This document shows, one piece after another, positions 1 to 47,825 of a DNA stretch of 47,825 nt. Under the pieces are notes generated by a model that was not told where the DNA came from, did not search any database, and saw only the letters and a list, made by a program, of their open reading frames with translations. Numbering within the stretch: the first letter of the stretch is position 1; the number at the start of each line of letters is the position of its first letter. The stretch comes from Acidimicrobiales bacterium (GTDB lineage: Bacteria > Actinomycetota > Acidimicrobiia > Acidimicrobiales > VFJN01). The position numbers and the translations under genes are program-made. Where the stretch lies: contig DASUQS010000192.1 of the NCBI GenBank assembly GCA_036280455.1, positions 1-47,825 on the forward strand. Reading direction: 5' to 3'.

Positions 1-774
1 ACCCCGTGCCTTGCCGCGCACGAGCCAGCGGACCAGCGCGCCCAGTGCCGCCAGGCCGATGAGCACCAGCGCGCCCACGGCCTCGCCGCCCTCCTGCCAC
101 ACCAGGATCCCGAGCACGATCCCACCCATCCCCATCACCGACAGGGCCGCACCCACGGGGTCGATCACCCGGGGTCCGGTGTAGGGCGCGTCCCGCACGA
201 GCCCGAGGCCGGACAGCACGATCGCAATGATCACCGCCTCGAGGGCGAACGCGACCCGCCATGACAGGTAGGTGGTGATGAACCCGCCGAGCAGGGGACC
301 GACGGCCGCCGCCACGGCCGCCGCGGCCCCCACGAGGGCGTACACCTTCCGCTGGGCGGGCCCCTCGAAGTTCCCGTGGACCAGCGACTGCATGGCCGGC
401 AGCAGCAGCGACGCGCCGAGCCCGCCGACGATCGCCCAGAACACGATGATGGCGGTCAGGCCCTGAGCGAGCGTCATGGCCACGGCGCCGGTGGCGTAGC
501 CGAGGAGGCCCAGGACGTACGCCCGCTTGCGTCCGAACAGGTCGCCGATCTTGCTGCCGATGAGGATGAACGCGGCGGACACCAGCGCTTCCAGTGCGAT
601 CGCCGACTGGACGCCGCTGACGGTGGTGTCGAGATCCCGGACGACCGCCGAGATCGACACGTTCATCAGGGACGTGTCCACGACCAGCACGAACATCGCC
701 ATCGCCAGCAGGAGCCCGAGGCGCGGGCTCCCCGGGCCCTCCGGGGCGCCGCTGATGTCGAGCCGGTCCGTCAC
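1..774 (-). CDS. MFS transporter, DHA2 (EmrB/QacA-like) family; N-terminal part only, C-terminus lies beyond the window start
   Basis: Reverse-strand translation from GTG (complement of 772-774) reads VTDRLDISGAPEGPGSPRLGLLLAMAMFVLVVDTSLMNVSISAVVRDLDTTVSGVQSAIALEALVSAAFILIGSKIGDLFGRKRAYVLGLLGY... This shows TM1/TM2 and a GDxxGRKR loop typical of DHA2 MFS. The ORF is open to the window edge, so it is absent from the ORF track. Its start lies 1 nt after the upstream stop. Confidence 0.85.
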   Translation of the reverse strand, partial: MTDRLDISGAPEGPGSPRLGLLLAMAMFVLVVDTSLMNVSISAVVRDLDTTVSGVQSAIALEALVSAAFILIGSKIGDLFGRKRAYVLGLLGYATGAVAMTLAQGLTAIIVFWAIVGGLGASLLLPAMQSLVHGNFEGPAQRKVYALVGAAAAVAAAVGPLLGGFITTYLSWRVAFALEAVIIAIVLSGLGLVRDAPYTGPRVIDPVGAALSVMGMGGIVLGILVWQEGGEAVGALVLIGLAALGALVRWLVRGKARG

Positions 775-775
775 G

Positions 776-1177
776 TCACCCGAGCGCCCGGGCCTTGGCC
801 GCCTGGAACTCGTCCTCGGTGAGAACGCCCTTGTCCCGCAGATCAGCGAGCTTGGTGATCTCGCCGATCGTGCCGCCGCCGTCGGCGCTGCCAGCGACGT
901 CCTGGACGTAGTCGCGGAAGGCGGCCTCCTGCGATGCGGCTTCTCGCACGGCGTGCTCCTGCATCTTGCCGCCTCGCGCGATCAGGTAGGCGAAGACGCC
1001 CAGGTAGGGCAGGACGATGATGAAGATCGACCACAGGGCCTTGCTCCAGCCCGAAAGGTCACGGCTCCGGAAGATGTCTCCGAAGACGGTGATCAGTAGC
1101 CAGAGCCAGATGACGAACAGGAAGAACCACAGCATCGACCAGAAGACCTGGCCGGTGCCGAACTCGGCTGCGAGCAT
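776..1177 (-). CDS. Small membrane protein with a PLD-nuclease N-terminal-like (PLDc_N) TM domain and a C-terminal SHOCT domain
   Basis: 133-aa ORF. Two TM helices (WFFLFVIWLWLLITVFGDIF...ALWSIFIIVLPYLGVFAYLIARGG), then the C-terminal motif ITKLADLRDKGVLTEDEFQAAKARALG, which is characteristic of SHOCT. Confidence 0.85.
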   Translation of the reverse strand: MLAAEFGTGQVFWSMLWFFLFVIWLWLLITVFGDIFRSRDLSGWSKALWSIFIIVLPYLGVFAYLIARGGKMQEHAVREAASQEAAFRDYVQDVAGSADGGGTIGEITKLADLRDKGVLTEDEFQAAKARALG

Positions 1178-1200
1178 GGTGCGTTACCTCCGTGGGTTGG

Positions 1201-2133
1201 TCAGTTGTCGGACTCGGTGTCGAGGGCGTCGCGCGCCCGGTCGTTTGCGGCGCGGGTGGCCTCGGAGACGGTGGGCCACCGCAGGTCGAGGCCCTCGATC
1301 GTGTCGGCGACCACCGCAGCCACCAGCGCCTGCATCACGTGCTTGTGGTCTGCTGGGATGACGTGCCAGGGCGCCCACGGCGTGGAGGTGGAGGTCAGGG
1401 CGTCGTCGTAGGCCGCCATGTACTCGTCCCAGCGGGCCCGCTCCGCCACGTCGGCGGCGTTGAACTTCCACAGCTTCCCGGGGTTGTCGAGCCGTGCCAT
1501 GAACCGCCGCTTCTGTTCGGCCCGTGACACGTGGAGGAAGAACTTCACGACCTTCGTGCCGTTGCGGTCGAGGTGCCGCTCGAAGGCGTTGATGTCGTCG
1601 TAGCGATCGAGCCACAGGGCCGCCCCGCGCTCGCCTCGGGGCAGCTGCTGCTGGTCGAACCAGTCGGGGTGCACCTTGACGGCCACCACCTCCTCGTAGT
1701 GCGACCGGTTGAAGATCCCGATCCGTCCCCGTTGCGGAACGGCCTTGGACGTGCGCCAGAGGAAGGTGTGGTCGAGCTCCTCGCTCGACGGCTTCCTGAA
1801 GGACACGACGTCGACGCCCTGGGGGTTGACCCCCGACATGACGTGCTTGATCGTCGAGTCCTTGCCCGCGGCGTCCATCGCCTGGAACACGAGGAGCACT
1901 GCGTAGGTGTCGCTCGCCCACAGGAGCTCCTGGGCGTCGGCCAGCCGCTCGACCCCGCGTGCGAGGAACTCCTTGGCCGCGGCATCGAGCTCCCGGGCCG
2001 AGAGCCCGGCATACTCGCCGCCACCCGTCCAGGTGGTGGACCGGCCGGCGAGATCCGCCAGCGAGCCGGGCTCGACCACCAGGTCGCGCCTGACTGCGTC
2101 GCGGGCGGTCGGAGTGTGGTCGATGTCGGTCAT
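1201..2133 (-). CDS. ppk2: Polyphosphate kinase 2 (PPK2) family phosphotransferase
   Basis: The C-terminal 310 aa of the 1201..3642 track ORF, starting MTDIDHTPTARD (ATG = complement of 2131-2133). P-loop VFQAMDAAGKDSTIKHV, FNRSHYEEV and KFFLHVSRAEQKRRF are typical single-domain PPK2 motifs. The track's N-terminal extension is an Arg/Gly-rich read-through antisense to nothing real. Confidence 0.9.
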   Translation of the reverse strand: MTDIDHTPTARDAVRRDLVVEPGSLADLAGRSTTWTGGGEYAGLSARELDAAAKEFLARGVERLADAQELLWASDTYAVLLVFQAMDAAGKDSTIKHVMSGVNPQGVDVVSFRKPSSEELDHTFLWRTSKAVPQRGRIGIFNRSHYEEVVAVKVHPDWFDQQQLPRGERGAALWLDRYDDINAFERHLDRNGTKVVKFFLHVSRAEQKRRFMARLDNPGKLWKFNAADVAERARWDEYMAAYDDALTSTSTPWAPWHVIPADHKHVMQALVAAVVADTIEGLDLRWPTVSEATRAANDRARDALDTESDN

Positions 2134-4922
2134 CACACGCCCTCGGGGTCGATCCGGCGGAGCACGAGCTTGCCCACCTCGGTGAGCGCCACGTAGGCGC
2201 CGACGGCCACGAGGCAGGCACGCCACTGGTCGCCGTTCAGGTCGACCGTGTCGAAGACCCTCTGGAGCAGCGCCACGGTGGTGACCAGCAGGGTCAGGGC
2301 GACGGCGCCCAGCATCAGCAGGTTGAACCGCCCGTTGGCGATGGTCTCGCGGCGGAGGACGCTTGCGCGCGGGTCCCGCCACTCCAGCGCCGCGGCCACG
2401 TGCAGCAGCGAGGTGGTGACGAGGCCCATCGTCGTGGCGACGGCGAGCCCGTAGCGGTCCTCGCCCCAGGCCACCACGGCCAGGGTGCCGATGGCGACGA
2501 GCAGGCCGGCGATACCGAGCCGCACGCCGAGCTTCGGCGGGATCACCGGCTCGTCCGGCGACCGGGGTCGCCGCCGCATGAGCCCCGTGCTGGGCGCGTC
2601 GAAACCGAGACCGACCGCCAGCAGCACGTCGATGGCGAAGTTGATCCACAGGATCTGGAGCGGCAGCAGCGGGACGCCGCCGGCGATCTCGAAGACGCCC
2701 GCGCCGACGAAGGTGAGGATGAAGCCGGCCAGCATGATCATCTGGACCCGGACGTACTTCATCAGGTTGTCGTAGAGGCCCCGGCCGCCCTCGACCGCCG
2801 CCACGATCGTGGCGAAGTTGTCGTCGGTGAGGATCATCTCGCCGGCGTCCTTGGTCACCTCGGTGCCGGTGATACCCATGGCGACGCCGATGTCGGCACG
2901 GGCCAGAGCCGGCGCGTCGTTCACGCCGTCGCCCGTCATCGCCACGATGTTCCCCTCGCCCTTGAGGATGCTGACGAGGCGGACCTTGTCCTCCGGAGCG
3001 ACACGGGCGACGACGCCGATGTCGTCGACCCGCGCCCGCAGCTCGTCGTCGGGGAGCGCGGCGAACTCGGCCCCGGTCAGCGCCTCGCCCTCGATGCCGA
3101 GCTGGCCGGCGATGGCGGCTGCGGTGGTGGCGTGGTCGCCGGTGATCATCCGCACCCGGATGCCGGCGTCCTTGCAGAGGGCGATGGCATCCTTGGCCTC
3201 CTTGCGCGGCGGGTCGACGATGCCGATCAGCGCCAGGAGCTCGAGCTCGGAGACCAGCGCGAGCAGGTCCGCCCGCGGATCGAACGTGGCGGGGTCGAAG
3301 TCGCGGCGGGCGACGGCGAGGACCCGCAGCCCCTCGCCGGCCATGCGATCGTTCTCCGCGACGACCCGGGACGCCGCCTCCCCGGCCATCTCCTGGCGCG
3401 TCCCGTCGACGTCGAGGTAGTGCGTCGATCGCGCGAGCAGGACGTCGGGGGCTCCCTTCACGAAGCACCGGACCACGGTCCGGCCGCCGTCCTCGATCTC
3501 GTGGAACGTCGCCATCAGCTTGTACTCGGCGTCGAAGGGGACCTCGGCGAGGCGGGGGAGCACCCGCCGGGTCTCCTCGACGTCGAGCCCGCTCTTCGCG
3601 GCCAGCACCACCAGTGCGCCCTCTGTGGGGTCCCCGACGCATGCACCGTCGCGGATGACGGCGTCGTTGGCCAGCGCCATCGGCAACATGAACGGCTCCA
3701 TCGACAGGTCGGTGTCGCCGGCGACCCGCAGGATGTGTCCCGTGGTCGAGTAGCCCTCACCGTCGGTCTGGTAGCGGCGGCCGGCGAGCACCAGCTCCCG
3801 GGCGGTCATCTGGTTGAGCGTGAGCGTGCCGGTCTTGTCCGAGCAGATGGCGGAGGTCGACCCGAGCGTCTCGACCGATCGCAGCCGCTTGACGATGGCA
3901 CCCTTGCTGGCCAGGTCCCGGGTGCCGACCGACAGGAGGTAGGTGACGACCGCGGGGAGGCCGGTGGGGATGGCGGAGATGGCGAGGCTGATGCCGACGA
4001 GGAACAGGTCGTCGAACTCGTCGCCGCGCGCCAGGCCGAGGACGACGATCAGCACCAGGGCCGCGGCCGCCATGACGGTGATGAGAACGGTGAGCTGGTC
4101 GAGTTGACGGGTGAGCGGGGTCTTCTCCTGCTCGACCCCGCTCAGCATCCCGGAGATGTGCCCGACCTCGCTGTCCATGCCGGTGGCCGTCACGACCATC
4201 TCGCCCCGGCCACGGGTGACCTGGGAGTTCATGTAGGCCATGTCGAGGCGGTCGCCGAGTGGCACATCGTCCCCGGCCACCGCTTCGAGGCTCTTCGGCA
4301 CGGGCGTGCTCTCGCCGGTGAGGCCGGCCTCCTCGATCTCCAAGGTCGCCGCGACGAGCAGTCGCCCGTCGGCGGGGACCTTGTCGCCCGCCTCGAAGCT
4401 CACGATGTCGCCCGGCACGAGGTCCTCGGCCGGGACCTCGACGACCTCGCCTCCCCGCCGGACGCGGGCCGTGATGATCAACATCTGGCGGAGTGCGGCC
4501 ACGCTGGCGGCCGCCTTGCCCTCCTGGTGGACGCCCATCAGGGCGTTCACCACCGTGATGCCGAGGACCACCAGGCCGGTCGAGATGTCCTGCAGCGCGA
4601 TGATGCTGACGACGGCCGCACCGACGAGCACCAGCTGCATCAGGTCGTGGTACTGGCGGAGGAACACCTTCCAGCCCGGCTCGGCGGCCTCCTCGTCGAG
4701 CTTGTTGGCGCCGTAGCGCTCGCGGCGCTCGACCACCTCGTGCGCGTCGAGCCCGACGGCGGGGTCGACGTCGAGGCGGCCGCAGGCGTCCTCCGCGGTC
4801 AGCGGGTACCACTCGACCGGCTCGCGTCCGACCTCGTCGGTCGCCGCAGCCACGGTGAGCGTCGGGGTGCCGGAGTCAGCCACGTGCCGGGGTCCGGAGT
4901 GTCTCGGCACGATCCGCGCCAC
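2133..4922 (-). CDS. Cation-transporting P-type ATPase (type II, Ca2+/cation-pump-like)
   Basis: 929-aa ORF with the N-terminal Cation_ATPase_N motif (GLDAHEVVERRERYGANKL), TGES (EEAGLTGESTPV), phosphorylation site ICSDKTGTLT, hinge MTGDGVNDAPALARADIGVAMG and 10 predicted TM segments. The GTG start at 4922 is uncertain by a few codons. Confidence 0.92.
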   Translation of the reverse strand: MARIVPRHSGPRHVADSGTPTLTVAAATDEVGREPVEWYPLTAEDACGRLDVDPAVGLDAHEVVERRERYGANKLDEEAAEPGWKVFLRQYHDLMQLVLVGAAVVSIIALQDISTGLVVLGITVVNALMGVHQEGKAAASVAALRQMLIITARVRRGGEVVEVPAEDLVPGDIVSFEAGDKVPADGRLLVAATLEIEEAGLTGESTPVPKSLEAVAGDDVPLGDRLDMAYMNSQVTRGRGEMVVTATGMDSEVGHISGMLSGVEQEKTPLTRQLDQLTVLITVMAAAALVLIVVLGLARGDEFDDLFLVGISLAISAIPTGLPAVVTYLLSVGTRDLASKGAIVKRLRSVETLGSTSAICSDKTGTLTLNQMTARELVLAGRRYQTDGEGYSTTGHILRVAGDTDLSMEPFMLPMALANDAVIRDGACVGDPTEGALVVLAAKSGLDVEETRRVLPRLAEVPFDAEYKLMATFHEIEDGGRTVVRCFVKGAPDVLLARSTHYLDVDGTRQEMAGEAASRVVAENDRMAGEGLRVLAVARRDFDPATFDPRADLLALVSELELLALIGIVDPPRKEAKDAIALCKDAGIRVRMITGDHATTAAAIAGQLGIEGEALTGAEFAALPDDELRARVDDIGVVARVAPEDKVRLVSILKGEGNIVAMTGDGVNDAPALARADIGVAMGITGTEVTKDAGEMILTDDNFATIVAAVEGGRGLYDNLMKYVRVQMIMLAGFILTFVGAGVFEIAGGVPLLPLQILWINFAIDVLLAVGLGFDAPSTGLMRRRPRSPDEPVIPPKLGVRLGIAGLLVAIGTLAVVAWGEDRYGLAVATTMGLVTTSLLHVAAALEWRDPRASVLRRETIANGRFNLLMLGAVALTLLVTTVALLQRVFDTVDLNGDQWRACLVAVGAYVALTEVGKLVLRRIDPEGV

Positions 4923-4990
4923 TGGTGTCGCTCACGGGGCCTCCTCGTGCATCGCCGTTCGGTGAGCGCCTCGACGTTCGGACGTCCTGG

Positions 4991-5060
4991 GGTGGGCGGC
5001 ACCACCCCACCCGGGGTGGTCCCGCCCGGGTGCCACCCTCGGAGGGTGGTCACAGGGGCG
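4991..5060. promoter_or_regulatory. Array of alternating GGTGG / CCACC(C) blocks (three CCACCC-N-GGGTGG palindromes) in the divergent ATPase/LuxR intergenic region
   Basis: Read directly: GGTGG 4991-4995, CCACC 5002-5006, CCACCC 5007-5012, GGGTGG 5014-5019, CCACCC 5033-5038, GGGTGG 5044-5049. It lies between the start codons at 4922 (minus) and 5144 (plus). Its function as an operator or RNA switch is inferred only. Confidence 0.35.
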
Positions 5061-5143
5061 GCGAAACGCGATCCGGTACACACCGAAGAGTGATGCTCGC
5101 TACGCTCTGTGTGAGCAAACTCCCCCTGAGGCGGAGGATTCGG

Positions 5144-7765
5144 ATGGGCGACGCCGGCGGTTCGAGCGGCCAACCACTGTCGGGGACGCCGGCATCGCCG
5201 TTGCTCAAGGCCAAGCTCCGGGTCCCTGTCGTCCCCGACCACTACGTGAGGCGCCCGCGCCTGCTGGGGCTCCTCGACGAGGCGATCATGTGCCCGTTGA
5301 CCCTGGTCGTGGCCCCCGCCGGCGTCGGTAAGACGACGCTCCTGGCGGGCTGGGCGTCGGATCGGGAAGCTGACACCGGCTGGCTGTCCCTCGACGAGTC
5401 CGACCAGGATCCGTCCCAGTTCTGGGCGGGTGTCATCACCGCGCTCGAGCGGCTCGCTCCGGGGTGCACGGGGGTGGCCCTGGCACGGCTGCAACGGCCG
5501 GGTGGGGCCGACGGCGTCGTCGACCACCTGCTCGACGCGCTGGATGGTCGGGTGGGGCCGCCCGTCGTCCTCGTCGTCGACGACCTCCAGTTCGTCGGCG
5601 CGGACGTCGCGCCCGCTCTGGCGCTCTTCCTCCTGCACCTGCCGTCGTGGCTCCGCGTGGTCGGGCTGTCGCGCCGACAGCCGGACCTCCCGTTGGGTCG
5701 GATCCGGGCGCGGGGCCAGCTCGGCGAGGTGCATCTCGCCGAACTGCGGTTCTCGCTCGACGAGTCTCGCGAGATGCTGGGGCGTGTGGCACCGATGCAG
5801 GCCGCGCCGTGGATCGAGGCCGCCGCGGCGCAGGCCGAGGGCTGGGCCGCAGGTCTGCAGTTCGCCGCGTTGGCCGCCCGAGCCGAGCAGGCTCGGGGCG
5901 ATGCCCCTGTCCGGTCGCCGGGCGACGACGTGCTCGTGGACGACTACGTCTGGAGCGAGATCCTGGCGTCGGTGGACCACGAGCTCGTCGACGTGCTGCT
6001 CGACATCGCGGTGGTCAAGCGGGTCAGCGGGAGCCTCGCCCGAGCGCTCACCGGCCAGCAGCACGCCGGTGCACTCCTCCTGCGAGCCGAGGCGGAGGGT
6101 CTGTTCGTGAGCCGGCTCGGCCACTCGGGCTGGTTCGAGCTGCACGCACTCGTGCGTCGGGCTCTGCTGGACGAGCTCGAGCGCAACGCACCCGAACGCC
6201 TGGCCGAGCGGCACGCTCGCGCCGCGCGTTGGTTCCAGGACAGCGGCGAGATCCCGAAGGCACTGGATCACTGGCTCGCGGCAGGGCGGACGCGTGACGC
6301 GCTTCGTCTGCTCGGCGCCACCCACAGCGAGCTCTACGACAGCGGCCGGGAAGCGACCGTTCGCCGCACCATCGCCGCGATACCGATCGAGGAGGCCACA
6401 GACGACCTCGATGCGATGGTCGACTACACCTGGAGCCACCTGCTCGTGAGCAGAGCGCGGTTCGTGGAGCTCGTCGAGGAGATGATCTGGTGGGCGGACA
6501 GGGCCGAGCCTGGCGCCGCCACTCGGGCCCGGCTGGTCATGCTGCGGTCGATGGCGGCGACCGTCTGCGGGTACTGGGACGAGGGCGGCCTGCTGGCCCG
6601 TCGCGGCATGGCCGAGCTGGGTCAGAGCTGGTGGCAGGATCCGCTCGGCCGCTTCGGCTGGAACATGGTGGCTCGTGAGGTGGCGCTGTCCGAGCGATGG
6701 GACGAGGACGACGACGACGTCCGCGAGGGCGAACGAGCGCTCGGCCGTCTACCGGAGCGGCGGCTCGCGCTCGAAGGAACACGGGCGCTGGGCTTGGCGC
6801 TCGCCGGCCGCCCGGCGGACGCCCTCCGGGTGGTGGCGGGGGTCCGCCGATCGGCCGAGATCACCGTCATGACGATCCTGCGGGGGGAGCTGGCGGTCGC
6901 CGAGGCGATCGCGCATCGAGAGCTCGGTGACCTCCAGCGGGCCATATCGGAGCTCACGTCCATCGCCTCGACTCCCGCCGAGACCATGCTCGTCTGTCGA
7001 GTGCTCGCCTCCGCCGAGCTCATCGCTGCGCACGTCGACGCGGGGGATGTCGAGGGGGCGCGGCGGGCGCTCACGGATGGGATCGCGCTGGTCGAGACCG
7101 AGTCGTTCGGCCCCGGCGGGTGGTCGTGGCTCGCCCGCTCCGGTGTCGTTCTGGCTGTCGCCACCGGGGACCTCGATGTCGCCGCCGTCTGGGCCGAGCG
7201 GGTGGAGGACCCGTTCTGGCGCGCTGTGTGCACAGCTCGCGTCGACCTCGCCGCCGGACGTCGGACCGAGGCCCGCGCCGGCCTCGCCCGATGCGTGCCG
7301 CGTTGCCCGCGCCATGAGGTCGTCCTCGGGCTCCTCCGAGGACGAGCTCTGACAGACGCCGACGAGGCGTCGCGCTGCGTCGAGACCGCCGTCGAGACGG
7401 CGACCGCTCACGGGATGCTCCAGTCGGTGGCATCGGAGGGACACGAAGCGGTCGAGTTGGTCGAGCACGGCGCGTGGCGGGCCTCCCCGGAGTGGCTCGA
7501 CCGGCTGCGCCGACGAGCGACGGGCCGCGATCCGGGCCTCACGACGCGGATCGACCTGGTCGAGCCCCTCACCGAGCGGGAGCGCGACATCCTCCGGTTC
7601 CTGCCGAGCCGCCTCACCATCCGGGAGATCGCCGACGAGCGCTACGTCTCGGTGAACACGCTGAAGTTCCACCTCAAGGCCATCTACCGCAAGCTCGGAG
7701 TCGGCTCTCGCGCCGAGGCGGCCGAGCTGGCGCGGTCCATGACGGACGTGCTCCGACAGCCCTAG
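5144..7765 (+). CDS. Large ATP-binding LuxR-family transcriptional regulator (LAL / MalT-like STAND NTPase with C-terminal GerE/LuxR HTH)
   Basis: Walker A (LVVAPAGVGKTTLLAGW) and Walker B-like (VVLVVDDLQFV) motifs, a long helical/TPR-like middle region, and a C-terminal HTH (LTERERDILRFLPSRLTIREIADERYVSVNTLKFHLKAIYRKLGV). Start chosen at ATG 5144 (MGDAGGSSG) because GGAGGA lies 5 nt upstream. The track ORF begins earlier, at 4925. Confidence 0.85.
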   Translation: MGDAGGSSGQPLSGTPASPLLKAKLRVPVVPDHYVRRPRLLGLLDEAIMCPLTLVVAPAGVGKTTLLAGWASDREADTGWLSLDESDQDPSQFWAGVITALERLAPGCTGVALARLQRPGGADGVVDHLLDALDGRVGPPVVLVVDDLQFVGADVAPALALFLLHLPSWLRVVGLSRRQPDLPLGRIRARGQLGEVHLAELRFSLDESREMLGRVAPMQAAPWIEAAAAQAEGWAAGLQFAALAARAEQARGDAPVRSPGDDVLVDDYVWSEILASVDHELVDVLLDIAVVKRVSGSLARALTGQQHAGALLLRAEAEGLFVSRLGHSGWFELHALVRRALLDELERNAPERLAERHARAARWFQDSGEIPKALDHWLAAGRTRDALRLLGATHSELYDSGREATVRRTIAAIPIEEATDDLDAMVDYTWSHLLVSRARFVELVEEMIWWADRAEPGAATRARLVMLRSMAATVCGYWDEGGLLARRGMAELGQSWWQDPLGRFGWNMVAREVALSERWDEDDDDVREGERALGRLPERRLALEGTRALGLALAGRPADALRVVAGVRRSAEITVMTILRGELAVAEAIAHRELGDLQRAISELTSIASTPAETMLVCRVLASAELIAAHVDAGDVEGARRALTDGIALVETESFGPGGWSWLARSGVVLAVATGDLDVAAVWAERVEDPFWRAVCTARVDLAAGRRTEARAGLARCVPRCPRHEVVLGLLRGRALTDADEASRCVETAVETATAHGMLQSVASEGHEAVELVEHGAWRASPEWLDRLRRRATGRDPGLTTRIDLVEPLTERERDILRFLPSRLTIREIADERYVSVNTLKFHLKAIYRKLGVGSRAEAAELARSMTDVLRQP

Positions 7766-7980
7766 TCGCGCCGGGCCCAGGCCTCGAGCACGAGGTTCCG
7801 CTGGTGTTCGAACAAGGCCCGCGTCAGCAGCCCGCGGCGCCACAGGTCGGTGAGCTCGTCGACCTGGTCCGGTGGCGCCAGACCAGGGGGCCCTCCGCCG
7901 CACACGGCGTCGAGCGCCCCCAGCGGCGGCCGGGGCACGAGGTCGGCCTCGGCGCGGCGGACGGGTCGCACCCGTCGCAT
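7762..7980 (-). CDS. Small hypothetical protein with a degenerate SHOCT-like C-terminus
   Basis: The C-terminal 72 aa of the 7762..8082 track ORF, from MRRVRPVRR (ATG = complement of 7978-7980), 1 nt after the stop of the upstream gene. The tail VDELTDLWRRGLLTRALFEHQRNLVLEAW resembles the SHOCT pattern (L..L...G.LT..EF...K..LL). The call is weak, and the ORF overlaps the end of the convergent LuxR gene by 4 nt. Confidence 0.35.
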   Translation of the reverse strand: MRRVRPVRRAEADLVPRPPLGALDAVCGGGPPGLAPPDQVDELTDLWRRGLLTRALFEHQRNLVLEAWARRD

Positions 7981-7981
7981 G

Positions 7982-8473
7982 TCAGGAAGGCTCCGGCTCG
8001 TCGCCAGCGCGCCGCCGGACGAGCGCGTCGGCGACCCAACGGGGCGGGATGCGCTCACCGCCGACGACATGGCCGCCGACACCGCGGGCGGCCTCGGAGA
8101 GCGGCTCCGCCCACCGGGACTCGATCAGGACGACCAGTCCCGCGGTGCCAGGACGGAGAGCGTGGCCCGCCGTGGCGACGTCCTGCTGGCTGAGCAGCCC
8201 GCCGACGTCGCCCTCGACGTCGCGCAGACCCGCGAGCATCTCGACCATCTCCACCTCCTGCACCGCGACCGCACCGTCGTCGTCCCGCACGGCGACGGCG
8301 ACGTCGAGGAGGCGGATCTGGCCGTCGGCGACGAGATCGGCCATGGCGGGGACCAGCGCGGCAAGCGACGCCACGTCAGGGGTCACGACCACCACGTACT
8401 CCACGAGATCAGGGTTCACGTCGCCGGTGTCGATGGGACCATGTTCGCCCCGGGCCGGTCTCCCTGGCGCCAC
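7982..8473 (-). CDS. Uncharacterised conserved actinobacterial protein, paralog of 8591..9040 (from memory possibly DUF6325-like; not verified)
   Basis: 163-aa ORF that aligns by eye with the divergent neighbour: LVEYVVVVTPD / IDVVMLAFPGS, ADLVADGQIRLLDVAVAVRDDDGAVAVQEVE / RDLVVRGLVRVVDVLFVAKDDDGTVSSVEL, GLVVLIESRWAEPLSEAARGVGGHVV / SVAVVAVENLWAVPFIEAVRDSGGELV. An alternative GTG start at 8419 (VNPDLVEY) is plausible, because the GTG at 8473 sits inside a palindromic motif. Confidence 0.7.
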   Translation of the reverse strand: MAPGRPARGEHGPIDTGDVNPDLVEYVVVVTPDVASLAALVPAMADLVADGQIRLLDVAVAVRDDDGAVAVQEVEMVEMLAGLRDVEGDVGGLLSQQDVATAGHALRPGTAGLVVLIESRWAEPLSEAARGVGGHVVGGERIPPRWVADALVRRRAGDEPEPS

Positions 8474-8512
8474 CCCACGGAGGGTGGTCTCGGGGCGCGA
8501 TCCTGTGACGGG
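8466..8512. promoter_or_regulatory. CCACCC-N6-GGGTGG palindrome plus flanks, closely similar to 5029..5080
   Basis: GCCACCCcaCGGAGGGTGGTCtCGGGGCGCGATCCtGTgAC (8469-8510) compared with GCCACCCtCGGAGGGTGGTCaCaGGGGCGgcgaaaCGCGATCCgGTaCAC (5031-5081). The two share an exact 12-mer, CGGAGGGTGGTC. The element lies between the divergent paralogs. Confidence 0.35.
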
Positions 8513-8590
8513 CGGGATCTACCCGCGTTGGGGTGGGGAGCCCCAGCCCCTGTTGACAGGACCATGCTCGCACGACCGAGGCGAACGGAG

Positions 8591-9040
8591 ATGCGCATGG
8601 ACGGTGACAACGCCGGCAGCGGGCCGATTGACGTGGTCATGCTGGCCTTTCCCGGGAGTCAGTTCAACGGGGCGATAGCCCCTGCCCTGCGCGACCTGGT
8701 GGTGCGCGGGCTCGTGCGGGTGGTGGACGTGTTGTTCGTCGCGAAGGATGACGATGGGACGGTGAGCTCGGTCGAGCTGGCCGGTCTCGACTCGGTCCTG
8801 CACCCCGCGTTCGTCGACGTTGACGGTCAGCTCGGTGGCGGGCTGCTCGACGCGGACGATGTCGAGGACGTGGCGGCCGGCATCGACCCCGGCAGCTCGG
8901 TGGCGGTGGTCGCGGTCGAGAACCTGTGGGCGGTGCCGTTCATCGAGGCGGTGCGGGACTCCGGTGGCGAGCTCGTCGACCAGTTCCGGGTGCCGTCCGA
9001 CGTCGTGGAAATGGTCCGCGAGGACGCGCACAGCGCGTGA
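8591..9040 (+). CDS. Uncharacterised conserved actinobacterial protein, paralog of 7982..8473 (possibly DUF6325-like; not verified)
   Basis: The C-terminal 149 aa of the 7850..9040 track ORF, from ATG 8591 (MRMDGDNAGSGPIDVV) with GGAG just upstream. See the paralog alignment under 7982..8473. Confidence 0.75.
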   Translation: MRMDGDNAGSGPIDVVMLAFPGSQFNGAIAPALRDLVVRGLVRVVDVLFVAKDDDGTVSSVELAGLDSVLHPAFVDVDGQLGGGLLDADDVEDVAAGIDPGSSVAVVAVENLWAVPFIEAVRDSGGELVDQFRVPSDVVEMVREDAHSA

Positions 9041-9050
9041 GGAGCAGACG

Positions 9051-9332
9051 ATGGGATTGATCCGTGGAATGGCCCGCACGGCGGTGGTCGCCGGCACGGC
9101 GACGGCAGTGTCCAACCGCGTGTCGCGCCGCCAGGCCGAGCGGTGGCAGCAGCAGGAGTACGAGCAGCAGGCCCCGTACGCGGCACCGCCCCCGCCCGCG
9201 CCCGCTGCCCCGGTGGGCGGTGGCGGCGGCGACATGACGGCTGAGCTCGAGCGGCTCGCCTCGCTGCGGAACCAGGGTGTCCTGACCGACGCCGAGTTCG
9301 CGGCCGCGAAGGCGAAGCTGCTCGGGATCTGA
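9051..9332 (+). CDS. SHOCT domain-containing small protein
   Basis: 93 aa from ATG 9051 (MGLIRGMARTAVVAGTATAV...), with a Pro/Gly-rich linker and the C-terminal motif ELERLASLRNQGVLTDAEFAAAKAKLLGI (SHOCT). GGAG lies 6 nt upstream of the start. Confidence 0.8.
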   Translation: MGLIRGMARTAVVAGTATAVSNRVSRRQAERWQQQEYEQQAPYAAPPPPAPAAPVGGGGGDMTAELERLASLRNQGVLTDAEFAAAKAKLLGI

Positions 9333-9341
9333 GGGGCCCAC

Positions 9342-10343
9342 ATGCTGAACCTGCGCAACCGCAGCTTCCTGAAGGAGGTCGACTTCTCCCCCCGGGAGTT
9401 GCGCCACCTCCTGGAGCTCTCCGAGGCGGTCAAGACCGCGAAGTACGCCGGGACGGAGGTCGAGCGGCTCCGCGGCAAGGAGATCGCGCTGATCTTCGAG
9501 AAGACCTCGACCCGTACCCGATCGGCGTTCGAGGTCGCCGCATTCGACCAGGGCGCCCACGTCACCTACCTCGACCCGTCCGGGTCGCAGATGGGTCACA
9601 AGGAGTCGGTGGCCGACACCGCCAGGGTGCTGGGCCGGATGTTCGACGCGATCGAGTTCCGCGGGAACCACCAGTCCGACGTCGAGGAGCTGGCGGCCCA
9701 CGCCGGCGTCCCCGTCTACAACGGCCTCACCGACGAGTGGCACCCGACCCAGATGCTGGCCGACTTCCTGACCATGCACGAGGCCTCCGGCAAGCCCTAC
9801 GACGCCATGGCCTACGCGTTCGTCGGCGACTGCCGGTTCAACATGGGACGGTCTCTCCTGGTGATGGGGGCGCTCATGGGCGCGGACGTGCGCCTCGCCG
9901 GGCCCGCCTCGCTCGCGCCACCCGACGAGGTGGTGAAGATGGCCCGGGACATCGCCGAGGGCACCGGGGCGCGGGTGACGATCGGCGACGACGTCGGGGC
10001 CGCGGTCGCCGGAGCCGATTTCATCCACACCGACGTGTGGGTGTCGATGGGCGAACCCAAGGACGTGTGGGAGGAACGCGTTCGCCTGCTGAGCCCGTAC
10101 CAGGTGAACGCAGCGCTGCTGGAGAAGTCCGGCAACCCGCGCGCGAAGTTCATGCACTGCCTCCCGGCCTTCCACAGCCCCAACACGACGGTCGGTCGGG
10201 AGATGATGGAGCACACGGGCATGGCCGACGGGCTCGAGGTCACCGCCGAGGTGTTCGAGTCGACCGCGAGCATCGTGTTCGACCAGGCGGAGAACCGTCT
10301 GCACACCATCAAGGCGCTCCTCGTCGCCACGCTCGGGAGCTGA
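9342..10343 (+). CDS. arcB: Ornithine carbamoyltransferase (catabolic context)
   Basis: 333 aa with the carbamoyl-phosphate binding motif [24 protein letters not shown] and the HCLPAFH ornithine-binding motif. It is followed by carbamate kinase and arginine deiminase. Confidence 0.93.
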
Positions 10344-10350
10344 GTGCGGC

Positions 10351-11286
10351 ATGCGCATCCTGGTCGCCCTCGGCGGCAACGCACTGCTCAAGCGGGGTGA
10401 GCCGATGACCGCCGAGGTCCAGCGCGCGAACGTCCGGACAGCGGCCCGGTCCCTCGCGCCGTTGGCCGCGAGCCATCAGCTCGTGCTGTCACACGGCAAC
10501 GGCCCGCAGGTCGGGCTGCTGGCCCTCCAGGCGGCGGCGTACACGGCGGTCGACCCCTACCCGCTCGACATGCTCGGTGCGCAGACCGAGGGGATGATCG
10601 GCTACCTGATCGAGCAGGAGCTCGGGAACCTGCTCCCGGCCGAGGTGCCGCTGGCCACCGTTCTCACGATGATCGAGGTCGACCCGCACGACCCTGGCTT
10701 CGCCGACCCCACCAAGTTCGTCGGCCCCATCTACGACGACGCCGAGGCCGAGAAGCTGATCGCTGCCAAGGGATGGGTGTTCAAGCGCGATGGTGAGCAC
10801 CTCCGGCGGGTCGTCCCGTCGCCGGCGCCCCAGCGGATCTTCGAGATCCGCCCCATCCGGTGGTTGCTCGACAAGGGCGTCCTCGTGATCTGCACCGGCG
10901 GAGGCGGCATCCCGACGACCTGGGTGCCGGGCGAGGACCGCACGCTCGCCGGCGTCGAGGCGGTGATCGACAAGGACCTCGCCAGCGAGCTGCTTGCCCG
11001 TGAGGTCGGCGCGGACCTGCTGGTGATGGCCACCGACGTCGACGGCGTCTATGACGGGTGGGGGACCGCGGACCAGCACCGGCTCGACCACGTCACGCCC
11101 GACGAGCTGCGCGCCCGGCCCTTCGCGGCCGGATCGATGGGGCCGAAGGTCGAGGCCGCCACCCGGTTCGTCGACGCGACGGGCAAGCGCGCCGCCATCG
11201 GGGCGCTGGACGAGATCGAGGAGATCGTGGAGGGCCGTGCCGGCACCACCGTGTCGCTCGCGGCGATGAGAGAGGACGTGCGATGA
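10351..11286 (+). CDS. arcC: Carbamate kinase
   Basis: 311 aa. The N-terminus [33 protein letters not shown] and MATDVDGVY are classic carbamate kinase (amino-acid kinase fold) motifs. Confidence 0.93.
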
Positions 11287-12545
11287 CCCAGTTCGGGGTG
11301 CATTCGGAGGTCGGGCGGCTCCGCAAGGTGATGGTCCACCGCCCGGACCTGAGCCTGCGGCGCCTGACACCGTCGACCCACGACGACCTGCTGTTCGACG
11401 ATGTGCTCTGGGTCGAACGGGCCCAGCAGGAGCACGATGCGTTCGTGTCGCTCATGCGGTCCCGGGGGGTCGAGGTGCACCTGCTCTCGGACCTGCTCGC
11501 CGAGGCGCTGGCAGCCAGCGACGAGGGTCGTGACAGGCTCATCGAGCTGGTGGCGTCCGAGCACACGGTCGGGTGGTCGCTGGTCGACGACGTGCGGTCC
11601 CTCCTGTCGGAGATGAAGCCCGATCAGCTGGCCACGCACCTGATCGGCGGTCTGACGGTGGCAGAAGCCGACCTCGACGTGGCCGCCGCAGCCGGGAGGT
11701 CACTGATCGGTGCCGCCATGGACGACCCGGGCACGTTCGTGTTGCCGCCCCTGCCCAACACCCTGTTCACCCGCGACTCGTCGTGCTGGATCTACGGCGG
11801 GGTCACCGTCAACCCGATGTTCTGGCCGGCCCGCCGCCGTGAGGCGTACAACGTCGCCGCCATCTACCGGGCCCACCCGATGTTCGCCGAGGCCGAGTTC
11901 TCGTTCTGGTATCCGGCCGCGGGCGCCGACGGGCGGCTGGAGACGACGGACTTCGGGCTGGCGTCCCTCGAGGGTGGGGACGTGATGCCGATCGGCAACG
12001 GCACGGTCCTCATCGGGATGAGCGAACGGTCCCAGGCCCGGATGATCGAGCAGGTGGCGAAGGCCCTGTTCGCCGCCGGGGCCGCGGAACGGGTCATCGC
12101 CTGCGTGATGACCAAGGACCGGGCCCACATGCACCTCGACACGGTGTTCACGCTGCTCGACCACGACAAGGCCACGGCGTACCCCGCCGTCGTCCCGAAC
12201 ATCCGGGCGATCAGCCTGCGCCCCGGAGGGCCCGAGGGTGGGTTCCACGTCACCGTCGAGGACGACTTCGCCTCGGCGGTCGCCGATGCGCTCGGGGTTC
12301 CGAAGCTCCACATCGTGGAGACCGGCGGCGACCGGTACCAGCAGGAGCGCGAGCAGTGGGACGACGGCAACAACGTCGTCGCGCTGGAGCCCGGCGTGGT
12401 CGTCGCCTACGAGCGCAACACGTACACCATCGCCAAGATGCGGGAGGCGGGCATCGAGGTGCTGGAGATCGAGGGGTTCGAGCTCGGCAAGGGCCGCGGC
12501 GGCGGGCACTGCATGACCTGCCCCCTCCTGCGAGATCCGGTGTAG
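11283..12545 (+). CDS. arcA: Arginine deiminase
   Basis: 420 aa from ATG 11283 (ATGA overlap with the arcC stop). Motifs: [48 protein letters not shown] and the C-terminal catalytic [12 protein letters not shown]. The track ORF 11058..12545 includes an upstream read-through. Confidence 0.93.
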
Positions 12546-12548
12546 GCG

Positions 12549-12725
12549 ATGACGGACGAGCCGGGCTCTCGCTCCGGGGCCGGACGCTGGCTGCTTGTCG
12601 CGGTCGCGGCTCTCGCCATCGTCGCCCTCCTCGCCTGGGCCCGCAACGACCCGGGTGTCGGCGGCCGGGTCCCCGACCCCGAGGACGCTGCGGCGGTCGT
12701 CCAAGGAGGGAGCCATGTCGAGTGA
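12549..12725 (+). CDS. Possible 58-aa single-pass membrane peptide (below the ORF-track length cutoff)
   Basis: Hand translation from ATG 12549 gives MTDEPGSRSGAGRWLLVAVAALAIVALLAWARNDPGVGGRVPDPEDAAAVVQGGSHVE*. It has one clear TM helix and nearly all codons end in G/C. It starts 4 nt after the arcA stop and overlaps the transporter start (12715) by 11 nt. Confidence 0.4.
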   Translation: MTDEPGSRSGAGRWLLVAVAALAIVALLAWARNDPGVGGRVPDPEDAAAVVQGGSHVE

Positions 12726-14271
12726 CGTCGACGCCGGCGAGGTACCCGGTGGGTCCGAGGCCAGCGCCGAGGGCACACCCCCGGGGGACGGCGCCGGCGA
12801 CCACCGGAGCAGGTTCACGCTCCCGTCGGCCTACACGATCCTGTTCGGGCTGATCGTGATCACCGCGCTCGCCACCTGGATCATCCCGGCCGGGCGCTAC
12901 ACCCTCGACGCCGACGGCTCGCCCGTTCCCGGCACCTACGAGGAGGTGCCTTCCACCCCCTCGCGCATCGTGGTCGATTCGCTGGAGGCGCCGATCAACG
13001 GCCTCTACGGGATCGAGGACCCGGACACCGGCCAGGTCGACGTGTTCAACGGCGGCACGCTGTTCGGGGCGATCGACGTCGCGCTGTTCATCCTCGTGAT
13101 CGGCGGGTTCATCGCCATCACGATGCGGACCGGCGCCATACAGGCCGGGATCGCCCGGCTCGTGCGGCGCCTCGACGGACGCGAGCGGTGGTTGATCCCG
13201 ATCCTGATGACGGTGTTCGCGCTCGGGGGCACCACCTTCGGCATGGCCGAGGAGAGCCTGGCGTTCTACGTGTTGGTCATCACGGTGATGATCGCCGCCG
13301 GCTACGACGCCGCGGTGGGGGCGCTCGTCATCCTGCTCGGCGCCGGAATCGGGGTGCTCGGCTCGACCGTCAACCCGTTCGCCACGGGGATCGCGTCCGG
13401 CTTCGCCGACGTCCCGCTCAGCGAGGGCCTCGGGCTCCGACTCGTGCTGCTGGTCCTCAGCCTCGTCGTCGGCATCTGGTTCGTGCTCCGCTACGCGGAC
13501 CGGGTGCGGCGCGACCCGACTGCCTCCATCGTCTACGACATGAAGGAGGCCAACGAGCGCCAGTTCGCGGCCGGCCCGGACGGGGCCTCCGGCACCGCGG
13601 TGCTGATGACGGGCCGGCACAAGGTGATCCTGGCCCTGTTCGGCTGCGCGTTCCTCGTGATGATCTACGGGGTCATCCCCTGGGAGGACCTGAGCATCGG
13701 GCTGCCGACGTTGTGGTGGTGGTTCCCCGAGATGACGGCGTCGTTCCTGCTGTTCGCCATCCTCATCGGACTGGTCGGCCGCATGGGCGAGAGCGAGCTG
13801 ACCTCGACCTTCGTCGACGGCGCCCGCGACCTGCTCGGGGTCGCGCTGATCATCGGGATCGCGCGGGGCATCACGGTGGTGATGAACAACGGCCAGATCA
13901 CCGACACGGTGCTCCACTGGGCGGAGGAGGCGCTGGGCGACGTGGGCGAGGCAGGGTTCGCGGTCGTGATGTACGTGCTGTTCCTGCCGCTGTCGGTCCT
14001 CATCCCGTCGTCGTCGGGCCTGGCGACGGTGGCGATGCCGATCATGGCGCCTCTCGCCGACTTCGCGGGTGCGGACCGCAGCCTCGTGGTCACCGCATAC
14101 CAGAGCGCCTCGGGGCTGCTGAACATGGTGACGCCGACGTCCGCCGTGGTCATGGGCGGCCTGGCCATCGCCCGTGTCCCCTACGGCCGGTACCTCCGGT
14201 TCGTCTGGCCGCTGCTCGCCGTCCTCGCCACGCTCACCCTGGTGGTCCTCGCCCTCGGCGCGTATCTCTAG
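12715..14271 (+). CDS. YfcC-family (DcuC-superfamily) integral membrane transporter; candidate arginine/ornithine exchanger of the ADI operon
   Basis: 518 aa from ATG 12715, preceded by AAGGAGGGAGCC. Multi-TM protein; RFTLPSAYTILFGLIVITALATWIIPAGRY and GGTTFGMAEESLAFY resemble YfcC-type carriers. The substrate is inferred only from the operon context. Confidence 0.85.
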   Translation: MSSDVDAGEVPGGSEASAEGTPPGDGAGDHRSRFTLPSAYTILFGLIVITALATWIIPAGRYTLDADGSPVPGTYEEVPSTPSRIVVDSLEAPINGLYGIEDPDTGQVDVFNGGTLFGAIDVALFILVIGGFIAITMRTGAIQAGIARLVRRLDGRERWLIPILMTVFALGGTTFGMAEESLAFYVLVITVMIAAGYDAAVGALVILLGAGIGVLGSTVNPFATGIASGFADVPLSEGLGLRLVLLVLSLVVGIWFVLRYADRVRRDPTASIVYDMKEANERQFAAGPDGASGTAVLMTGRHKVILALFGCAFLVMIYGVIPWEDLSIGLPTLWWWFPEMTASFLLFAILIGLVGRMGESELTSTFVDGARDLLGVALIIGIARGITVVMNNGQITDTVLHWAEEALGDVGEAGFAVVMYVLFLPLSVLIPSSSGLATVAMPIMAPLADFAGADRSLVVTAYQSASGLLNMVTPTSAVVMGGLAIARVPYGRYLRFVWPLLAVLATLTLVVLALGAYL

Positions 14272-14321
14272 CTGGCACCGGTGCGGGCCCGCCGGCTGCC
14301 CGGACCACTACGGTTCACCCT

Positions 14322-15035
14322 GTGCGACCCGAGGTCGACGCCCGCACGGTCGAGCTGTGCGGTCTGCCGGGTGCCGGAAAGTCGCTGATCGCCAGCGGCG
14401 TCGCCGAGCGCCTCGGAGCCCGTGGACTCGACGTGACGTTGCCTCTGGCCGCAGTGGCCGCGACCCGGCCGCTCGGCCAGCGCGTCGGGGCGAAGGTATT
14501 GATCGCGTCGCGCGAAGTTGCTCGCGCCCCGGTCGAGTCAGCCCGCGTCGTGGCGGCCATCCGCCGCTCGGGCCAGTCGCGGCGCGACCTGCTCCACAGG
14601 GCGCTGAACTGGCTCGCGGTGCGCGGTTTGTACCGGCAGGCCCGGCGCCGCCCCGGGATACACGTGTTCGACCAGGGGATCGTTCAGGAGATCTGCTCGA
14701 TCGGCTACGACGGGGCCGACTGGCGCGCCTGCCTCCTCGCCTCGAGCCCTGGCGTCGCCGGACTGGGGCCGGACGTGCTGATCATCGTCGGCGCGTCGGT
14801 CGACACCGCGCTCGCCCGGTTGGATGTCCGCCCGGGGCGCCAGAGTCGTCTCGAACGACGGGACGCCGACGAGCGCCGGGCCGAGCTCGAACGCCAGGTC
14901 GGGCTGCTCGAGCAGGTCGAGTGCGCCTGGCTCGAACGCCACGGGCTCGAGCTCGGCACGCAGCGGATCGAGGTCGGCAACGAGGACGGGCGGCTCGCCG
15001 ACGCCGTCGGACTCGTCGTCGCCCACATCACCTGA
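14322..15035 (+). CDS. Small P-loop NTPase/kinase-like protein of unknown specificity
   Basis: 237 aa from GTG 14322, in frame with the tail of track ORF 13188..15035. Walker A is ELCGLPGAGKSLIASGV. The protein is the size of a small nucleotide or sugar kinase, and no other motif was recognised. Confidence 0.6.
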   Translation: MRPEVDARTVELCGLPGAGKSLIASGVAERLGARGLDVTLPLAAVAATRPLGQRVGAKVLIASREVARAPVESARVVAAIRRSGQSRRDLLHRALNWLAVRGLYRQARRRPGIHVFDQGIVQEICSIGYDGADWRACLLASSPGVAGLGPDVLIIVGASVDTALARLDVRPGRQSRLERRDADERRAELERQVGLLEQVECAWLERHGLELGTQRIEVGNEDGRLADAVGLVVAHIT

Positions 15036-15040
15036 GGAGT

Positions 15041-15058
15041 GCCGGGCGCCCGCCCGGC
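15041..15058 (+). terminator. GC-rich hairpin immediately after the P-loop gene stop (possible intrinsic terminator, no U-tract)
   Basis: GCCGGGCG-cc-CGCCCGGC is a perfect inverted repeat starting 6 nt after the TGA at 15033-15035. Confidence 0.25.
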
Positions 15059-15204
15059 GGAACGGCGCGCGCCGTCGAGGGGTTCCCCTTCCATGCCGGT
15101 TGCGCGACCATGAGAGCGCCGTCACCTCCCCGGCGGACTTCTGACGCGTGGCGGCGTGCCTCCTGCCTGAGGGCGGACACCGAGGCTTAGGAGAGGGGGC
15201 CGTC

Positions 15205-17766
15205 ATGGCCGTGACTCGCCAGGTCCTGTTCAGCGGTCGGATTGAGCACATGATCGTGCGCCGCAGGCGGTGCGGCGCTGCCGCTGGCGCCCTGGTCGTC
15301 GGTGCGGCATCCCTGGTGCTGCAGGTGGGCACGTCCGCCCCTCCCGCCCGTGCCCAGGCCCCGAACGACGCCGCCACGGCGCTGCGCACCACGTCACCAG
15401 CGGAGCTCGGGGTCGATGCGCTCGGCGGCGTGACCTTCGATCCGGCCGACCGGCGACTCGTGGTGTCGAGTCCTCGAGGCGACCAGGTGGCGTCGACGGA
15501 TGCCGCCGGCGACTCGTTCGCCGAGGCGCCGCTGCCCGGGCGGCCGGCACCGGCCACCATGACGGCCGACCCCGGCGCGGGACGCCTCACCGCGGTCGCC
15601 GAGGACGGCGTCGTGTCCGTCACGCGGGGCGGTGACGCGCGCGCGACGGCCCGTCCGTTGCGAAGCGATGTGGACGACGTCGTCGCTGCCGAGTCGGACC
15701 CCGCGACCGGGCGCTGGTTCTCGCTCGTCGACGGCGGGACCGCGATGGCGGTCTTCGCCGACGCCCCCGACGTGGCCCCCGAGCCGCCCCACGTCCTGTC
15801 CCTGCGCGGCGTCGGTCCCGGCGAGTTCCGCGCCATCGCCCCGAACCCCGTCGACGGCTTCGTGTACCTCCTCGCCGACCGTCTCTACGCCATCGACGGG
15901 ACGGGGACGCTGCGGCGCACGGTCGACCTCCGCGGTGCCGAGCTCAGGTCCCCGTCGGACATGGTCTTCGCGCCCTCCGCCGACACGACGGACGCGGCCG
16001 ATGTCCAGAGCCTCTACCTGGTCGATCGTGACGATGCCCCGGGCAGCACGCGCCTGGTCGAGGCCACGCTCGCGCCGGTGGCCATGGCGGCCGGCGCCGA
16101 GTCGACCCTCGTCGCCACCAGCAACCTGTCGACGCTCTCGCCACCGAGCCCCGACTCGTCGGGCGTCGCCTACATGCCCAGCCAGGACCGGCTCGTCGTG
16201 AGCGACGGCGAGGTCGACGAGATGACGATCTTCCAGGGCGCCAACCTGTTCCAGCTCACCCGCAGCGGGGTGCTGGCCGACACAGGCGTCACCACCGCCG
16301 TCAGCGACGAGCCCACCGGCGTCGCCTTCGACCCGGCCGCCAACGCGCTGTTCACGTCGGACGACGACGACGACGAGGTCTACCGGTTCGTGCCCGGTGC
16401 CGACGGTCGCCACGGGACCGGCGACGACAGCATCGGTTCGTTCGACACCCGGGTGTTCGGCGGCCGCGATGCCGAGGACCTCGCCTACGACCCCACCCGG
16501 GGCGACCTGTACCTGATCGATGGTGTGAACCGGGAGGTGTACCGGGTCCGGCCCAACGCCAACGGATTCGACGGGGTGCCGGCACGCGGCGGCGACGACA
16601 CCGTCACGCAGTTCGACGTGGGCCAGTACGGCGCGGTCGACCCCGAGGGCATCGCCTACGACGCCGCCAACGATCACCTCCTGGTCGTCGACGACAAGAC
16701 GCTGGCCGTGTACGAGCTGACGATCGGCGGTGAGCTCGTGCAGAAGATCGGCGCGGGCGCCGCGACACAGGCCCGGAAGCTGGCCGGGATCACGCTGGCA
16801 CCGGCCAGCAACGGCAGCGGGACCCGGAACCTGTTCATCGTCGACCGCGGCGTCGACAACGACTCGAACCCGGACGAGAACGACGGTCGGATGTACGAGA
16901 TGACGTTCCCCGGCGGGGGCGGTCCGCTGCCGAATCGGGCGCCGTCGGTGAACGCGGGGGTGGATCTGTCGACGGCCTTGCCGGCGGGGGTGAGCTTGGA
17001 CGGCACGGTGGTCGATGACGGGCTTCCCGCTCCGCCGGGGGCGGTGACCACGGCGTGGAGCGAAGTGAGCGGTCCGGGCGACGTGGCCTTCGCCAACGCT
17101 GCGGCGGTGGACACGACCGCGACGTTCTCGGCGGCCGGCACCTACGTGCTGCGGTTGTCGGCCGACGACTCGGCGCTGTCGGCCAGCGATGACGTGCTGG
17201 TGACGGTGGCGCCGGCGGGGAGCACCCTGAGTCTCGATGTCGGGTTGGCGGCGGCCAGCGACGACGCCGAGGAGGACACGGCCAACGGTGCGGTCGACCT
17301 GACCAGCAGTGACATCGAGCTGGTGGCCGAGGGTGCCCGGGTCCAGGTGGTCGGCTTGCGCTTTGCGGGGGTTGCCTTGCCGGACGGTGCGGTCGTGCAG
17401 AACGCCTGGGTGCAGTTCACCACGGACGAGACCGATGGCAGCGCGTCGTCGCTGGTCATCAGTGGTCAGGCGGCGGACGACGCGACCACCTTCAGCACCG
17501 CGATCGCCGATGTGTCGGCCCGGGCGCGCACGACCGCGTCAGCGGCCTGGTCGCCGCCGGCATGGGCCACCGTCGGTCAGGCAGGCGCCGGCCAGCGCAC
17601 GCCCAACCTGGCCGCGGTCGTGCAGCAGATCGTGGACCGTCCAGGCTGGGTCAGCGGCAACCCGCTGGCCTTCGTCATCACCGGGTCCGGGCGCCGCACC
17701 GCCGAAGCCTTCAACGCCGGCCCCGGCGCCGCCCCCCGTCTCCACATCGAGTACACGGTGCCCTGA
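15205..17766 (+). CDS. Large secreted protein: N-terminal signal/TM segment, beta-propeller-like repeat region, PKD/Ig-like domain and a C-terminal beta-sandwich-like domain
   Basis: 853 aa from ATG 15205 (GGAGAGGGGG upstream). Signal-like RRRRCGAAAGALVVGAASLVLQVGTSAPPARAQA. Recurring blade-like motifs LYLVDRDD / LYLIDGVNREVYRV / LFIVDRGVDND...MYEM. NRAPSVNAGVDLS...TTAWSEVSGPGDVAFANAAAVDTTATFSAAGTYVLRLSADD is a typical PKD-like module. Confidence 0.8.
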   Translation: MAVTRQVLFSGRIEHMIVRRRRCGAAAGALVVGAASLVLQVGTSAPPARAQAPNDAATALRTTSPAELGVDALGGVTFDPADRRLVVSSPRGDQVASTDAAGDSFAEAPLPGRPAPATMTADPGAGRLTAVAEDGVVSVTRGGDARATARPLRSDVDDVVAAESDPATGRWFSLVDGGTAMAVFADAPDVAPEPPHVLSLRGVGPGEFRAIAPNPVDGFVYLLADRLYAIDGTGTLRRTVDLRGAELRSPSDMVFAPSADTTDAADVQSLYLVDRDDAPGSTRLVEATLAPVAMAAGAESTLVATSNLSTLSPPSPDSSGVAYMPSQDRLVVSDGEVDEMTIFQGANLFQLTRSGVLADTGVTTAVSDEPTGVAFDPAANALFTSDDDDDEVYRFVPGADGRHGTGDDSIGSFDTRVFGGRDAEDLAYDPTRGDLYLIDGVNREVYRVRPNANGFDGVPARGGDDTVTQFDVGQYGAVDPEGIAYDAANDHLLVVDDKTLAVYELTIGGELVQKIGAGAATQARKLAGITLAPASNGSGTRNLFIVDRGVDNDSNPDENDGRMYEMTFPGGGGPLPNRAPSVNAGVDLSTALPAGVSLDGTVVDDGLPAPPGAVTTAWSEVSGPGDVAFANAAAVDTTATFSAAGTYVLRLSADDSALSASDDVLVTVAPAGSTLSLDVGLAAASDDAEEDTANGAVDLTSSDIELVAEGARVQVVGLRFAGVALPDGAVVQNAWVQFTTDETDGSASSLVISGQAADDATTFSTAIADVSARARTTASAAWSPPAWATVGQAGAGQRTPNLAAVVQQIVDRPGWVSGNPLAFVITGSGRRTAEAFNAGPGAAPRLHIEYTVP

Positions 17767-17971
17767 GCCCGGTCACGCGGAGGGCGACGCGCCGACCACG
17801 GAGGGGGTTCCGCATTCGCTCCCCGTGCGCGATGATCTCCGTACCTTCAACGTGTGGACTCCCTCTGTCCACGAGGACTTCGGGTGGGGTCGTGCGTCGA
17901 GGCGGGCAGGACTGACGCGATGCCTGCGAGTGCGCGGGCGCAGCGCGGCGACGACGACGGGATCGACCGCC

Positions 17972-20149
17972 ATGACCGGAGCCATCTGGTGCACGCTGGG
18001 ACCATCCTCGCTCAACGACCACGTCATCGGTCGGCTCGAGCAAGCGGGCGTGAGCCTCCTGCGGCTGAACCTGTCGCACACGAGCCTCGAGGAGCTGCCC
18101 AGGACCTTGGACTACGTCCAGGAGCGGACGCGGCTACCGATCTGCCTCGACACCGAAGGGGCCCAGATCCGCACCGCGTCCGGGCGCGAGCCGACCGTGG
18201 ACGAGAACCGATCGGTCCGGGTCGCGCGCCGCGAGGGCGGGGACGGCGAGCTCATGCTGTATCCCGAGGGTGTGGTCGACCAGCTGGTCGTCGGCGATCT
18301 GATCAGAATCGACTCGGACGTCCTGGCCCAGGTGATCTCGGTCGATCGCGACGGCGCGGTGCTGGGGATCCACAACGGCGGAGCGATCGGTTCGAGCAAG
18401 GCGGTGACGGTCCTCGAGCGTGACATCGAGCTTCCTCCCCTCACCGACAAGGATCAGCGTGCGATCGTCATCGGGAACGAGATGGGCGTCAGGCACGTGG
18501 CGCTGTCGTTCGCGAACACGGCGTCCGACGTCGATCAGATACGGGCGGTCGCCGCCCCCGGGGCCACGGTCATCTCGAAGATCGAGTGCCTGAACGGGCT
18601 GTTCAACCTCCCGGAGATCGTGGATCGCTCCGACGCCATCCTCATCGATCGTGGCGACCTCTCGCGGCAGGTCAACATCGAGAAGCTGCCGTACATCCAG
18701 AAGGACATCATCCGGCGCTCGAAGCAGTTGGGCGTGCCGGTCTACGTCGCCACGAACCTGATGGAGTCGATGGTGACGTCGCCGCATCCCACGCGCGCCG
18801 AGGTCAACGACGTGTACAACACGCTCATCGACGGGGCGGACGGCCTGGTGCTGGCCGCCGAGACGGCGATCGGTCGGTTCCCCGTGGCGTCCGCCGGCAT
18901 GGTCCGCCAGATCGCCGAGGAGTTCGAGCGGAACTGGGACCGCAACGAGGGCAACTACTCGCCGGCGCCGATCTCGATGCTCGTCGAGCCTCACGGCGGC
19001 TGCCTCGTCAACCGAGAGGCCTTCGCGGCCAACCGGCACGAGCTCCTCAGCCTCAAGCGGCTCGTCGTGAAGCCGACCGACCTGATGGACTGCGCCCAGA
19101 TCGCCAACGGCACCTACTCGCCGCTGCGCGGCTTCATGAACAAGGCGACGCTCGACAGCGTTCTGCGCACCAACCGCCTCCCCAACGGCCTCCCGTGGAC
19201 GATGCCCCTCGTCCTGCAGGTCGACGAGGACTCGGTGCACGACATCGCCGTGGGAGACCGCATCGCGCTGAGCAGCGCCGCGGGCAAGATCCACGCCACG
19301 CTCGACGTGAGCGAGATCAGCTCGTTCGACCTGCGCGAGGTGGCGGAGGCATGGTTCGGCACCGCCTCGCTGGACCATCCGGGCGTGGCCCGGCTGGCCG
19401 CGGGTGGGACCCGGTTCGTCGCCGGGGAGATCACGCTCGTCGAGCGCCTGGCCTCGGGACACGAGCGTTACGAGCTCAGCCCCACCCGCACGCGGCTGAT
19501 CTTCAGCCAGAAGAGCTGGAGCAGGGTCGTCGGCTTCCACAGCCGCAACGTGCCGCACCGGGTCCACGAGTTCATCCAGCGGCGCGCCCTCGAGATGGTG
19601 CACGCGGACGGGCTGTACATCAGCCCGGTGATCGGTCCGAAGAAGCCCGGCGACTTCCTGTCGGGCCCGGTCCTGCGGTGCTACCAGCGGATGGTCGAGT
19701 CAGGCGTCTACCCACCGGGCGCGGTCGTGCTCGGCGCGTTCTCCACCTACCCGCGCTACTGCGGGCCGCGGGAAGCTGTCTTCACCGCCATCTGTCGCAA
19801 GAACATGGGGTGCGACCACTTCATCGTGGGCCGGGACCACACCGGGCTCAAAGACTGGTACGACGATCGTCAGACCCGCGAGTTGTTCGAGAGCCTCGGC
19901 GACCTCGGGGTCACGCCCATCTTCTTCGAGCCGCACGGGTTCAACCTCGAGACGAACGAGTACGACGTGATGGGCGGGCCACAGACGGTCGCCATCAGCG
20001 GCACGGAGGTGAGGGCGGCGCTGGTGAACGGCGCCCCTCTGCCGGACTGGTGCATGCGGGATGCCGTGCAGGAGGAGCTCCGAGAGCTGATGGCCGCCGA
20101 GGGCACGGTGTTCTGGGCACCGCAGGAACGACCGGCGGCGGTCCGCTGA
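17972..20149 (+). CDS. Fusion protein: pyruvate kinase-like A/B-domain module (no C-domain) plus PUA-like/ATP sulfurylase (sulfate adenylyltransferase) module
   Basis: 725 aa from ATG 17972 (MTGAIWCTLGPSS, matching a PK N-terminus). PK motifs: LLRLNLSH, VISKIE, LIDRGDLS, VATNLMESM, PTRAEVNDVYNTLIDGADGLVLAAETAIGRFP. ATP sulfurylase motifs: LVEPHGGCLVNR, NGTYSPLRGFM, GFHSRNVPHRVHE, YCGPREAVFTAICRKNMGCDHFIVGRDHTG. Confidence 0.88.
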   Translation: MTGAIWCTLGPSSLNDHVIGRLEQAGVSLLRLNLSHTSLEELPRTLDYVQERTRLPICLDTEGAQIRTASGREPTVDENRSVRVARREGGDGELMLYPEGVVDQLVVGDLIRIDSDVLAQVISVDRDGAVLGIHNGGAIGSSKAVTVLERDIELPPLTDKDQRAIVIGNEMGVRHVALSFANTASDVDQIRAVAAPGATVISKIECLNGLFNLPEIVDRSDAILIDRGDLSRQVNIEKLPYIQKDIIRRSKQLGVPVYVATNLMESMVTSPHPTRAEVNDVYNTLIDGADGLVLAAETAIGRFPVASAGMVRQIAEEFERNWDRNEGNYSPAPISMLVEPHGGCLVNREAFAANRHELLSLKRLVVKPTDLMDCAQIANGTYSPLRGFMNKATLDSVLRTNRLPNGLPWTMPLVLQVDEDSVHDIAVGDRIALSSAAGKIHATLDVSEISSFDLREVAEAWFGTASLDHPGVARLAAGGTRFVAGEITLVERLASGHERYELSPTRTRLIFSQKSWSRVVGFHSRNVPHRVHEFIQRRALEMVHADGLYISPVIGPKKPGDFLSGPVLRCYQRMVESGVYPPGAVVLGAFSTYPRYCGPREAVFTAICRKNMGCDHFIVGRDHTGLKDWYDDRQTRELFESLGDLGVTPIFFEPHGFNLETNEYDVMGGPQTVAISGTEVRAALVNGAPLPDWCMRDAVQEELRELMAAEGTVFWAPQERPAAVR

Positions 20150-20215
20150 GGCCGGCACGAGACGGACGGGCGCGTGAGACGGAGGGGCGGGGTGAGAGCC
20201 GACGACACCGGAACC

Positions 20216-21085
20216 ATGGAGCAGAGGCTCCCCACCTTCCTGCTCATCGGAGCGATGAAGGCCGGGACGACGAGCCTGTACCACTACCTGGCGGCACATC
20301 CGCAGGTGGCGACGCCGCGCTACAAGGCGCCCGAGTTCTTCGTGGCCGAGGCCAACTGGCACCGCGGGGTCGACTGGTACCGCAAGCAGTTCCCGCGGAC
20401 CGGGCCCGGGATCCTGGCCGTCGGTGAGGCCTCGAACGCCTACACGAAGCACCCCCGCTACGGAGGTGTGCCCAAGCGCATCGCGTCGGTGCTGCCCGAC
20501 GTGCGCCTGATCTACGTCGTGCGAGACCCCGTCGCCCGCATGCGGTCGCACTACCAGACGAGGGTGGCCGAAGGCAGCGAGACCACCCCGTTCGCCGAGG
20601 CGGTCTTCGCCAACCACATCTACCTGGACTACAGCCGCTACTCGCTGCAGATCGAGCAGTACCTCGACCACTTCCCGCGGGAGCAGCTGCTCGTGATCAC
20701 GGCCGAGGATCTCCGCGGGTCTCGCGACGCCACGATGCACTCCGTCTACGAGTTCGTCGGGGTCGATCCGGCCGCGGTGCCGAACAACCTCGACCGCGAG
20801 TTCTACAAGACCAAGGACCGGGCGGCCCGCTCCCCGCTGCCGCTGTGGGTGCGCAAGGGGCTGAAGCGGAGGTTCCCGGCGACACGGCGGTTCAAGGAGC
20901 TCGAGCCCGACCTGATCGGAGCGTTCCGGCGCCTCGCGCGGCGAGGGGGCCAGGGACCGCTGCCGGCCGAGCGGTTCGCGGTACCGGACGATGTACGACT
21001 GCGGTTGACAGCTGAGCTGGAGGACGACGTCCGCCGGCTGCGGGGCTACGTCGGCCCCGATTTCGACGGATGGGGCATCGCCTGA
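20216..21085 (+). CDS. PAPS-dependent sulfotransferase family protein (cytoplasmic)
   Basis: 289 aa from ATG 20216 (MEQRLPTFLLIGAMKAGTTSLYHYL, the 5'-phosphosulfate-binding loop), plus the 3'-phosphate-binding motif YVVRDPVARMRSHY. There is no signal peptide or TM segment. Confidence 0.85.
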   Translation: MEQRLPTFLLIGAMKAGTTSLYHYLAAHPQVATPRYKAPEFFVAEANWHRGVDWYRKQFPRTGPGILAVGEASNAYTKHPRYGGVPKRIASVLPDVRLIYVVRDPVARMRSHYQTRVAEGSETTPFAEAVFANHIYLDYSRYSLQIEQYLDHFPREQLLVITAEDLRGSRDATMHSVYEFVGVDPAAVPNNLDREFYKTKDRAARSPLPLWVRKGLKRRFPATRRFKELEPDLIGAFRRLARRGGQGPLPAERFAVPDDVRLRLTAELEDDVRRLRGYVGPDFDGWGIA

Positions 21086-21112
21086 CGGCACCATCCACAC
21101 GAGGGAAACGAG

Positions 21113-22078
21113 GTGGGCAGCATGCGAGCACTGGTGACCGGTGGGGCAGGTTTCATCGGGAGCAGGCTGGCGGCGTGTCTGGCCGAGCAGGGTCACACCG
21201 TCGTCATCGCCGATGCCGTCACGCCGTACTACGACCCTGCCCAGAAGCGGGCGAACCTGGCTCCGCTGCTCGACCGACCCCGGGTCCGGGTCCTCGAGGT
21301 CGACCTCGCCTCGGCGGACCTCGATCCGCTGCTGGCGGGCGTCGACGTCGTGTTCCACCAGGCCGCGCAGCCCGGAGTCCGCCGCTCGTGGGACGACTTC
21401 GACAGCTACGCGCGGGCGAACATCACCGTCACGCAGCGCCTGCTCGATGCGGTGCTGCGCGGTGGCGGCGTCCAGCGAGTCGTGTACGCCTCGAGCTCGT
21501 CGATCTACGGGAACGGAGCCCAGGGAGGGAGCGCCGAGACCGACCGCCCCCAGCCCTTCAGCCCCTACGGCGTCACCAAGCTCGCCGCCGAGCACCTCTG
21601 CCGGGCCTACGCCGACAACTTCGGCCTGCCGACCGTCTCGCTGCGGTACTTCACCGTGTACGGACCCGGCCAGCGACCGGACATGGCCTTCCACCGGTTG
21701 ATCGAGGCGGCGCTCGGCGGCACCCGGTTCCCCCTCTACGGCGACGGTCGACAGGTGCGCGACTTCACGTACGTCGGCGATGTGGTTGCCGCCAACCTGG
21801 CCGCGGTCGCCGCGGAGCCGCCGCCGGGCACGGTTGCCAACGTGGCCGGCGGATGCGTCGCGACGATGCGCGAGGTCATCGAGCTCGTCGCTGACCTCAC
21901 CGGCCACCCGGTCCGCATCGACGCGCGGCCGGCCCAGGCGGGCGACGTCCGCGCCACCGGCGCCCAGACGCACGTCGCATCCCAGGTGCTGGGCTGGAAG
22001 CCGAAGACCGACCTCCGAACCGGCGTGGCGCAGCAGGTGGCGTGGCACGCCGAGCGGGCCGCGGTCAGCTACGCATGA
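21113..22078 (+). CDS. NAD-dependent nucleotide-sugar epimerase/dehydratase (SDR family, UDP-hexose or UDP-hexuronate 4-epimerase-like)
   Basis: Rossmann motif ALVTGGAGFIGSRL, ASSSSIYG and catalytic YGVTKLAAE (YxxxK). The start is GTG 21113 or ATG 21122. Confidence 0.88.
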   Translation: MGSMRALVTGGAGFIGSRLAACLAEQGHTVVIADAVTPYYDPAQKRANLAPLLDRPRVRVLEVDLASADLDPLLAGVDVVFHQAAQPGVRRSWDDFDSYARANITVTQRLLDAVLRGGGVQRVVYASSSSIYGNGAQGGSAETDRPQPFSPYGVTKLAAEHLCRAYADNFGLPTVSLRYFTVYGPGQRPDMAFHRLIEAALGGTRFPLYGDGRQVRDFTYVGDVVAANLAAVAAEPPPGTVANVAGGCVATMREVIELVADLTGHPVRIDARPAQAGDVRATGAQTHVASQVLGWKPKTDLRTGVAQQVAWHAERAAVSYA

Positions 22079-22141
22079 CGTGCCGGGCGTGACGCGCTGG
22101 CGCGCGCGGTGCCGTGCCCGTGCCCCGTGCGCAGCGTGCGC

Positions 22142-23530
22142 TCAGTGCCGGGCGACCTGGTCGTCCACCGGGTCCGGACCTGCGGTGGGGGCCAGCTGAG
22201 CCGGGGCGCGGGCCGGCTGAAGCGTCGCCTTCCGGGTCTCCACCGGTCCCTCGGAGGCCAGCAGCGGCCAACCCCGCCGCAGGACGACGTCGAGCCATGT
22301 GCCGCAGACCTGTGAGGTCAGGACGGCGGTCACCACCAGGGTCGTGAAGAAGGGTGCGCTGATGATCTCGGCGTCGAACGCCACGCTGGCCAGCACGATG
22401 CCCGGCCCGCCCCGCGCGTTGCAGGTCACCGCCAGGTTGACGATGTCGAGGCGACGGAATCCGGCCAACCAGGCCGCCAGTCCGATCGAGAGCAGCACGA
22501 CGGCCGAGGAGCCCACGAGGAACGCGAGCAGCATGAGCGGCGCGAAGCCCTTGGTGAAGTCCAGCTGGTAGCCCACCAGCGCGAAGTAGATCGGGATGAA
22601 GACGGCCCCGGACACGTGGTTGATGGCGTCGATCGGGGCCCGGAACAGGTCGTGATCGGTCCCCCGGACGCCGCCGACCAGCCCGAACCCGGCGAGGAAG
22701 GCGGCGAACGCCAGGGTCACGTCGAGCGCCGCGGCCACGCTGACGTAGCCGAAGATGACCACGACGATCCACGCGACCGGGGCCTCGGCGGCGAGGACGT
22801 TCCAGCGGGCCCGGCTCGCCCGGCTCAGCAGTCGAGGCAGAACCGTCATGGCCAGCAGGACGTACACGACGTTGGCCACCACGTGGGCCGACACGGTCCC
22901 GGCGAGGGCCCCGCCTCCGGCGGCCACCGTGGCCGAGGCAAGCGCAGTCGCGAGCGCGAGGACGCCCCACAGCACGATGTCCTCCAGGACCGCTGCCCCG
23001 AGTATCAAGCTGGCGAAGCGGGTGTGCAGGATCCCCAGGTCGTAGAAGATCTTCGTGATCACCGGGATCGAGGTGACCGAGGCTGCGATGGCGAGCACGA
23101 GCGCGACGGCGGGCCGGCTGCCTGCGTCGCCCACCAACCGGTCCAGGGGCAGCACGAGCGTGGCGAGCAGCGTCACGAAGAACGACAGCGGCGTACCGAG
23201 GCCCAGGATCCAGGCGGTCGGCTTGCGGTTCTCCTTGCCCAGCACGTTCCGCACGCTGGACCCGGACACGAACATGAGCAGCAGCAGCCCGAGGTGGTAC
23301 AGGAAGCCCAGCACGACGGTGGGGGGATCGCTCCTGCCGTTCCCGAAGATGTGCGAGGCCGTGTCCGGTGCCAGCCACCCGAGGAGCGACGGGCCGAGCA
23401 GGATGCCGGCCAGGATCTCGCCGACGACCTTGGGCTGCCGCAGCCGCACGGCCGCCTGGCCGAGCACCGTGGCGCCGGCCACGAGCAGCAGCAACGCCAG
23501 TGTGAGCGATCCGAGGTTGTCGGTGGACAT
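22142..23530 (-). CDS. Cation:proton antiporter (CPA2 / Na+-H+ exchanger family)
   Basis: 462 aa with ~12 TM segments. The N-terminus AAVRLRQPKVVGEILAGILLGPSLLG is typical of Kef/NapA-type CPA2 exchangers. Confidence 0.88.
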   Translation of the reverse strand: MSTDNLGSLTLALLLLVAGATVLGQAAVRLRQPKVVGEILAGILLGPSLLGWLAPDTASHIFGNGRSDPPTVVLGFLYHLGLLLLMFVSGSSVRNVLGKENRKPTAWILGLGTPLSFFVTLLATLVLPLDRLVGDAGSRPAVALVLAIAASVTSIPVITKIFYDLGILHTRFASLILGAAVLEDIVLWGVLALATALASATVAAGGGALAGTVSAHVVANVVYVLLAMTVLPRLLSRASRARWNVLAAEAPVAWIVVVIFGYVSVAAALDVTLAFAAFLAGFGLVGGVRGTDHDLFRAPIDAINHVSGAVFIPIYFALVGYQLDFTKGFAPLMLLAFLVGSSAVVLLSIGLAAWLAGFRRLDIVNLAVTCNARGGPGIVLASVAFDAEIISAPFFTTLVVTAVLTSQVCGTWLDVVLRRGWPLLASEGPVETRKATLQPARAPAQLAPTAGPDPVDDQVARH

Positions 23531-23613
23531 GTCTCACCTCGTCGGGCTGGTAGCTGATCCGCTCCGGTAGGTACGGCAGCGATCGACGGCGACGCCGGCG
23601 GCGTGATCGAGGC

Positions 23614-25119
23614 TCACAGGCACCGCCACACCGCGCGTTTCACCGCCTCGAGCACCTCCTCGTAGGGCCGGCCGGCGTCGATCTCGACGGTGCCGTACCG
23701 GGCGTCCGGGAAGGCGAGCTGGGAGACCAGCGCCCGGCGGCGCGCCAGGTCGTCGGGATCGTGGTCGGGCCGGCGGCGCTCGGCCGTTCCCTGGTCGACG
23801 CGCAGGCGGACGACCAGATCCGGCGGGAACCGCTCGGCCAGCTCGTAGGGGCGTGCCTCCCACCGGGCGAGGCGAGTGTGCACGCGGCCGCCCGACCACG
23901 CGTGCAGCAGCGGGCCGTCGTTGATCCCGGGGCGCTGGGCCTGGGGGTACCGGTCGCAGATCACGAGCAGGCCCCGGTTGCGTCCGTCGAACGCACGCTG
24001 CAGCCGTTGCCGCTTCTCGCGGGCGAGGGCGAAGGCCCAGAGCGCCTTGGCCCATCCGGGGCGGACGTCGCGAGCGCGGCCGTCGGCGGCCGGCCGCCGG
24101 GGAGCCTCGCCGCGAACCACGTCCCGCAGCACCTTCATGGGCCACCGCAGGGCGGACGATGGCCCGTCCCCGCTGCCGAAGTACACGACCATGGTGTCGA
24201 ACTTGGTCGAGAACCACCGGCGCAGGTCGGCCACCACGGACGACTTGCCCGCGCCGTCGGGGCCGATCACGACCACGAGCAGCCCGCCTCCGGGGAGTCC
24301 GCGGCCGTACAGCTTGGGCCGGTCGAGGTACCGGCGGCTGACCCCCCGCTGGAACCACGCCCATTCGCGGCGCCACCGGCGCAGCGCGGCGCCCGGGCCC
24401 CGGTGGGCGGTCTGCAGCGCCAGCGAAGCCCGGACGAGGCGACGCAGCCGCACGAGGCGACGGGCGTCGATGCCGCCGGCCAGCATGTCGGCCACCGCCC
24501 GGGCGCACGGTCCGCCCAGCCAGATCTCGATCCGGGCGACGATCTCGGCGTCGGTGGTGCCGGCCCGCAGGGCGTCGAGCTCTGCCCGGAACCAGCGCGA
24601 GGGATCGCGCCCCAGCCGGGTGCCGACCAGATCGCGCGTGCGGATCTTGAGCGCCGCCCTGATCAGCAGCAGCGCCGCTTCCATGGCCGGGTCGGGGACC
24701 AGGACGCCGGCGTCGCTGCGCCTCGCCGAGGCCAGCACCGCTCGCTCCCACGGCAACCGGTAGCGCTTGAGGTGCCGCTCGCCGGTGACCAGCCGGTAGT
24801 GGGTGTGGAAGTGCACCAGCGCGCCGGTGGCGCGGTCGTGCCCCAGGAAGTCCTCGAGGCCCATCTCGGTCCGCGTCGGCGCCACGCGTCCGCGCCGGAG
24901 GCCGCACGCAGCGAACGTGCGGTGGACGTCGTCGAGCCGCTCCCCGTCCACCAGCAGGTCGACGTCGGTGTCGCCCGCGAGCGCGGCGTCGAGGTGGTCG
25001 TTGCTCTTCCAGTGGCAGTGGGCGATGCCCGCGGCCTCGAGCGCGGCCAGCACGTGACGGGCCAGCGTCGACGGCGTCGGCTCGGTCACACCGCCGCCCG
25101 GGCTGAGATCAGCGTTCAC
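23614..25119 (-). CDS. Two-domain protein: N-terminal uncharacterised nucleotidyltransferase-like domain plus C-terminal P-loop (thymidylate-kinase-like) kinase domain
   Basis: 501 aa from GTG (complement of 25117-25119, a GTGA overlap with the Wzx stop). N-terminal half: AGIAHCHWKSNDHLDAALAGDTDVDLLVD...HFHTHYRLV, a DxD-containing NTase-like pattern. C-terminal half: Walker A VVVIGPDGAGKSSVVADL and LLVICDRYP (a DRY-like motif as in dTMP kinases). The track ORF 23614..26670 is an in-frame read-through into the Wzx antisense frame. Confidence 0.7.
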   Translation of the reverse strand: MNADLSPGGGVTEPTPSTLARHVLAALEAAGIAHCHWKSNDHLDAALAGDTDVDLLVDGERLDDVHRTFAACGLRRGRVAPTRTEMGLEDFLGHDRATGALVHFHTHYRLVTGERHLKRYRLPWERAVLASARRSDAGVLVPDPAMEAALLLIRAALKIRTRDLVGTRLGRDPSRWFRAELDALRAGTTDAEIVARIEIWLGGPCARAVADMLAGGIDARRLVRLRRLVRASLALQTAHRGPGAALRRWRREWAWFQRGVSRRYLDRPKLYGRGLPGGGLLVVVIGPDGAGKSSVVADLRRWFSTKFDTMVVYFGSGDGPSSALRWPMKVLRDVVRGEAPRRPAADGRARDVRPGWAKALWAFALAREKRQRLQRAFDGRNRGLLVICDRYPQAQRPGINDGPLLHAWSGGRVHTRLARWEARPYELAERFPPDLVVRLRVDQGTAERRRPDHDPDDLARRRALVSQLAFPDARYGTVEIDAGRPYEEVLEAVKRAVWRCL

Positions 25120-26618
25120 GATTGCACCTCCATCGCCGCGGGCAGGTCGTCCGGTGGCGCCTTCGAACGAAGGCGGGCGTAGAGCCAGGCGACGTCCGGG
25201 CCCAGCACGCTGCTGTGCCGGGCCCGCACGACGGCGAGCAGCCCGAGCGCGGTCGCCACGGCGATCCCGAGGGTGACGACCGCGGACACGCCGGCGCGGT
25301 CGGTGAGCACTGCGACCGGGACGATCGTCGCGGCGAGCGCGGCCGCCAGCGCGGCGCCGCGCGCGTGGGCGGCGACGAAGGCCGACCAGCTGAGGCCGGT
25401 CGCCTCGAGCACCAGCTGGGCCATCAGGCAGAAGTTGGCGATGACCGCGAAGGCCACCCCGGCGGCCACGCCGGAGGGCCCCCACCGTTGGCCGACGAGT
25501 GCGCCGGCGACCACGAGCACCGCGTACACGAACTGGCGGGCCGCCCGCTCGTAGACGAGTCCCAACGCCCGCGACAGGGTGTCGCTCAGCTTGTAGCTGG
25601 TGCGGGCGAGCAGGCTCATCGACAGGAGGCGCAGCGGGGTCACGACGCCGTCCCAGCCGTCGCCCAACGCCACGCTCACGATCTCGGGCGCCAGCACGAA
25701 GACGAAGGTGCTGAGCGGCAGCATCACGACGGCGACCAGCGACACCGCCCTCCGGTACTGGTTGGCGAGCCGCACGCGTTCGTGCTGCAGCTCCGCCTGC
25801 ATGGGGAACAGGACCCGGTCGATGACCTGGCCCACCAGCATGGCCGGGGCTCCCAGGAGCTGGTAGGCGCGCCCGTAGATGCCGAGCGCGGCAGGGGACA
25901 GCGTGGCGCCCACCACCGCGTAGTCGCCTTGCAGGGCGACGTAGTTGAAGAACCGCCCGAGGGTGAACCCGCCGCCGTAGTGCAGCAACTCCCGGGCGCA
26001 GTCGCGGTCGAGGGTCGGTCGCAACGACACCGGTCGCGACACGAACAGCAGCGCGGTGTACAGCGCGAGCTGGCCGAGGTGGGCACCCACCAGAGCCCAC
26101 ACCCCCGCACCAGCGAAGCCCAGGGCCACTCCGAACCCGGCGTAGCCCAGCACGAACGAGCACGCGTTGGCGTTGGCGAGACGGCGGAAGCGAAGCTCGC
26201 GTTGGAGCAGGGATTCCGACACGACACCGACGGCCTGCACGATGAAGCTGATCTGCAGCACGCGCAGGACCGGCACGAACTCCTCCGCGTCGAAGACGGA
26301 CGCCAGCGCCGGCGCCGACGCGAACGCGAGCGCGGAGGTGACCAGACCGCAGACGATGGCGATGGTGCCGCCGGTCCGCACCAGGCGGTCGGAGATCGTG
26401 GGCCGCTGCACGAGCGCCGGCCCGACGAGCGACTCGGTGAGCAGCCGGCCGAGACCGATCATGACCAGCGCGGCCTGAACGACGCCGAAGTCCGCCGGGG
26501 TCAGCTCGCGGGCGAGGACGACCAGCAGGAGGAGCTGGCCGATCGCCTGAGCGGTGTAACCGGCTCCGGTCCAGGCGAACCCGCGGGCGGCGACATGGGT
26601 GCGGTTCCGGCCCGTCAC
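25116..26618 (-). CDS. wzx: Polysaccharide flippase (Wzx; MOP/PST superfamily)
   Basis: 500 aa with ~12-14 TM helices. The N-terminal region (FAWTGAGYTAQAIGQLLLLVVLARELTPADFGVV) and the overall layout are typical of lipopolysaccharide/EPS 'polysaccharide biosynthesis protein' flippases. It sits in an operon with Wzy, a GT and a priming transferase. Confidence 0.85.
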   Translation of the reverse strand: MTGRNRTHVAARGFAWTGAGYTAQAIGQLLLLVVLARELTPADFGVVQAALVMIGLGRLLTESLVGPALVQRPTISDRLVRTGGTIAIVCGLVTSALAFASAPALASVFDAEEFVPVLRVLQISFIVQAVGVVSESLLQRELRFRRLANANACSFVLGYAGFGVALGFAGAGVWALVGAHLGQLALYTALLFVSRPVSLRPTLDRDCARELLHYGGGFTLGRFFNYVALQGDYAVVGATLSPAALGIYGRAYQLLGAPAMLVGQVIDRVLFPMQAELQHERVRLANQYRRAVSLVAVVMLPLSTFVFVLAPEIVSVALGDGWDGVVTPLRLLSMSLLARTSYKLSDTLSRALGLVYERAARQFVYAVLVVAGALVGQRWGPSGVAAGVAFAVIANFCLMAQLVLEATGLSWSAFVAAHARGAALAAALAATIVPVAVLTDRAGVSAVVTLGIAVATALGLLAVVRARHSSVLGPDVAWLYARLRSKAPPDDLPAAMEVQS

Positions 26619-27814
26619 GCCACGACTGCTCCGTCGCGCCGGGAGCGGGCGACCACCACCGCCCTCTCATACGTCACGACGAGCGCCAGGAGCACCCAGA
26701 GATGGCGATAGTGGGACGTCTCCCGGAAGAGCGAGGCGACGACCAGGCTGGCGATCATCGCTCTCCCGACGCCGCCCGGCACGGCGAAGCCCCAGACGGT
26801 TGCCCACAGCGCCACCAGCCCGAGTAGACCGAGGGCACCGCGCTCTGCCAGGAAGGCCAGGGGCTCGCTGTGGGTCTCGGTCGAGTCGGTCCCCTCACGG
26901 AGCACCTCGAGGTTCCGTGAGCTCCCGGGACCGATTCCCCACGGCGCGTCGACGACCTGGTCGACCGCAGCGTTCCACAGGTCGATGCGTCCGGTCGTCG
27001 TCCGGTCCAGGTGGTCGGCGTTGTAGCCCGTGGTCTCGCCCTGCTCGGGCAGGAGCCGGGTGCCGGAGGCGACGACCAGGACCAGCAGCGCGAGCGCGCC
27101 GGCGAAGGCGAACGTGAGCAGCTGGCGGGTCGCGGGGCGGGCCCGGCGGGCCGCTTCGATTCCCAGCACGAGCACGCCCACGACCAACTGGACGATCGCT
27201 CCGAACGACCCTGTGGCGATGACCCCGGCTCCGGCGGCGGTCAGTCCGACGATCCGGGCCGGACGCGAGACGGGCAGCACGACGAGCGCCATGAAGCAGG
27301 TGGCCATGAAGTGGCCTGCCAGGTTGGGATTGGGGAACGTGGCCTTGGCCCGCAGATGCTGGTCGTCGAGGAAGACCAGCTGGAACCCGACGATCACCGT
27401 GCCTGCGAGCAGCGCCCGGGACGGGAGCCGGAACCAGCGAGGTGGCGCAGGATCGAACACCTGCAGCACGGCGAGAAGCGCTGCGGCCGCCCCGAGGTCG
27501 CGGAACAGGTCGTAGAGGACCCAGTGCCGGAGCCCGACCGCCAGCGTCCCGACCAGGCTGCCCGCGAACACCAGCAGGATGGGCAGCAGCGCGGCCACGG
27601 TGACCGGGCGTAGCGACCGGCGGCCTGCGATCGTCTCCAGGACGGCGAGTACGACGAAGCCGCCGATGAGCGCGTCGGACGCGGTGAAGCCGCCGGCACG
27701 GGCTTGGGCGACGCCCGTGATGAAGACGGCGGCTGCAAGCACGGGGACGGACAACGGGCGCGGGACGGCGGCGAGAACCCGTCTGCCCCCGGGAGTCCCG
27801 AGCGTCGACGTCAT
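26615..27814 (-). CDS. wzy: O-antigen ligase/polymerase-like membrane protein (Wzy-type)
   Basis: 399 aa from ATG (complement of 27812-27814, an ATGA overlap with the GT4 stop), with a further ATGA overlap with the wzx start. It is polytopic, with a large periplasmic-loop region (PEQGETTGYNADHLDRTTTGRIDLWNAAVD) characteristic of Wzy_C/O-antigen ligase proteins. Confidence 0.75.
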   Translation of the reverse strand: MTSTLGTPGGRRVLAAVPRPLSVPVLAAAVFITGVAQARAGGFTASDALIGGFVVLAVLETIAGRRSLRPVTVAALLPILLVFAGSLVGTLAVGLRHWVLYDLFRDLGAAAALLAVLQVFDPAPPRWFRLPSRALLAGTVIVGFQLVFLDDQHLRAKATFPNPNLAGHFMATCFMALVVLPVSRPARIVGLTAAGAGVIATGSFGAIVQLVVGVLVLGIEAARRARPATRQLLTFAFAGALALLVLVVASGTRLLPEQGETTGYNADHLDRTTTGRIDLWNAAVDQVVDAPWGIGPGSSRNLEVLREGTDSTETHSEPLAFLAERGALGLLGLVALWATVWGFAVPGGVGRAMIASLVVASLFRETSHYRHLWVLLALVVTYERAVVVARSRRDGAVVA

Positions 27815-29022
27815 GGAGCGGGTGGCCGACGGGCGAGCACGGACGAGATCAGGGTCGCGTAGTTCCCGCGGACGTCGTCCCCCTGCCAGGGACGCAGCGC
27901 CGTGTCGGGACATGGGTGGGGGTCGGGGTCGAAAACGGCGGCGTCGATCCGGCGCGCGACCGCCCTGGCCGCGCCGATGACGTCGCCCTGGTCGGCGACG
28001 GACCCGGCGGCGCCGAGGTCGAGCAGCTCATCGACGCCGTCCACCTCCCAACACACGAAGGGCGTCCCGGCCGCTGTCGCCTGGAGAAGGACCTGCGGGA
28101 GCCCTTCGGCCCGGCTGAGGAGCACGAGCACATCGGCGTTCACAAGAAGGGACTCGGGCTCCGCGACGTGGCCGAGCACCCGCGCATCGCCGGACAGCCC
28201 CATGCGGTCGAGCAGCGCCACCAGGTCGTCCCGCCGGGGCCCGTCACCGGCCACCACCAGGTACGGCGCCACCGACTGGGCCAGCATGAGGAGGACCTGC
28301 TGGTGGAGGATCGGCAGGCTCGTCACGTTCTTGCGGTCGTCGAGCGCGCCGAGGTACAGCACCCAGGGCCGATCGCTGGGTAGCCCGTACGTGGCGGCCG
28401 CCCGTGCGTGCAGCGCCGCCCGGGCCTCCTCGCTGCGGGGAAGTCGGGCTCCCGACCGGATCACGTTGAGCTTGGCGCGCTCGACGCCGATCCGGGCGAA
28501 CCGGTCGGCCAGGTCTTGGCCGACGACCGCGTAAGCATCCGTCCAACGGCTGAGGAAGCGCTCCACCGGCCGGTAGACGTGGTTGGCGACGGGTCCGTAG
28601 CCGGGACCGAAGCTGGCCATCGACAACGAGTGGATGACCGGCGGCCCATCGGCCATGTGCGCGGAGATCCTCCCGATCACGCCCGCTTTCGACTGATGAG
28701 TGACGATCACGTCGAATCGCCGCTCCCTCATCAGCCGCCGGACCCGGGCGATCGCGCGGGCGTCCTGCACCGGGTTGGGCTCCCGGCACAGGGACGGCTC
28801 GACGATGACCTCCACGACCGGGAGGTGCCGGCTCAGCAGCAGGGGATCGGAGTCGCGCCCGACCAACACCGTGTGCCCGGACTCGGCGAACGCCTGGCAC
28901 ACGTCGCGGACACGCTGCTCCGAGCCCCCGCGCAGGTACCGCGTGCACAGCTGCAGCACATGGCCCGGGCACGCCGGCGCGGCCGTGACCTCTGCCGTCG
29001 GTTCTCCCGTCGCTCGCGTCAC
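27811..29022 (-). CDS. Glycosyltransferase family 4 (GT-B fold, retaining)
   Basis: 403 aa. The C-terminal half has the GT4 signature LSRAEGLPQVLLQATAAGTPFVCWEVDGVDELL (an EX7E-like motif), and the N-terminal Rossmann half is present. Confidence 0.85.
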   Translation of the reverse strand: MTRATGEPTAEVTAAPACPGHVLQLCTRYLRGGSEQRVRDVCQAFAESGHTVLVGRDSDPLLLSRHLPVVEVIVEPSLCREPNPVQDARAIARVRRLMRERRFDVIVTHQSKAGVIGRISAHMADGPPVIHSLSMASFGPGYGPVANHVYRPVERFLSRWTDAYAVVGQDLADRFARIGVERAKLNVIRSGARLPRSEEARAALHARAAATYGLPSDRPWVLYLGALDDRKNVTSLPILHQQVLLMLAQSVAPYLVVAGDGPRRDDLVALLDRMGLSGDARVLGHVAEPESLLVNADVLVLLSRAEGLPQVLLQATAAGTPFVCWEVDGVDELLDLGAAGSVADQGDVIGAARAVARRIDAAVFDPDPHPCPDTALRPWQGDDVRGNYATLISSVLARRPPAP

Positions 29023-29048
29023 CAGTCAGCCCGCCCTCGTCATCGCCG

Positions 29049-30095
29049 TCAGGCCCGCTCGGCCCTCTGGGCTCCGTCGTCCCTGCGACTCGGTCCCTCG
29101 CCCGAGGGTCCCTCGGGCGGCCCGGCCACACCTCCGTTCGAATCAGGGTCCATGACCAGCACCGGATACCGCTGCGTCGCCTCGGCTCGGTAGGCGGTGA
29201 AGTACGACGCGCACACCATGGCGACGAGGCCGATCGAGGCCAGGATCACCGCGAGCTGCCCGGGCGGGAAGGTGTGGGCACTGCTGACGTCGCCGGCGGG
29301 AGACTCCAGCTCGACACCTCCGGAGCTCGCGGCCGCCGAGACGTCGGCTTCCCTGGCCCGACGATCGAAGTCCGACTGGGTGGTCACCAGGCTGGCGCGA
29401 CTGCTGTGGAGCCCGGCGATCGTCTCGCTCGTGACGGTGAGCCGCGCCTGCGCTTCGGCGCCGGCCACGGTGCCCGGGTTGGCATCGACCTGGGCTTGCA
29501 GGCTTCCCGCCTCCTGCACCAACTGAGCCACCTCGCCGTCGACGGCCGCGATGTCCCCGTCGATCGCCGCCGCACTGCCCCGCAGCTCCTCGGCGAGAGC
29601 GGCCGAGCGCTCCCGGACCGCGTTGCGCTGCTGGGCGATCACCGAGGTCGCCACCCGATCGGTGATGGCGGCGGTGTCGAGGCCGTGCTTCGTGGTGACA
29701 GTGATGGTGACGACGCTCTCCGCCTCGGGGGACTCGGCCGAGATGCTCTTGATGTCGCCTGGCGCGAGGTCGAGCGCTTCGGTCGCCTCAGCCTCCACCG
29801 GCCGGGACTCGGCGCGCGACACCACGGCGCTCTGGCGCTCCTCGAGGGGCAGCGGCTCCACCGGCGCGGACACCCCCTGCTCGGAGCCCACCAGCAGCAG
29901 CCTCGTCTCGGCCTGGTTCTCGCGTGGGGACTGCGAACCGAGCGCGTAGCCCGCCGCGGCTGCCACGACCATGACGAGGAGGATCCACCAACGACGCCGA
30001 TAGACGACCCCGATGAGATCCGTGACCTCGGGGTCGGGGAGCCTGTGGTCGCTCGTCGGGCCGTACGTCGTACCGGGCTCTGTGTCAGCGCGCAT
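29049..30095 (-). CDS. Wzz-like polysaccharide co-polymerase (chain-length determinant) without a tyrosine-kinase domain
   Basis: 348 aa from ATG (complement of 30093-30095; MRADTEPG), overlapping the upstream gene by 11 nt. N-terminal DLIGVVYRRRWWILLVMVVAAAAGYAL (Wzz motif plus TM1), a long coiled-coil periplasmic region, a C-terminal TM (LAVILASIGLVAMVCASYF) and a short Gly/Pro-rich tail. Confidence 0.7.
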   Translation of the reverse strand: MRADTEPGTTYGPTSDHRLPDPEVTDLIGVVYRRRWWILLVMVVAAAAGYALGSQSPRENQAETRLLLVGSEQGVSAPVEPLPLEERQSAVVSRAESRPVEAEATEALDLAPGDIKSISAESPEAESVVTITVTTKHGLDTAAITDRVATSVIAQQRNAVRERSAALAEELRGSAAAIDGDIAAVDGEVAQLVQEAGSLQAQVDANPGTVAGAEAQARLTVTSETIAGLHSSRASLVTTQSDFDRRAREADVSAAASSGGVELESPAGDVSSAHTFPPGQLAVILASIGLVAMVCASYFTAYRAEATQRYPVLVMDPDSNGGVAGPPEGPSGEGPSRRDDGAQRAERA

Positions 30096-30849
30096 CGGGC
30101 TGCCCTCCCAGGACGTATCGGACGGTCCGCGCGAGGATCCGCAGGTCACCGCTCAGGGACCGGTGAAGGACGTAGTCGACATCGAGGCCGATCCGCTGCT
30201 CGTACGGGATCTGGCTGCGCCCGCCGACCTGCCAGGGTCCGGTCATGCCCGGGCGCACCTGCAGGACGATCTGGCCGCGATCGCCGTAACGCCACAGCTC
30301 CTCGGGGACGACCGGCCGGGGCCCGACGAGGCTCATGTCCCCGCGGATGACGTTCACGATCTGTGGCAGCTCGTCCAGACTCGTACGGCGCAGCCAACGA
30401 CCGACGCGCGTGATGCGAGGGTCGTCGTGCAACTTGAAGTCGGCGGCGAAGGCGCTTCGGGCGCCGCCGTCGTTGGCGAGCAGGTCGGCGAGCTCGGCGT
30501 CGGCCCCGACGTGCATCGTCCGGAACTTGAGGCACCGGAACAACCGGCCCTGATAGCCGACCCGGGTCTGCGCGAAGACCACCGGGCCCGCGGAGGTGCA
30601 CCGCACGACGACCGCAACGACGGCCATCGGCACGGCGAGCACGCACAGCGCGACGGCCCCGACGACGACGTCCAATGCACGCTGGGCGCCCCCCGCCCGC
30701 AGGGCTCTCGTCTGCGAACGGTCCACGAGATGGGTGCACCTGGCGGGCACCATGGGAGGCACGATCGCCGCCCGCGTGCCCGTGAGAGGCGTGATCGGCT
30801 CTGCGGTGCCGGCGCGTATGGAGCCAGCAGTGTCGCGTTGGTAGGGCAT
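30085..30849 (-). CDS. Polyprenyl-phosphate sugar-1-phosphate transferase (small 'bacterial sugar transferase', WbaP C-terminal/PglC-like priming enzyme)
   Basis: Motifs: ALDVVVGAVALCVLAVPMAVV, GPVVFAQTRVGYQGRLFRCLKFRTMHVGAD, DPRITRVGRWLRRTSLDELPQIVNVIRGDMSLVGPRP. The true start may be an internal Met (MVPARCTH). Confidence 0.88.
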   Translation of the reverse strand: MPYQRDTAGSIRAGTAEPITPLTGTRAAIVPPMVPARCTHLVDRSQTRALRAGGAQRALDVVVGAVALCVLAVPMAVVAVVVRCTSAGPVVFAQTRVGYQGRLFRCLKFRTMHVGADAELADLLANDGGARSAFAADFKLHDDPRITRVGRWLRRTSLDELPQIVNVIRGDMSLVGPRPVVPEELWRYGDRGQIVLQVRPGMTGPWQVGGRSQIPYEQRIGLDVDYVLHRSLSGDLRILARTVRYVLGGQPDAR

Positions 30850-30895
30850 CGCCCGCCCCCCGACTCTGTCCGCCCGCGCGGAGGACGATCAGGCT

Positions 30896-30916
30896 CGCTG
30901 ATCACGCGCTGATCAC
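30896..30916. repeat. Tandem direct repeat CGCTGATCAC-g-CGCTGATCAC (11-bp period; each unit contains the palindrome TGATCA) upstream of the priming transferase
   Basis: Read directly at 30896-30905 and 30907-30916, 47 nt upstream of the ATG at 30849, inside a 391-bp divergent intergenic region. Confidence 0.3.
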
Positions 30917-31240
30917 TGCACGCATCGCCCGCTCGCCGTTCCCGCCCTGCCACCGCGGTTCCTTGAACGGCTGATCCTTCGTTGCCGCCCGACACTAACA
31001 GTGAACGTCATCGTCGTAAACCCAGGGTGACGACCCAACCGCCTGGCGTGACGAGCACGGCATCGACCACGCTCCGCGATCCACGTGGTCGGGTCGCCGA
31101 CACCTGTCGAGCGCCCTCGACGGTCGGAACCTCATGGACCGTGTTCACGACCGCCGTCTTGACGGACTGGCATCGCGGCAGGAAGGTCGCGGCATGTCCG
31201 TCAGCAGCCTGAGGACGACCGATGCACAGACGGTGGACCA

Positions 31241-32539
31241 GTGAGCGAGGTCGACCCCCGGGTCATCGGGCGGCGGGGCTTTCTCGTGAGTGCCGGCAGT
31301 GGTGCGCTGGGCGTCACCATCCTCGGGATGGCCGCCTGCACCGGCGACGACGAGCCAGACGACGCCGACGGTGAGCAGCAGGCCACAGATGCACGCGGCC
31401 CGGGCACGGATCCGCGCTACTCGCTCGGCCTGCCCACCGCCGAGCTGCTGGCCCGGGCGAACCTCGCTGCCCCGACCGGGGTCGATGACGGCAGCCGAGG
31501 CAACGGGTACTGGGTGGGGTCGCCCACCGCCTCCACGACCTGGGACATGCGGAGCTTCGCGGCGTCCGGGCACTTCGACTGCGACGCCACCAGTCCGGAC
31601 ACCTACCCGACCGGCCGCTACAACCGTCCGCGCGCGCCGACCGAGCACCAGAGGAACGCCAGGCCGATCCGGCTGGGCCACACCACGCCGGCCGCCGAGC
31701 CGGCGATCATCGGCGGCAAGGTGACCGGCGACCAGTCCACGACGTTGGGCTGGACCGATCTCAAGCACGGTTCCTACATCCAGGGCCTGATCGACGAAGG
31801 CATGGACCCGGATCGCGCCTACGACGAGATCGTCGACAACACCAACATGGACGGCGACCCCCGGTTGTACTTCGCCAGCGGGTCCTGGGCTGTCGTCGAC
31901 GGCCTCCGCTGCCGCAACACCTGGGACGGCTTCGGGGTCTACGGCGACGGCTCCAGGACGGCCACCGGGACCATCTACATTCGCAACAGCTGGTTCTCGA
32001 CGAATCGCGACGACGGCATCGAGAACGACGAGCAGCGCCAGCTGCACCTGTTCGACTGCCTCTTCGAAGATGCGCACACTCTGCTGTCCACTCGGGCCGA
32101 GGACGAGGACGGCTCCCCGGCCGAGGCGAACACCCAGAACGTCGAGGACTGCGTCGTGAAGCTGACCTCCGCTCCGGGTGGGCACAAGCGGCCTTCGGAC
32201 GTCTCCACCTCCGGCTACATCTACAAGATGCAGGACAACTCGCCATACCTGGTGATGCGGAACACGGTCGTCTCGACGGTCGGGGACTTCAGCTCCGACG
32301 AAGGCCCGATGCTGCCCGAGCGGTCAGGGGACCACTACGACAACGTGACCATCTGCTGGTTGAGCGGCGAGACCTACCCGGGCAACACCCCGGCAGGAGT
32401 CACCGTCCGCACGGGCGCCGCCGCCCAGACGCTGATCGACGACGCGGTCGCTCGGTGGAAGCGTCGGCACGGAGTCACCGACTTCGACAACGTCGACATG
32501 GCGCGGATGCTGGCGCCGGCCGCTCTTCGGTCGGACTGA
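31241..32539 (+). CDS. Tat-exported lipoprotein, probably a right-handed beta-helix glycan-active enzyme (function inferred)
   Basis: 432 aa with the twin-arginine motif VIGRRGFLVSAG followed by a lipobox-like ILGMAAC. The mature part has repeated short beta-strand/turn motifs with Asn/Asp ladders (IYIRNSWFSTNRDDGIENDE, LFDCLFED, VVKL). No specific family was recognised. Confidence 0.75.
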   Translation: MSEVDPRVIGRRGFLVSAGSGALGVTILGMAACTGDDEPDDADGEQQATDARGPGTDPRYSLGLPTAELLARANLAAPTGVDDGSRGNGYWVGSPTASTTWDMRSFAASGHFDCDATSPDTYPTGRYNRPRAPTEHQRNARPIRLGHTTPAAEPAIIGGKVTGDQSTTLGWTDLKHGSYIQGLIDEGMDPDRAYDEIVDNTNMDGDPRLYFASGSWAVVDGLRCRNTWDGFGVYGDGSRTATGTIYIRNSWFSTNRDDGIENDEQRQLHLFDCLFEDAHTLLSTRAEDEDGSPAEANTQNVEDCVVKLTSAPGGHKRPSDVSTSGYIYKMQDNSPYLVMRNTVVSTVGDFSSDEGPMLPERSGDHYDNVTICWLSGETYPGNTPAGVTVRTGAAAQTLIDDAVARWKRRHGVTDFDNVDMARMLAPAALRSD

Positions 32540-32635
32540 CACCCGGGTCGGGGCCTGGACGTGCACGAAGCCCACCAGTCCATTCGGGACCTTCGGCACT
32601 GCCGTGCGAGCACCGGCACGGCGAATGATCGAGGC

Positions 32636-33283
32636 ATGGAAGCGCCCCATCGCCGCTTGCACCCGGACGCGCCGACGGTCCGGGTGCCGCCGGCGTTGCC
32701 GGGTGACCTGTCTCCCCTGGCACGGCTCACATCGGTCGTGGCCGCCCGAGCCACCCGGGGGGAGCCGTTGCGGATCTTCACCACGCTCGGTCGTCATCGC
32801 CGACTGTTCCGGCCGTGGCTCCGGTTCGCCGCGACCCTCATGTTCCGGGCCGAGCTCTCCCGGACCGATCGCGAGCTGGTCACGCTGCGCACGGCGTGGC
32901 GGTGCGGGTCCTGGTACGAGTGGGTGCAGCACGTGGTGCTGGCTCGGCGGGCCGGCCTCTCGGCCGGCGACATCGAGCGAACGCTCCAGGGGCCGGCCGC
33001 GGACGGCTGGACCCCCCGCCAGCGTGCGCTCCTGGAGGCGGTGGACGAGATGCACGATCTGCGTGTGATCACCGACCGGACATGGGATGAGGTCAGCGCC
33101 CGGCTCAACGACCGCCAGCTCGTGGAGCTGTGCCTTCTCGTGGGCCACTACGAGATGTTGGCGTCGACGCTCAACAGCCTGGGGGTCGAGCCGGAGCCGT
33201 CGGTGCTGGCACAGCTCGATGGCGTGTCCGCGGATGCCGCAGACCGCCTGCGCGAAGGTCTGGTGGCGAACCGGCGGGCGTGA
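32636..33283 (+). CDS. Carboxymuconolactone decarboxylase (AhpD-like) family protein
   Basis: 215 aa from ATG 32636 (MEAPHRR). Motifs: RELVTLRTAWRCGSWYEWVQHVVLARRAGLS and LVELCLLVGHYEMLASTLNSLGV, the CMD-domain pattern. Confidence 0.8.
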   Translation: MEAPHRRLHPDAPTVRVPPALPGDLSPLARLTSVVAARATRGEPLRIFTTLGRHRRLFRPWLRFAATLMFRAELSRTDRELVTLRTAWRCGSWYEWVQHVVLARRAGLSAGDIERTLQGPAADGWTPRQRALLEAVDEMHDLRVITDRTWDEVSARLNDRQLVELCLLVGHYEMLASTLNSLGVEPEPSVLAQLDGVSADAADRLREGLVANRRA

Positions 33284-33313
33284 CGGCCCCGTCGGGGCCG
33301 GTTCGGCCGACGG

Positions 33314-34204
33314 TCAGCACAGCAGGGCGGCGCCGGCGACCGGGCCCGCTCCGGCGGAGACCAGCAGCGCCGTCGTCTCCGGCAGCCGCCCGTCGGGGGC
33401 GGCGGCGACCAGCGCCAGGCCGAGGCCCGCGGTGTGGGCCGCCTGACGGCCCCGGGGCGCGGCCATCCGCGACCGGTCGATGCCGAGCCGTGCCGCCAGG
33501 GCGTCGAGGAAAGCGTCGGTGAGCGGGTTGGCGCCGACGAGCTCGACGTCGCCGGGCCGCAGCCCGTGGTCGGCCAGGAGCTTCGCGGCCACCTCACCGG
33601 CCGCTGCGGCGGCCGCGGCCGCGAACTCCGGCGTCTCCACGATCTCGAGCCGGTGGCGGCCGTCGGCGAAGCCCATGGTGGCGCGGAGGCCGCCGGTGGG
33701 GTCGGCCATGGCGTCACCGGTGGCGGACTCGGTGAACCGGAGGTCCTGGATGCCGTGGCCCTCGGGGCGCCAGCCGCAGACGATGGCGGCACCGGTGGCA
33801 CCGAACGGGAAGCCGGGTGCCAGGCGTCGACCGGGGCGGGAGTCGCTGGCGACGATCAGCGCGTGGCCGATCGTCCCGGCGCGCAGGAACCCGTCGGCGA
33901 TCTGCAGGCCGGTGAGCATGCCGCACGAGCCGTTGGCCACGTCGAACGAGAACGTGCCGTGACCGTCGGCGTGCGGGTCTTCGGGGTTGGCGCCGATGTC
34001 CTCCTGGATGAGGGCTGCCAGCGCCGGTTCGCCCAGGTGGCGGTCGTGGTAGAGGCCGGCGTTGATCAGCAGGTCGATGTCGGCGGGAACGAGGCCGGCC
34101 TGGCGGATGGCGCGACGCGCCACAGTGTCGGCCAGGGCGTGGGCGGAGCGCCGGCGCCAGCGATCAGCCGAGGCCGCGGCGACCGAGTCGATCGTGGTGG
34201 GCAC
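33314..34204 (-). CDS. Degenerate KAS III (FabH)-like protein lacking the His/Asn of the catalytic triad
   Basis: 296 aa. A thiolase-fold N-terminal half with FDVANGSCGMLTG is present. Where FabH has HQAN and GNTS(A)AS, it reads VGANPLTD and GRQAAHTAGLG. It overlaps the upstream FabH-like gene by 41 nt. Confidence 0.75.
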   Translation of the reverse strand: MPTTIDSVAAASADRWRRRSAHALADTVARRAIRQAGLVPADIDLLINAGLYHDRHLGEPALAALIQEDIGANPEDPHADGHGTFSFDVANGSCGMLTGLQIADGFLRAGTIGHALIVASDSRPGRRLAPGFPFGATGAAIVCGWRPEGHGIQDLRFTESATGDAMADPTGGLRATMGFADGRHRLEIVETPEFAAAAAAAAGEVAAKLLADHGLRPGDVELVGANPLTDAFLDALAARLGIDRSRMAAPRGRQAAHTAGLGLALVAAAPDGRLPETTALLVSAGAGPVAGAALLC

Positions 34205-35354
34205 GGCAGGCCTCCAATCCCTCGTCGACGGTGAACAGCGCGACGCCGATCTCGAGGCCCGAGGCCAGCGCGACCAGGGCGACCCGATCGCCGGCCCGCA
34301 GGCGTCCCGCGTCCAGCTCCTCGACGAGCGCGACGACGTGCGTCGTCGACGCGGTGTTGCCGTAGCGGTCGACGGTCACGACGGCCGGGTTGCGGGGCGC
34401 GGCGCCGAGCGCGGCCGTCGTCTCGCGCATGCCGGTGCGGATCGCCCGGGCCGAGGTCTGGTGCGGGATCACGTGGTCGATCTCGTCGATGTGCACGCCC
34501 GCGGCGTCCATCGCCTCCCGGAGCAGTGTTGGCGTGTCGGCGATGGCGGCCTGGTGGATCGCGCGCGCCTTCGTGAACATCCGTGCGCCGGCGTGGGCGC
34601 GGGCGGGATAGGCGAGGCACAGGCGGCTGTGGTCGGCCACGGTGGTGAACCCGACCAGGTCGATGCCGCCGTCGGTGTCCTCGGCCCGCTCCACGAGCAC
34701 CGCCCCGCCGGCGTCGCCGAGCGTGAGCGAGGCGAGCTCGCGACTCATGATCGTGCGCACGTGGCGGGCGCCGTTGGTGCCGACCCGGGAGATGTACTCG
34801 CCGCTCACGACCAGGGCCCGCCGGATGGCGCCGCGCCGCACCCAGTTGTTGGCGATCAGCACGCCGGTGAGGGTGCCCGCGCATGCGTTCGACACGTCGA
34901 ACGTGGTGGCATGCGTCGCGCCGATCGCACGGGCCACCTCCAGGCTCATCGGCGGCTCCACCCACTGCACCAGGCCGTCGCGGTACTTCGTGATGCTGCA
35001 GCTCACGACGAGGTCGATCTCCTCAGGCCGCCGGCCGGAGCGGGCGAGGCAGTCCCGGGCCGCGCCGACGGCGAGGGACAGCGAGTCTTCGTCGCCGACG
35101 GATACCCGCCGCTCGTGGATGCCGGTCAGCCGTTCGAGGTCGATGTGGGTGTGATGGCGGGTGGTGGCCATCAGGGCATCGGTGGTGAGGTGCGTCGGCG
35201 GAAGGGAGCGCCCGACGCCGGCGATCCGGGCGACGAACGGTGCGCGATCGCCGTCCGGCGACCGTTCCGTGAGCATCCACCGGGTGGCTTCCGGGGATGC
35301 AGTCGTCCCATCACCGTTGCCGGTCGTACCGTGCTGTCGGCGCAACCTCATCAT
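34164..35354 (-). CDS. 3-oxoacyl-ACP synthase III (FabH)-like condensing enzyme with an intact Cys-His-Asn triad
   Basis: The C-terminal part of track ORF 34164..35834. Motifs: ARIAGVGRSLPP, FDVSNACAGTLTG (Cys), VIPHQTSARAI (His), DRYGNTASTT (Asn). The start is ATG 35354 (MMRLRR) or ATG 35276 (MLTERS). Confidence 0.8.
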   Translation of the reverse strand: MMRLRRQHGTTGNGDGTTASPEATRWMLTERSPDGDRAPFVARIAGVGRSLPPTHLTTDALMATTRHHTHIDLERLTGIHERRVSVGDEDSLSLAVGAARDCLARSGRRPEEIDLVVSCSITKYRDGLVQWVEPPMSLEVARAIGATHATTFDVSNACAGTLTGVLIANNWVRRGAIRRALVVSGEYISRVGTNGARHVRTIMSRELASLTLGDAGGAVLVERAEDTDGGIDLVGFTTVADHSRLCLAYPARAHAGARMFTKARAIHQAAIADTPTLLREAMDAAGVHIDEIDHVIPHQTSARAIRTGMRETTAALGAAPRNPAVVTVDRYGNTASTTHVVALVEELDAGRLRAGDRVALVALASGLEIGVALFTVDEGLEACRAHHDRLGRRGLG

Positions 35355-35546
35355 GTGTCCAGCGTCGGGGATGCGCGCCCGCGGGGACAGAGGCCATCCG
35401 CACAGACCGCGACGACCAAGGGGTGGACCGACGTGAGGTCCTTCGGCCCTGTGACCGGGGTGGGGTGTGTCGTAGCGTTGCCTGGAGCTCGACGTGCACC
35501 GCACCGCGTGGTGGCCGTCGTGCTCGCCCCGGACGGAGGTGAGCCC

Positions 35547-36977
35547 GTGCTGCGTCTCGCAGACATCGTCGTGGAGCGGCGGTCTCCCGACCAGCTCGGC
35601 GCACTGGTCGGTGAGGAGCGCGCTGTCCGCTTCGCGGCGATGGCGGAGACGACGCGAGCGCTCCTCGACGGCCGTGCCGTGCTGAACGTGAGCTCGACCG
35701 CCACGGGCGGCGGGGTGGCCGAGCTGCTCCAGACGCTGCTCGCTTACGCCCGTGGGGTGGGGGTCGACGCGCGCTGGTTCGTCATCGACGGCGATCCGGC
35801 GTTCTTCGAGATCACCAAGCGCATCCACAACCACCTCTATGGGACGCGGGGCGACGGCGGCCCGCTCGGTCTCCCGGAGCGCCGACGCTACGAGCGGACG
35901 CTACGGGCGAACGCCGACGAGCTTGCCGGCATCGTCCGCCCGGGCGACATCGTCCTGCTGCACGACCCGCAGACGGCGGCCCTGGCCGACGCTGCGCACC
36001 GCGCCGGCGGCGTCGTCGTGTGGCGCAGCCACGTCGGCGTCGACACGCCGAACGCCCATGTCGACGAGGCGTGGGAGTTCCTGCGCCGGTACGTCGATGG
36101 TGCCGACGCCTTCGTGTTCTCGCGCCGGGCGTTCGCGCCGTCGTGGATCGACCCCGAGCGCCTCCACGTGATCGCGCCGTCGATCGACCCGTTCTCCGCC
36201 AAGAACCACGAGATGGCGCCGGCCGAGGCCGCCCGCGTGCTGCGCTACGTGGGCCTGCTCGCGGGCGACGAGCACCCCGCGCCCGCGCCGTTCGTCCGCC
36301 GCGACGGATCGCCGGGCCGGATCGACCGGCATGCCGACATCCTCCAGACCGGTCCTCCGCCGCCGAGCGACCGTCCGCTCGTCGTGCAGGCGTGCCGCTG
36401 GGACCGGCTGAAGGACATGCCGGGGGTGATGTCCGGCTTCGCCGAGATCGTCGCTCGGAGCAGTGACGCCCACCTCGTGCTGGCGGGGCCGTCGGTGTCG
36501 GGCGTGGCCGACGACCCCGAGAGCGAGGCGGTCCTCGACGAGTGCACCGCCGCGTGGCGGGCACTGCCCCATGGGCAGCGGTCTCGCGTCCATCTCGCCT
36601 GCACTCCGATGCGCGATCCGGACGAGACAGCGGCGATCGTCAACGCGCTGCAGCGCCACGCGTCGGTGGTCGTGCAGAAGAGCCTGGCCGAGGGCTTCGG
36701 GCTCACCGTGGCTGAGGCGATGTGGAAGCGGCGATCGATCGTGGCCAGCGGGATCGGCGGAATCGCCGACCAGATCGTCGACGGCGAGCACGGCCTGCTT
36801 CTCGACGATCCCACCGACCTCACCGCATTCGGGAAGGCCGTGCTGCGCCTGTTGGACGACCCGGAGCTGGCCGCACGGCTCGGGACGAACGCCCGCCGAC
36901 GGGCGTTCGAGGAGTTCCTGCCCGATCGGCACCTGGAGCAATGGGCCGCCCTGATGCACACCGCAGTGAGCGCGTGA
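35547..36977 (+). CDS. TreT-like (trehalose glycosyltransferring synthase-like) GT4 glycosyltransferase
   Basis: 476 aa from GTG 35547 (GGAGGT 6 nt upstream), in frame within track ORF 34062..36977. Motifs: LNVSSTATGGGVAELLQTLLAYARGVGVDARWFVIDGDPAFFEITKRIHNHLYG (TreT N-terminal signature) and VVQKSLAEGFGLTVAEAMWKRRSIVASGIGGIADQI (GT4 EX7E). Confidence 0.85.
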   Translation: MLRLADIVVERRSPDQLGALVGEERAVRFAAMAETTRALLDGRAVLNVSSTATGGGVAELLQTLLAYARGVGVDARWFVIDGDPAFFEITKRIHNHLYGTRGDGGPLGLPERRRYERTLRANADELAGIVRPGDIVLLHDPQTAALADAAHRAGGVVVWRSHVGVDTPNAHVDEAWEFLRRYVDGADAFVFSRRAFAPSWIDPERLHVIAPSIDPFSAKNHEMAPAEAARVLRYVGLLAGDEHPAPAPFVRRDGSPGRIDRHADILQTGPPPPSDRPLVVQACRWDRLKDMPGVMSGFAEIVARSSDAHLVLAGPSVSGVADDPESEAVLDECTAAWRALPHGQRSRVHLACTPMRDPDETAAIVNALQRHASVVVQKSLAEGFGLTVAEAMWKRRSIVASGIGGIADQIVDGEHGLLLDDPTDLTAFGKAVLRLLDDPELAARLGTNARRRAFEEFLPDRHLEQWAALMHTAVSA

Positions 36978-37981
36978 CGCCCGGGCGACGGGCGGGGCCC
37001 CACGCACGCCTCGATCCGCTCACCGGCCGCACGGTGATCGTCGCGCCCGGGCGGGCAGGGCGGCCGGACACCTGGGGGCGTGCTGCCCCCGGGCGGGAGG
37101 GCGCCACGGCTTCCGTGCCAGGCGACTGCCCGTTCTGCCCTGGCAACGAGAAGCTCACGCCGCCCGAGATCGCTCGCACGGGCCCCGGTGCCCCCGGGAC
37201 GCCGGGCTGGCGCACCCGTGTGTTCCCCAACCGCTACCCGATCGTCGACGGCGGCACGGCCGGCAGCGTCGTGGCAGCCGACGATCTGCGGCCGGAACGC
37301 TCCGTTGCCGGCGTTCACGAAGTGGTCGTGCTCTCGCCCGACCACGAAGGCTCCTTGGGACGGCTCGATCCCTCCCAGGCCACCGAAGTCCTGACGGTGC
37401 TGCGGGACCGGGCGCGGGTGCATGCGGCGTTCGGCCGCCGCGCCACGCAGGTCTTCGTCAACCACGGTGCCGCGGGCGGGGCGTCGCTCCCGCACCCGCA
37501 CGCCCAGGTCATCGCCATCGACCTCGAGCCGCCGGCCGTGCGCGGCGAGCTGGATCGGATCACGACACCCGATGGCTGCCTCGTGTGTCGGGAGATCGGC
37601 CGCCACGGTCGCGACCCTGAGCTGGTGGTGGCGAGCGCTTCCCGAGCGGAGTTGTGGTGCCCGTGGGCGGCGGGCACGGCGTACGAGATGCTCCTCGCTC
37701 CGACGCGGCACCAGCCCCGGTTCGAGGACGCCGACGAGGAGGACCTGGGTGCGGTCGGCGAGCTTCTTCACCACGGGCTCGAGCGACTCGATCGGGTCGT
37801 CGCGGGAGCGTCGTATCAGATCGCCGTGCACTCTCGTCCGGCCAGGGTCGTCGACGACTACCACTGGCACCTGCACATGTGGCCCAGGTTGCAGCGGGAG
37901 GCGGGGTTCGAACACGGGTCCGGGCTGCTCGTCAACGTCGTCGATCCGGCCAGGGCCACCGCCGACCTGCGGCGACGGTGA
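36974..37981 (+). CDS. GalT-like HIT-superfamily nucleotidyltransferase/phosphorylase (galactose-1-phosphate uridylyltransferase family; ADP-glucose phosphorylase-like)
   Basis: 335 aa from GTG 36974 (GTGA overlap with the TreT-like stop). Motifs: Zn-site CPFCPGNE, VFPNRYP, and the catalytic loop NHGAAGGASLPHPHAQVIA (HxHxQ). Confidence 0.85.
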   Translation: MTPGRRAGPHARLDPLTGRTVIVAPGRAGRPDTWGRAAPGREGATASVPGDCPFCPGNEKLTPPEIARTGPGAPGTPGWRTRVFPNRYPIVDGGTAGSVVAADDLRPERSVAGVHEVVVLSPDHEGSLGRLDPSQATEVLTVLRDRARVHAAFGRRATQVFVNHGAAGGASLPHPHAQVIAIDLEPPAVRGELDRITTPDGCLVCREIGRHGRDPELVVASASRAELWCPWAAGTAYEMLLAPTRHQPRFEDADEEDLGAVGELLHHGLERLDRVVAGASYQIAVHSRPARVVDDYHWHLHMWPRLQREAGFEHGSGLLVNVVDPARATADLRRR

Positions 37982-37990
37982 GCCGCGCCG

Positions 37991-38362
37991 ATGACGCACT
38001 CGGCAGGACTGCACACCGCCGGGCGCGGGCTCACCCGAGCTGAGGCCGCGGCACGGCTGGTCGCCGACGGACCGAACGACCTGCCGGCCCCGCCGCGGGT
38101 GCGGTGGTGGCGTCGCCTGGCGGCGGAGATGTTCCACTTCTTCGCTCTGCTCTTCTGGGTCGCCGGCGCGCTCGCCTTCGTCGCCGGCCTGCCGCAGCTC
38201 GGGATCGCGGTGTTCGCGGGTTTCCTCTACGTGACGCCGATCGCCGAACTGCTCGACCAGGCGCCGCCGTCCCTGCCGGGCTTCCTGGTCGCGCTGCTGG
38301 CGATCCCCGCCGTCCTGGCCGCGGATGCGATCCACAAGTCCTGGAGACGACGGGAGCGTTGA
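37991..38362 (+). CDS. 123-aa membrane ORF resembling a P-type ATPase N-terminus joined directly to a P-type ATPase C-terminal helix (mini-protein or internally deleted pseudogene)
   Basis: GLTRAEAAARLVADGPNDLPAPP...WRRLAAEMFHFFALLFWVAGALAFVAG matches the Cation_ATPase_N domain plus TM1. The C-terminus LVALLAIPAVLAADAIHKSWRRRER resembles the final TM and basic tail of these pumps (compare ...VALTEVGKLVLRRI in 2133..4922). No A, P or N domains lie in between. Confidence 0.55.
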   Translation: MTHSAGLHTAGRGLTRAEAAARLVADGPNDLPAPPRVRWWRRLAAEMFHFFALLFWVAGALAFVAGLPQLGIAVFAGFLYVTPIAELLDQAPPSLPGFLVALLAIPAVLAADAIHKSWRRRER

Positions 38363-38381
38363 CGTCAGAGCCTGGCGCCGG

Positions 38382-39419
38382 TCACTGCCGGATGATCTCG
38401 CCGCTGCCGGGCGGCAGGATCTCGACCCAGGTGACACCCGGCGCGAGCCGCAGCGGCTGGCCGGCCGTGTCGGTGTAGGTGGTGACGGCCTCGGCGGAGG
38501 GCTTGTGCCAGCGACCCGGCTGCGCGTCGCCGCCGCTCAGCAGCCACGCCTCGCCCTCGCCCACGGTCTCAGCCTCGGGCACGACGGCTCCCGTGGAGTC
38601 TCGCACCCCGCTGTCCCCATAGGGCGTGAACCGCACGATGACGTTCGTGGCTCGCACGCGCGCGCCCGTGGTGTCGACATGGGGCGTGCCGTTCTGGTTC
38701 CGCGCCCACCCGTCGCGTTCCGCGTCCCAGGTCCACTCGATGTCGGTGGCGAGTGAGCCGGTGGTGCGGAACCCGGTGGCGGGCGCGGCCTCGGTGCCCG
38801 GCGGCTCGCCGGCCTGACGGTAGGTGAAGAGCGGGTCGGGTGGGGTCGTTGCCGCCGGCTCGTCGGCAGCCGCCTCGCGCACGAGGTCAGGCGCGGCATA
38901 CAGGTTGTACGGCGCCGAACGGCCATCCGAGCGGTCGTACGCGTCGGGGGCCGCGGCGGCGCCGACGTCGATGACGTCCGCTGATCGCACTGCGGCCGCG
39001 AACGTGGGGTTGGCGCCCGACCACGCGAACAGCGGCCGGCCCAGCTCGTCCAGGATGGAGAGGTCGGTGGAGCGTGCCGAGCGGACGGGACCGACGGTGT
39101 CGGGGTCGTGCGACTGGTACACGGCGAGCAGCCGCGTGAGACCGCCCTCGACCATCTCCTCGAACACCACGTCGGCCTCCGAGAGCCCGGACTGTGGACG
39201 TCCCCGCTCGGTGTCGTCGATCTTGACCGCGAGCGCGGCACGCTCGGGCACCGGTCCCACCGTGCCGAGCAGAGGCAGCACTCCCGCCGACGGTTCGGCG
39301 GTCGATGGCGGGGTCGCGGCCTCGTCGTCGCCGTCGCGCCCGAGCACCACCGCGAGCGACGCCGCCCCGACCACGATCACCGCCGCGGCCCCGATCACAG
39401 CACGTCGGCTCGACGACAT
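38382..39419 (-). CDS. DUF3048 domain-containing secreted/membrane-anchored protein
   Basis: 345 aa from ATG 39419 (MSSSRRAVIGAAAVIVVGAASLAVVLG; the track start at 39461 is also possible). ALAVKIDDTERGRPQSGLSEADVVFEEMVEGGLTRLLAVY is the characteristic DUF3048 N-terminal motif. Confidence 0.8.
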   Translation of the reverse strand: MSSSRRAVIGAAAVIVVGAASLAVVLGRDGDDEAATPPSTAEPSAGVLPLLGTVGPVPERAALAVKIDDTERGRPQSGLSEADVVFEEMVEGGLTRLLAVYQSHDPDTVGPVRSARSTDLSILDELGRPLFAWSGANPTFAAAVRSADVIDVGAAAAPDAYDRSDGRSAPYNLYAAPDLVREAAADEPAATTPPDPLFTYRQAGEPPGTEAAPATGFRTTGSLATDIEWTWDAERDGWARNQNGTPHVDTTGARVRATNVIVRFTPYGDSGVRDSTGAVVPEAETVGEGEAWLLSGGDAQPGRWHKPSAEAVTTYTDTAGQPLRLAPGVTWVEILPPGSGEIIRQ

Positions 39420-39655
39420 CGATCGAGCATCAGCGTTCGTCACGTTCTCAGCAGAGGGCACGCAGGGTCACGACGCCAGGGCCGATCGTCACATACGGGG
39501 GTGTGCTCAGCTCACCGCGCCGCGTCGAGCTCGCGTCTCGGCGGGGGAGAGGGACATCCGGCCCTGTCCCGGGGAGATCGACACCCGTGCTGTACCTCTG
39601 CGTGCGGGGACCTTCGGCCCTGGCCGGTGTGGCAGGTGGGCGCGACGCTCGGGTC

Positions 39656-39748
39656 ATGGCCGAGATCGAGCGCATCGCGAAGCGCGAGGCCCGGATCGAG
39701 GCCCGTCGCGCCGCTCTGGACGCTCGGGAGCACGCCCCCGAGAAGTAG
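39656..39748 (+). CDS. Possible 30-aa charged helical peptide upstream of adh
   Basis: ATG 39656: MAEIERIAKREARIEARRAALDAREHAPEK*. Codon third positions are G/C-rich, and it ends 33 nt before the ADH start. No homology was recognised. Confidence 0.25.
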   Translation: MAEIERIAKREARIEARRAALDAREHAPEK

Positions 39749-39781
39749 CGGGCGACGACGAGAAGACCGAGGAGGTCTCCG

Positions 39782-40825
39782 ATGCATGCACTCGTGTTCC
39801 ACGGTCCCGGTGAGAAGGCATGGGAGGAGGTGCCGAAGCCCACGCTGCAGGACGACACCGACGCGATCGTGCGGGTCGACGCGGTGACGATCTGCGGCAC
39901 GGACCTGCACATCCTGAAGGGCGACGTCCCTGCGGTCACGGATGGCCGCATCCTCGGCCACGAGGCCGTGGGCACGGTGGAGGAGGCCGGCTCGGCGGTC
40001 AAGACCGTGAAGGTCGGCGACAAGGTCCTCGTGTCGTGCATCACCGCGTGCGGAACCTGCCGGTTCTGCCGCGAGGGCAGCTACGGCCAGTGCATCGGGG
40101 GCGGGGGGTGGATCCTCGGGCACACGATCGACGGCACCCAGGCCGAGTACGTGCGCGTGCCGTTCGCCGACACATCGACCCACCGGGCCCCGGCTGGTGT
40201 GTCCGACGAGCAGTTGCTCATGCTGGCCGACATCTTGCCGACCGGCTACGAGGTCGGCGTGCTCAACGGCGCGGTGCGCCCCGGTGACGTGGTCGCCGTG
40301 GTGGGGGCCGGCCCCATCGGCCTGTCGGCGATCATGGGCGCCCGGCTGTTGAGCCCGGCCCACGTCGTGGCGATCGACCTGGCCGACAGCCGGCTCGAGG
40401 CCGCCAAGCAGTTCGGGGCAGATGTGACCGTGAACAACGGTCGCGAGGACGCCGTGGCTGTCGTGGCCGGCCTCACCGAGGGGCTGGGTGCCGACGTGGC
40501 GATGGAGGCCGTCGGCGTGCCTGCGACCTTCGAGCTGGCCGCGCAGCTCATCCGCCCGGGTGGGCGGGTCGCCAACATCGGCGTGCACGGTGAGCCGGTG
40601 GCGCTTCACCTCGAGGACCTGTGGATCCGCAACGTCACGATCACGACGGGGCTGGTCGACACGTACTCGACGCCCACCCTTCTCAAGCTCACCGAGAGCC
40701 ACCAGGTGGACGCCGGCCGCTTCGTCACGCACCACTTCGCCCTCGCCGACTTCATGGAGGCCTACGAGGTCTTCGGCAATGCGGCCGACACCGGGGCGCT
40801 GAAGGTCGTCCTCACCGCCGCCTGA
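39782..40825 (+). CDS. adh: Zinc-dependent alcohol dehydrogenase (MDR superfamily)
   Basis: 347 aa with catalytic Zn ligands in ICGTDLH and GHEAVG, the structural Zn cluster CITACGTCRFCREGSYGQC, and the NAD(P) fold VVGAGPIGL. GAGGAGG lies upstream of the start. Confidence 0.92.
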   Translation: MHALVFHGPGEKAWEEVPKPTLQDDTDAIVRVDAVTICGTDLHILKGDVPAVTDGRILGHEAVGTVEEAGSAVKTVKVGDKVLVSCITACGTCRFCREGSYGQCIGGGGWILGHTIDGTQAEYVRVPFADTSTHRAPAGVSDEQLLMLADILPTGYEVGVLNGAVRPGDVVAVVGAGPIGLSAIMGARLLSPAHVVAIDLADSRLEAAKQFGADVTVNNGREDAVAVVAGLTEGLGADVAMEAVGVPATFELAAQLIRPGGRVANIGVHGEPVALHLEDLWIRNVTITTGLVDTYSTPTLLKLTESHQVDAGRFVTHHFALADFMEAYEVFGNAADTGALKVVLTAA

Positions 40826-40948
40826 CGGCTGTCGCAGCACGCACACGGGAAGGGTCGACAACGGCCACAGGCGGAGCCGAAAGGCCCTGCTCCGGATCCG
40901 TACGGGCGCTCATCCTGTCTGAAGAGGCCAGCTTGCAGGAGGTGGCCG

Positions 40949-41251
40949 ATGGTCAGAAGCCAACAGCGAGGAGGTTGCTGCATCGTCGACTGGTCGCTGC
41001 CGGAGGGCGAGGTCGGAGGCGTGGTCGTCACCGTCGATGTCCTCGAAGAGGACCTCGATCCCGACGACACCCGTGTGACGTGGTGTCCCGTGTGTCGTGG
41101 TGCGAGCGCGATGCGTGCGGCGGAGACTCCCGACGGACGACGATTCGACCTGTGCGATGGCTGCGGCCTGCTCTGGCACGTCGACCGGGGCCTCGGCCGC
41201 GTGACGGCACGCGCGGCTCTGTGGCACCTCCGCGAGGCCGGGCCAGACTGA
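40949..41251 (+). CDS. Hypothetical small protein with two CxxC pairs (Zn-ribbon-like)
   Basis: 100-aa ORF with WCPVCRG ... LCDGCG. Codon bias is moderate. A competing antisense ORF (40910..41260) looks less protein-like. Confidence 0.4.
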   Translation: MVRSQQRGGCCIVDWSLPEGEVGGVVVTVDVLEEDLDPDDTRVTWCPVCRGASAMRAAETPDGRRFDLCDGCGLLWHVDRGLGRVTARAALWHLREAGPD

Positions 41252-41408
41252 GGGCCGCAATCGGCCGGTGGGCGTGGCAGTCAGGCGGGGGCGACGGCGC
41301 GCCGCCGCCCTGAGGGCCCGCGATCCCGGTCGTCGGCCGGTCGTCCGCGGTCGACGACGTCGGGTCTGCGCTCCTCAGACAGCCGTACGGTCGAACCAGG
41401 CGCTGGAA

Positions 41409-41423
41409 CGCAGGTTTCCTGCG
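41409..41423. terminator. Short hairpin CGCAGG-ttt-CCTGCG between convergent genes
   Basis: A perfect 6-bp inverted repeat, 3 nt downstream of the minus-strand stop at 41427-41429. It is small, so this is a weak call. Confidence 0.2.
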
Positions 41424-41426
41424 CGG

Positions 41427-42347
41427 TCACGGAGTCGGCTGGGCGCGCACGGACGATTCGTCGGCGACTCGCCCGTCCTGGTTGACGGCGCGGATCTCGA
41501 CGTGGTCGGAGAACACGCCGAGCTCGACGAAGTGGTGCCAGGAGAACGAGACGGCGGTGAAGTCGTCCTCGCCGGTGCGTCGGGTGCCGGCGGCTGCGCC
41601 GGTGACGACGTAGGTGACGCCGTGGATCGGCACGCTGCGCTGGTAGTCGTGATCGTGGCCGGAGATCACGAGTTGCACCCCGTAACGCTCGAAGAGCGGG
41701 ACGAAGGCCTCGCGCACCTGCTCGCTCGAGCCCTGGTAGCCGGCGGAGTAGGGCGGGTGGTGCACCACGATGATCCGCCACCGCTCTGTGGCCGCCGCCA
41801 GGGTGCGCTCGAGCCATGCCCGCTGGTCGGGGTCGTCGGCGTGGTTGGAGTCGAGTCCGACGAGAAGGACGTCGCCGAGGTGGCGAGCCCACCACGGCCC
41901 GGGCATGCCGAGTGCCGCCACCTGTGCGGCCTCGCGCGTCACGTCGTGGTTGCCGAGCACCGCATAGAGCGGGGCATCGTCGAGGATGTCTGCGAAGGGG
42001 CCGAAGACCGTCCCGGGCAGCTCGGCAGGGTCGCCGGAGGGGTAGGCGTTGTCGCCTGTCAGGACCAGGCCGTCGATCGGCTGAACGGCGTCCACTTCCT
42101 CGACGGCGCGCGCGGTCGCGTCGAGGCGCGAGCCGCTGTCGCCCACGTCGCCGACGACAGCCAGATGCAGTTCGAGCGGATCGTCCGCCGGGAACGGAAG
42201 CCACGCGGCGGTTTCGGTCGGGCTGCCCTTGCGATGGGTGACGTAGCGCGTGATCTGGTCGCGGTAGGTCAGGCCGACGGCCATGAGAACCAGCGCGCCG
42301 GCGAGCGCGACGATCCGAACCGTCAGGCGTCGCGGTGACGTGTGCAC
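41427..42347 (-). CDS. Membrane-anchored metallophosphoesterase (calcineurin-like / purple-acid-phosphatase-like)
   Basis: 306 aa from GTG (complement of 42345-42347; VHTSPRRLTVRIVALAGALVLMAV is the TM anchor). Motifs: AVVGDVGD, LVLTGDNAY, VLGNHD, VVHHPPYS, ISGHDHDYQR. Confidence 0.8.
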   Translation of the reverse strand: MHTSPRRLTVRIVALAGALVLMAVGLTYRDQITRYVTHRKGSPTETAAWLPFPADDPLELHLAVVGDVGDSGSRLDATARAVEEVDAVQPIDGLVLTGDNAYPSGDPAELPGTVFGPFADILDDAPLYAVLGNHDVTREAAQVAALGMPGPWWARHLGDVLLVGLDSNHADDPDQRAWLERTLAAATERWRIIVVHHPPYSAGYQGSSEQVREAFVPLFERYGVQLVISGHDHDYQRSVPIHGVTYVVTGAAAGTRRTGEDDFTAVSFSWHHFVELGVFSDHVEIRAVNQDGRVADESSVRAQPTP

Positions 42348-42357
42348 GAGCGCGACT

Positions 42358-42987
42358 TCATCGTCGTCCCGACCGGAGCTGTCCGGCGCCGGCCAGAGGA
42401 CGCTCGGGACGGGGCGAGGTACCCCCTCCCGGCCGATCGGAGGTGCCTCCGCGGACCGGGCGGTTGCGAGGGCTGAGGATGCGCACGAGGCTGAGGAACA
42501 CCACGGCGGCGGCGACCAGATCGATGCCGGCGCGGGCGAGGGGGTGGGGTGCATCGGTGCCGGCGAGGATGAAGTGGAACGTCGCCGTCCAGAACAGCAC
42601 GTAGCTGGCCAGGTGCACCCCTCGCCACACGCGGCGGGGCATGCGGCGCATGGCGAGTGAGGTGGCCTCGACGGCGACGAGCAGGTACAGCGACAGGACA
42701 CCAAGGCCCACCGGGCCTGGCTTCCACCCGCTGGCGTACGGGACGAGCAGGTCGGCCAGCCCGAAGTCGACGTAGTCGTCCGCCACGAGGCCCGCGAGGT
42801 GCAGGAAAGTGAACACGACTGCGGAGCCACCGAGGAAGCGATGGAGGTCGAGCAGCCAGGCCGGGGTGGGCCGTCCTCGGGCGAGGCGGGTGCTCAGCAG
42901 CAGCCCCCAGATCACCGATGCGGCGAGCAGAGCCCACGCGACGATGCCGGTGGCCCGCGCGATGTACCACCACACCTGCGGGTTCAT
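42358..42987 (-). CDS. Ferric-reductase-like (MsrQ/FRD-type) di-heme transmembrane protein
   Basis: 209 aa from ATG (complement of 42985-42987; an ATGA overlap with the ApbE stop). It has six TM segments with conserved His pairs (DLHRFLG, FLHLAG, GVHLASY, TFHFILAG). Confidence 0.8.
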   Translation of the reverse strand: MNPQVWWYIARATGIVAWALLAASVIWGLLLSTRLARGRPTPAWLLDLHRFLGGSAVVFTFLHLAGLVADDYVDFGLADLLVPYASGWKPGPVGLGVLSLYLLVAVEATSLAMRRMPRRVWRGVHLASYVLFWTATFHFILAGTDAPHPLARAGIDLVAAAVVFLSLVRILSPRNRPVRGGTSDRPGGGTSPRPERPLAGAGQLRSGRR

Positions 42988-43940
42988 CGCAGCGTCGCCT
43001 GGAGAGCGGGGTCGGCGTGGCGGCGTCCGTCGGCCGTCACGACGAGGGCGTGGACGTCGGGGTGGGCGTCGAGCGCGTGGGGCCCGTCCAGGAACAGGGC
43101 CTTGGTGAGCGCCTCGGCCCGCCAGGCGCGGTCGGCGACGACGGTGACCGCCACGGTGTCGCCGGTGCTGGATCGTCCGGTCGTCGGGTCGATGAGGTGG
43201 TGTGCGGGCCCGGTTGCGGTGCGCCACTGCCGGTGCAGGCGGCTGGACGTCGCGACTGCACCGTCGCGGAGCGAGAACCGGGCCAGCTCGTGTCCGGGTC
43301 GCAGAGGGTCGGGCAGGCTGACCGGCCAGCCCTCCGGGTCGGGTGCGTCGCCGGCGGCGCGGAGGTCGCCCCCGAGGTTGACGAGAGCACCGAGGGCGCC
43401 CGCCTCGAGGAGCGCGTCGGCGACGAGGTCGGAGGCCAGGCCCTTGCCGATGCCGCCCGGGTCGAATCTCGCCCCGGCGGGAAGCGTCACCGTGCTGCGC
43501 TGCGGGTCGAGCTCGATGCCGGCCGGGCCCGGCACCGGCTCCCCGTCGCCTGCGTCGCCGAGGGGGAGTGAAGACCGGTTCACCTCGGCGAAGTCGCGGT
43601 CGTAGCCGAGGGCGACGAGGGCGGCGCCGACGGTGGGATCGAAGCGGCCTGCGGTCAGCGTCCACGCGGCGATGGCGTGGGCCACGAGCGTGAACGTGTC
43701 TGCCGACACGACGACCGGGGCACCCACCGCCCGGTTGAGCACGCTGACCTCGCTGTCGGAGCGGAATCGGCTCCACCGCCCTTCGAGCACCTCGATGCGC
43801 GCCCAGGCATCGGCGACGAGGTCGGCGACCTCGAGTGGGTCGGCATCGGGCTCGGCGACGACGAGGACTTGGGCGTCGCTGCCCATGGCTCGCCGGCGCT
43901 GCTCGTGCAGGGTTCGGGCTTCGGACCAGGTGACGGTCAT
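42984..43940 (-). CDS. apbE: FAD:protein FMN transferase (ApbE family)
   Basis: 318 aa. Motifs: RFRSDSEVSVLN, FDPTVGA, FDPGGIGKGLASD, LVNLGGD, HHLIDPTTG. Confidence 0.88.
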   Translation of the reverse strand: MTVTWSEARTLHEQRRRAMGSDAQVLVVAEPDADPLEVADLVADAWARIEVLEGRWSRFRSDSEVSVLNRAVGAPVVVSADTFTLVAHAIAAWTLTAGRFDPTVGAALVALGYDRDFAEVNRSSLPLGDAGDGEPVPGPAGIELDPQRSTVTLPAGARFDPGGIGKGLASDLVADALLEAGALGALVNLGGDLRAAGDAPDPEGWPVSLPDPLRPGHELARFSLRDGAVATSSRLHRQWRTATGPAHHLIDPTTGRSSTGDTVAVTVVADRAWRAEALTKALFLDGPHALDAHPDVHALVVTADGRRHADPALQATLR

Positions 43941-43943
43941 CGG

Positions 43944-44345
43944 TCAGCTCGCCCTGCTGGTGGTGACGGGCGGTGCCTGCGTGGGGGCGACAGCCGGCGT
44001 CGACCCGCCTCGGGCCGAGTCCGCCGGGCGGCTCGACCGCCGCACCACCACCACGGTTGCAGGCCCGTCGGATGGGCTCGCCGGGGTGGTCGACGGGGGC
44101 GGGGTGGCCATGGCCGCCACCAGGGCGAACGCCGCGCCTGCGCTGATCCCGGCGGCGAGGAGGCGGCCGCCCGCGGCGGCGTGGGTGCGCCGGCGTGGGC
44201 GACCCTTCCGCTCGCCCTCGCCGTCGCTCTTGCCAGCGGAGCCAGCCGACGAGGCGCGCCGGTGGCGCAGCTGGTCGAGGCGCTCGCGGCGATCGTCGGC
44301 CTCGCCGCCCGGGACGGTGCGGCCTGGCGGGGGATCAGTCGTCAT
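43944..44345 (-). CDS. Hypothetical Pro/Arg-rich single-pass membrane protein
   Basis: 133-aa ORF tightly packed between its neighbours (a 3-nt gap to apbE and an 11-nt overlap with the upstream gene). It has one TM (LLAAGISAGAAFALVAAMA). The low-complexity composition keeps confidence moderate. Confidence 0.5.
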   Translation of the reverse strand: MTTDPPPGRTVPGGEADDRRERLDQLRHRRASSAGSAGKSDGEGERKGRPRRRTHAAAGGRLLAAGISAGAAFALVAAMATPPPSTTPASPSDGPATVVVVRRSSRPADSARGGSTPAVAPTQAPPVTTSRAS

Positions 44346-44673
44346 CGTCCGCGCCCTCGTACTCGTGATCGTCGTCGTCGTGGTCGTCGTCGTCCTCGTA
44401 GACGTCTTCCTCGTACGCGTCGTCCTCGTCGCGGTCGATGTCGTCGCGGTCGTCGTCCTCGCCGTGACGGCTGGGTGCTGTCGCCGGGCTGGCTGCGGGC
44501 TCGTCGATGTAGATGGTGTCGGGCGTCGTCGCGGTGTCCACAGGGCTGATCTGTCCGACGCCGTCGTCGCCCGAGGCGCCGACGATTCCGGTGTTGAGGC
44601 CGATCGCGGCGGCTCCGGAGAGCAGCGTGAGGGAGACTGTCGCCGCGGCGATCACGGCCTTGCGTCGTTCCAT
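44335..44673 (-). CDS. Small secreted/anchored protein with an extremely acidic Asp/Glu-rich C-terminal tail
   Basis: 112 aa with a signal/anchor (MERRKAVIAAATVSLTLLSGAAAIG) and the C-terminus HGEDDDRDDIDRDEDDAYEEDVYEDDDDHDDDDHEYEGADDDD. Confidence 0.6.
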   Translation of the reverse strand: MERRKAVIAAATVSLTLLSGAAAIGLNTGIVGASGDDGVGQISPVDTATTPDTIYIDEPAASPATAPSRHGEDDDRDDIDRDEDDAYEEDVYEDDDDHDDDDHEYEGADDDD

Positions 44674-44742
44674 CTGGGCTCCTTGTGTCCAACCGGGTCG
44701 TTGTCCGGGTTCGACGTTACGGAGACCCTGGTGAGCGGCCCG

Positions 44743-46176
44743 TCAGCCCGAGGTGAGCGCAGGGTTAGGCTTTCCGGCCCGTCGTGCTCCGGTGCCGTCC
44801 CGTCGCGCCGTCCCGCCCCTGAGCCGCACGACGGCGTCGAGGCCCTGCCCGTCCGGCCCCGCGTCGAGTCGTGTGTCACCGCCGCAGGCACGTGCGAGCT
44901 GGTCCACGATGGCGAGGCCGAGGCCGAAGCCCTTCCCGGTTGCGCCCGGCGGGCGCCAGAAGCGCTCGAAGGCGTGGTCGCGCACCTCGGGCGACATGCC
45001 CGGGCCCTGGTCGGTGACGTGGAGCTCGATCCACGGGGCGGCCTCGACGATGCGGACCGTCACGGCTGTGCCCGGTGGGGCCACGCCGAGGGCGTTGGAG
45101 AGGAGGTTGTCGAGGATCTGCTCCAGCGCTCCCAGCGGCGCCCGTACCAGGGTCGTGCCGGGATCCTCGACGGTCACCTCGGCACCGCGCTCGCGTGCCA
45201 CCGGTCGCCAGGACGCGGCCCGCCCGGTTGCGATCGCGTGCAGGTCCACGACGGCGATCTCGTCGGTGGCGGCATCGCTGCGGGCGAGGACCAACAGCGA
45301 GTCCACCAGCCGGGCCAGGCGCTCCGTCTCGGCGACGGCCGCTGCCAGCTTGGGGCGGCAAGCCGTGGGAACGTCAGGCTCGAGGGTCTCCAGGCGCAGG
45401 CGTAGGGCCGTCAGCGGTGTGCGCAGCTGGTGCGAGGCGTCGGCGACGAATCGTCGGTGCGACGCCACCAGGTGCGCGAGCCGGTCCGCCATCAGGTTGA
45501 ACGTCGCGGCCAGGGCGCGCAGCTCGGGGGCGCCGTCCCCGGCCTCGACCCGCGCTGCGAGGTCGCCGGCCGCCAGCCGCTGTGCGGCACCCTCCAGGCG
45601 TCGCACCGGCCGGGTCACGCTGCGGGCGAGCACCATCCCCACGAGCGCGACCGTGAGGAGGACGACGGCGGACAGCGCCCCGAGTCGCAGCCACATGGAC
45701 GACACCCGGGCATCGACCGCGGACGTGGGGTAGGTGACCCGCACCGCCCCGTGCACGACACCTCCTGACGCCACCGGCACCGCCACGTACAGCAGCCCGG
45801 TCCCGGCGGTCTCGGAGTCCCGGGTGCCCGACGTGCGCCGGCCGTCGAGCGCGGCGGCGATCTCCGGCCGCGTCGAGAAGTCACGTCGGTCGCCTGCCGG
45901 CCGATCCGAGTCGACGACGCTGACACCGTCGGTGTCGACGACCACGATCCGGCCGCCGGTGTCCGCATAGTCCGCCGACACGCTGTCGATCGACGGCGTG
46001 CCGCCGGCCTCGAGGTCATCCTCCACCAGCGACGCGACCGCCTGCGCATCCCGTTCGATGTCGAACACCAGCCGGTCGTGCTCCCGGTCCGCGAACACCA
46101 GGCCCAGAGGCACGACCACCACCGCCAGAACGAAGGCTGTGATGGTCAGGTACGTGGCGAGCAGGCGGCGGACCAC
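44743..46176 (-). CDS. Two-component sensor histidine kinase (two TM segments, HAMP, HisKA, HATPase_c)
   Basis: 477 aa. H-box FVADASHQLRTPLTAL, N-box LDNLLSNAL, G-boxes DQGPGM and GFGLGLAIV. GTG start at 46176. Confidence 0.9.
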   Translation of the reverse strand: MVRRLLATYLTITAFVLAVVVVPLGLVFADREHDRLVFDIERDAQAVASLVEDDLEAGGTPSIDSVSADYADTGGRIVVVDTDGVSVVDSDRPAGDRRDFSTRPEIAAALDGRRTSGTRDSETAGTGLLYVAVPVASGGVVHGAVRVTYPTSAVDARVSSMWLRLGALSAVVLLTVALVGMVLARSVTRPVRRLEGAAQRLAAGDLAARVEAGDGAPELRALAATFNLMADRLAHLVASHRRFVADASHQLRTPLTALRLRLETLEPDVPTACRPKLAAAVAETERLARLVDSLLVLARSDAATDEIAVVDLHAIATGRAASWRPVARERGAEVTVEDPGTTLVRAPLGALEQILDNLLSNALGVAPPGTAVTVRIVEAAPWIELHVTDQGPGMSPEVRDHAFERFWRPPGATGKGFGLGLAIVDQLARACGGDTRLDAGPDGQGLDAVVRLRGGTARRDGTGARRAGKPNPALTSG

Positions 46177-46179
46177 GAT

Positions 46180-46917
46180 CTACTCCGGCGGGTCCAGCCT
46201 GTAGCCGACCCCCCGCAGGGTCGTGATCCACCGGCGCGAGTCGCCGAGCTTGCGGCGCAGCGAGGCCACATGGACGTCGAGCGTCTTGGTCGAGCCCCAC
46301 CAGTGCTCGTCCCACACCCGAGCGATGATGTCCTCCCGCGACTGCACCCGGGACGGTTCCTCCGCCAGGAACGCGAGCAGGTCGAGCTCCTTGGGCGTCA
46401 GGTCGAGCTCGTCGCCGGCCATCCACACCCGCCGGGCGGCCCGGTCGATGACCAACGGGCCGAGCACCTGGTCCGCCGGTCCCTCGAGGAACCGCGCCGC
46501 GCTCGTACGGCGCTGCACCGCGCGGATCCGGGCGACGAGCTCCCGGAACCCGAACGGCTTGACCACGTAGTCGTCTGCCCCCATCTCGAGCAGCAGGACC
46601 CGATCCAGCTCGTCGGACCGCGCGGTCACGACGATGATCGGAACGCCCGTGCGGGCACGCAACCGGCGGCACACCTCGCCTCCGTCGAGGTCCGGCAGGC
46701 CCAGGTCGAGCAGCACCAGGTCGGGCTCGCCGGCGTCCAGCGCCGCCGCTCCGGTGGCGACGAGCGTCACGTCGTAGCCCTCCCGCTCGAGGCCCTCGAC
46801 CAGCGGCTCTGCGATCGACTCGTCGTCCTCGACCACCAGCAGACGCCGCCCCTCCGCCGCGGCGGTCTGCCCGCCGGCGCCTATTCGCGACGCAGTGTGG
46901 TCTGCCACGACCTCCAC
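46180..46917 (-). CDS. OmpR/PhoB-family response regulator
   Basis: Receiver domain (RRLLVVEDDESIAEPL...DLVLLDLGLPDLDG...KPF) and winged-helix domain (LTPKELDLLAFL...TLDVHVASLRRKL...LRGVGYRL). The start is GTG 46917 or 46908; the track ORF extends to 46974. Confidence 0.9.
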   Translation of the reverse strand: MEVVADHTASRIGAGGQTAAAEGRRLLVVEDDESIAEPLVEGLEREGYDVTLVATGAAALDAGEPDLVLLDLGLPDLDGGEVCRRLRARTGVPIIVVTARSDELDRVLLLEMGADDYVVKPFGFRELVARIRAVQRRTSAARFLEGPADQVLGPLVIDRAARRVWMAGDELDLTPKELDLLAFLAEEPSRVQSREDIIARVWDEHWWGSTKTLDVHVASLRRKLGDSRRWITTLRGVGYRLDPPE

Positions 46918-47116
46918 GATGCACCTCCTCCGCCTCGTCCGCACGGGCCGAAGGGCCCGATCCCGACGCCCCACCGCACGTTCGAGCCAGATCGCTGTGC
47001 GGCGCTGGACCCCGTCCTCCGCGACGGTCTCCTGTGCTGCGCCGGCGGTTCAGGGTGTCGTGAGCTGCTCGTCGAGATGGGCCAGCCGCTCGTCGAGGCG
47101 CGGCGCGAGGGCGGGG

Positions 47117-47494
47117 TCAGTCCTGCTTGCGGGCGATCGCCTGGGCGAGCTCGATCTTGTCCATCTTCGAGCGACCCTCGACGCCCAGATCCTTGGCCCG
47201 CTCGTAGAGCTCGTCCTTCGAGTGGCCCTGGACGTCCACGCCACCCGCGGTCTCGCGGTCGGTGTCCGCTCCGCCCTCGGCTCGGGGGTCGGAGGGACCC
47301 TTCTCGTCCTTCGGCTCCCAGTGGTCGCCGACCTTCTCGAAGCTGTGCTTGACCGCCGCGTAGGCGGTCCGGTGGGCCCGCTCCTCGGAGTCGTACTCCT
47401 CGTGAGCGGAGTCGAGCGCCTTCTCGTACGTGCGCTGAGCCTTCTTCGGGGAGCGCTGCAGCGTGCCCGGAAGGTCTTCCTCGTCGGTCGGCAT
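47117..47494 (-). CDS. ChaB-family protein with a C-terminal Rho_N/SAP-like helix-hairpin
   Basis: 125 aa. LPGTLQRSPKKAQRTYEKALDSAHEEY...AHRTAYAAVKHSFEKVGDHW is the ChaB pattern. SKDELYERAKDLGVEGRSKMDKIELAQAIARK is a Rho N-terminal-like motif. Confidence 0.8.
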   Translation of the reverse strand: MPTDEEDLPGTLQRSPKKAQRTYEKALDSAHEEYDSEERAHRTAYAAVKHSFEKVGDHWEPKDEKGPSDPRAEGGADTDRETAGGVDVQGHSKDELYERAKDLGVEGRSKMDKIELAQAIARKQD

Positions 47495-47524
47495 CCGTGC
47501 CTCCTCTGCTCGCGTGACGCGGGA

Positions 47525-47755
47525 CTACCCGCAGATCCGGTCTGCACACAGGTCGCGGGTCGAGTGCCGCGCACGCCGCCACGGTGCCCCGACCGCGAGG
47601 CGGAGCTCGGCGAACGCCTCGACCAGATCAAGGACGCGGTCCTGGAGCAGAGCGGCAGCATCAGCGTCATCCCCGCTGATCCCGTCCAGGTCCCCTCGGG
47701 CGATCGGCGGCACGGGTGGTTCGTCACCTGGGGACGTGGGTAGACGATGCGCCAT
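47525..47755 (-). CDS. Hypothetical protein (weak call)
   Basis: 76-aa ORF with only moderate G/C third-position bias and no recognisable motif. Its ATG shares a CATG with a possible divergent plus-strand start at 47754. Confidence 0.25.
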   Translation of the reverse strand: MAHRLPTSPGDEPPVPPIARGDLDGISGDDADAAALLQDRVLDLVEAFAELRLAVGAPWRRARHSTRDLCADRICG

Positions 47756-47825
47756 GCCCGCGCCCCTCGCCGATCCGGCGGGCGCCGACTCCGACGTCGC
47801 GGCGATCGCGCGGGAGGGGTTGGCG

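Follow-up and report, generated by a model that had tools for sequence, protein, structure and literature searches.

A bacterial gene joining a pyruvate kinase (PK) reduced to its A and B domains in frame to an ATP sulfurylase is real and widespread, and its PK module is evolutionarily coupled to APS kinase. We assign a probability of roughly 0.6 to the reading that this fusion serves as a two-enzyme sulfate-activation system for sulfated polysaccharide, in which the PK recycles to ATP the ADP produced by APS kinase. PAPS is the universal sulfate donor, and its synthesis is limited both by the unfavourable equilibrium of the sulfurylase and by the inhibition that ADP·APS exerts on APS kinase; in biotechnology, PK and PEP are added to PAPS synthases against these same limits. 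The genomic data indicate that bacteria of many phyla evolved the same fix, a dedicated PK lacking the C domain. Four arrangements of this module are seen: the PK in a pair with APS kinase; a fusion with ATP sulfurylase that precedes an APS kinase gene; a fusion with ATP sulfurylase that lacks a neighbouring APS kinase gene, the form found in the 47.8 kb stretch of DNA analysed here (the window); and a fusion with both ATP sulfurylase and APS kinase.

The fusion gene, its domains and its neighbours in the window are located as follows.

15148-17766, + strand: large PKD-domain protein with an N-terminal hydrophobic segment, a conserved upstream neighbour in the closest relatives
17972-20149, + strand: PK(A+B)-PUA_2-ATP sulfurylase fusion gene, a single 725-aa ORF (Pfam, structure model)
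17981-18892, + strand: pyruvate kinase barrel, A and B domains, residues 4-307, C domain absent (Pfam, structure)
18941-19000, + strand: flexible interdomain linker, residues 324-343 (pLDDT below 50, low conservation)
18986-19447, + strand: PUA_2 domain of ATP sulfurylase, residues 339-492 (PF14306, 6e-38)
19466-20086, + strand: ATP sulfurylase catalytic domain, residues 499-705 (PF01747, 2.6e-58)
20174-21085, + strand: PAPS-type sulfotransferase, 24 nt downstream of the fusion (Pfam Sulfotransfer_1 7.7e-17, Sulfotransfer_3 1.4e-15)
21113-22078, + strand: NAD-dependent sugar epimerase/dehydratase, third gene of the apparent operon (Pfam; order matches that at locus L001)
22142-23530, - strand: Na_H_Exchanger-family membrane transporter with 11 hydrophobic segments (Pfam)
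23614-25119, - strand: c5, 501 aa, with a weakly NTP_transf_5-like N-terminal half and a C-terminal half of thymidylate kinase fold with a P-loop
25116-26618, - strand: Wzx-type polysaccharide flippase (Pfam)
26615-27913, - strand: Wzy_C-type polymerase/ligase (Pfam)
27811-29022, - strand: GT4 glycosyltransferase (Pfam)
29049-30149, - strand: Wzz-like chain-length determinant (weak Pfam match)
30085-30849, - strand: Bac_transf priming sugar-phosphate transferase (Pfam)

The translation of 17972-20149 on the + strand is stop-free over 725 aa and contains every motif quoted in the original prediction. The domain order given there, PK A and B domains followed by PUA_2 and ATP sulfurylase, was recovered by a Pfam domain scan in which each domain was covered end to end. 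PF00224 matched residues 4-307 (E 2.6e-67, profile positions 5-327 of 328); the PK match stops at residue 307, and no PK_C domain (PF02887) was matched by Pfam in the 725-aa protein, in line with the predicted absence of the C-terminal regulatory domain. The AF2 model of the fusion protein has a pLDDT of 86, and its linker of 20 residues is disordered, with pLDDT below 50. Residues 321-343 show 41% mean pairwise identity, the lowest conservation in the protein, and the linker length is kept across homologues. The ATG at 17972 agrees with the N-termini and lengths of homologues (about 720-727 aa); the longer ORF that starts at GTG-17309 merely extends the 17972 ORF upstream. Both halves look complete and, judged from their residues, apparently catalytically competent.

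Orthologues in other genomes, for which both fused and split arrangements had been envisaged, carry the same fused single-ORF architecture in at least 526 species genomes from many phyla. The sequences include complete chromosomes and isolates, among them cultured Mesorhizobium, Sinorhizobium, Ensifer and Methyloversatilis. That an assembly or sequencing artefact has joined two genes is a general possibility in high-GC sequence and nothing more; here its probability is practically negligible, and a frameshift or misassembly was ruled out because an ORF of this kind, about 720 aa long and without interruption, is found in more than 120 protein clusters and in the 526 species genomes. The original prediction allowed that the architecture could already be common and characterised. 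In the sequence databases it is indeed common, but in the full-text literature no description of a PK-sulfurylase fusion was found, only uses of PK in coupled assays. The Ensifer adhaerens plasmid record carries no annotation at the fusion site.

The C-terminal half is predicted, from its sequence, to be an active ATP sulfurylase (ATP + sulfate → APS + PPi). In the window protein the catalytic motifs read H523-S-R-N (HSRN), H529-R-V-H532 (HRVH), GPREA and GRDHTG, so that relative to QxRN, HxxH, GPREA and GRDHAG the R, the N, both H and GRDH are kept. The sulfate-site changes, Q to H in QxRN and A to T in GRDHAG, are family-wide, and one subclade is without the motifs altogether. By Foldseek, this half superposes on the ATP sulfurylases of M. 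thermolithotrophicus and Thermus with TM scores of 0.91-0.92 (0.92 for 8a8d). Its scores lie below the NCBIfam cut-offs, at 273.8 against 322.95 for TIGR00339 and 326.6 against 387 for NF003166.

The N-terminal half is probably an active pyruvate kinase reduced to the A and B domains, as its active-site residues suggest. It superposes on the A+B domains of PKM2 and PykF over about 335-343 aligned columns with an rmsd of 2.3-3 Å (Foldseek). PKM2 residues R73, N75, S77, D113, T114 and R120 correspond to R31, N33, S35, D60, T61 and R67 of the fusion, and K270, E272, D296, T328 and E364 to K203, E205, D229, T261 and E297. The family shows no variation at R31, N33, S35, H36, D60, R67, K203, E205, R227, G228, D229, T261 or E297; position 61 is T or S, and the other matched catalytic, Mg2+, K+ and PEP residues do not vary. 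In 81 family members, the equivalents of PKM2 R73, H78, D113, R120, K270, E272, R294, G295, D296, T328 and E364, which comprise all PEP, Mg2+, K+ and nucleotide-phosphate residues of canonical PK, are invariant. Near the active site, the family also shows invariant changes (K115E, E118Q, A293D, Q329N, S362A and loss of D178, in PKM2 numbering), which count among the points against the ATP-recycling reading. The PK half is the most constrained portion of the fusion protein, and one subclade has lost the sulfurylase catalytic motifs while retaining every PK motif; PK function is therefore independent of sulfurylase catalysis in cis. Since an ordinary PK+PK_C gene lies 8 kb from the fusion on the contig of a relative, the fusion PK is not the housekeeping PK.

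The gene following the fusion, described in the original prediction as a PAPS-type sulfotransferase, was confirmed as such by Pfam and by the presence of both a 5'-phosphosulfate loop (KAGTTS) and a 3'-phosphate motif (RDPVARMRS); it may start at the ATG at 20213. Because the 3'-phosphate-binding motif is present, this enzyme needs PAPS. Fusion and sulfotransferase lie in a Wzx/Wzy polysaccharide cluster, a context kept in the nearest relatives, and the Na_H_Exchanger family is repeatedly encoded beside the fusion in other phyla. The operon yielded no hits in Rfam or in promoter and terminator scans. The PK as a source of pyruvate for polysaccharide pyruvylation was considered and rejected, because pyruvyl transferases use PEP and no pyruvyl-transferase match was present among the cluster ORFs (Pfam).

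As originally predicted, the window contains no canonical CysC: none was detected in the 47.8 kb by tblastn with E. coli CysC (E ≤ 1e-3), by an HMM built from family-linked APS kinases, or by Pfam among the window ORFs, PF01583 being absent from the fusion protein as well. The same holds for the window's own clade, where none of about 19 members has an APS kinase within 10 kb. The proposed partner is thus unobserved for the source organism, in whose genome an APS kinase would presumably be encoded elsewhere. Among the 56 fusion loci with at least 3 kb flanks, 19 have a CysC-type gene beginning directly downstream of the fusion, and 22 have one at a distance of at most 10 kb. Triple fusions of the form PK-PUA_2-ATPS-APS_kinase (P0182, on at least 10 contigs; P0211; P0245) combine an APS kinase bearing an intact P-loop with a PK module whose catalytic and family-signature motifs are identical. 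Of 23 stand-alone PK(A+B) genes that belong to the PK subfamily of the fusion, 18 have a separate APS kinase gene about 10-40 nt downstream and no sulfurylase in the vicinity; at L097 the gene following the APS kinase is not a sulfurylase. Neither CysD/CysN nor a second sat was found near the fusions in 86 loci.

Adjacency to a sulfotransferase and adjacency to an APS kinase occur together in only 1/56 loci (Fisher p = 1.4e-4, a statistic that ignores kinship), and no sulfotransferase family is among the 25 most-matched families at APS-kinase-linked loci (Pfam, 136 neighbouring ORFs). This near-exclusion could mean that window-type clusters solve 3'-phosphorylation differently. No PK-domain position separates APS-kinase-linked from sulfotransferase-linked fusions, which argues for one PK function throughout; the only two group-specific residues are both in the sulfurylase half.

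We propose that the APS formed from ATP and sulfate by the sulfurylase half, with release of PPi, would be turned into PAPS by APS kinase, and that the PK half would re-phosphorylate the ADP thereby freed (PEP + ADP → pyruvate + ATP), with flux presumably in this direction and the enzymes possibly held in a physical complex. Where PAPS is made, this would keep ATP at a high and ADP at a low level and so prevent the ADP·APS dead-end complex from blocking APS kinase. The net reaction would be sulfate + ATP + PEP → PAPS + PPi + pyruvate, with PAPS passed to the adjacent sulfotransferase. Against this reading, cellular ATP/ADP ratios are normally high, so that the selective advantage of a dedicated PK is a presumed one. 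There is an in vitro precedent: with PAPSS1, hardly any PAPS is formed unless ADP is taken away by PK/PEP, since APS kinase otherwise ends in an APS·ADP dead-end complex (PMC9885120). The original prediction was that regeneration of ATP from PEP pulls the sulfurylase reaction. Regeneration stands as the best-supported function, whereas a direct pull does not: since ATP sulfurylase releases PPi and not ADP, the ADP recycled by the PK would come from APS kinase, and the unfavourable sulfurylase equilibrium would be pulled indirectly, through faster removal of APS.

Could the PK half instead be a PEP-dependent APS 3'-kinase that replaces CysC, making the fusion alone a complete PAPS synthase? The original prediction had raised this more speculatively, and the lack of CysC in the window and within 10 kb in its clade, next to a sulfotransferase requiring PAPS, speaks for it, as do the near absence of APS kinase at sulfotransferase-linked loci and the invariant substitutions close to the active site relative to canonical PK. 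However, the same PK module is fused in P0182, P0211 and P0245 to a bona fide, canonical APS kinase with its P-loop intact, is paired in operons with such a kinase at 19/56 fusion loci and 18/23 stand-alone PK genes, and has no residue that divides the two context classes. The residues that position the terminal phosphate (equivalents of R73, R120 and K207) are all kept, as would be expected if the acceptor is ADP and not a ribose 3'-OH, and we know of no PK-fold enzyme that phosphorylates a ribose hydroxyl. The proposal is thus unsupported, and we regard it as highly improbable. A non-catalytic role, with the PK half as a regulator or scaffold that senses PEP or nucleotides and controls the sulfurylase, would have a precedent in fungal ATP sulfurylase, whose APS-kinase-like allosteric domain is dead. 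It would suit a PK that lacks the C domain, used by canonical PKs for tetramerisation and allostery, and that falls short of the NCBIfam equivalog cut-off for pyruvate kinase (TIGR01064, 258.7 bits against 306.4). This role is nevertheless very unlikely: the catalytic, metal-binding and substrate-binding residues are invariant across many phyla at about 55% identity, the half that degenerates in one subclade is the sulfurylase and not the PK, and the stand-alone PKs that pair with APS kinase lack any sulfurylase to control.

A further candidate concerns window-type clusters, where the ADP-producing partner might be c5 and not CysC, acting by non-orthologous phosphorylation of APS or by converting AMP or a PAP-derived nucleotide to ADP, which the PK would then convert to ATP. 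c5 is found in 13/56 fusion loci, in 0/22 of those with CysC (p = 7e-4) and in 10/19 of those with the sulfotransferase (p = 4e-4), both statistics ignoring kinship. Its C-terminal domain resembles the thymidylate kinase fold (Foldseek E 6e-7, TM 0.63-0.67) and carries the motifs GPDGAGKSS and DRY (CDRYP), and a PKx2-adenylate kinase fusion (P0257) is an instance of PK modules pairing with NMP kinases. However, hhalign finds similarity between c5 and APS kinase confined to the P-loop (39 columns), so that c5 was rejected as a remote APS kinase homologue, and c5 is missing from many sulfotransferase-linked loci. It may simply be polysaccharide machinery, because it is translationally coupled to Wzx (the c5 start overlaps the Wzx stop). 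No relation was found between c5 and the rhizobial PqqD-like and NTP_transf_5 neighbours. We consider c5 an unlikely source of the ADP. That the window's clade makes PAPS without a CysC-type APS kinase, with 3'-phosphorylation by c5 or by the PK using PEP, is quite doubtful; if true, it would add a new enzyme for a universal metabolite.

ATP regeneration for PAPS synthesis, the reading we prefer, would if confirmed correct the annotation 'pyruvate kinase' given to members of a family that at least 526 species genomes encode, make the PK-sulfurylase family a genomic marker of sulfated-glycan gene clusters and tie PAPS supply to the glycolytic PEP pool. It would also make available small, naturally occurring modules that both synthesise PAPS and regenerate ATP, for use in the enzymatic sulfation of heparin- or chondroitin-like products. 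The gene is directly testable, because cultured organisms of the four genera named above carry the fusion.

Compared with canonical PK (PykF/PykA, PKM2; TIGR01064), the N-terminal half has in common the A-domain TIM barrel, the B-domain cap and all catalytic, metal-binding and PEP-binding residues at about 35-40% identity. It differs in lacking the C-terminal regulatory/tetramerisation domain, in scoring below the equivalog cut-off and in the invariant family signature DTEGAQ / IDRGDLSR / ATNL / LAAETA. Over their whole length, the C-terminal 390 residues can be aligned with the homodimeric prokaryotic Sat enzymes of M. thermolithotrophicus (8a8d, E 6e-77) and Thermus thermophilus (1v47, E 6e-59) and share the RN, HxxH, GPREA and GRDH motifs; the differences are the Q to H and A to T changes, the TIGR00339 score below cut-off and the N-terminal PK. 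With the bifunctional PAPS synthases (PAPSS1/2, Aquifex Sat/CysC 2gks; NCBIfam NF004040), the window protein shares the Sat-type PUA_2 and catalytic module and the logic of fusing steps of sulfate activation. However, it scores 223 against the NF004040 cut-off of 669 and has no APS kinase domain, which its relatives P0182, P0211 and P0245 carry at the C-terminus, and its N-terminal pyruvate kinase is found in no described PAPS synthase. CysDN, the GTPase-coupled ATP sulfurylase, likewise spends a second high-energy compound to drive sulfate activation, although the folds are unrelated and its coupling is by GTP hydrolysis inside the complex. Engineered PAPS-regeneration cascades and the PK/LDH-coupled APS-kinase assay combine the same three activities (sulfurylase, APS kinase and PK/PEP) with the same rationale, removal of ADP to relieve APS·ADP dead-end inhibition (PMC9885120). 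These are man-made mixes of unrelated enzymes, whereas the fusion PK is a dedicated natural module, genetically linked or fused.

Genes of the window (coordinates, strand, description)
9342-14271, + strand: complete operon of the arginine deiminase pathway; the polysaccharide cluster lies downstream
15148-17766, + strand: large PKD-domain protein with an N-terminal hydrophobic segment, 872 aa here and 987 aa in the related locus L001
17972-20149, + strand: fusion of pyruvate kinase (PK) A+B domains, PUA_2 and ATP sulfurylase (ATPS), 725 aa, uninterrupted translation
20174-21085, + strand: sulfotransferase, 24 nt past the fusion
21113-22078, + strand: NAD-dependent sugar epimerase, after a 27-nt gap
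22142-23530, - strand: Na_H_Exchanger-family membrane transporter (CPA)
23614-25119, - strand: c5, 501 aa, previously unannotated

All motifs quoted in the original prediction were found in the translation of the fusion, and a Pfam profile scan upheld its domain order: PK barrel (residues 4-307, E = 2.6e-67, a nearly complete profile), PUA_2 (residues 339-492) and ATP-sulfurylase catalytic domain (residues 499-705), with no Pfam match to the PK C-terminal domain. NCBIfam recovers both halves, each scoring under the curated equivalog cut-off, so neither is a textbook orthologue. The N-termini and lengths of homologues are consistent with a start at ATG 17972, and favour it over a 946-aa ORF from 17309 that is a mere upstream extension. 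The window has a G+C content of 71.7%, and its nearest relatives, at 80-81% identity, come from Acidimicrobiales and other Actinomycetota MAGs.

The fusion is a genuine and widespread gene that has gone unstudied. Its three Pfam domains recur in more than 120 protein clusters of ~720 aa at 54-91% identity, under source names of 'pyruvate kinase' or 'ATP sulfurylase'. Among species-representative genomes, relatives were located in at least 526, from Actinomycetota, Chloroflexota, Gemmatimonadota, Verrucomicrobiota, Planctomycetota, Omnitrophota, Bacteroidota, and Alpha-, Beta- and Gammaproteobacteria. Cultured carriers include Mesorhizobium spp., Sinorhizobium saheli, Ensifer, Pseudaminobacter and Methyloversatilis universalis, the Ensifer and Sinorhizobium copies being on megaplasmids. 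The architecture is as common as the original prediction had allowed, but full-text literature searches turned up no description of it, and showed PK beside sulfurylase solely as an assay coupling enzyme.

The sulfotransferase carries a 5'-phosphosulfate loop (KAGTTS) and a 3'-phosphate motif (RDPVARMRS), which mark it as a PAPS user. The minus strand also encodes a flippase (Wzx), a polymerase (Wzy), a GT4 glycosyltransferase, a Wzz-like protein and a priming transferase (Bac_transf); the locus is a polysaccharide cluster of Wzx/Wzy type that includes a sulfation arm, and the closest relative shares its gene order. The PKD-domain protein, whose place upstream of the fusion is conserved in Acidimicrobiales, may be a surface protein tied to the polysaccharide. 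The arginine deiminase operon (ornithine carbamoyltransferase, a carbamate-kinase-like gene, arginine deiminase and a DcuC-family carrier) is unrelated to the cluster. As had been claimed for CysC, no APS kinase, and likewise no CysD or CysN, was detected across the 47.8-kb window by tblastn, HMM and Pfam scans.

The AF2 model of the fusion (pLDDT 86, pTM 0.80) contains two well-folded modules separated by a disordered linker (residues 324-343). Foldseek matched the N half to the A+B domains of PKM2 and PykF and, at TM 0.91-0.92, the C half to homodimeric ATP sulfurylases from M. thermolithotrophicus and Thermus, in agreement with sequence-level matches for both, and returned no solved chain with both halves. 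In an alignment of 81 family members with PykF, PykA, an Acidimicrobiales housekeeping PK and PKM2 (the last used for numbering alone), PKM2 positions R73, H78, D113, R120, K270, E272, R294, G295, D296, T328 and E364 are invariant. All residues binding PEP, Mg2+, K+ or nucleotide phosphates are 100% conserved, and the equivalents of N75, S77 and K207 are conserved in the family motif tables. An invariant, family-specific signature (DTEGAQ, IDRGDLSR, ATNL and LAAETA) corresponds in PKM2 numbering to K115E, P117A, E118Q, A293D, G298S, Q329N and S362A. The family-invariant changes at K115 and E118 fall on fusion residues 62 and 65 (nt 18155-18166); E118 is the determinant of K+ dependence, and the glutamine of this family differs from both states known for PKs, E and K. 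The sulfurylase half of the window's fusion retains RN, HxxH, GPREA and GRDH, with two sulfate-site changes common to the whole family, QxRN to HxRN (residue 523, nt 19538-19540) and GRDHAG to GRDHTG. Within the family, the PK half has the highest mean pairwise identity (61%), followed by the sulfurylase catalytic domain (59%), PUA_2 (48%) and the linker (41%).

Two roles had been predicted for the PK half, regeneration of ATP from PEP or 3'-phosphorylation of APS, and the identity of its partner decides between them. Four independent lines point to APS kinase. Among 56 fusion loci with at least 3 kb of flank on each side (L007-L086), a CysC-type gene (tblastn, E. coli CysC) is immediately downstream of the fusion in 19 and within 10 kb in 22, in many loci beginning at, or a few tens of nt past, the fusion stop; all cultured rhizobia belong to this kinase-linked group. 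The PK half alone, used as a query against 1.84 billion representative proteins, returned ~720-aa fusions, stand-alone PK(A+B) proteins (324-358 aa) that share the family signature, and ~900-aa proteins; by Pfam, P0182, P0211 and P0245 of the last group have the triple-fusion architecture PK-PUA_2-ATPS-APS_kinase, and their kinase P-loops are intact, P0182 being present on at least 10 contigs of different runs. The stand-alone PK P0174 is preceded by a sulfotransferase-like gene and followed by an APS kinase gene. When stand-alone members were used to seed a metagenome scan, it found a separate APS kinase gene ~10-40 nt after 18 of the 23 stand-alone PK genes with enough downstream sequence, no sulfurylase being within 6 kb of these 18; in the same scan, APS kinase is directly downstream in ~14 of ~40 PK-ATPS fusions.

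In the window's own clade (Acidimicrobiales, Gemmatimonadota and a subclade with degenerate sulfurylase), none of the ~19 loci has an APS kinase within 10 kb. Sulfotransferase and APS-kinase adjacency are nearly mutually exclusive (both in 1/56 loci; Fisher p = 1.4e-4, uncorrected for phylogeny), and no sulfotransferase is among the 25 Pfam families with most members in the 136 ORFs neighbouring kinase-linked fusions, L065 alone having one nearby. Replacement of APS kinase by the PK half is nevertheless highly improbable: the PK module is fused or adjacent to canonical APS kinase in many other members of the family and lacks context-specific residues, no PK-domain position in the alignment separating kinase-linked from sulfotransferase-linked fusions. 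In an NJ tree built from 75 fusions, the large clade is a mixture of loci linked to kinase, sulfotransferase and sulfatase-like genes. On the simplest reading, the absent APS kinase of the window's clade sits elsewhere in each genome.

c5 could instead be the ADP-producing kinase of window-type clusters, acting either on APS as a non-orthologous kinase or in AMP/PAP salvage. Of the 56 fusion loci, 13 contain c5; it is never found alongside CysC (p = 7e-4) and favours loci with a sulfotransferase (p = 4e-4). It has no above-threshold Pfam assignment; its AF2 model (pLDDT 84) contains a C-terminal thymidylate-kinase-fold domain (Foldseek E 6e-7, TM 0.63-0.67) with the motifs GPDGAGKSS and CDRYP (DRY), and the N-terminal half is weakly NTP_transf_5-like. 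Its likeness to APS kinase is limited to the P-loop, its GTG start overlaps the Wzx stop codon, and it could equally be part of the polysaccharide machinery. Homologues number 457 at E <= 1e-5 among scored candidates, some called 'thymidylate kinase' by JGI. A 1018-aa ORF with c5 as its tail is spurious, and the ORF at 23534-24907 (- strand) is in the wrong frame for c5.

Other neighbours and domain partners recur. A Na_H_Exchanger transporter is near the fusion in 16/56 loci from unrelated phyla, often right after the fusion or APS kinase (for example L030 12221-13588 and L070 12770-14137); it may balance the cations of a polyanionic polymer, supply PK with K+ or have an anion function that has escaped recognition. 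Alkaline-phosphatase-superfamily proteins recur beside the PK subfamily (L004 12216-13811, L005, L022, L028, L035, L049, L071 and others). PF00884 'sulfatase' proteins adjoin the fusion in 9/56 loci, never with a Pfam sulfotransferase, and are cytoplasmic, with no signal peptide or C/S-x-P-x-R formylglycine motif; one such protein is directly upstream of a stand-alone PK (L091 109-978). P0260 and P0268 have a PF01663 phosphodiesterase domain N-terminal to a divergent PK (DRFDL/DRYDL replacing DRGDL), with or without sulfurylase. These superfamily partners could be unrecognised sulfuryl-transfer or nucleotide-clearing enzymes. Relatives of the PK domain also occur in P0128 (478 aa, PK and CBS domain) and P0257 (1051 aa, two PK barrels and adenylate kinase), the latter a putative self-contained AMP->ADP->ATP module.

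Cultured rhizobia (Mesorhizobium, Sinorhizobium, Ensifer, Pseudaminobacter) carry the fusion inside a conserved block (L040, L044, L046, L050, L052, L053, L060, L070, L078; plasmid hits H1 and H2), in the order LuxR-type regulator, Wzy-like gene, two proteins without Pfam match, fusion, APS kinase and, in most, Na_H_Exchanger. In Mesorhizobium, a PqqD/P-loop protein and then an NTP_transf_5 gene follow. These hosts are genetically tractable.

In one subclade (P0032, P0033, P0034, P0048, P0057, P0059, P0062, P0097; loci L013-L017, L019, L020, L033, L083), the sulfurylase catalytic motifs are gone (HxRN..H to, for example, HxGH..N; GRDH to EHDH, ECDH or GEDY) while every PK motif is kept. The role of the PK half is thus independent of sulfurylase catalysis in the same chain, and from their motifs these members look like a pseudo-sulfurylase joined to a probably active PK. 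They mostly adjoin a sulfotransferase and a Na_H_Exchanger transporter.

ATP sulfurylase releases PPi, not ADP, whereas APS kinase releases ADP, so PK could not act on the sulfurylase products. Given the conserved PK/APS kinase pairing, we propose that the PK module turns ADP from APS kinase into ATP at the expense of PEP. This recycling would be useful because APS kinase stalls in a dead-end complex with ADP and APS. Human PAPSS1 in vitro forms almost no PAPS unless PK and PEP remove ADP (PMC9885120). Quicker removal of APS would also pull on the very unfavourable sulfurylase equilibrium, for a net reaction of sulfate + ATP + PEP -> PAPS + PPi + pyruvate. The tie to APS kinase thus favours the PEP-driven ATP recycling originally predicted, but with APS kinase rather than the sulfurylase as the source of ADP; to this corrected form we assign a probability of roughly 0.6. 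The module occurs in four forms: PK or PK-ATPS, each with APS kinase as a separate protein; a PK-ATPS-APS kinase triple fusion; and, as in the window, PK-ATPS by itself beside a sulfotransferase. This range would fit a loose metabolon.

The family is common, cross-phylum, mis-annotated and uncharacterised, with a clear testable rationale and biotechnological relevance. The fusion differs from orthodox pyruvate kinase in its missing C domain and sub-cut-off score, and from orthodox Sat in its sub-cut-off score and altered sulfate motif; it falls outside the bifunctional Sat/CysC family, since it lacks a kinase domain. It may work like a PAPS synthase accessory, and resembles man-made three-enzyme PAPS cascades. 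Sulfate activation with a dedicated, fused ATP-regenerating pyruvate kinase would be a novel combination of known activities, not new chemistry.

Follow-up and report, generated by a model that had tools for sequence, protein, structure and literature searches.

An Acidimicrobiales-type actinobacterium appears to carry, in the locus described here, a self-contained pathway of the Wzx/Wzy-dependent kind whose product would be a sulfated surface or extracellular polysaccharide that probably contains galacturonate; we assign this reading a probability of about 0.62. The window, that is, the whole stretch of DNA analysed, is 47,825 nucleotides long. Genes were called by GC3 frame analysis together with Pfam and NCBIfam scans, and gene content, domain integrity, synteny and co-occurrence were observed directly. 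The original prediction joined two facing operons, between the ATG of a pyruvate kinase (PK)-sulfurylase fusion gene (17972) and the ATG of a priming transferase gene (30849), into one pathway for a sulfated glycan. Every gene it named was found in place and intact, at the borders given in Table 1. Its core claim holds, with partial support overall, on the grounds of synteny, co-occurrence and the carbohydrate type of the sulfotransferase.

Table 1. Genes discussed in the text, with their positions in the window.
Gene	Position	Strand	Basis
PK-sulfurylase fusion	17972-20149	+	PK barrel, PUA_2, ATP-sulfurylase (Pfam)
Sulfotransferase	20174-21085	+	Sulfotransfer_1/3 (Pfam)
SDR epimerase	21113-22078	+	Epimerase (Pfam)
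CPA2 transporter	22142-23530	-	Na_H_Exchanger (Pfam)
501-aa P-loop protein	23614-25119	-	Nucleotidyltransferase/thymidylate-kinase-like
Wzx	25116-26618	-	Polysacc_synt_3 (Pfam)
Wzy	26615-27814	-	Wzy_C (Pfam)
GT4	27811-29022	-	Glyco_trans_4_4, Glycos_transf_1 (Pfam)
PCP/Wzz-like protein	29049-30095	-	Weak Wzz match, hydrophobic stretches
Priming transferase	30085-30849	-	Bac_transf (Pfam)
Secreted 872-aa PKD protein	15148..17766	+	K319L-like_PKD (Pfam)
Divergent 432-aa protein	31241..32539	+	RR motif, lipobox-like sequence; no Pfam above cut-off

The minus-strand genes are translationally coupled, and the predicted ATGA and GTGA overlaps are real. Wzx carries a GTGA overlap at each end, with the 501-aa gene and with Wzy, and the ATGA of Wzy overlaps the GT4 stop codon if Wzy starts at 27814. 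Counted from this ATG, Wzy has 399 aa, as does its orthologue in the surveyed locus L001. The priming polyprenyl-phosphate sugar-phosphate transferase is small (254 aa) and matched Bac_transf at 4.8e-61 and the WbaP/EPS_sugtrans C-terminal domain of NCBIfam at 5e-76. Wzx belongs to the MOP family (Polysacc_synt_3 1.3e-67; MOP flippase NF007773 1.3e-50) and Wzy to the Wzy_C/O-antigen-ligase family (Wzy_C 1.7e-16), which also includes ligases and O-oligosaccharyltransferases. The Wzz match of the Wzz-like protein (7.7e-5) was under the Pfam cut-off. Its translation has a hydrophobic stretch near both ends, as in PCP proteins, with an Ala/Glu-rich part between them and no kinase domain; an alternative start is the ATG at 30095. 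In L001 the orthologue has 370 aa, and the counterpart in L002, a 73%-identical relative, has a Pfam Wzz match. GT4 has a GT-B fold (Glyco_trans_4_4 6.4e-21, Glycos_transf_1 3.2e-19) and was the sole glycosyltransferase found. As originally stated, neither a further glycosyltransferase nor a BY-kinase was detected by Pfam among 20 flanking genes, a set that covers the surroundings except for some small ORFs at distances above 10 kb.

The 501-aa protein had no Pfam match above the cut-off, and some homologues showed weak PF14907 or PF02223 matches. Its N-terminus has a Pol-beta-type nucleotidyltransferase fold with invariant D52/D54, and weak matches to ANT(2'')-Ia, poly(A) polymerase and CCA-adding enzyme were obtained for this domain. 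The C-terminus is a thymidylate-kinase-like P-loop domain with the motifs GPDGAGKS and CDRYPQ; a Foldseek search with the AlphaFold model (pLDDT 85.8) returned thymidylate kinases (E 3e-7, TM 0.6-0.68). The gene adjoins Wzx in the window clade and in L005, L007 and L090, and it goes with the Wzx/Wzy cassette also at loci that lack sulfation genes in the vicinity. It is thus a general accessory of that cassette. The kinase-like fusion of the original prediction survives as a two-domain protein with a kinase-like fold that is not specific to sulfation.

From the gene content we infer substrates, an order of steps and a sulfated product as follows. The small phosphoglycosyltransferase would prime polyprenyl phosphate, and the single GT4 would add the second sugar. 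UDP-GalA made by the epimerase would probably be the source of one of the two sugars. The sulfotransferase may sulfate the lipid-linked unit or a nucleotide-sugar precursor with PAPS; the unit would then be flipped by Wzx and polymerised by Wzy, with the chain length set by the Wzz-like protein. A disaccharide repeat and sulfation ahead of flipping are reasonable predictions.

It is also conceivable, if unlikely, that a short sulfated oligosaccharide is made and transferred to protein by O-glycosylation, or else to an acceptor in the wall or a lipid. "Wzy" would then be the ligase or O-oligosaccharyltransferase, and the acceptor would be the secreted PKD protein. Wzy_C (PF04932) is the O-antigen-ligase family, in which polymerases and ligases are not separable by sequence alone; Wzx gave a sub-threshold match to the O-glycosylation flippase NF058658 (2e-29), and a single glycosyltransferase would suit a short glycan. 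The candidate acceptor, an 872-aa protein encoded upstream of the fusion gene and outside the region first described (17972-30849), is a conserved neighbour across phyla. It matched K319L-like_PKD at 1.9e-8 and gave a weak NHL/SdiA-regulated-like beta-propeller signal; its C-terminal domain is unannotated. In L001 the homologous gene stops 3 nt ahead of the fusion gene. Over residues 296-587 and 700-872 it shares 43-52% identity with proteins encoded near the fusion in L035 and L053, loci of Mesorhizobium and Sinorhizobium, and over residues 219-587 it shares 38-49% with proteins in Chloroflexota and Calditrichota loci. This protein therefore probably belongs to the module as a conserved partner of the fusion. 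Against the oligosaccharide reading, the Wzz-like protein is translationally linked in the operon and kept in related cassettes, which fits polymerisation better, and there is no second Wzy_C paralogue to divide polymerase and ligase roles.

On the plus strand, the sulfotransferase (Sulfotransfer_1 7.7e-17, Sulfotransfer_3 1.4e-15) probably starts at the ATG at 20216. No signal peptide, other export signal or membrane segment was evident by eye. Its best PDB match was HS 3-O-sulfotransferase 3A1 (7e-19), and the solved structures nearest to it are those of sulfotransferases for a carbohydrate, heparan sulfate, rather than of enzymes that act on lipids or small molecules. The alignment contains KAGTTS (5'-PSB) and RDPVARMRS (3'-PB), the latter being the 3'-phosphate-binding motif of PAPS-dependent enzymes. 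The enzyme is most like the heparan-sulfate 3-OST/NDST type. The SDR epimerase (Epimerase 4.7e-58) had its best PDB matches in MoeE5 (3.1e-70) and 6zl6 of Bacillus cereus (1.6e-62), both of which we take to be UDP-GlcA 4-epimerases; 6zl6 is deposited only under the title "Epimerase domain-containing protein". It is a nucleotide-sugar 4-epimerase and, being most like UDP-glucuronate 4-epimerases, probably supplies UDP-galacturonate.

Co-occurrence and synteny of the two operons were compared. Four MAGs of Acidimicrobiales, whose proteins are about 80% identical, share the gene order; all of the closest relatives are MAGs from uncultured organisms. In L002 all components form a cluster on one strand, in the order Wzz, Wzy, Wzx-like, NTK-like, GT4, PGT, fusion, acyltransferase, formyltransferase, sulfotransferase, epimerase, TauE and PKD protein. 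Sulfotransferase orthologues (59-65% identity) adjoin the fusion in Gammaproteobacteria and Gemmatimonadota, and loci of other phyla (L071, L073, L084, L089, L090) combine the fusion with sulfotransferase and/or CPA2 genes and with Wzx/Wzy/PGT genes. Across about ten phyla, sulfotransferases, APS kinase, CPA2 transporters and Wzy predominated among the genes nearest to the fusion; the 97 nearest neighbours in 33 diverse fusion loci included Sulfotransfer_3 (15), Sulfotransfer_1 (14), Na_H_Exchanger (8), APS_kinase (8), Wzy_C (5) and Sulfatase (4). The conserved order and co-occurrence support a functional link between both operons.

We regard it as improbable, a little more so than the short glycan, that the operons are independent, with the plus strand serving general sulfur metabolism or the sulfation of a lipid or metabolite, in the style of the mycobacterial sulfolipid, and the minus strand making an unsulfated polysaccharide. 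The operons are indeed convergent and not co-transcribed, the locus lacks an APS kinase, and the minus-strand cassette of PGT, Wzz-like, GT4, Wzy, Wzx and 501-aa genes occurs in other Actinomycetota (L005, L007) with no sulfurylase or sulfotransferase within ~10 kb. Against this, the fusion gene of L002 comes immediately after PGT and on its strand, with the sulfotransferase in the same gene run; genes for Wzy_C, PGT, Wzx and GT are found again beside the fusion in unrelated phyla; the sulfotransferase is related to carbohydrate enzymes; and a nucleotide-sugar epimerase shares its operon.

The CPA2 gene (Na_H_Exchanger 4.5e-39; transmembrane domain only) lies between the two operons as described, but it is not a bystander to the fusion. 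Homologues stand one or two genes away from it in Planctomycetota L073 at 55% identity, in Chloroflexota L028 at 54%, in Gammaproteobacteria L015 at 51% and in rhizobia at 36-38%, and also in L089 and L090. The transporter is a conserved partner of the fusion and, like the secreted PKD protein, is part of one conserved module with it. The divergently transcribed 432-aa protein has its RR motif and lipobox-like sequence near the N-terminus; only Beta_helix appeared in the Pfam scan, at E 0.17, and no PDB sequence match was found. Its similarity to ORFs encoded close to the fusion at L053, L054 and L084 was weak (52-68 bits). It is possible that it is a glycan-processing enzyme, and its membership of the cluster is uncertain.

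The xss (synechan) cluster of Synechocystis sp. PCC 6803, whose product was chemically shown to be sulfated, is likewise a Wzx/Wzy-dependent EPS cluster with Pfam-type sulfotransferases, Wzx, Wzy and PCP (PMC8205485). It has eight glycosyltransferases, two sulfotransferases, the XssS/R/Q regulators and an OPX encoded elsewhere (PMC8205485), whereas the present locus has one glycosyltransferase and one sulfotransferase. It lists no sulfurylase, PK fusion, CPA2 or NTase/TMK-like gene (PMC8205485), and the present locus has a dedicated sulfate-activation gene. Its host is a diderm cyanobacterium, in contrast to the actinobacterium here. The original view that high-GC Gram-positives were not known to have such a combination loses force with wps-1 of Actinoplanes missouriensis, a cluster for which a sulfated Wzx/Wzy polysaccharide is predicted (PMC13390465, 2026). 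The cluster contains WpsH, a sulfotransferase of the heparan-sulfate type, and the same phenotype requires an adjacent gene described as belonging to the sulfate adenylyltransferase/APS kinase family, not as a PK fusion (PMC13390465). Sulfation is a prediction in both clusters. By its description, wps-1 differs in having GT2, GT26, GH26, a methyltransferase, the protein-kinase-like WpsI and two sulfotransferases (PMC13390465). KpsS of Mesorhizobium loti represents a rhizobial sulfated surface polysaccharide, as cited in PMC11625862. Rhizobia thus show surface-glycan sulfation outside cyanobacteria, as is predicted for this locus. The same PK-sulfurylase fusion occurs in genomes of cultured Mesorhizobium, Sinorhizobium and Ensifer, together with APS kinase, CPA2, PGT and PKD-type proteins. 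In contrast to this locus, published rhizobial sulfated-polysaccharide systems rely on nodPQ-type activation.

The fusion protein (725 aa) comprises a PK barrel (residues 4-307, 2.6e-67) with no PK_C domain, a PUA-like domain (339-492, PUA_2 6e-38) and a Sat-type ATP sulfurylase (499-705, 2.6e-58). The PK catalytic residues R31, N33, S35, D60, R67, K203, E205, D229 and T261 were invariant in 13 diverse fusions, and most also matched canonical PK. The nearest solved sulfurylase is that of M. thermolithotrophicus (8a8d, E 6e-77). In bifunctional PAPS synthases (Sat-CysC fusions such as PDB 2gks; NodPQ/CysDNC), too, the sulfurylase is joined by fusion or close linkage to another enzyme of sulfate activation. 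Unlike in these, the partner here is a PK catalytic domain, and neither a GTPase (CysN) nor an APS kinase domain occurs in the window. No APS kinase was detectable in the 47.8-kb window by tblastn with E. coli CysC or by Pfam, so PAPS synthesis is incomplete in cis. Of the sulfate activation first proposed, the sulfurylase stands and a complete activation route does not. The APS-to-PAPS step would be supplied in trans. A CysC-like gene lay within ~10 kb of the fusion, usually immediately downstream, in 20 of 49 well-flanked loci; the translated neighbours are small proteins with GLSGAGKTT, LDGD and KGLYAKA. This fits the fusion as the sulfurylase of a PAPS-making unit, and the searches gave no CysD/CysN match that would point to another sulfurylase in these loci.

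That the sulfurylase half is instead an APS/PAPS-sensing regulatory domain on a specialised pyruvate kinase, with sulfate activated elsewhere in the genome, is as doubtful as independent operons: the PK half is more strictly conserved, FH(S/T/G)RN replaces the canonical FQTRN of the sulfate-binding motif throughout the family and one sub-clade (P0033, P0059, P0097) has lost RN/HxxH and GRDH while keeping the PK residues and the sulfotransferase, CPA2 and Wzx neighbours, but RN, HxxH and GRDHxG are intact in the window fusion and most members, the similarity to the solved sulfurylase is high and APS kinase is a frequent neighbour. Since that sub-clade pairs degenerate sulfurylase motifs with an adjacent sulfotransferase, the sulfurylase domain may not always be catalytic.

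In the proposed pathway, the sulfurylase domain would activate sulfate and the PK domain, with its complete active site, would most likely convert PEP and ADP to ATP where this occurs. By regenerating ATP from ADP, it would pull the unfavourable sulfurylase and APS-kinase reactions forward. Our literature search found no paper on the PK-sulfurylase fusion, so this role of the PK domain is purely our inference. The fusion family is present across many phyla, and this uncharacterised, widespread protein is the most interesting part of the locus.

Genes were called from third-position GC and frame plots in the G+C-rich window (about 72%) and were then checked against Pfam and NCBIfam. The original prediction had read 17972-30849 as two convergent operons for a sulfated Wzx/Wzy glycan; all genes named in it were present and intact. 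The GTGA/ATGA overlaps of the minus-strand genes were real, including the GTGA that joins the Wzx and Wzy genes in one operon. Rfam, tRNA and promoter/terminator scans were uninformative on operon structure. The stated lack of further glycosyltransferases and of a BY-kinase also held: Pfam detected no additional glycosyltransferase in 20 flanking genes, and no tyrosine autokinase (AAA_31/CbiA-type) was found among 30 scanned genes of the window. The Wzz-like protein scored 23.4 bits against the Pfam Wzz cut-off of 25.5. Its counterpart in L002, a locus of a relative, matched Pfam Wzz, and the hydrophobic stretches near the ends of the window protein are compatible with a PCP.

Features of the sulfation locus and its flanks, with related genes of other loci (window positions unless a locus is named)
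Feature	Position	Strand	Remarks
AAA_16/AAA_22 plus GerE regulator (LuxR-type, STAND-like), 873 aa	5144-7765	+	About 10 kb upstream
Arginine deiminase pathway operon, complete	9333-14271	+	Left flank
PKD protein, secreted	15148-17766	+	
PK-sulfurylase fusion, 725 aa	17972-20149	+	PK barrel residues 4-307 (E 2.6e-67), PUA_2 339-492, ATP-sulfurylase 499-705
Sulfotransferase	20174-21085	+	Sulfotransfer_1/3
SDR epimerase	21113-22078	+	Nucleotide-sugar epimerase match
CPA2 transporter	22142-23530	-	83-nt gap to 501-aa gene
501-aa P-loop protein	23614-25119	-	Fold-level resemblances
'tRNA-???' call (ARAGORN)	23970-24062	-	Within 501-aa coding sequence
Wzx (MOP-family flippase)	25116-26618	-	Polysacc_synt_3 1.3e-67
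Wzy	26615-27814	-	Wzy_C 1.7e-16, 60.8 bits vs cut-off 31.7
GT4	27811-29022	-	Sole glycosyltransferase of the locus
Weak Wzz-like protein	29049-30095	-	Pfam Wzz; hydrophobic stretch near each end
Priming transferase (PGT), 254 aa	30085-30849	-	Bac_transf 4.8e-61, above cut-off
432-aa protein	31241-32539	+	RR motif and lipobox-like sequence near N-terminus; divergent from priming transferase
CMD-family gene	32756-33283		Right flank
Two adjacent KAS-III-like (ACP_syn_III) genes	33314-35843	-	Right flank, after CMD-family gene
tRNA-Met, 90 nt (ARAGORN)	39625-39714	+	In gap preceding alcohol dehydrogenase gene
Protein of about 240-280 aa, L002	4818-5651		Beside NTase/TMK-like gene
Protein of about 240-280 aa, L006	11565-12296		Beside NTase/TMK-like gene
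Protein of about 240-280 aa, L007	10432-11271		Beside NTase/TMK-like gene
Protein of about 240-280 aa, L093	11517-12284		Beside NTase/TMK-like gene
Protein of about 240-280 aa, L094	11470-12222		Beside NTase/TMK-like gene

The arginine deiminase operon of the left flank comprised ornithine carbamoyltransferase, a carbamate kinase-like AA_kinase, arginine deiminase and a DcuC-family carrier. One of the two KAS-III-like genes encoded 559 aa with an N-terminal extension. The synechan cluster is under the control of a STAND-type activator (XssQ), and an AAA_16-TPR-GerE gene was also found near polysaccharide genes of another locus, L094. The ARAGORN call within the 501-aa gene is almost certainly spurious.

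The PUA_2 and ATP-sulfurylase domains of the fusion both exceeded Pfam cut-offs. In a PDB sequence search the best match of the sulfurylase half was the Methanothermococcus thermolithotrophicus ATP sulfurylase (6e-77), and this half scored 273.8 against the NCBIfam equivalog cut-off of 322.95. The PK barrel reached 227.7 bits with Pfam PK, and its residues R31, N33, S35, D60, R67, K203, E205, D229 and T261, which we take to be catalytic residues and K+ and Mg2+ ligands, were invariant in 13 diverse fusions. Alignment to canonical pyruvate kinase stopped at the end of the barrel, no PK_C domain was found in the fusion, and the score with TIGR01064 (pyruvate kinase) was 258.7 with a cut-off of 306.4. 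Judged by these comparisons, the fusion carries a PK-like domain yet differs from canonical pyruvate kinase.

In a sub-clade of the family (P0033, P0059 and P0097, loci L089 and L090) the sulfurylase motifs were lost, with degenerate forms such as GFHAGHLPNRLHE and IIECDHGH, and every PK residue was kept. These fusions adjoin genes for a sulfotransferase, CPA2, an alkaline-phosphatase-family protein, a TMK-like protein and Wzx. The retention of the same neighbours beside degenerate motifs prompts a rival explanation, in which the sulfurylase-like domain would be regulatory and not catalytic. In the window fusion itself the motifs HxxH (HRVH) and GRDHxG (GRDHTG) were intact; the canonical FQTRN was changed to FHSRN, the Q-to-H change being family-wide.

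PK-PUA-sulfurylase proteins of about 720 aa were at least 50% identical across phyla. At least 575 candidate fusion loci emerged when one genome of each species was scanned, and the best 80 were nearly all full-length. Among these 80 were cultured Mesorhizobium, Sinorhizobium, Ensifer, Pseudaminobacter and Methyloversatilis, together with MAGs of Verrucomicrobiota, Omnitrophota, Planctomycetota, Chloroflexota, Gemmatimonadota, Calditrichota and others. The homologues were named only 'pyruvate kinase' or 'ATP sulfurylase' at source, and a literature search found no paper describing a PK-sulfurylase fusion. An Ensifer adhaerens replicon also carried the fusion; its PLSDB record was unannotated and gave no curated gene names.

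Up to three nearest genes per locus (97 genes at 33 diverse loci) were scanned with Pfam. The families seen most often were Sulfotransfer_3 (15), Sulfotransfer_1 (14), Na_H_Exchanger (8), APS_kinase (8), Wzy_C (5) and Sulfatase (4). Flanks of 6 kb or more on each side were available at 49 loci; at 20 of these a CysC-like gene lay no more than about 10 kb from the fusion, mostly directly downstream. Those that were translated gave small products, of about 175-190 aa when the start of the ORF was clear, and contained GLSGAGKTT, LDGD and KGLYAKA; the rhizobial order was fusion, APS kinase, CPA2. From these neighbours and the census, the best interpretation is that the fusion serves as sulfurylase in a PAPS-supply unit dedicated to glycan sulfation. 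At two alphaproteobacterial MAG loci (L003 and L004) the fusion (10001-12166) lay within a nonulosonic-acid cluster (NeuB, CTP_transf_3, aminotransferase) and adjoined a gene of the Sulfatase family. Pfam showed no sulfotransferase in the vicinity, and the context may point to nonulosonic acids that are sulfated or modified in another way.

The original prediction had also placed sulfate activation on the plus strand. The sulfurylase domain is indeed there, fused to a PK barrel, but an APS kinase is absent: tblastn with E. coli CysC, CysN and CysD gave no match anywhere in the window, and no scanned window gene matched Pfam APS_kinase. The same CysC query detected the CysC-like genes of the 20 other fusion loci. 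Since no APS kinase is encoded in cis in the clade of the window, the locus covers only part of the PAPS route.

The sulfotransferase domain scored 62 bits against a curated cut-off of 22, and the closest solved structures were heparan sulfate 3-O-sulfotransferases and NDST (E 7e-19). Because KAGTTS (5'-phosphosulfate loop) and RDPVARMRS (3'-phosphate motif) aligned with KGGT and RDPVTRAIS of 3-OST-3A1, the protein looks like a PAPS-dependent carbohydrate sulfotransferase. Neither a signal peptide nor a membrane segment was found by eye, and genomic context supports a glycan as the predicted acceptor. The best PDB matches of the epimerase were MoeE5 (3e-70) and 6zl6 (1.6e-62), presumably both UDP-glucuronate 4-epimerases, a likeness that points to a galacturonate-containing product. 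The fusion/sulfotransferase pair was 55-65% identical across phyla. G+C was 0.68-0.69 at 18001-21000, covering the plus-strand sulfation genes, versus the window average of about 0.72, which is compatible with lateral spread of the pair.

CPA2 proteins are cation/proton antiporters. Homologues of the window protein lay one or two genes from the fusion, with 51-55% identity in Planctomycetota, Chloroflexota and Gammaproteobacteria and 36-38% in rhizobia; the loci with CPA2 near the fusion were L073, L028, L015, L035, L053, L089 and L090. Because of this repeated adjacency across phyla, the reading of CPA2 as an unrelated interloper was rejected. The gene does sit between the two operons, as described earlier; it is no mere bystander and, judged from these neighbourhoods, is a conserved partner of the fusion.

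Two regions of the PKD protein outside the PKD domain were 43-52% identical to proteins near rhizobial fusions, and on this similarity the protein appears to belong to the module. A second rival explanation takes the Wzy_C protein as a ligase or O-glycosylation enzyme and the PKD protein as its acceptor. The 432-aa protein had no Pfam family and only a faint beta-helix signal; ORFs close to the fusion in L053, L054 and L084 resembled it weakly (52-68 bits). PDB sequence searches with the PKD and 432-aa proteins gave no informative match.

The closest relatives of the fusion were in Acidimicrobiales MAGs (80-81% identity), and the gene order of the window was kept in all four. In L001, the locus of one of these MAGs, this order includes the gene for a PKD-domain protein, which stops 3 nt upstream of the fusion gene. 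Of greater weight is L002, with a fusion 73% identical, which carried the same components all on one strand, in the order Wzz, Wzy, weak Wzx, small P-loop protein, NTase/kinase protein, GT4, PGT and fusion, followed by acyltransferase, formyltransferase, sulfotransferase, epimerase, TauE permease and a large PKD protein. L071, from a gammaproteobacterial MAG, and L022, from one of Gemmatimonadota, each had a sulfotransferase orthologue (59-65% identity) adjoining the fusion. Fusion, CPA2, Wzx and glycosyltransferase genes occurred together in L073 (Planctomycetota), L084 (Acidimicrobiia), L089 and L090, with sulfotransferase, PGT or Wzy also present in part of these. Co-occurrence was the check suggested with the original prediction, and the proposal of one system withstands it in the four MAGs, L002 and loci of other phyla. 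It counters a further rival explanation, in which the two operons would be functionally independent.

The structure model of the 501-aa protein had a pLDDT of 85.8. By Foldseek its C-terminal half was thymidylate-kinase-like in fold (E 3e-7, TM about 0.65, 15-21% identity); this half contains a P-loop and the DRY-like motif CDRYPQ. The score with TIGR00041 (TMK equivalog) was 16.9 bits with a cut-off of 83.25, and YFGSGDG after the P-loop helix departs from what we take to be the TMK motif of this region. In the model, the resemblance to thymidylate kinase is at the fold level only. The N-terminal half, modelled separately, gave weak matches to Pol-beta-type nucleotidyltransferases, e.g. ANT(2'')-Ia and CCA-adding enzymes, in agreement with an occasional weak PF14907 match in homologues and an invariant DxD. 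A literature search on PF14907 found nothing relevant.

The 501-aa family and CysC never occurred in one fusion locus (0/14 versus 20/35, Fisher p = 1.9e-4). This exclusion suggested a non-orthologous APS kinase, which was rejected as the main reading: the kinase domain is thymidylate-kinase-like, with a DRY-like motif instead of the APS-kinase LDGD, and all six contexts anchored on the family were polysaccharide clusters without sulfurylase or sulfotransferase nearby. No residues separated the fusions of CysC loci from those of NTase/TMK-like loci, even at relaxed thresholds. Because of these six non-sulfation contexts and the lack of distinguishing fusion residues, the 501-aa protein is taken to be an accessory to this Wzx/Wzy cassette in general. 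Elsewhere the NTase/TMK-like gene regularly had a neighbour encoding about 240-280 aa, for which the window has no counterpart; three of five such proteins had weak P-loop matches (AAA_33, AAA_18 or AAA_22), and those of L093 and L094 had no Pfam match.

From gene content, motif integrity and co-occurrence, which are the direct observations, we infer the substrates, the order of steps, the role of the PK domain and a sulfated product as follows. In the best-supported model the small PGT would prime, and a single GT4 step would give a disaccharide unit, probably with GalA. Sulfate would be activated by the fusion, where the PK domain would most plausibly use PEP to turn ADP into ATP beside the sulfurylase and so help to pull the unfavourable reaction forward. 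Sulfation would take place in the cytoplasm with PAPS, after which Wzx would flip the unit, Wzy polymerise it and the Wzz-like protein control length.

A bolder reading, to which we give roughly three chances in ten, is a hitherto unrecognised PEP-driven sulfate activation by a fused kinase that would couple PEP cleavage to APS/PAPS formation, the fusion forming with the sulfotransferase and CPA2 a mobile 'sulfation cassette' that marks sulfated glycans. The PK half is here likened to CysN, the GTPase with the energetic role in CysDN. An extreme and improbable variant concerns loci without an APS kinase, that of the window among them, where PK would act on a 3'-phosphorylated nucleotide and convert PAP to PAPS. 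A closed PAP-to-PAPS loop of NMP-kinase-like protein, PK and sulfurylase had no supporting residues, and its NMP-kinase-like partner is not sulfation-specific; it is kept as a low-probability variant.

Sulfated polysaccharides, which are valued biomaterials, have in bacteria been considered essentially cyanobacterial (PMC8205485; PMC13390465). The xss/synechan system of Synechocystis combines a Wzx/Wzy cluster with sulfotransferases, and its sulfated product is chemically proven (PMC8205485). For wps-1 of Actinoplanes missouriensis a sulfated Wzx/Wzy polysaccharide was predicted in 2026, with a neighbouring gene of the sulfate adenylyltransferase/APS kinase family (PMC13390465). This kind of system is therefore already known. 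The window locus differs from both in its different and much smaller gene set, and three components conserved here are described for neither: the PK-sulfurylase fusion, CPA2, and the NTase/TMK-like protein together with the PKD protein.

The fusion family most merits experimental follow-up; it is accessible in cultivable rhizobia and Methyloversatilis, and its study could reveal a new way to meet the energetic cost of sulfate activation. The very small set of one priming enzyme, one GT and one sulfotransferase may serve for engineering a sulfated polymer. Polysaccharide clusters of many phyla from soil and water, also those of cultivable rhizobia and Methyloversatilis, have the compact module of fusion, sulfotransferase and CPA2 joined to them. 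The module offers a genomic marker for locating sulfated glycans; its distribution suggests that bacterial sulfated polysaccharides are not confined to cyanobacteria. If the cassette reading is true, it would mark such glycans in Actinomycetota, Chloroflexota, Gemmatimonadota, Planctomycetota, Verrucomicrobiota, Omnitrophota and Proteobacteria, and sulfated glycans would extend far beyond cyanobacteria.
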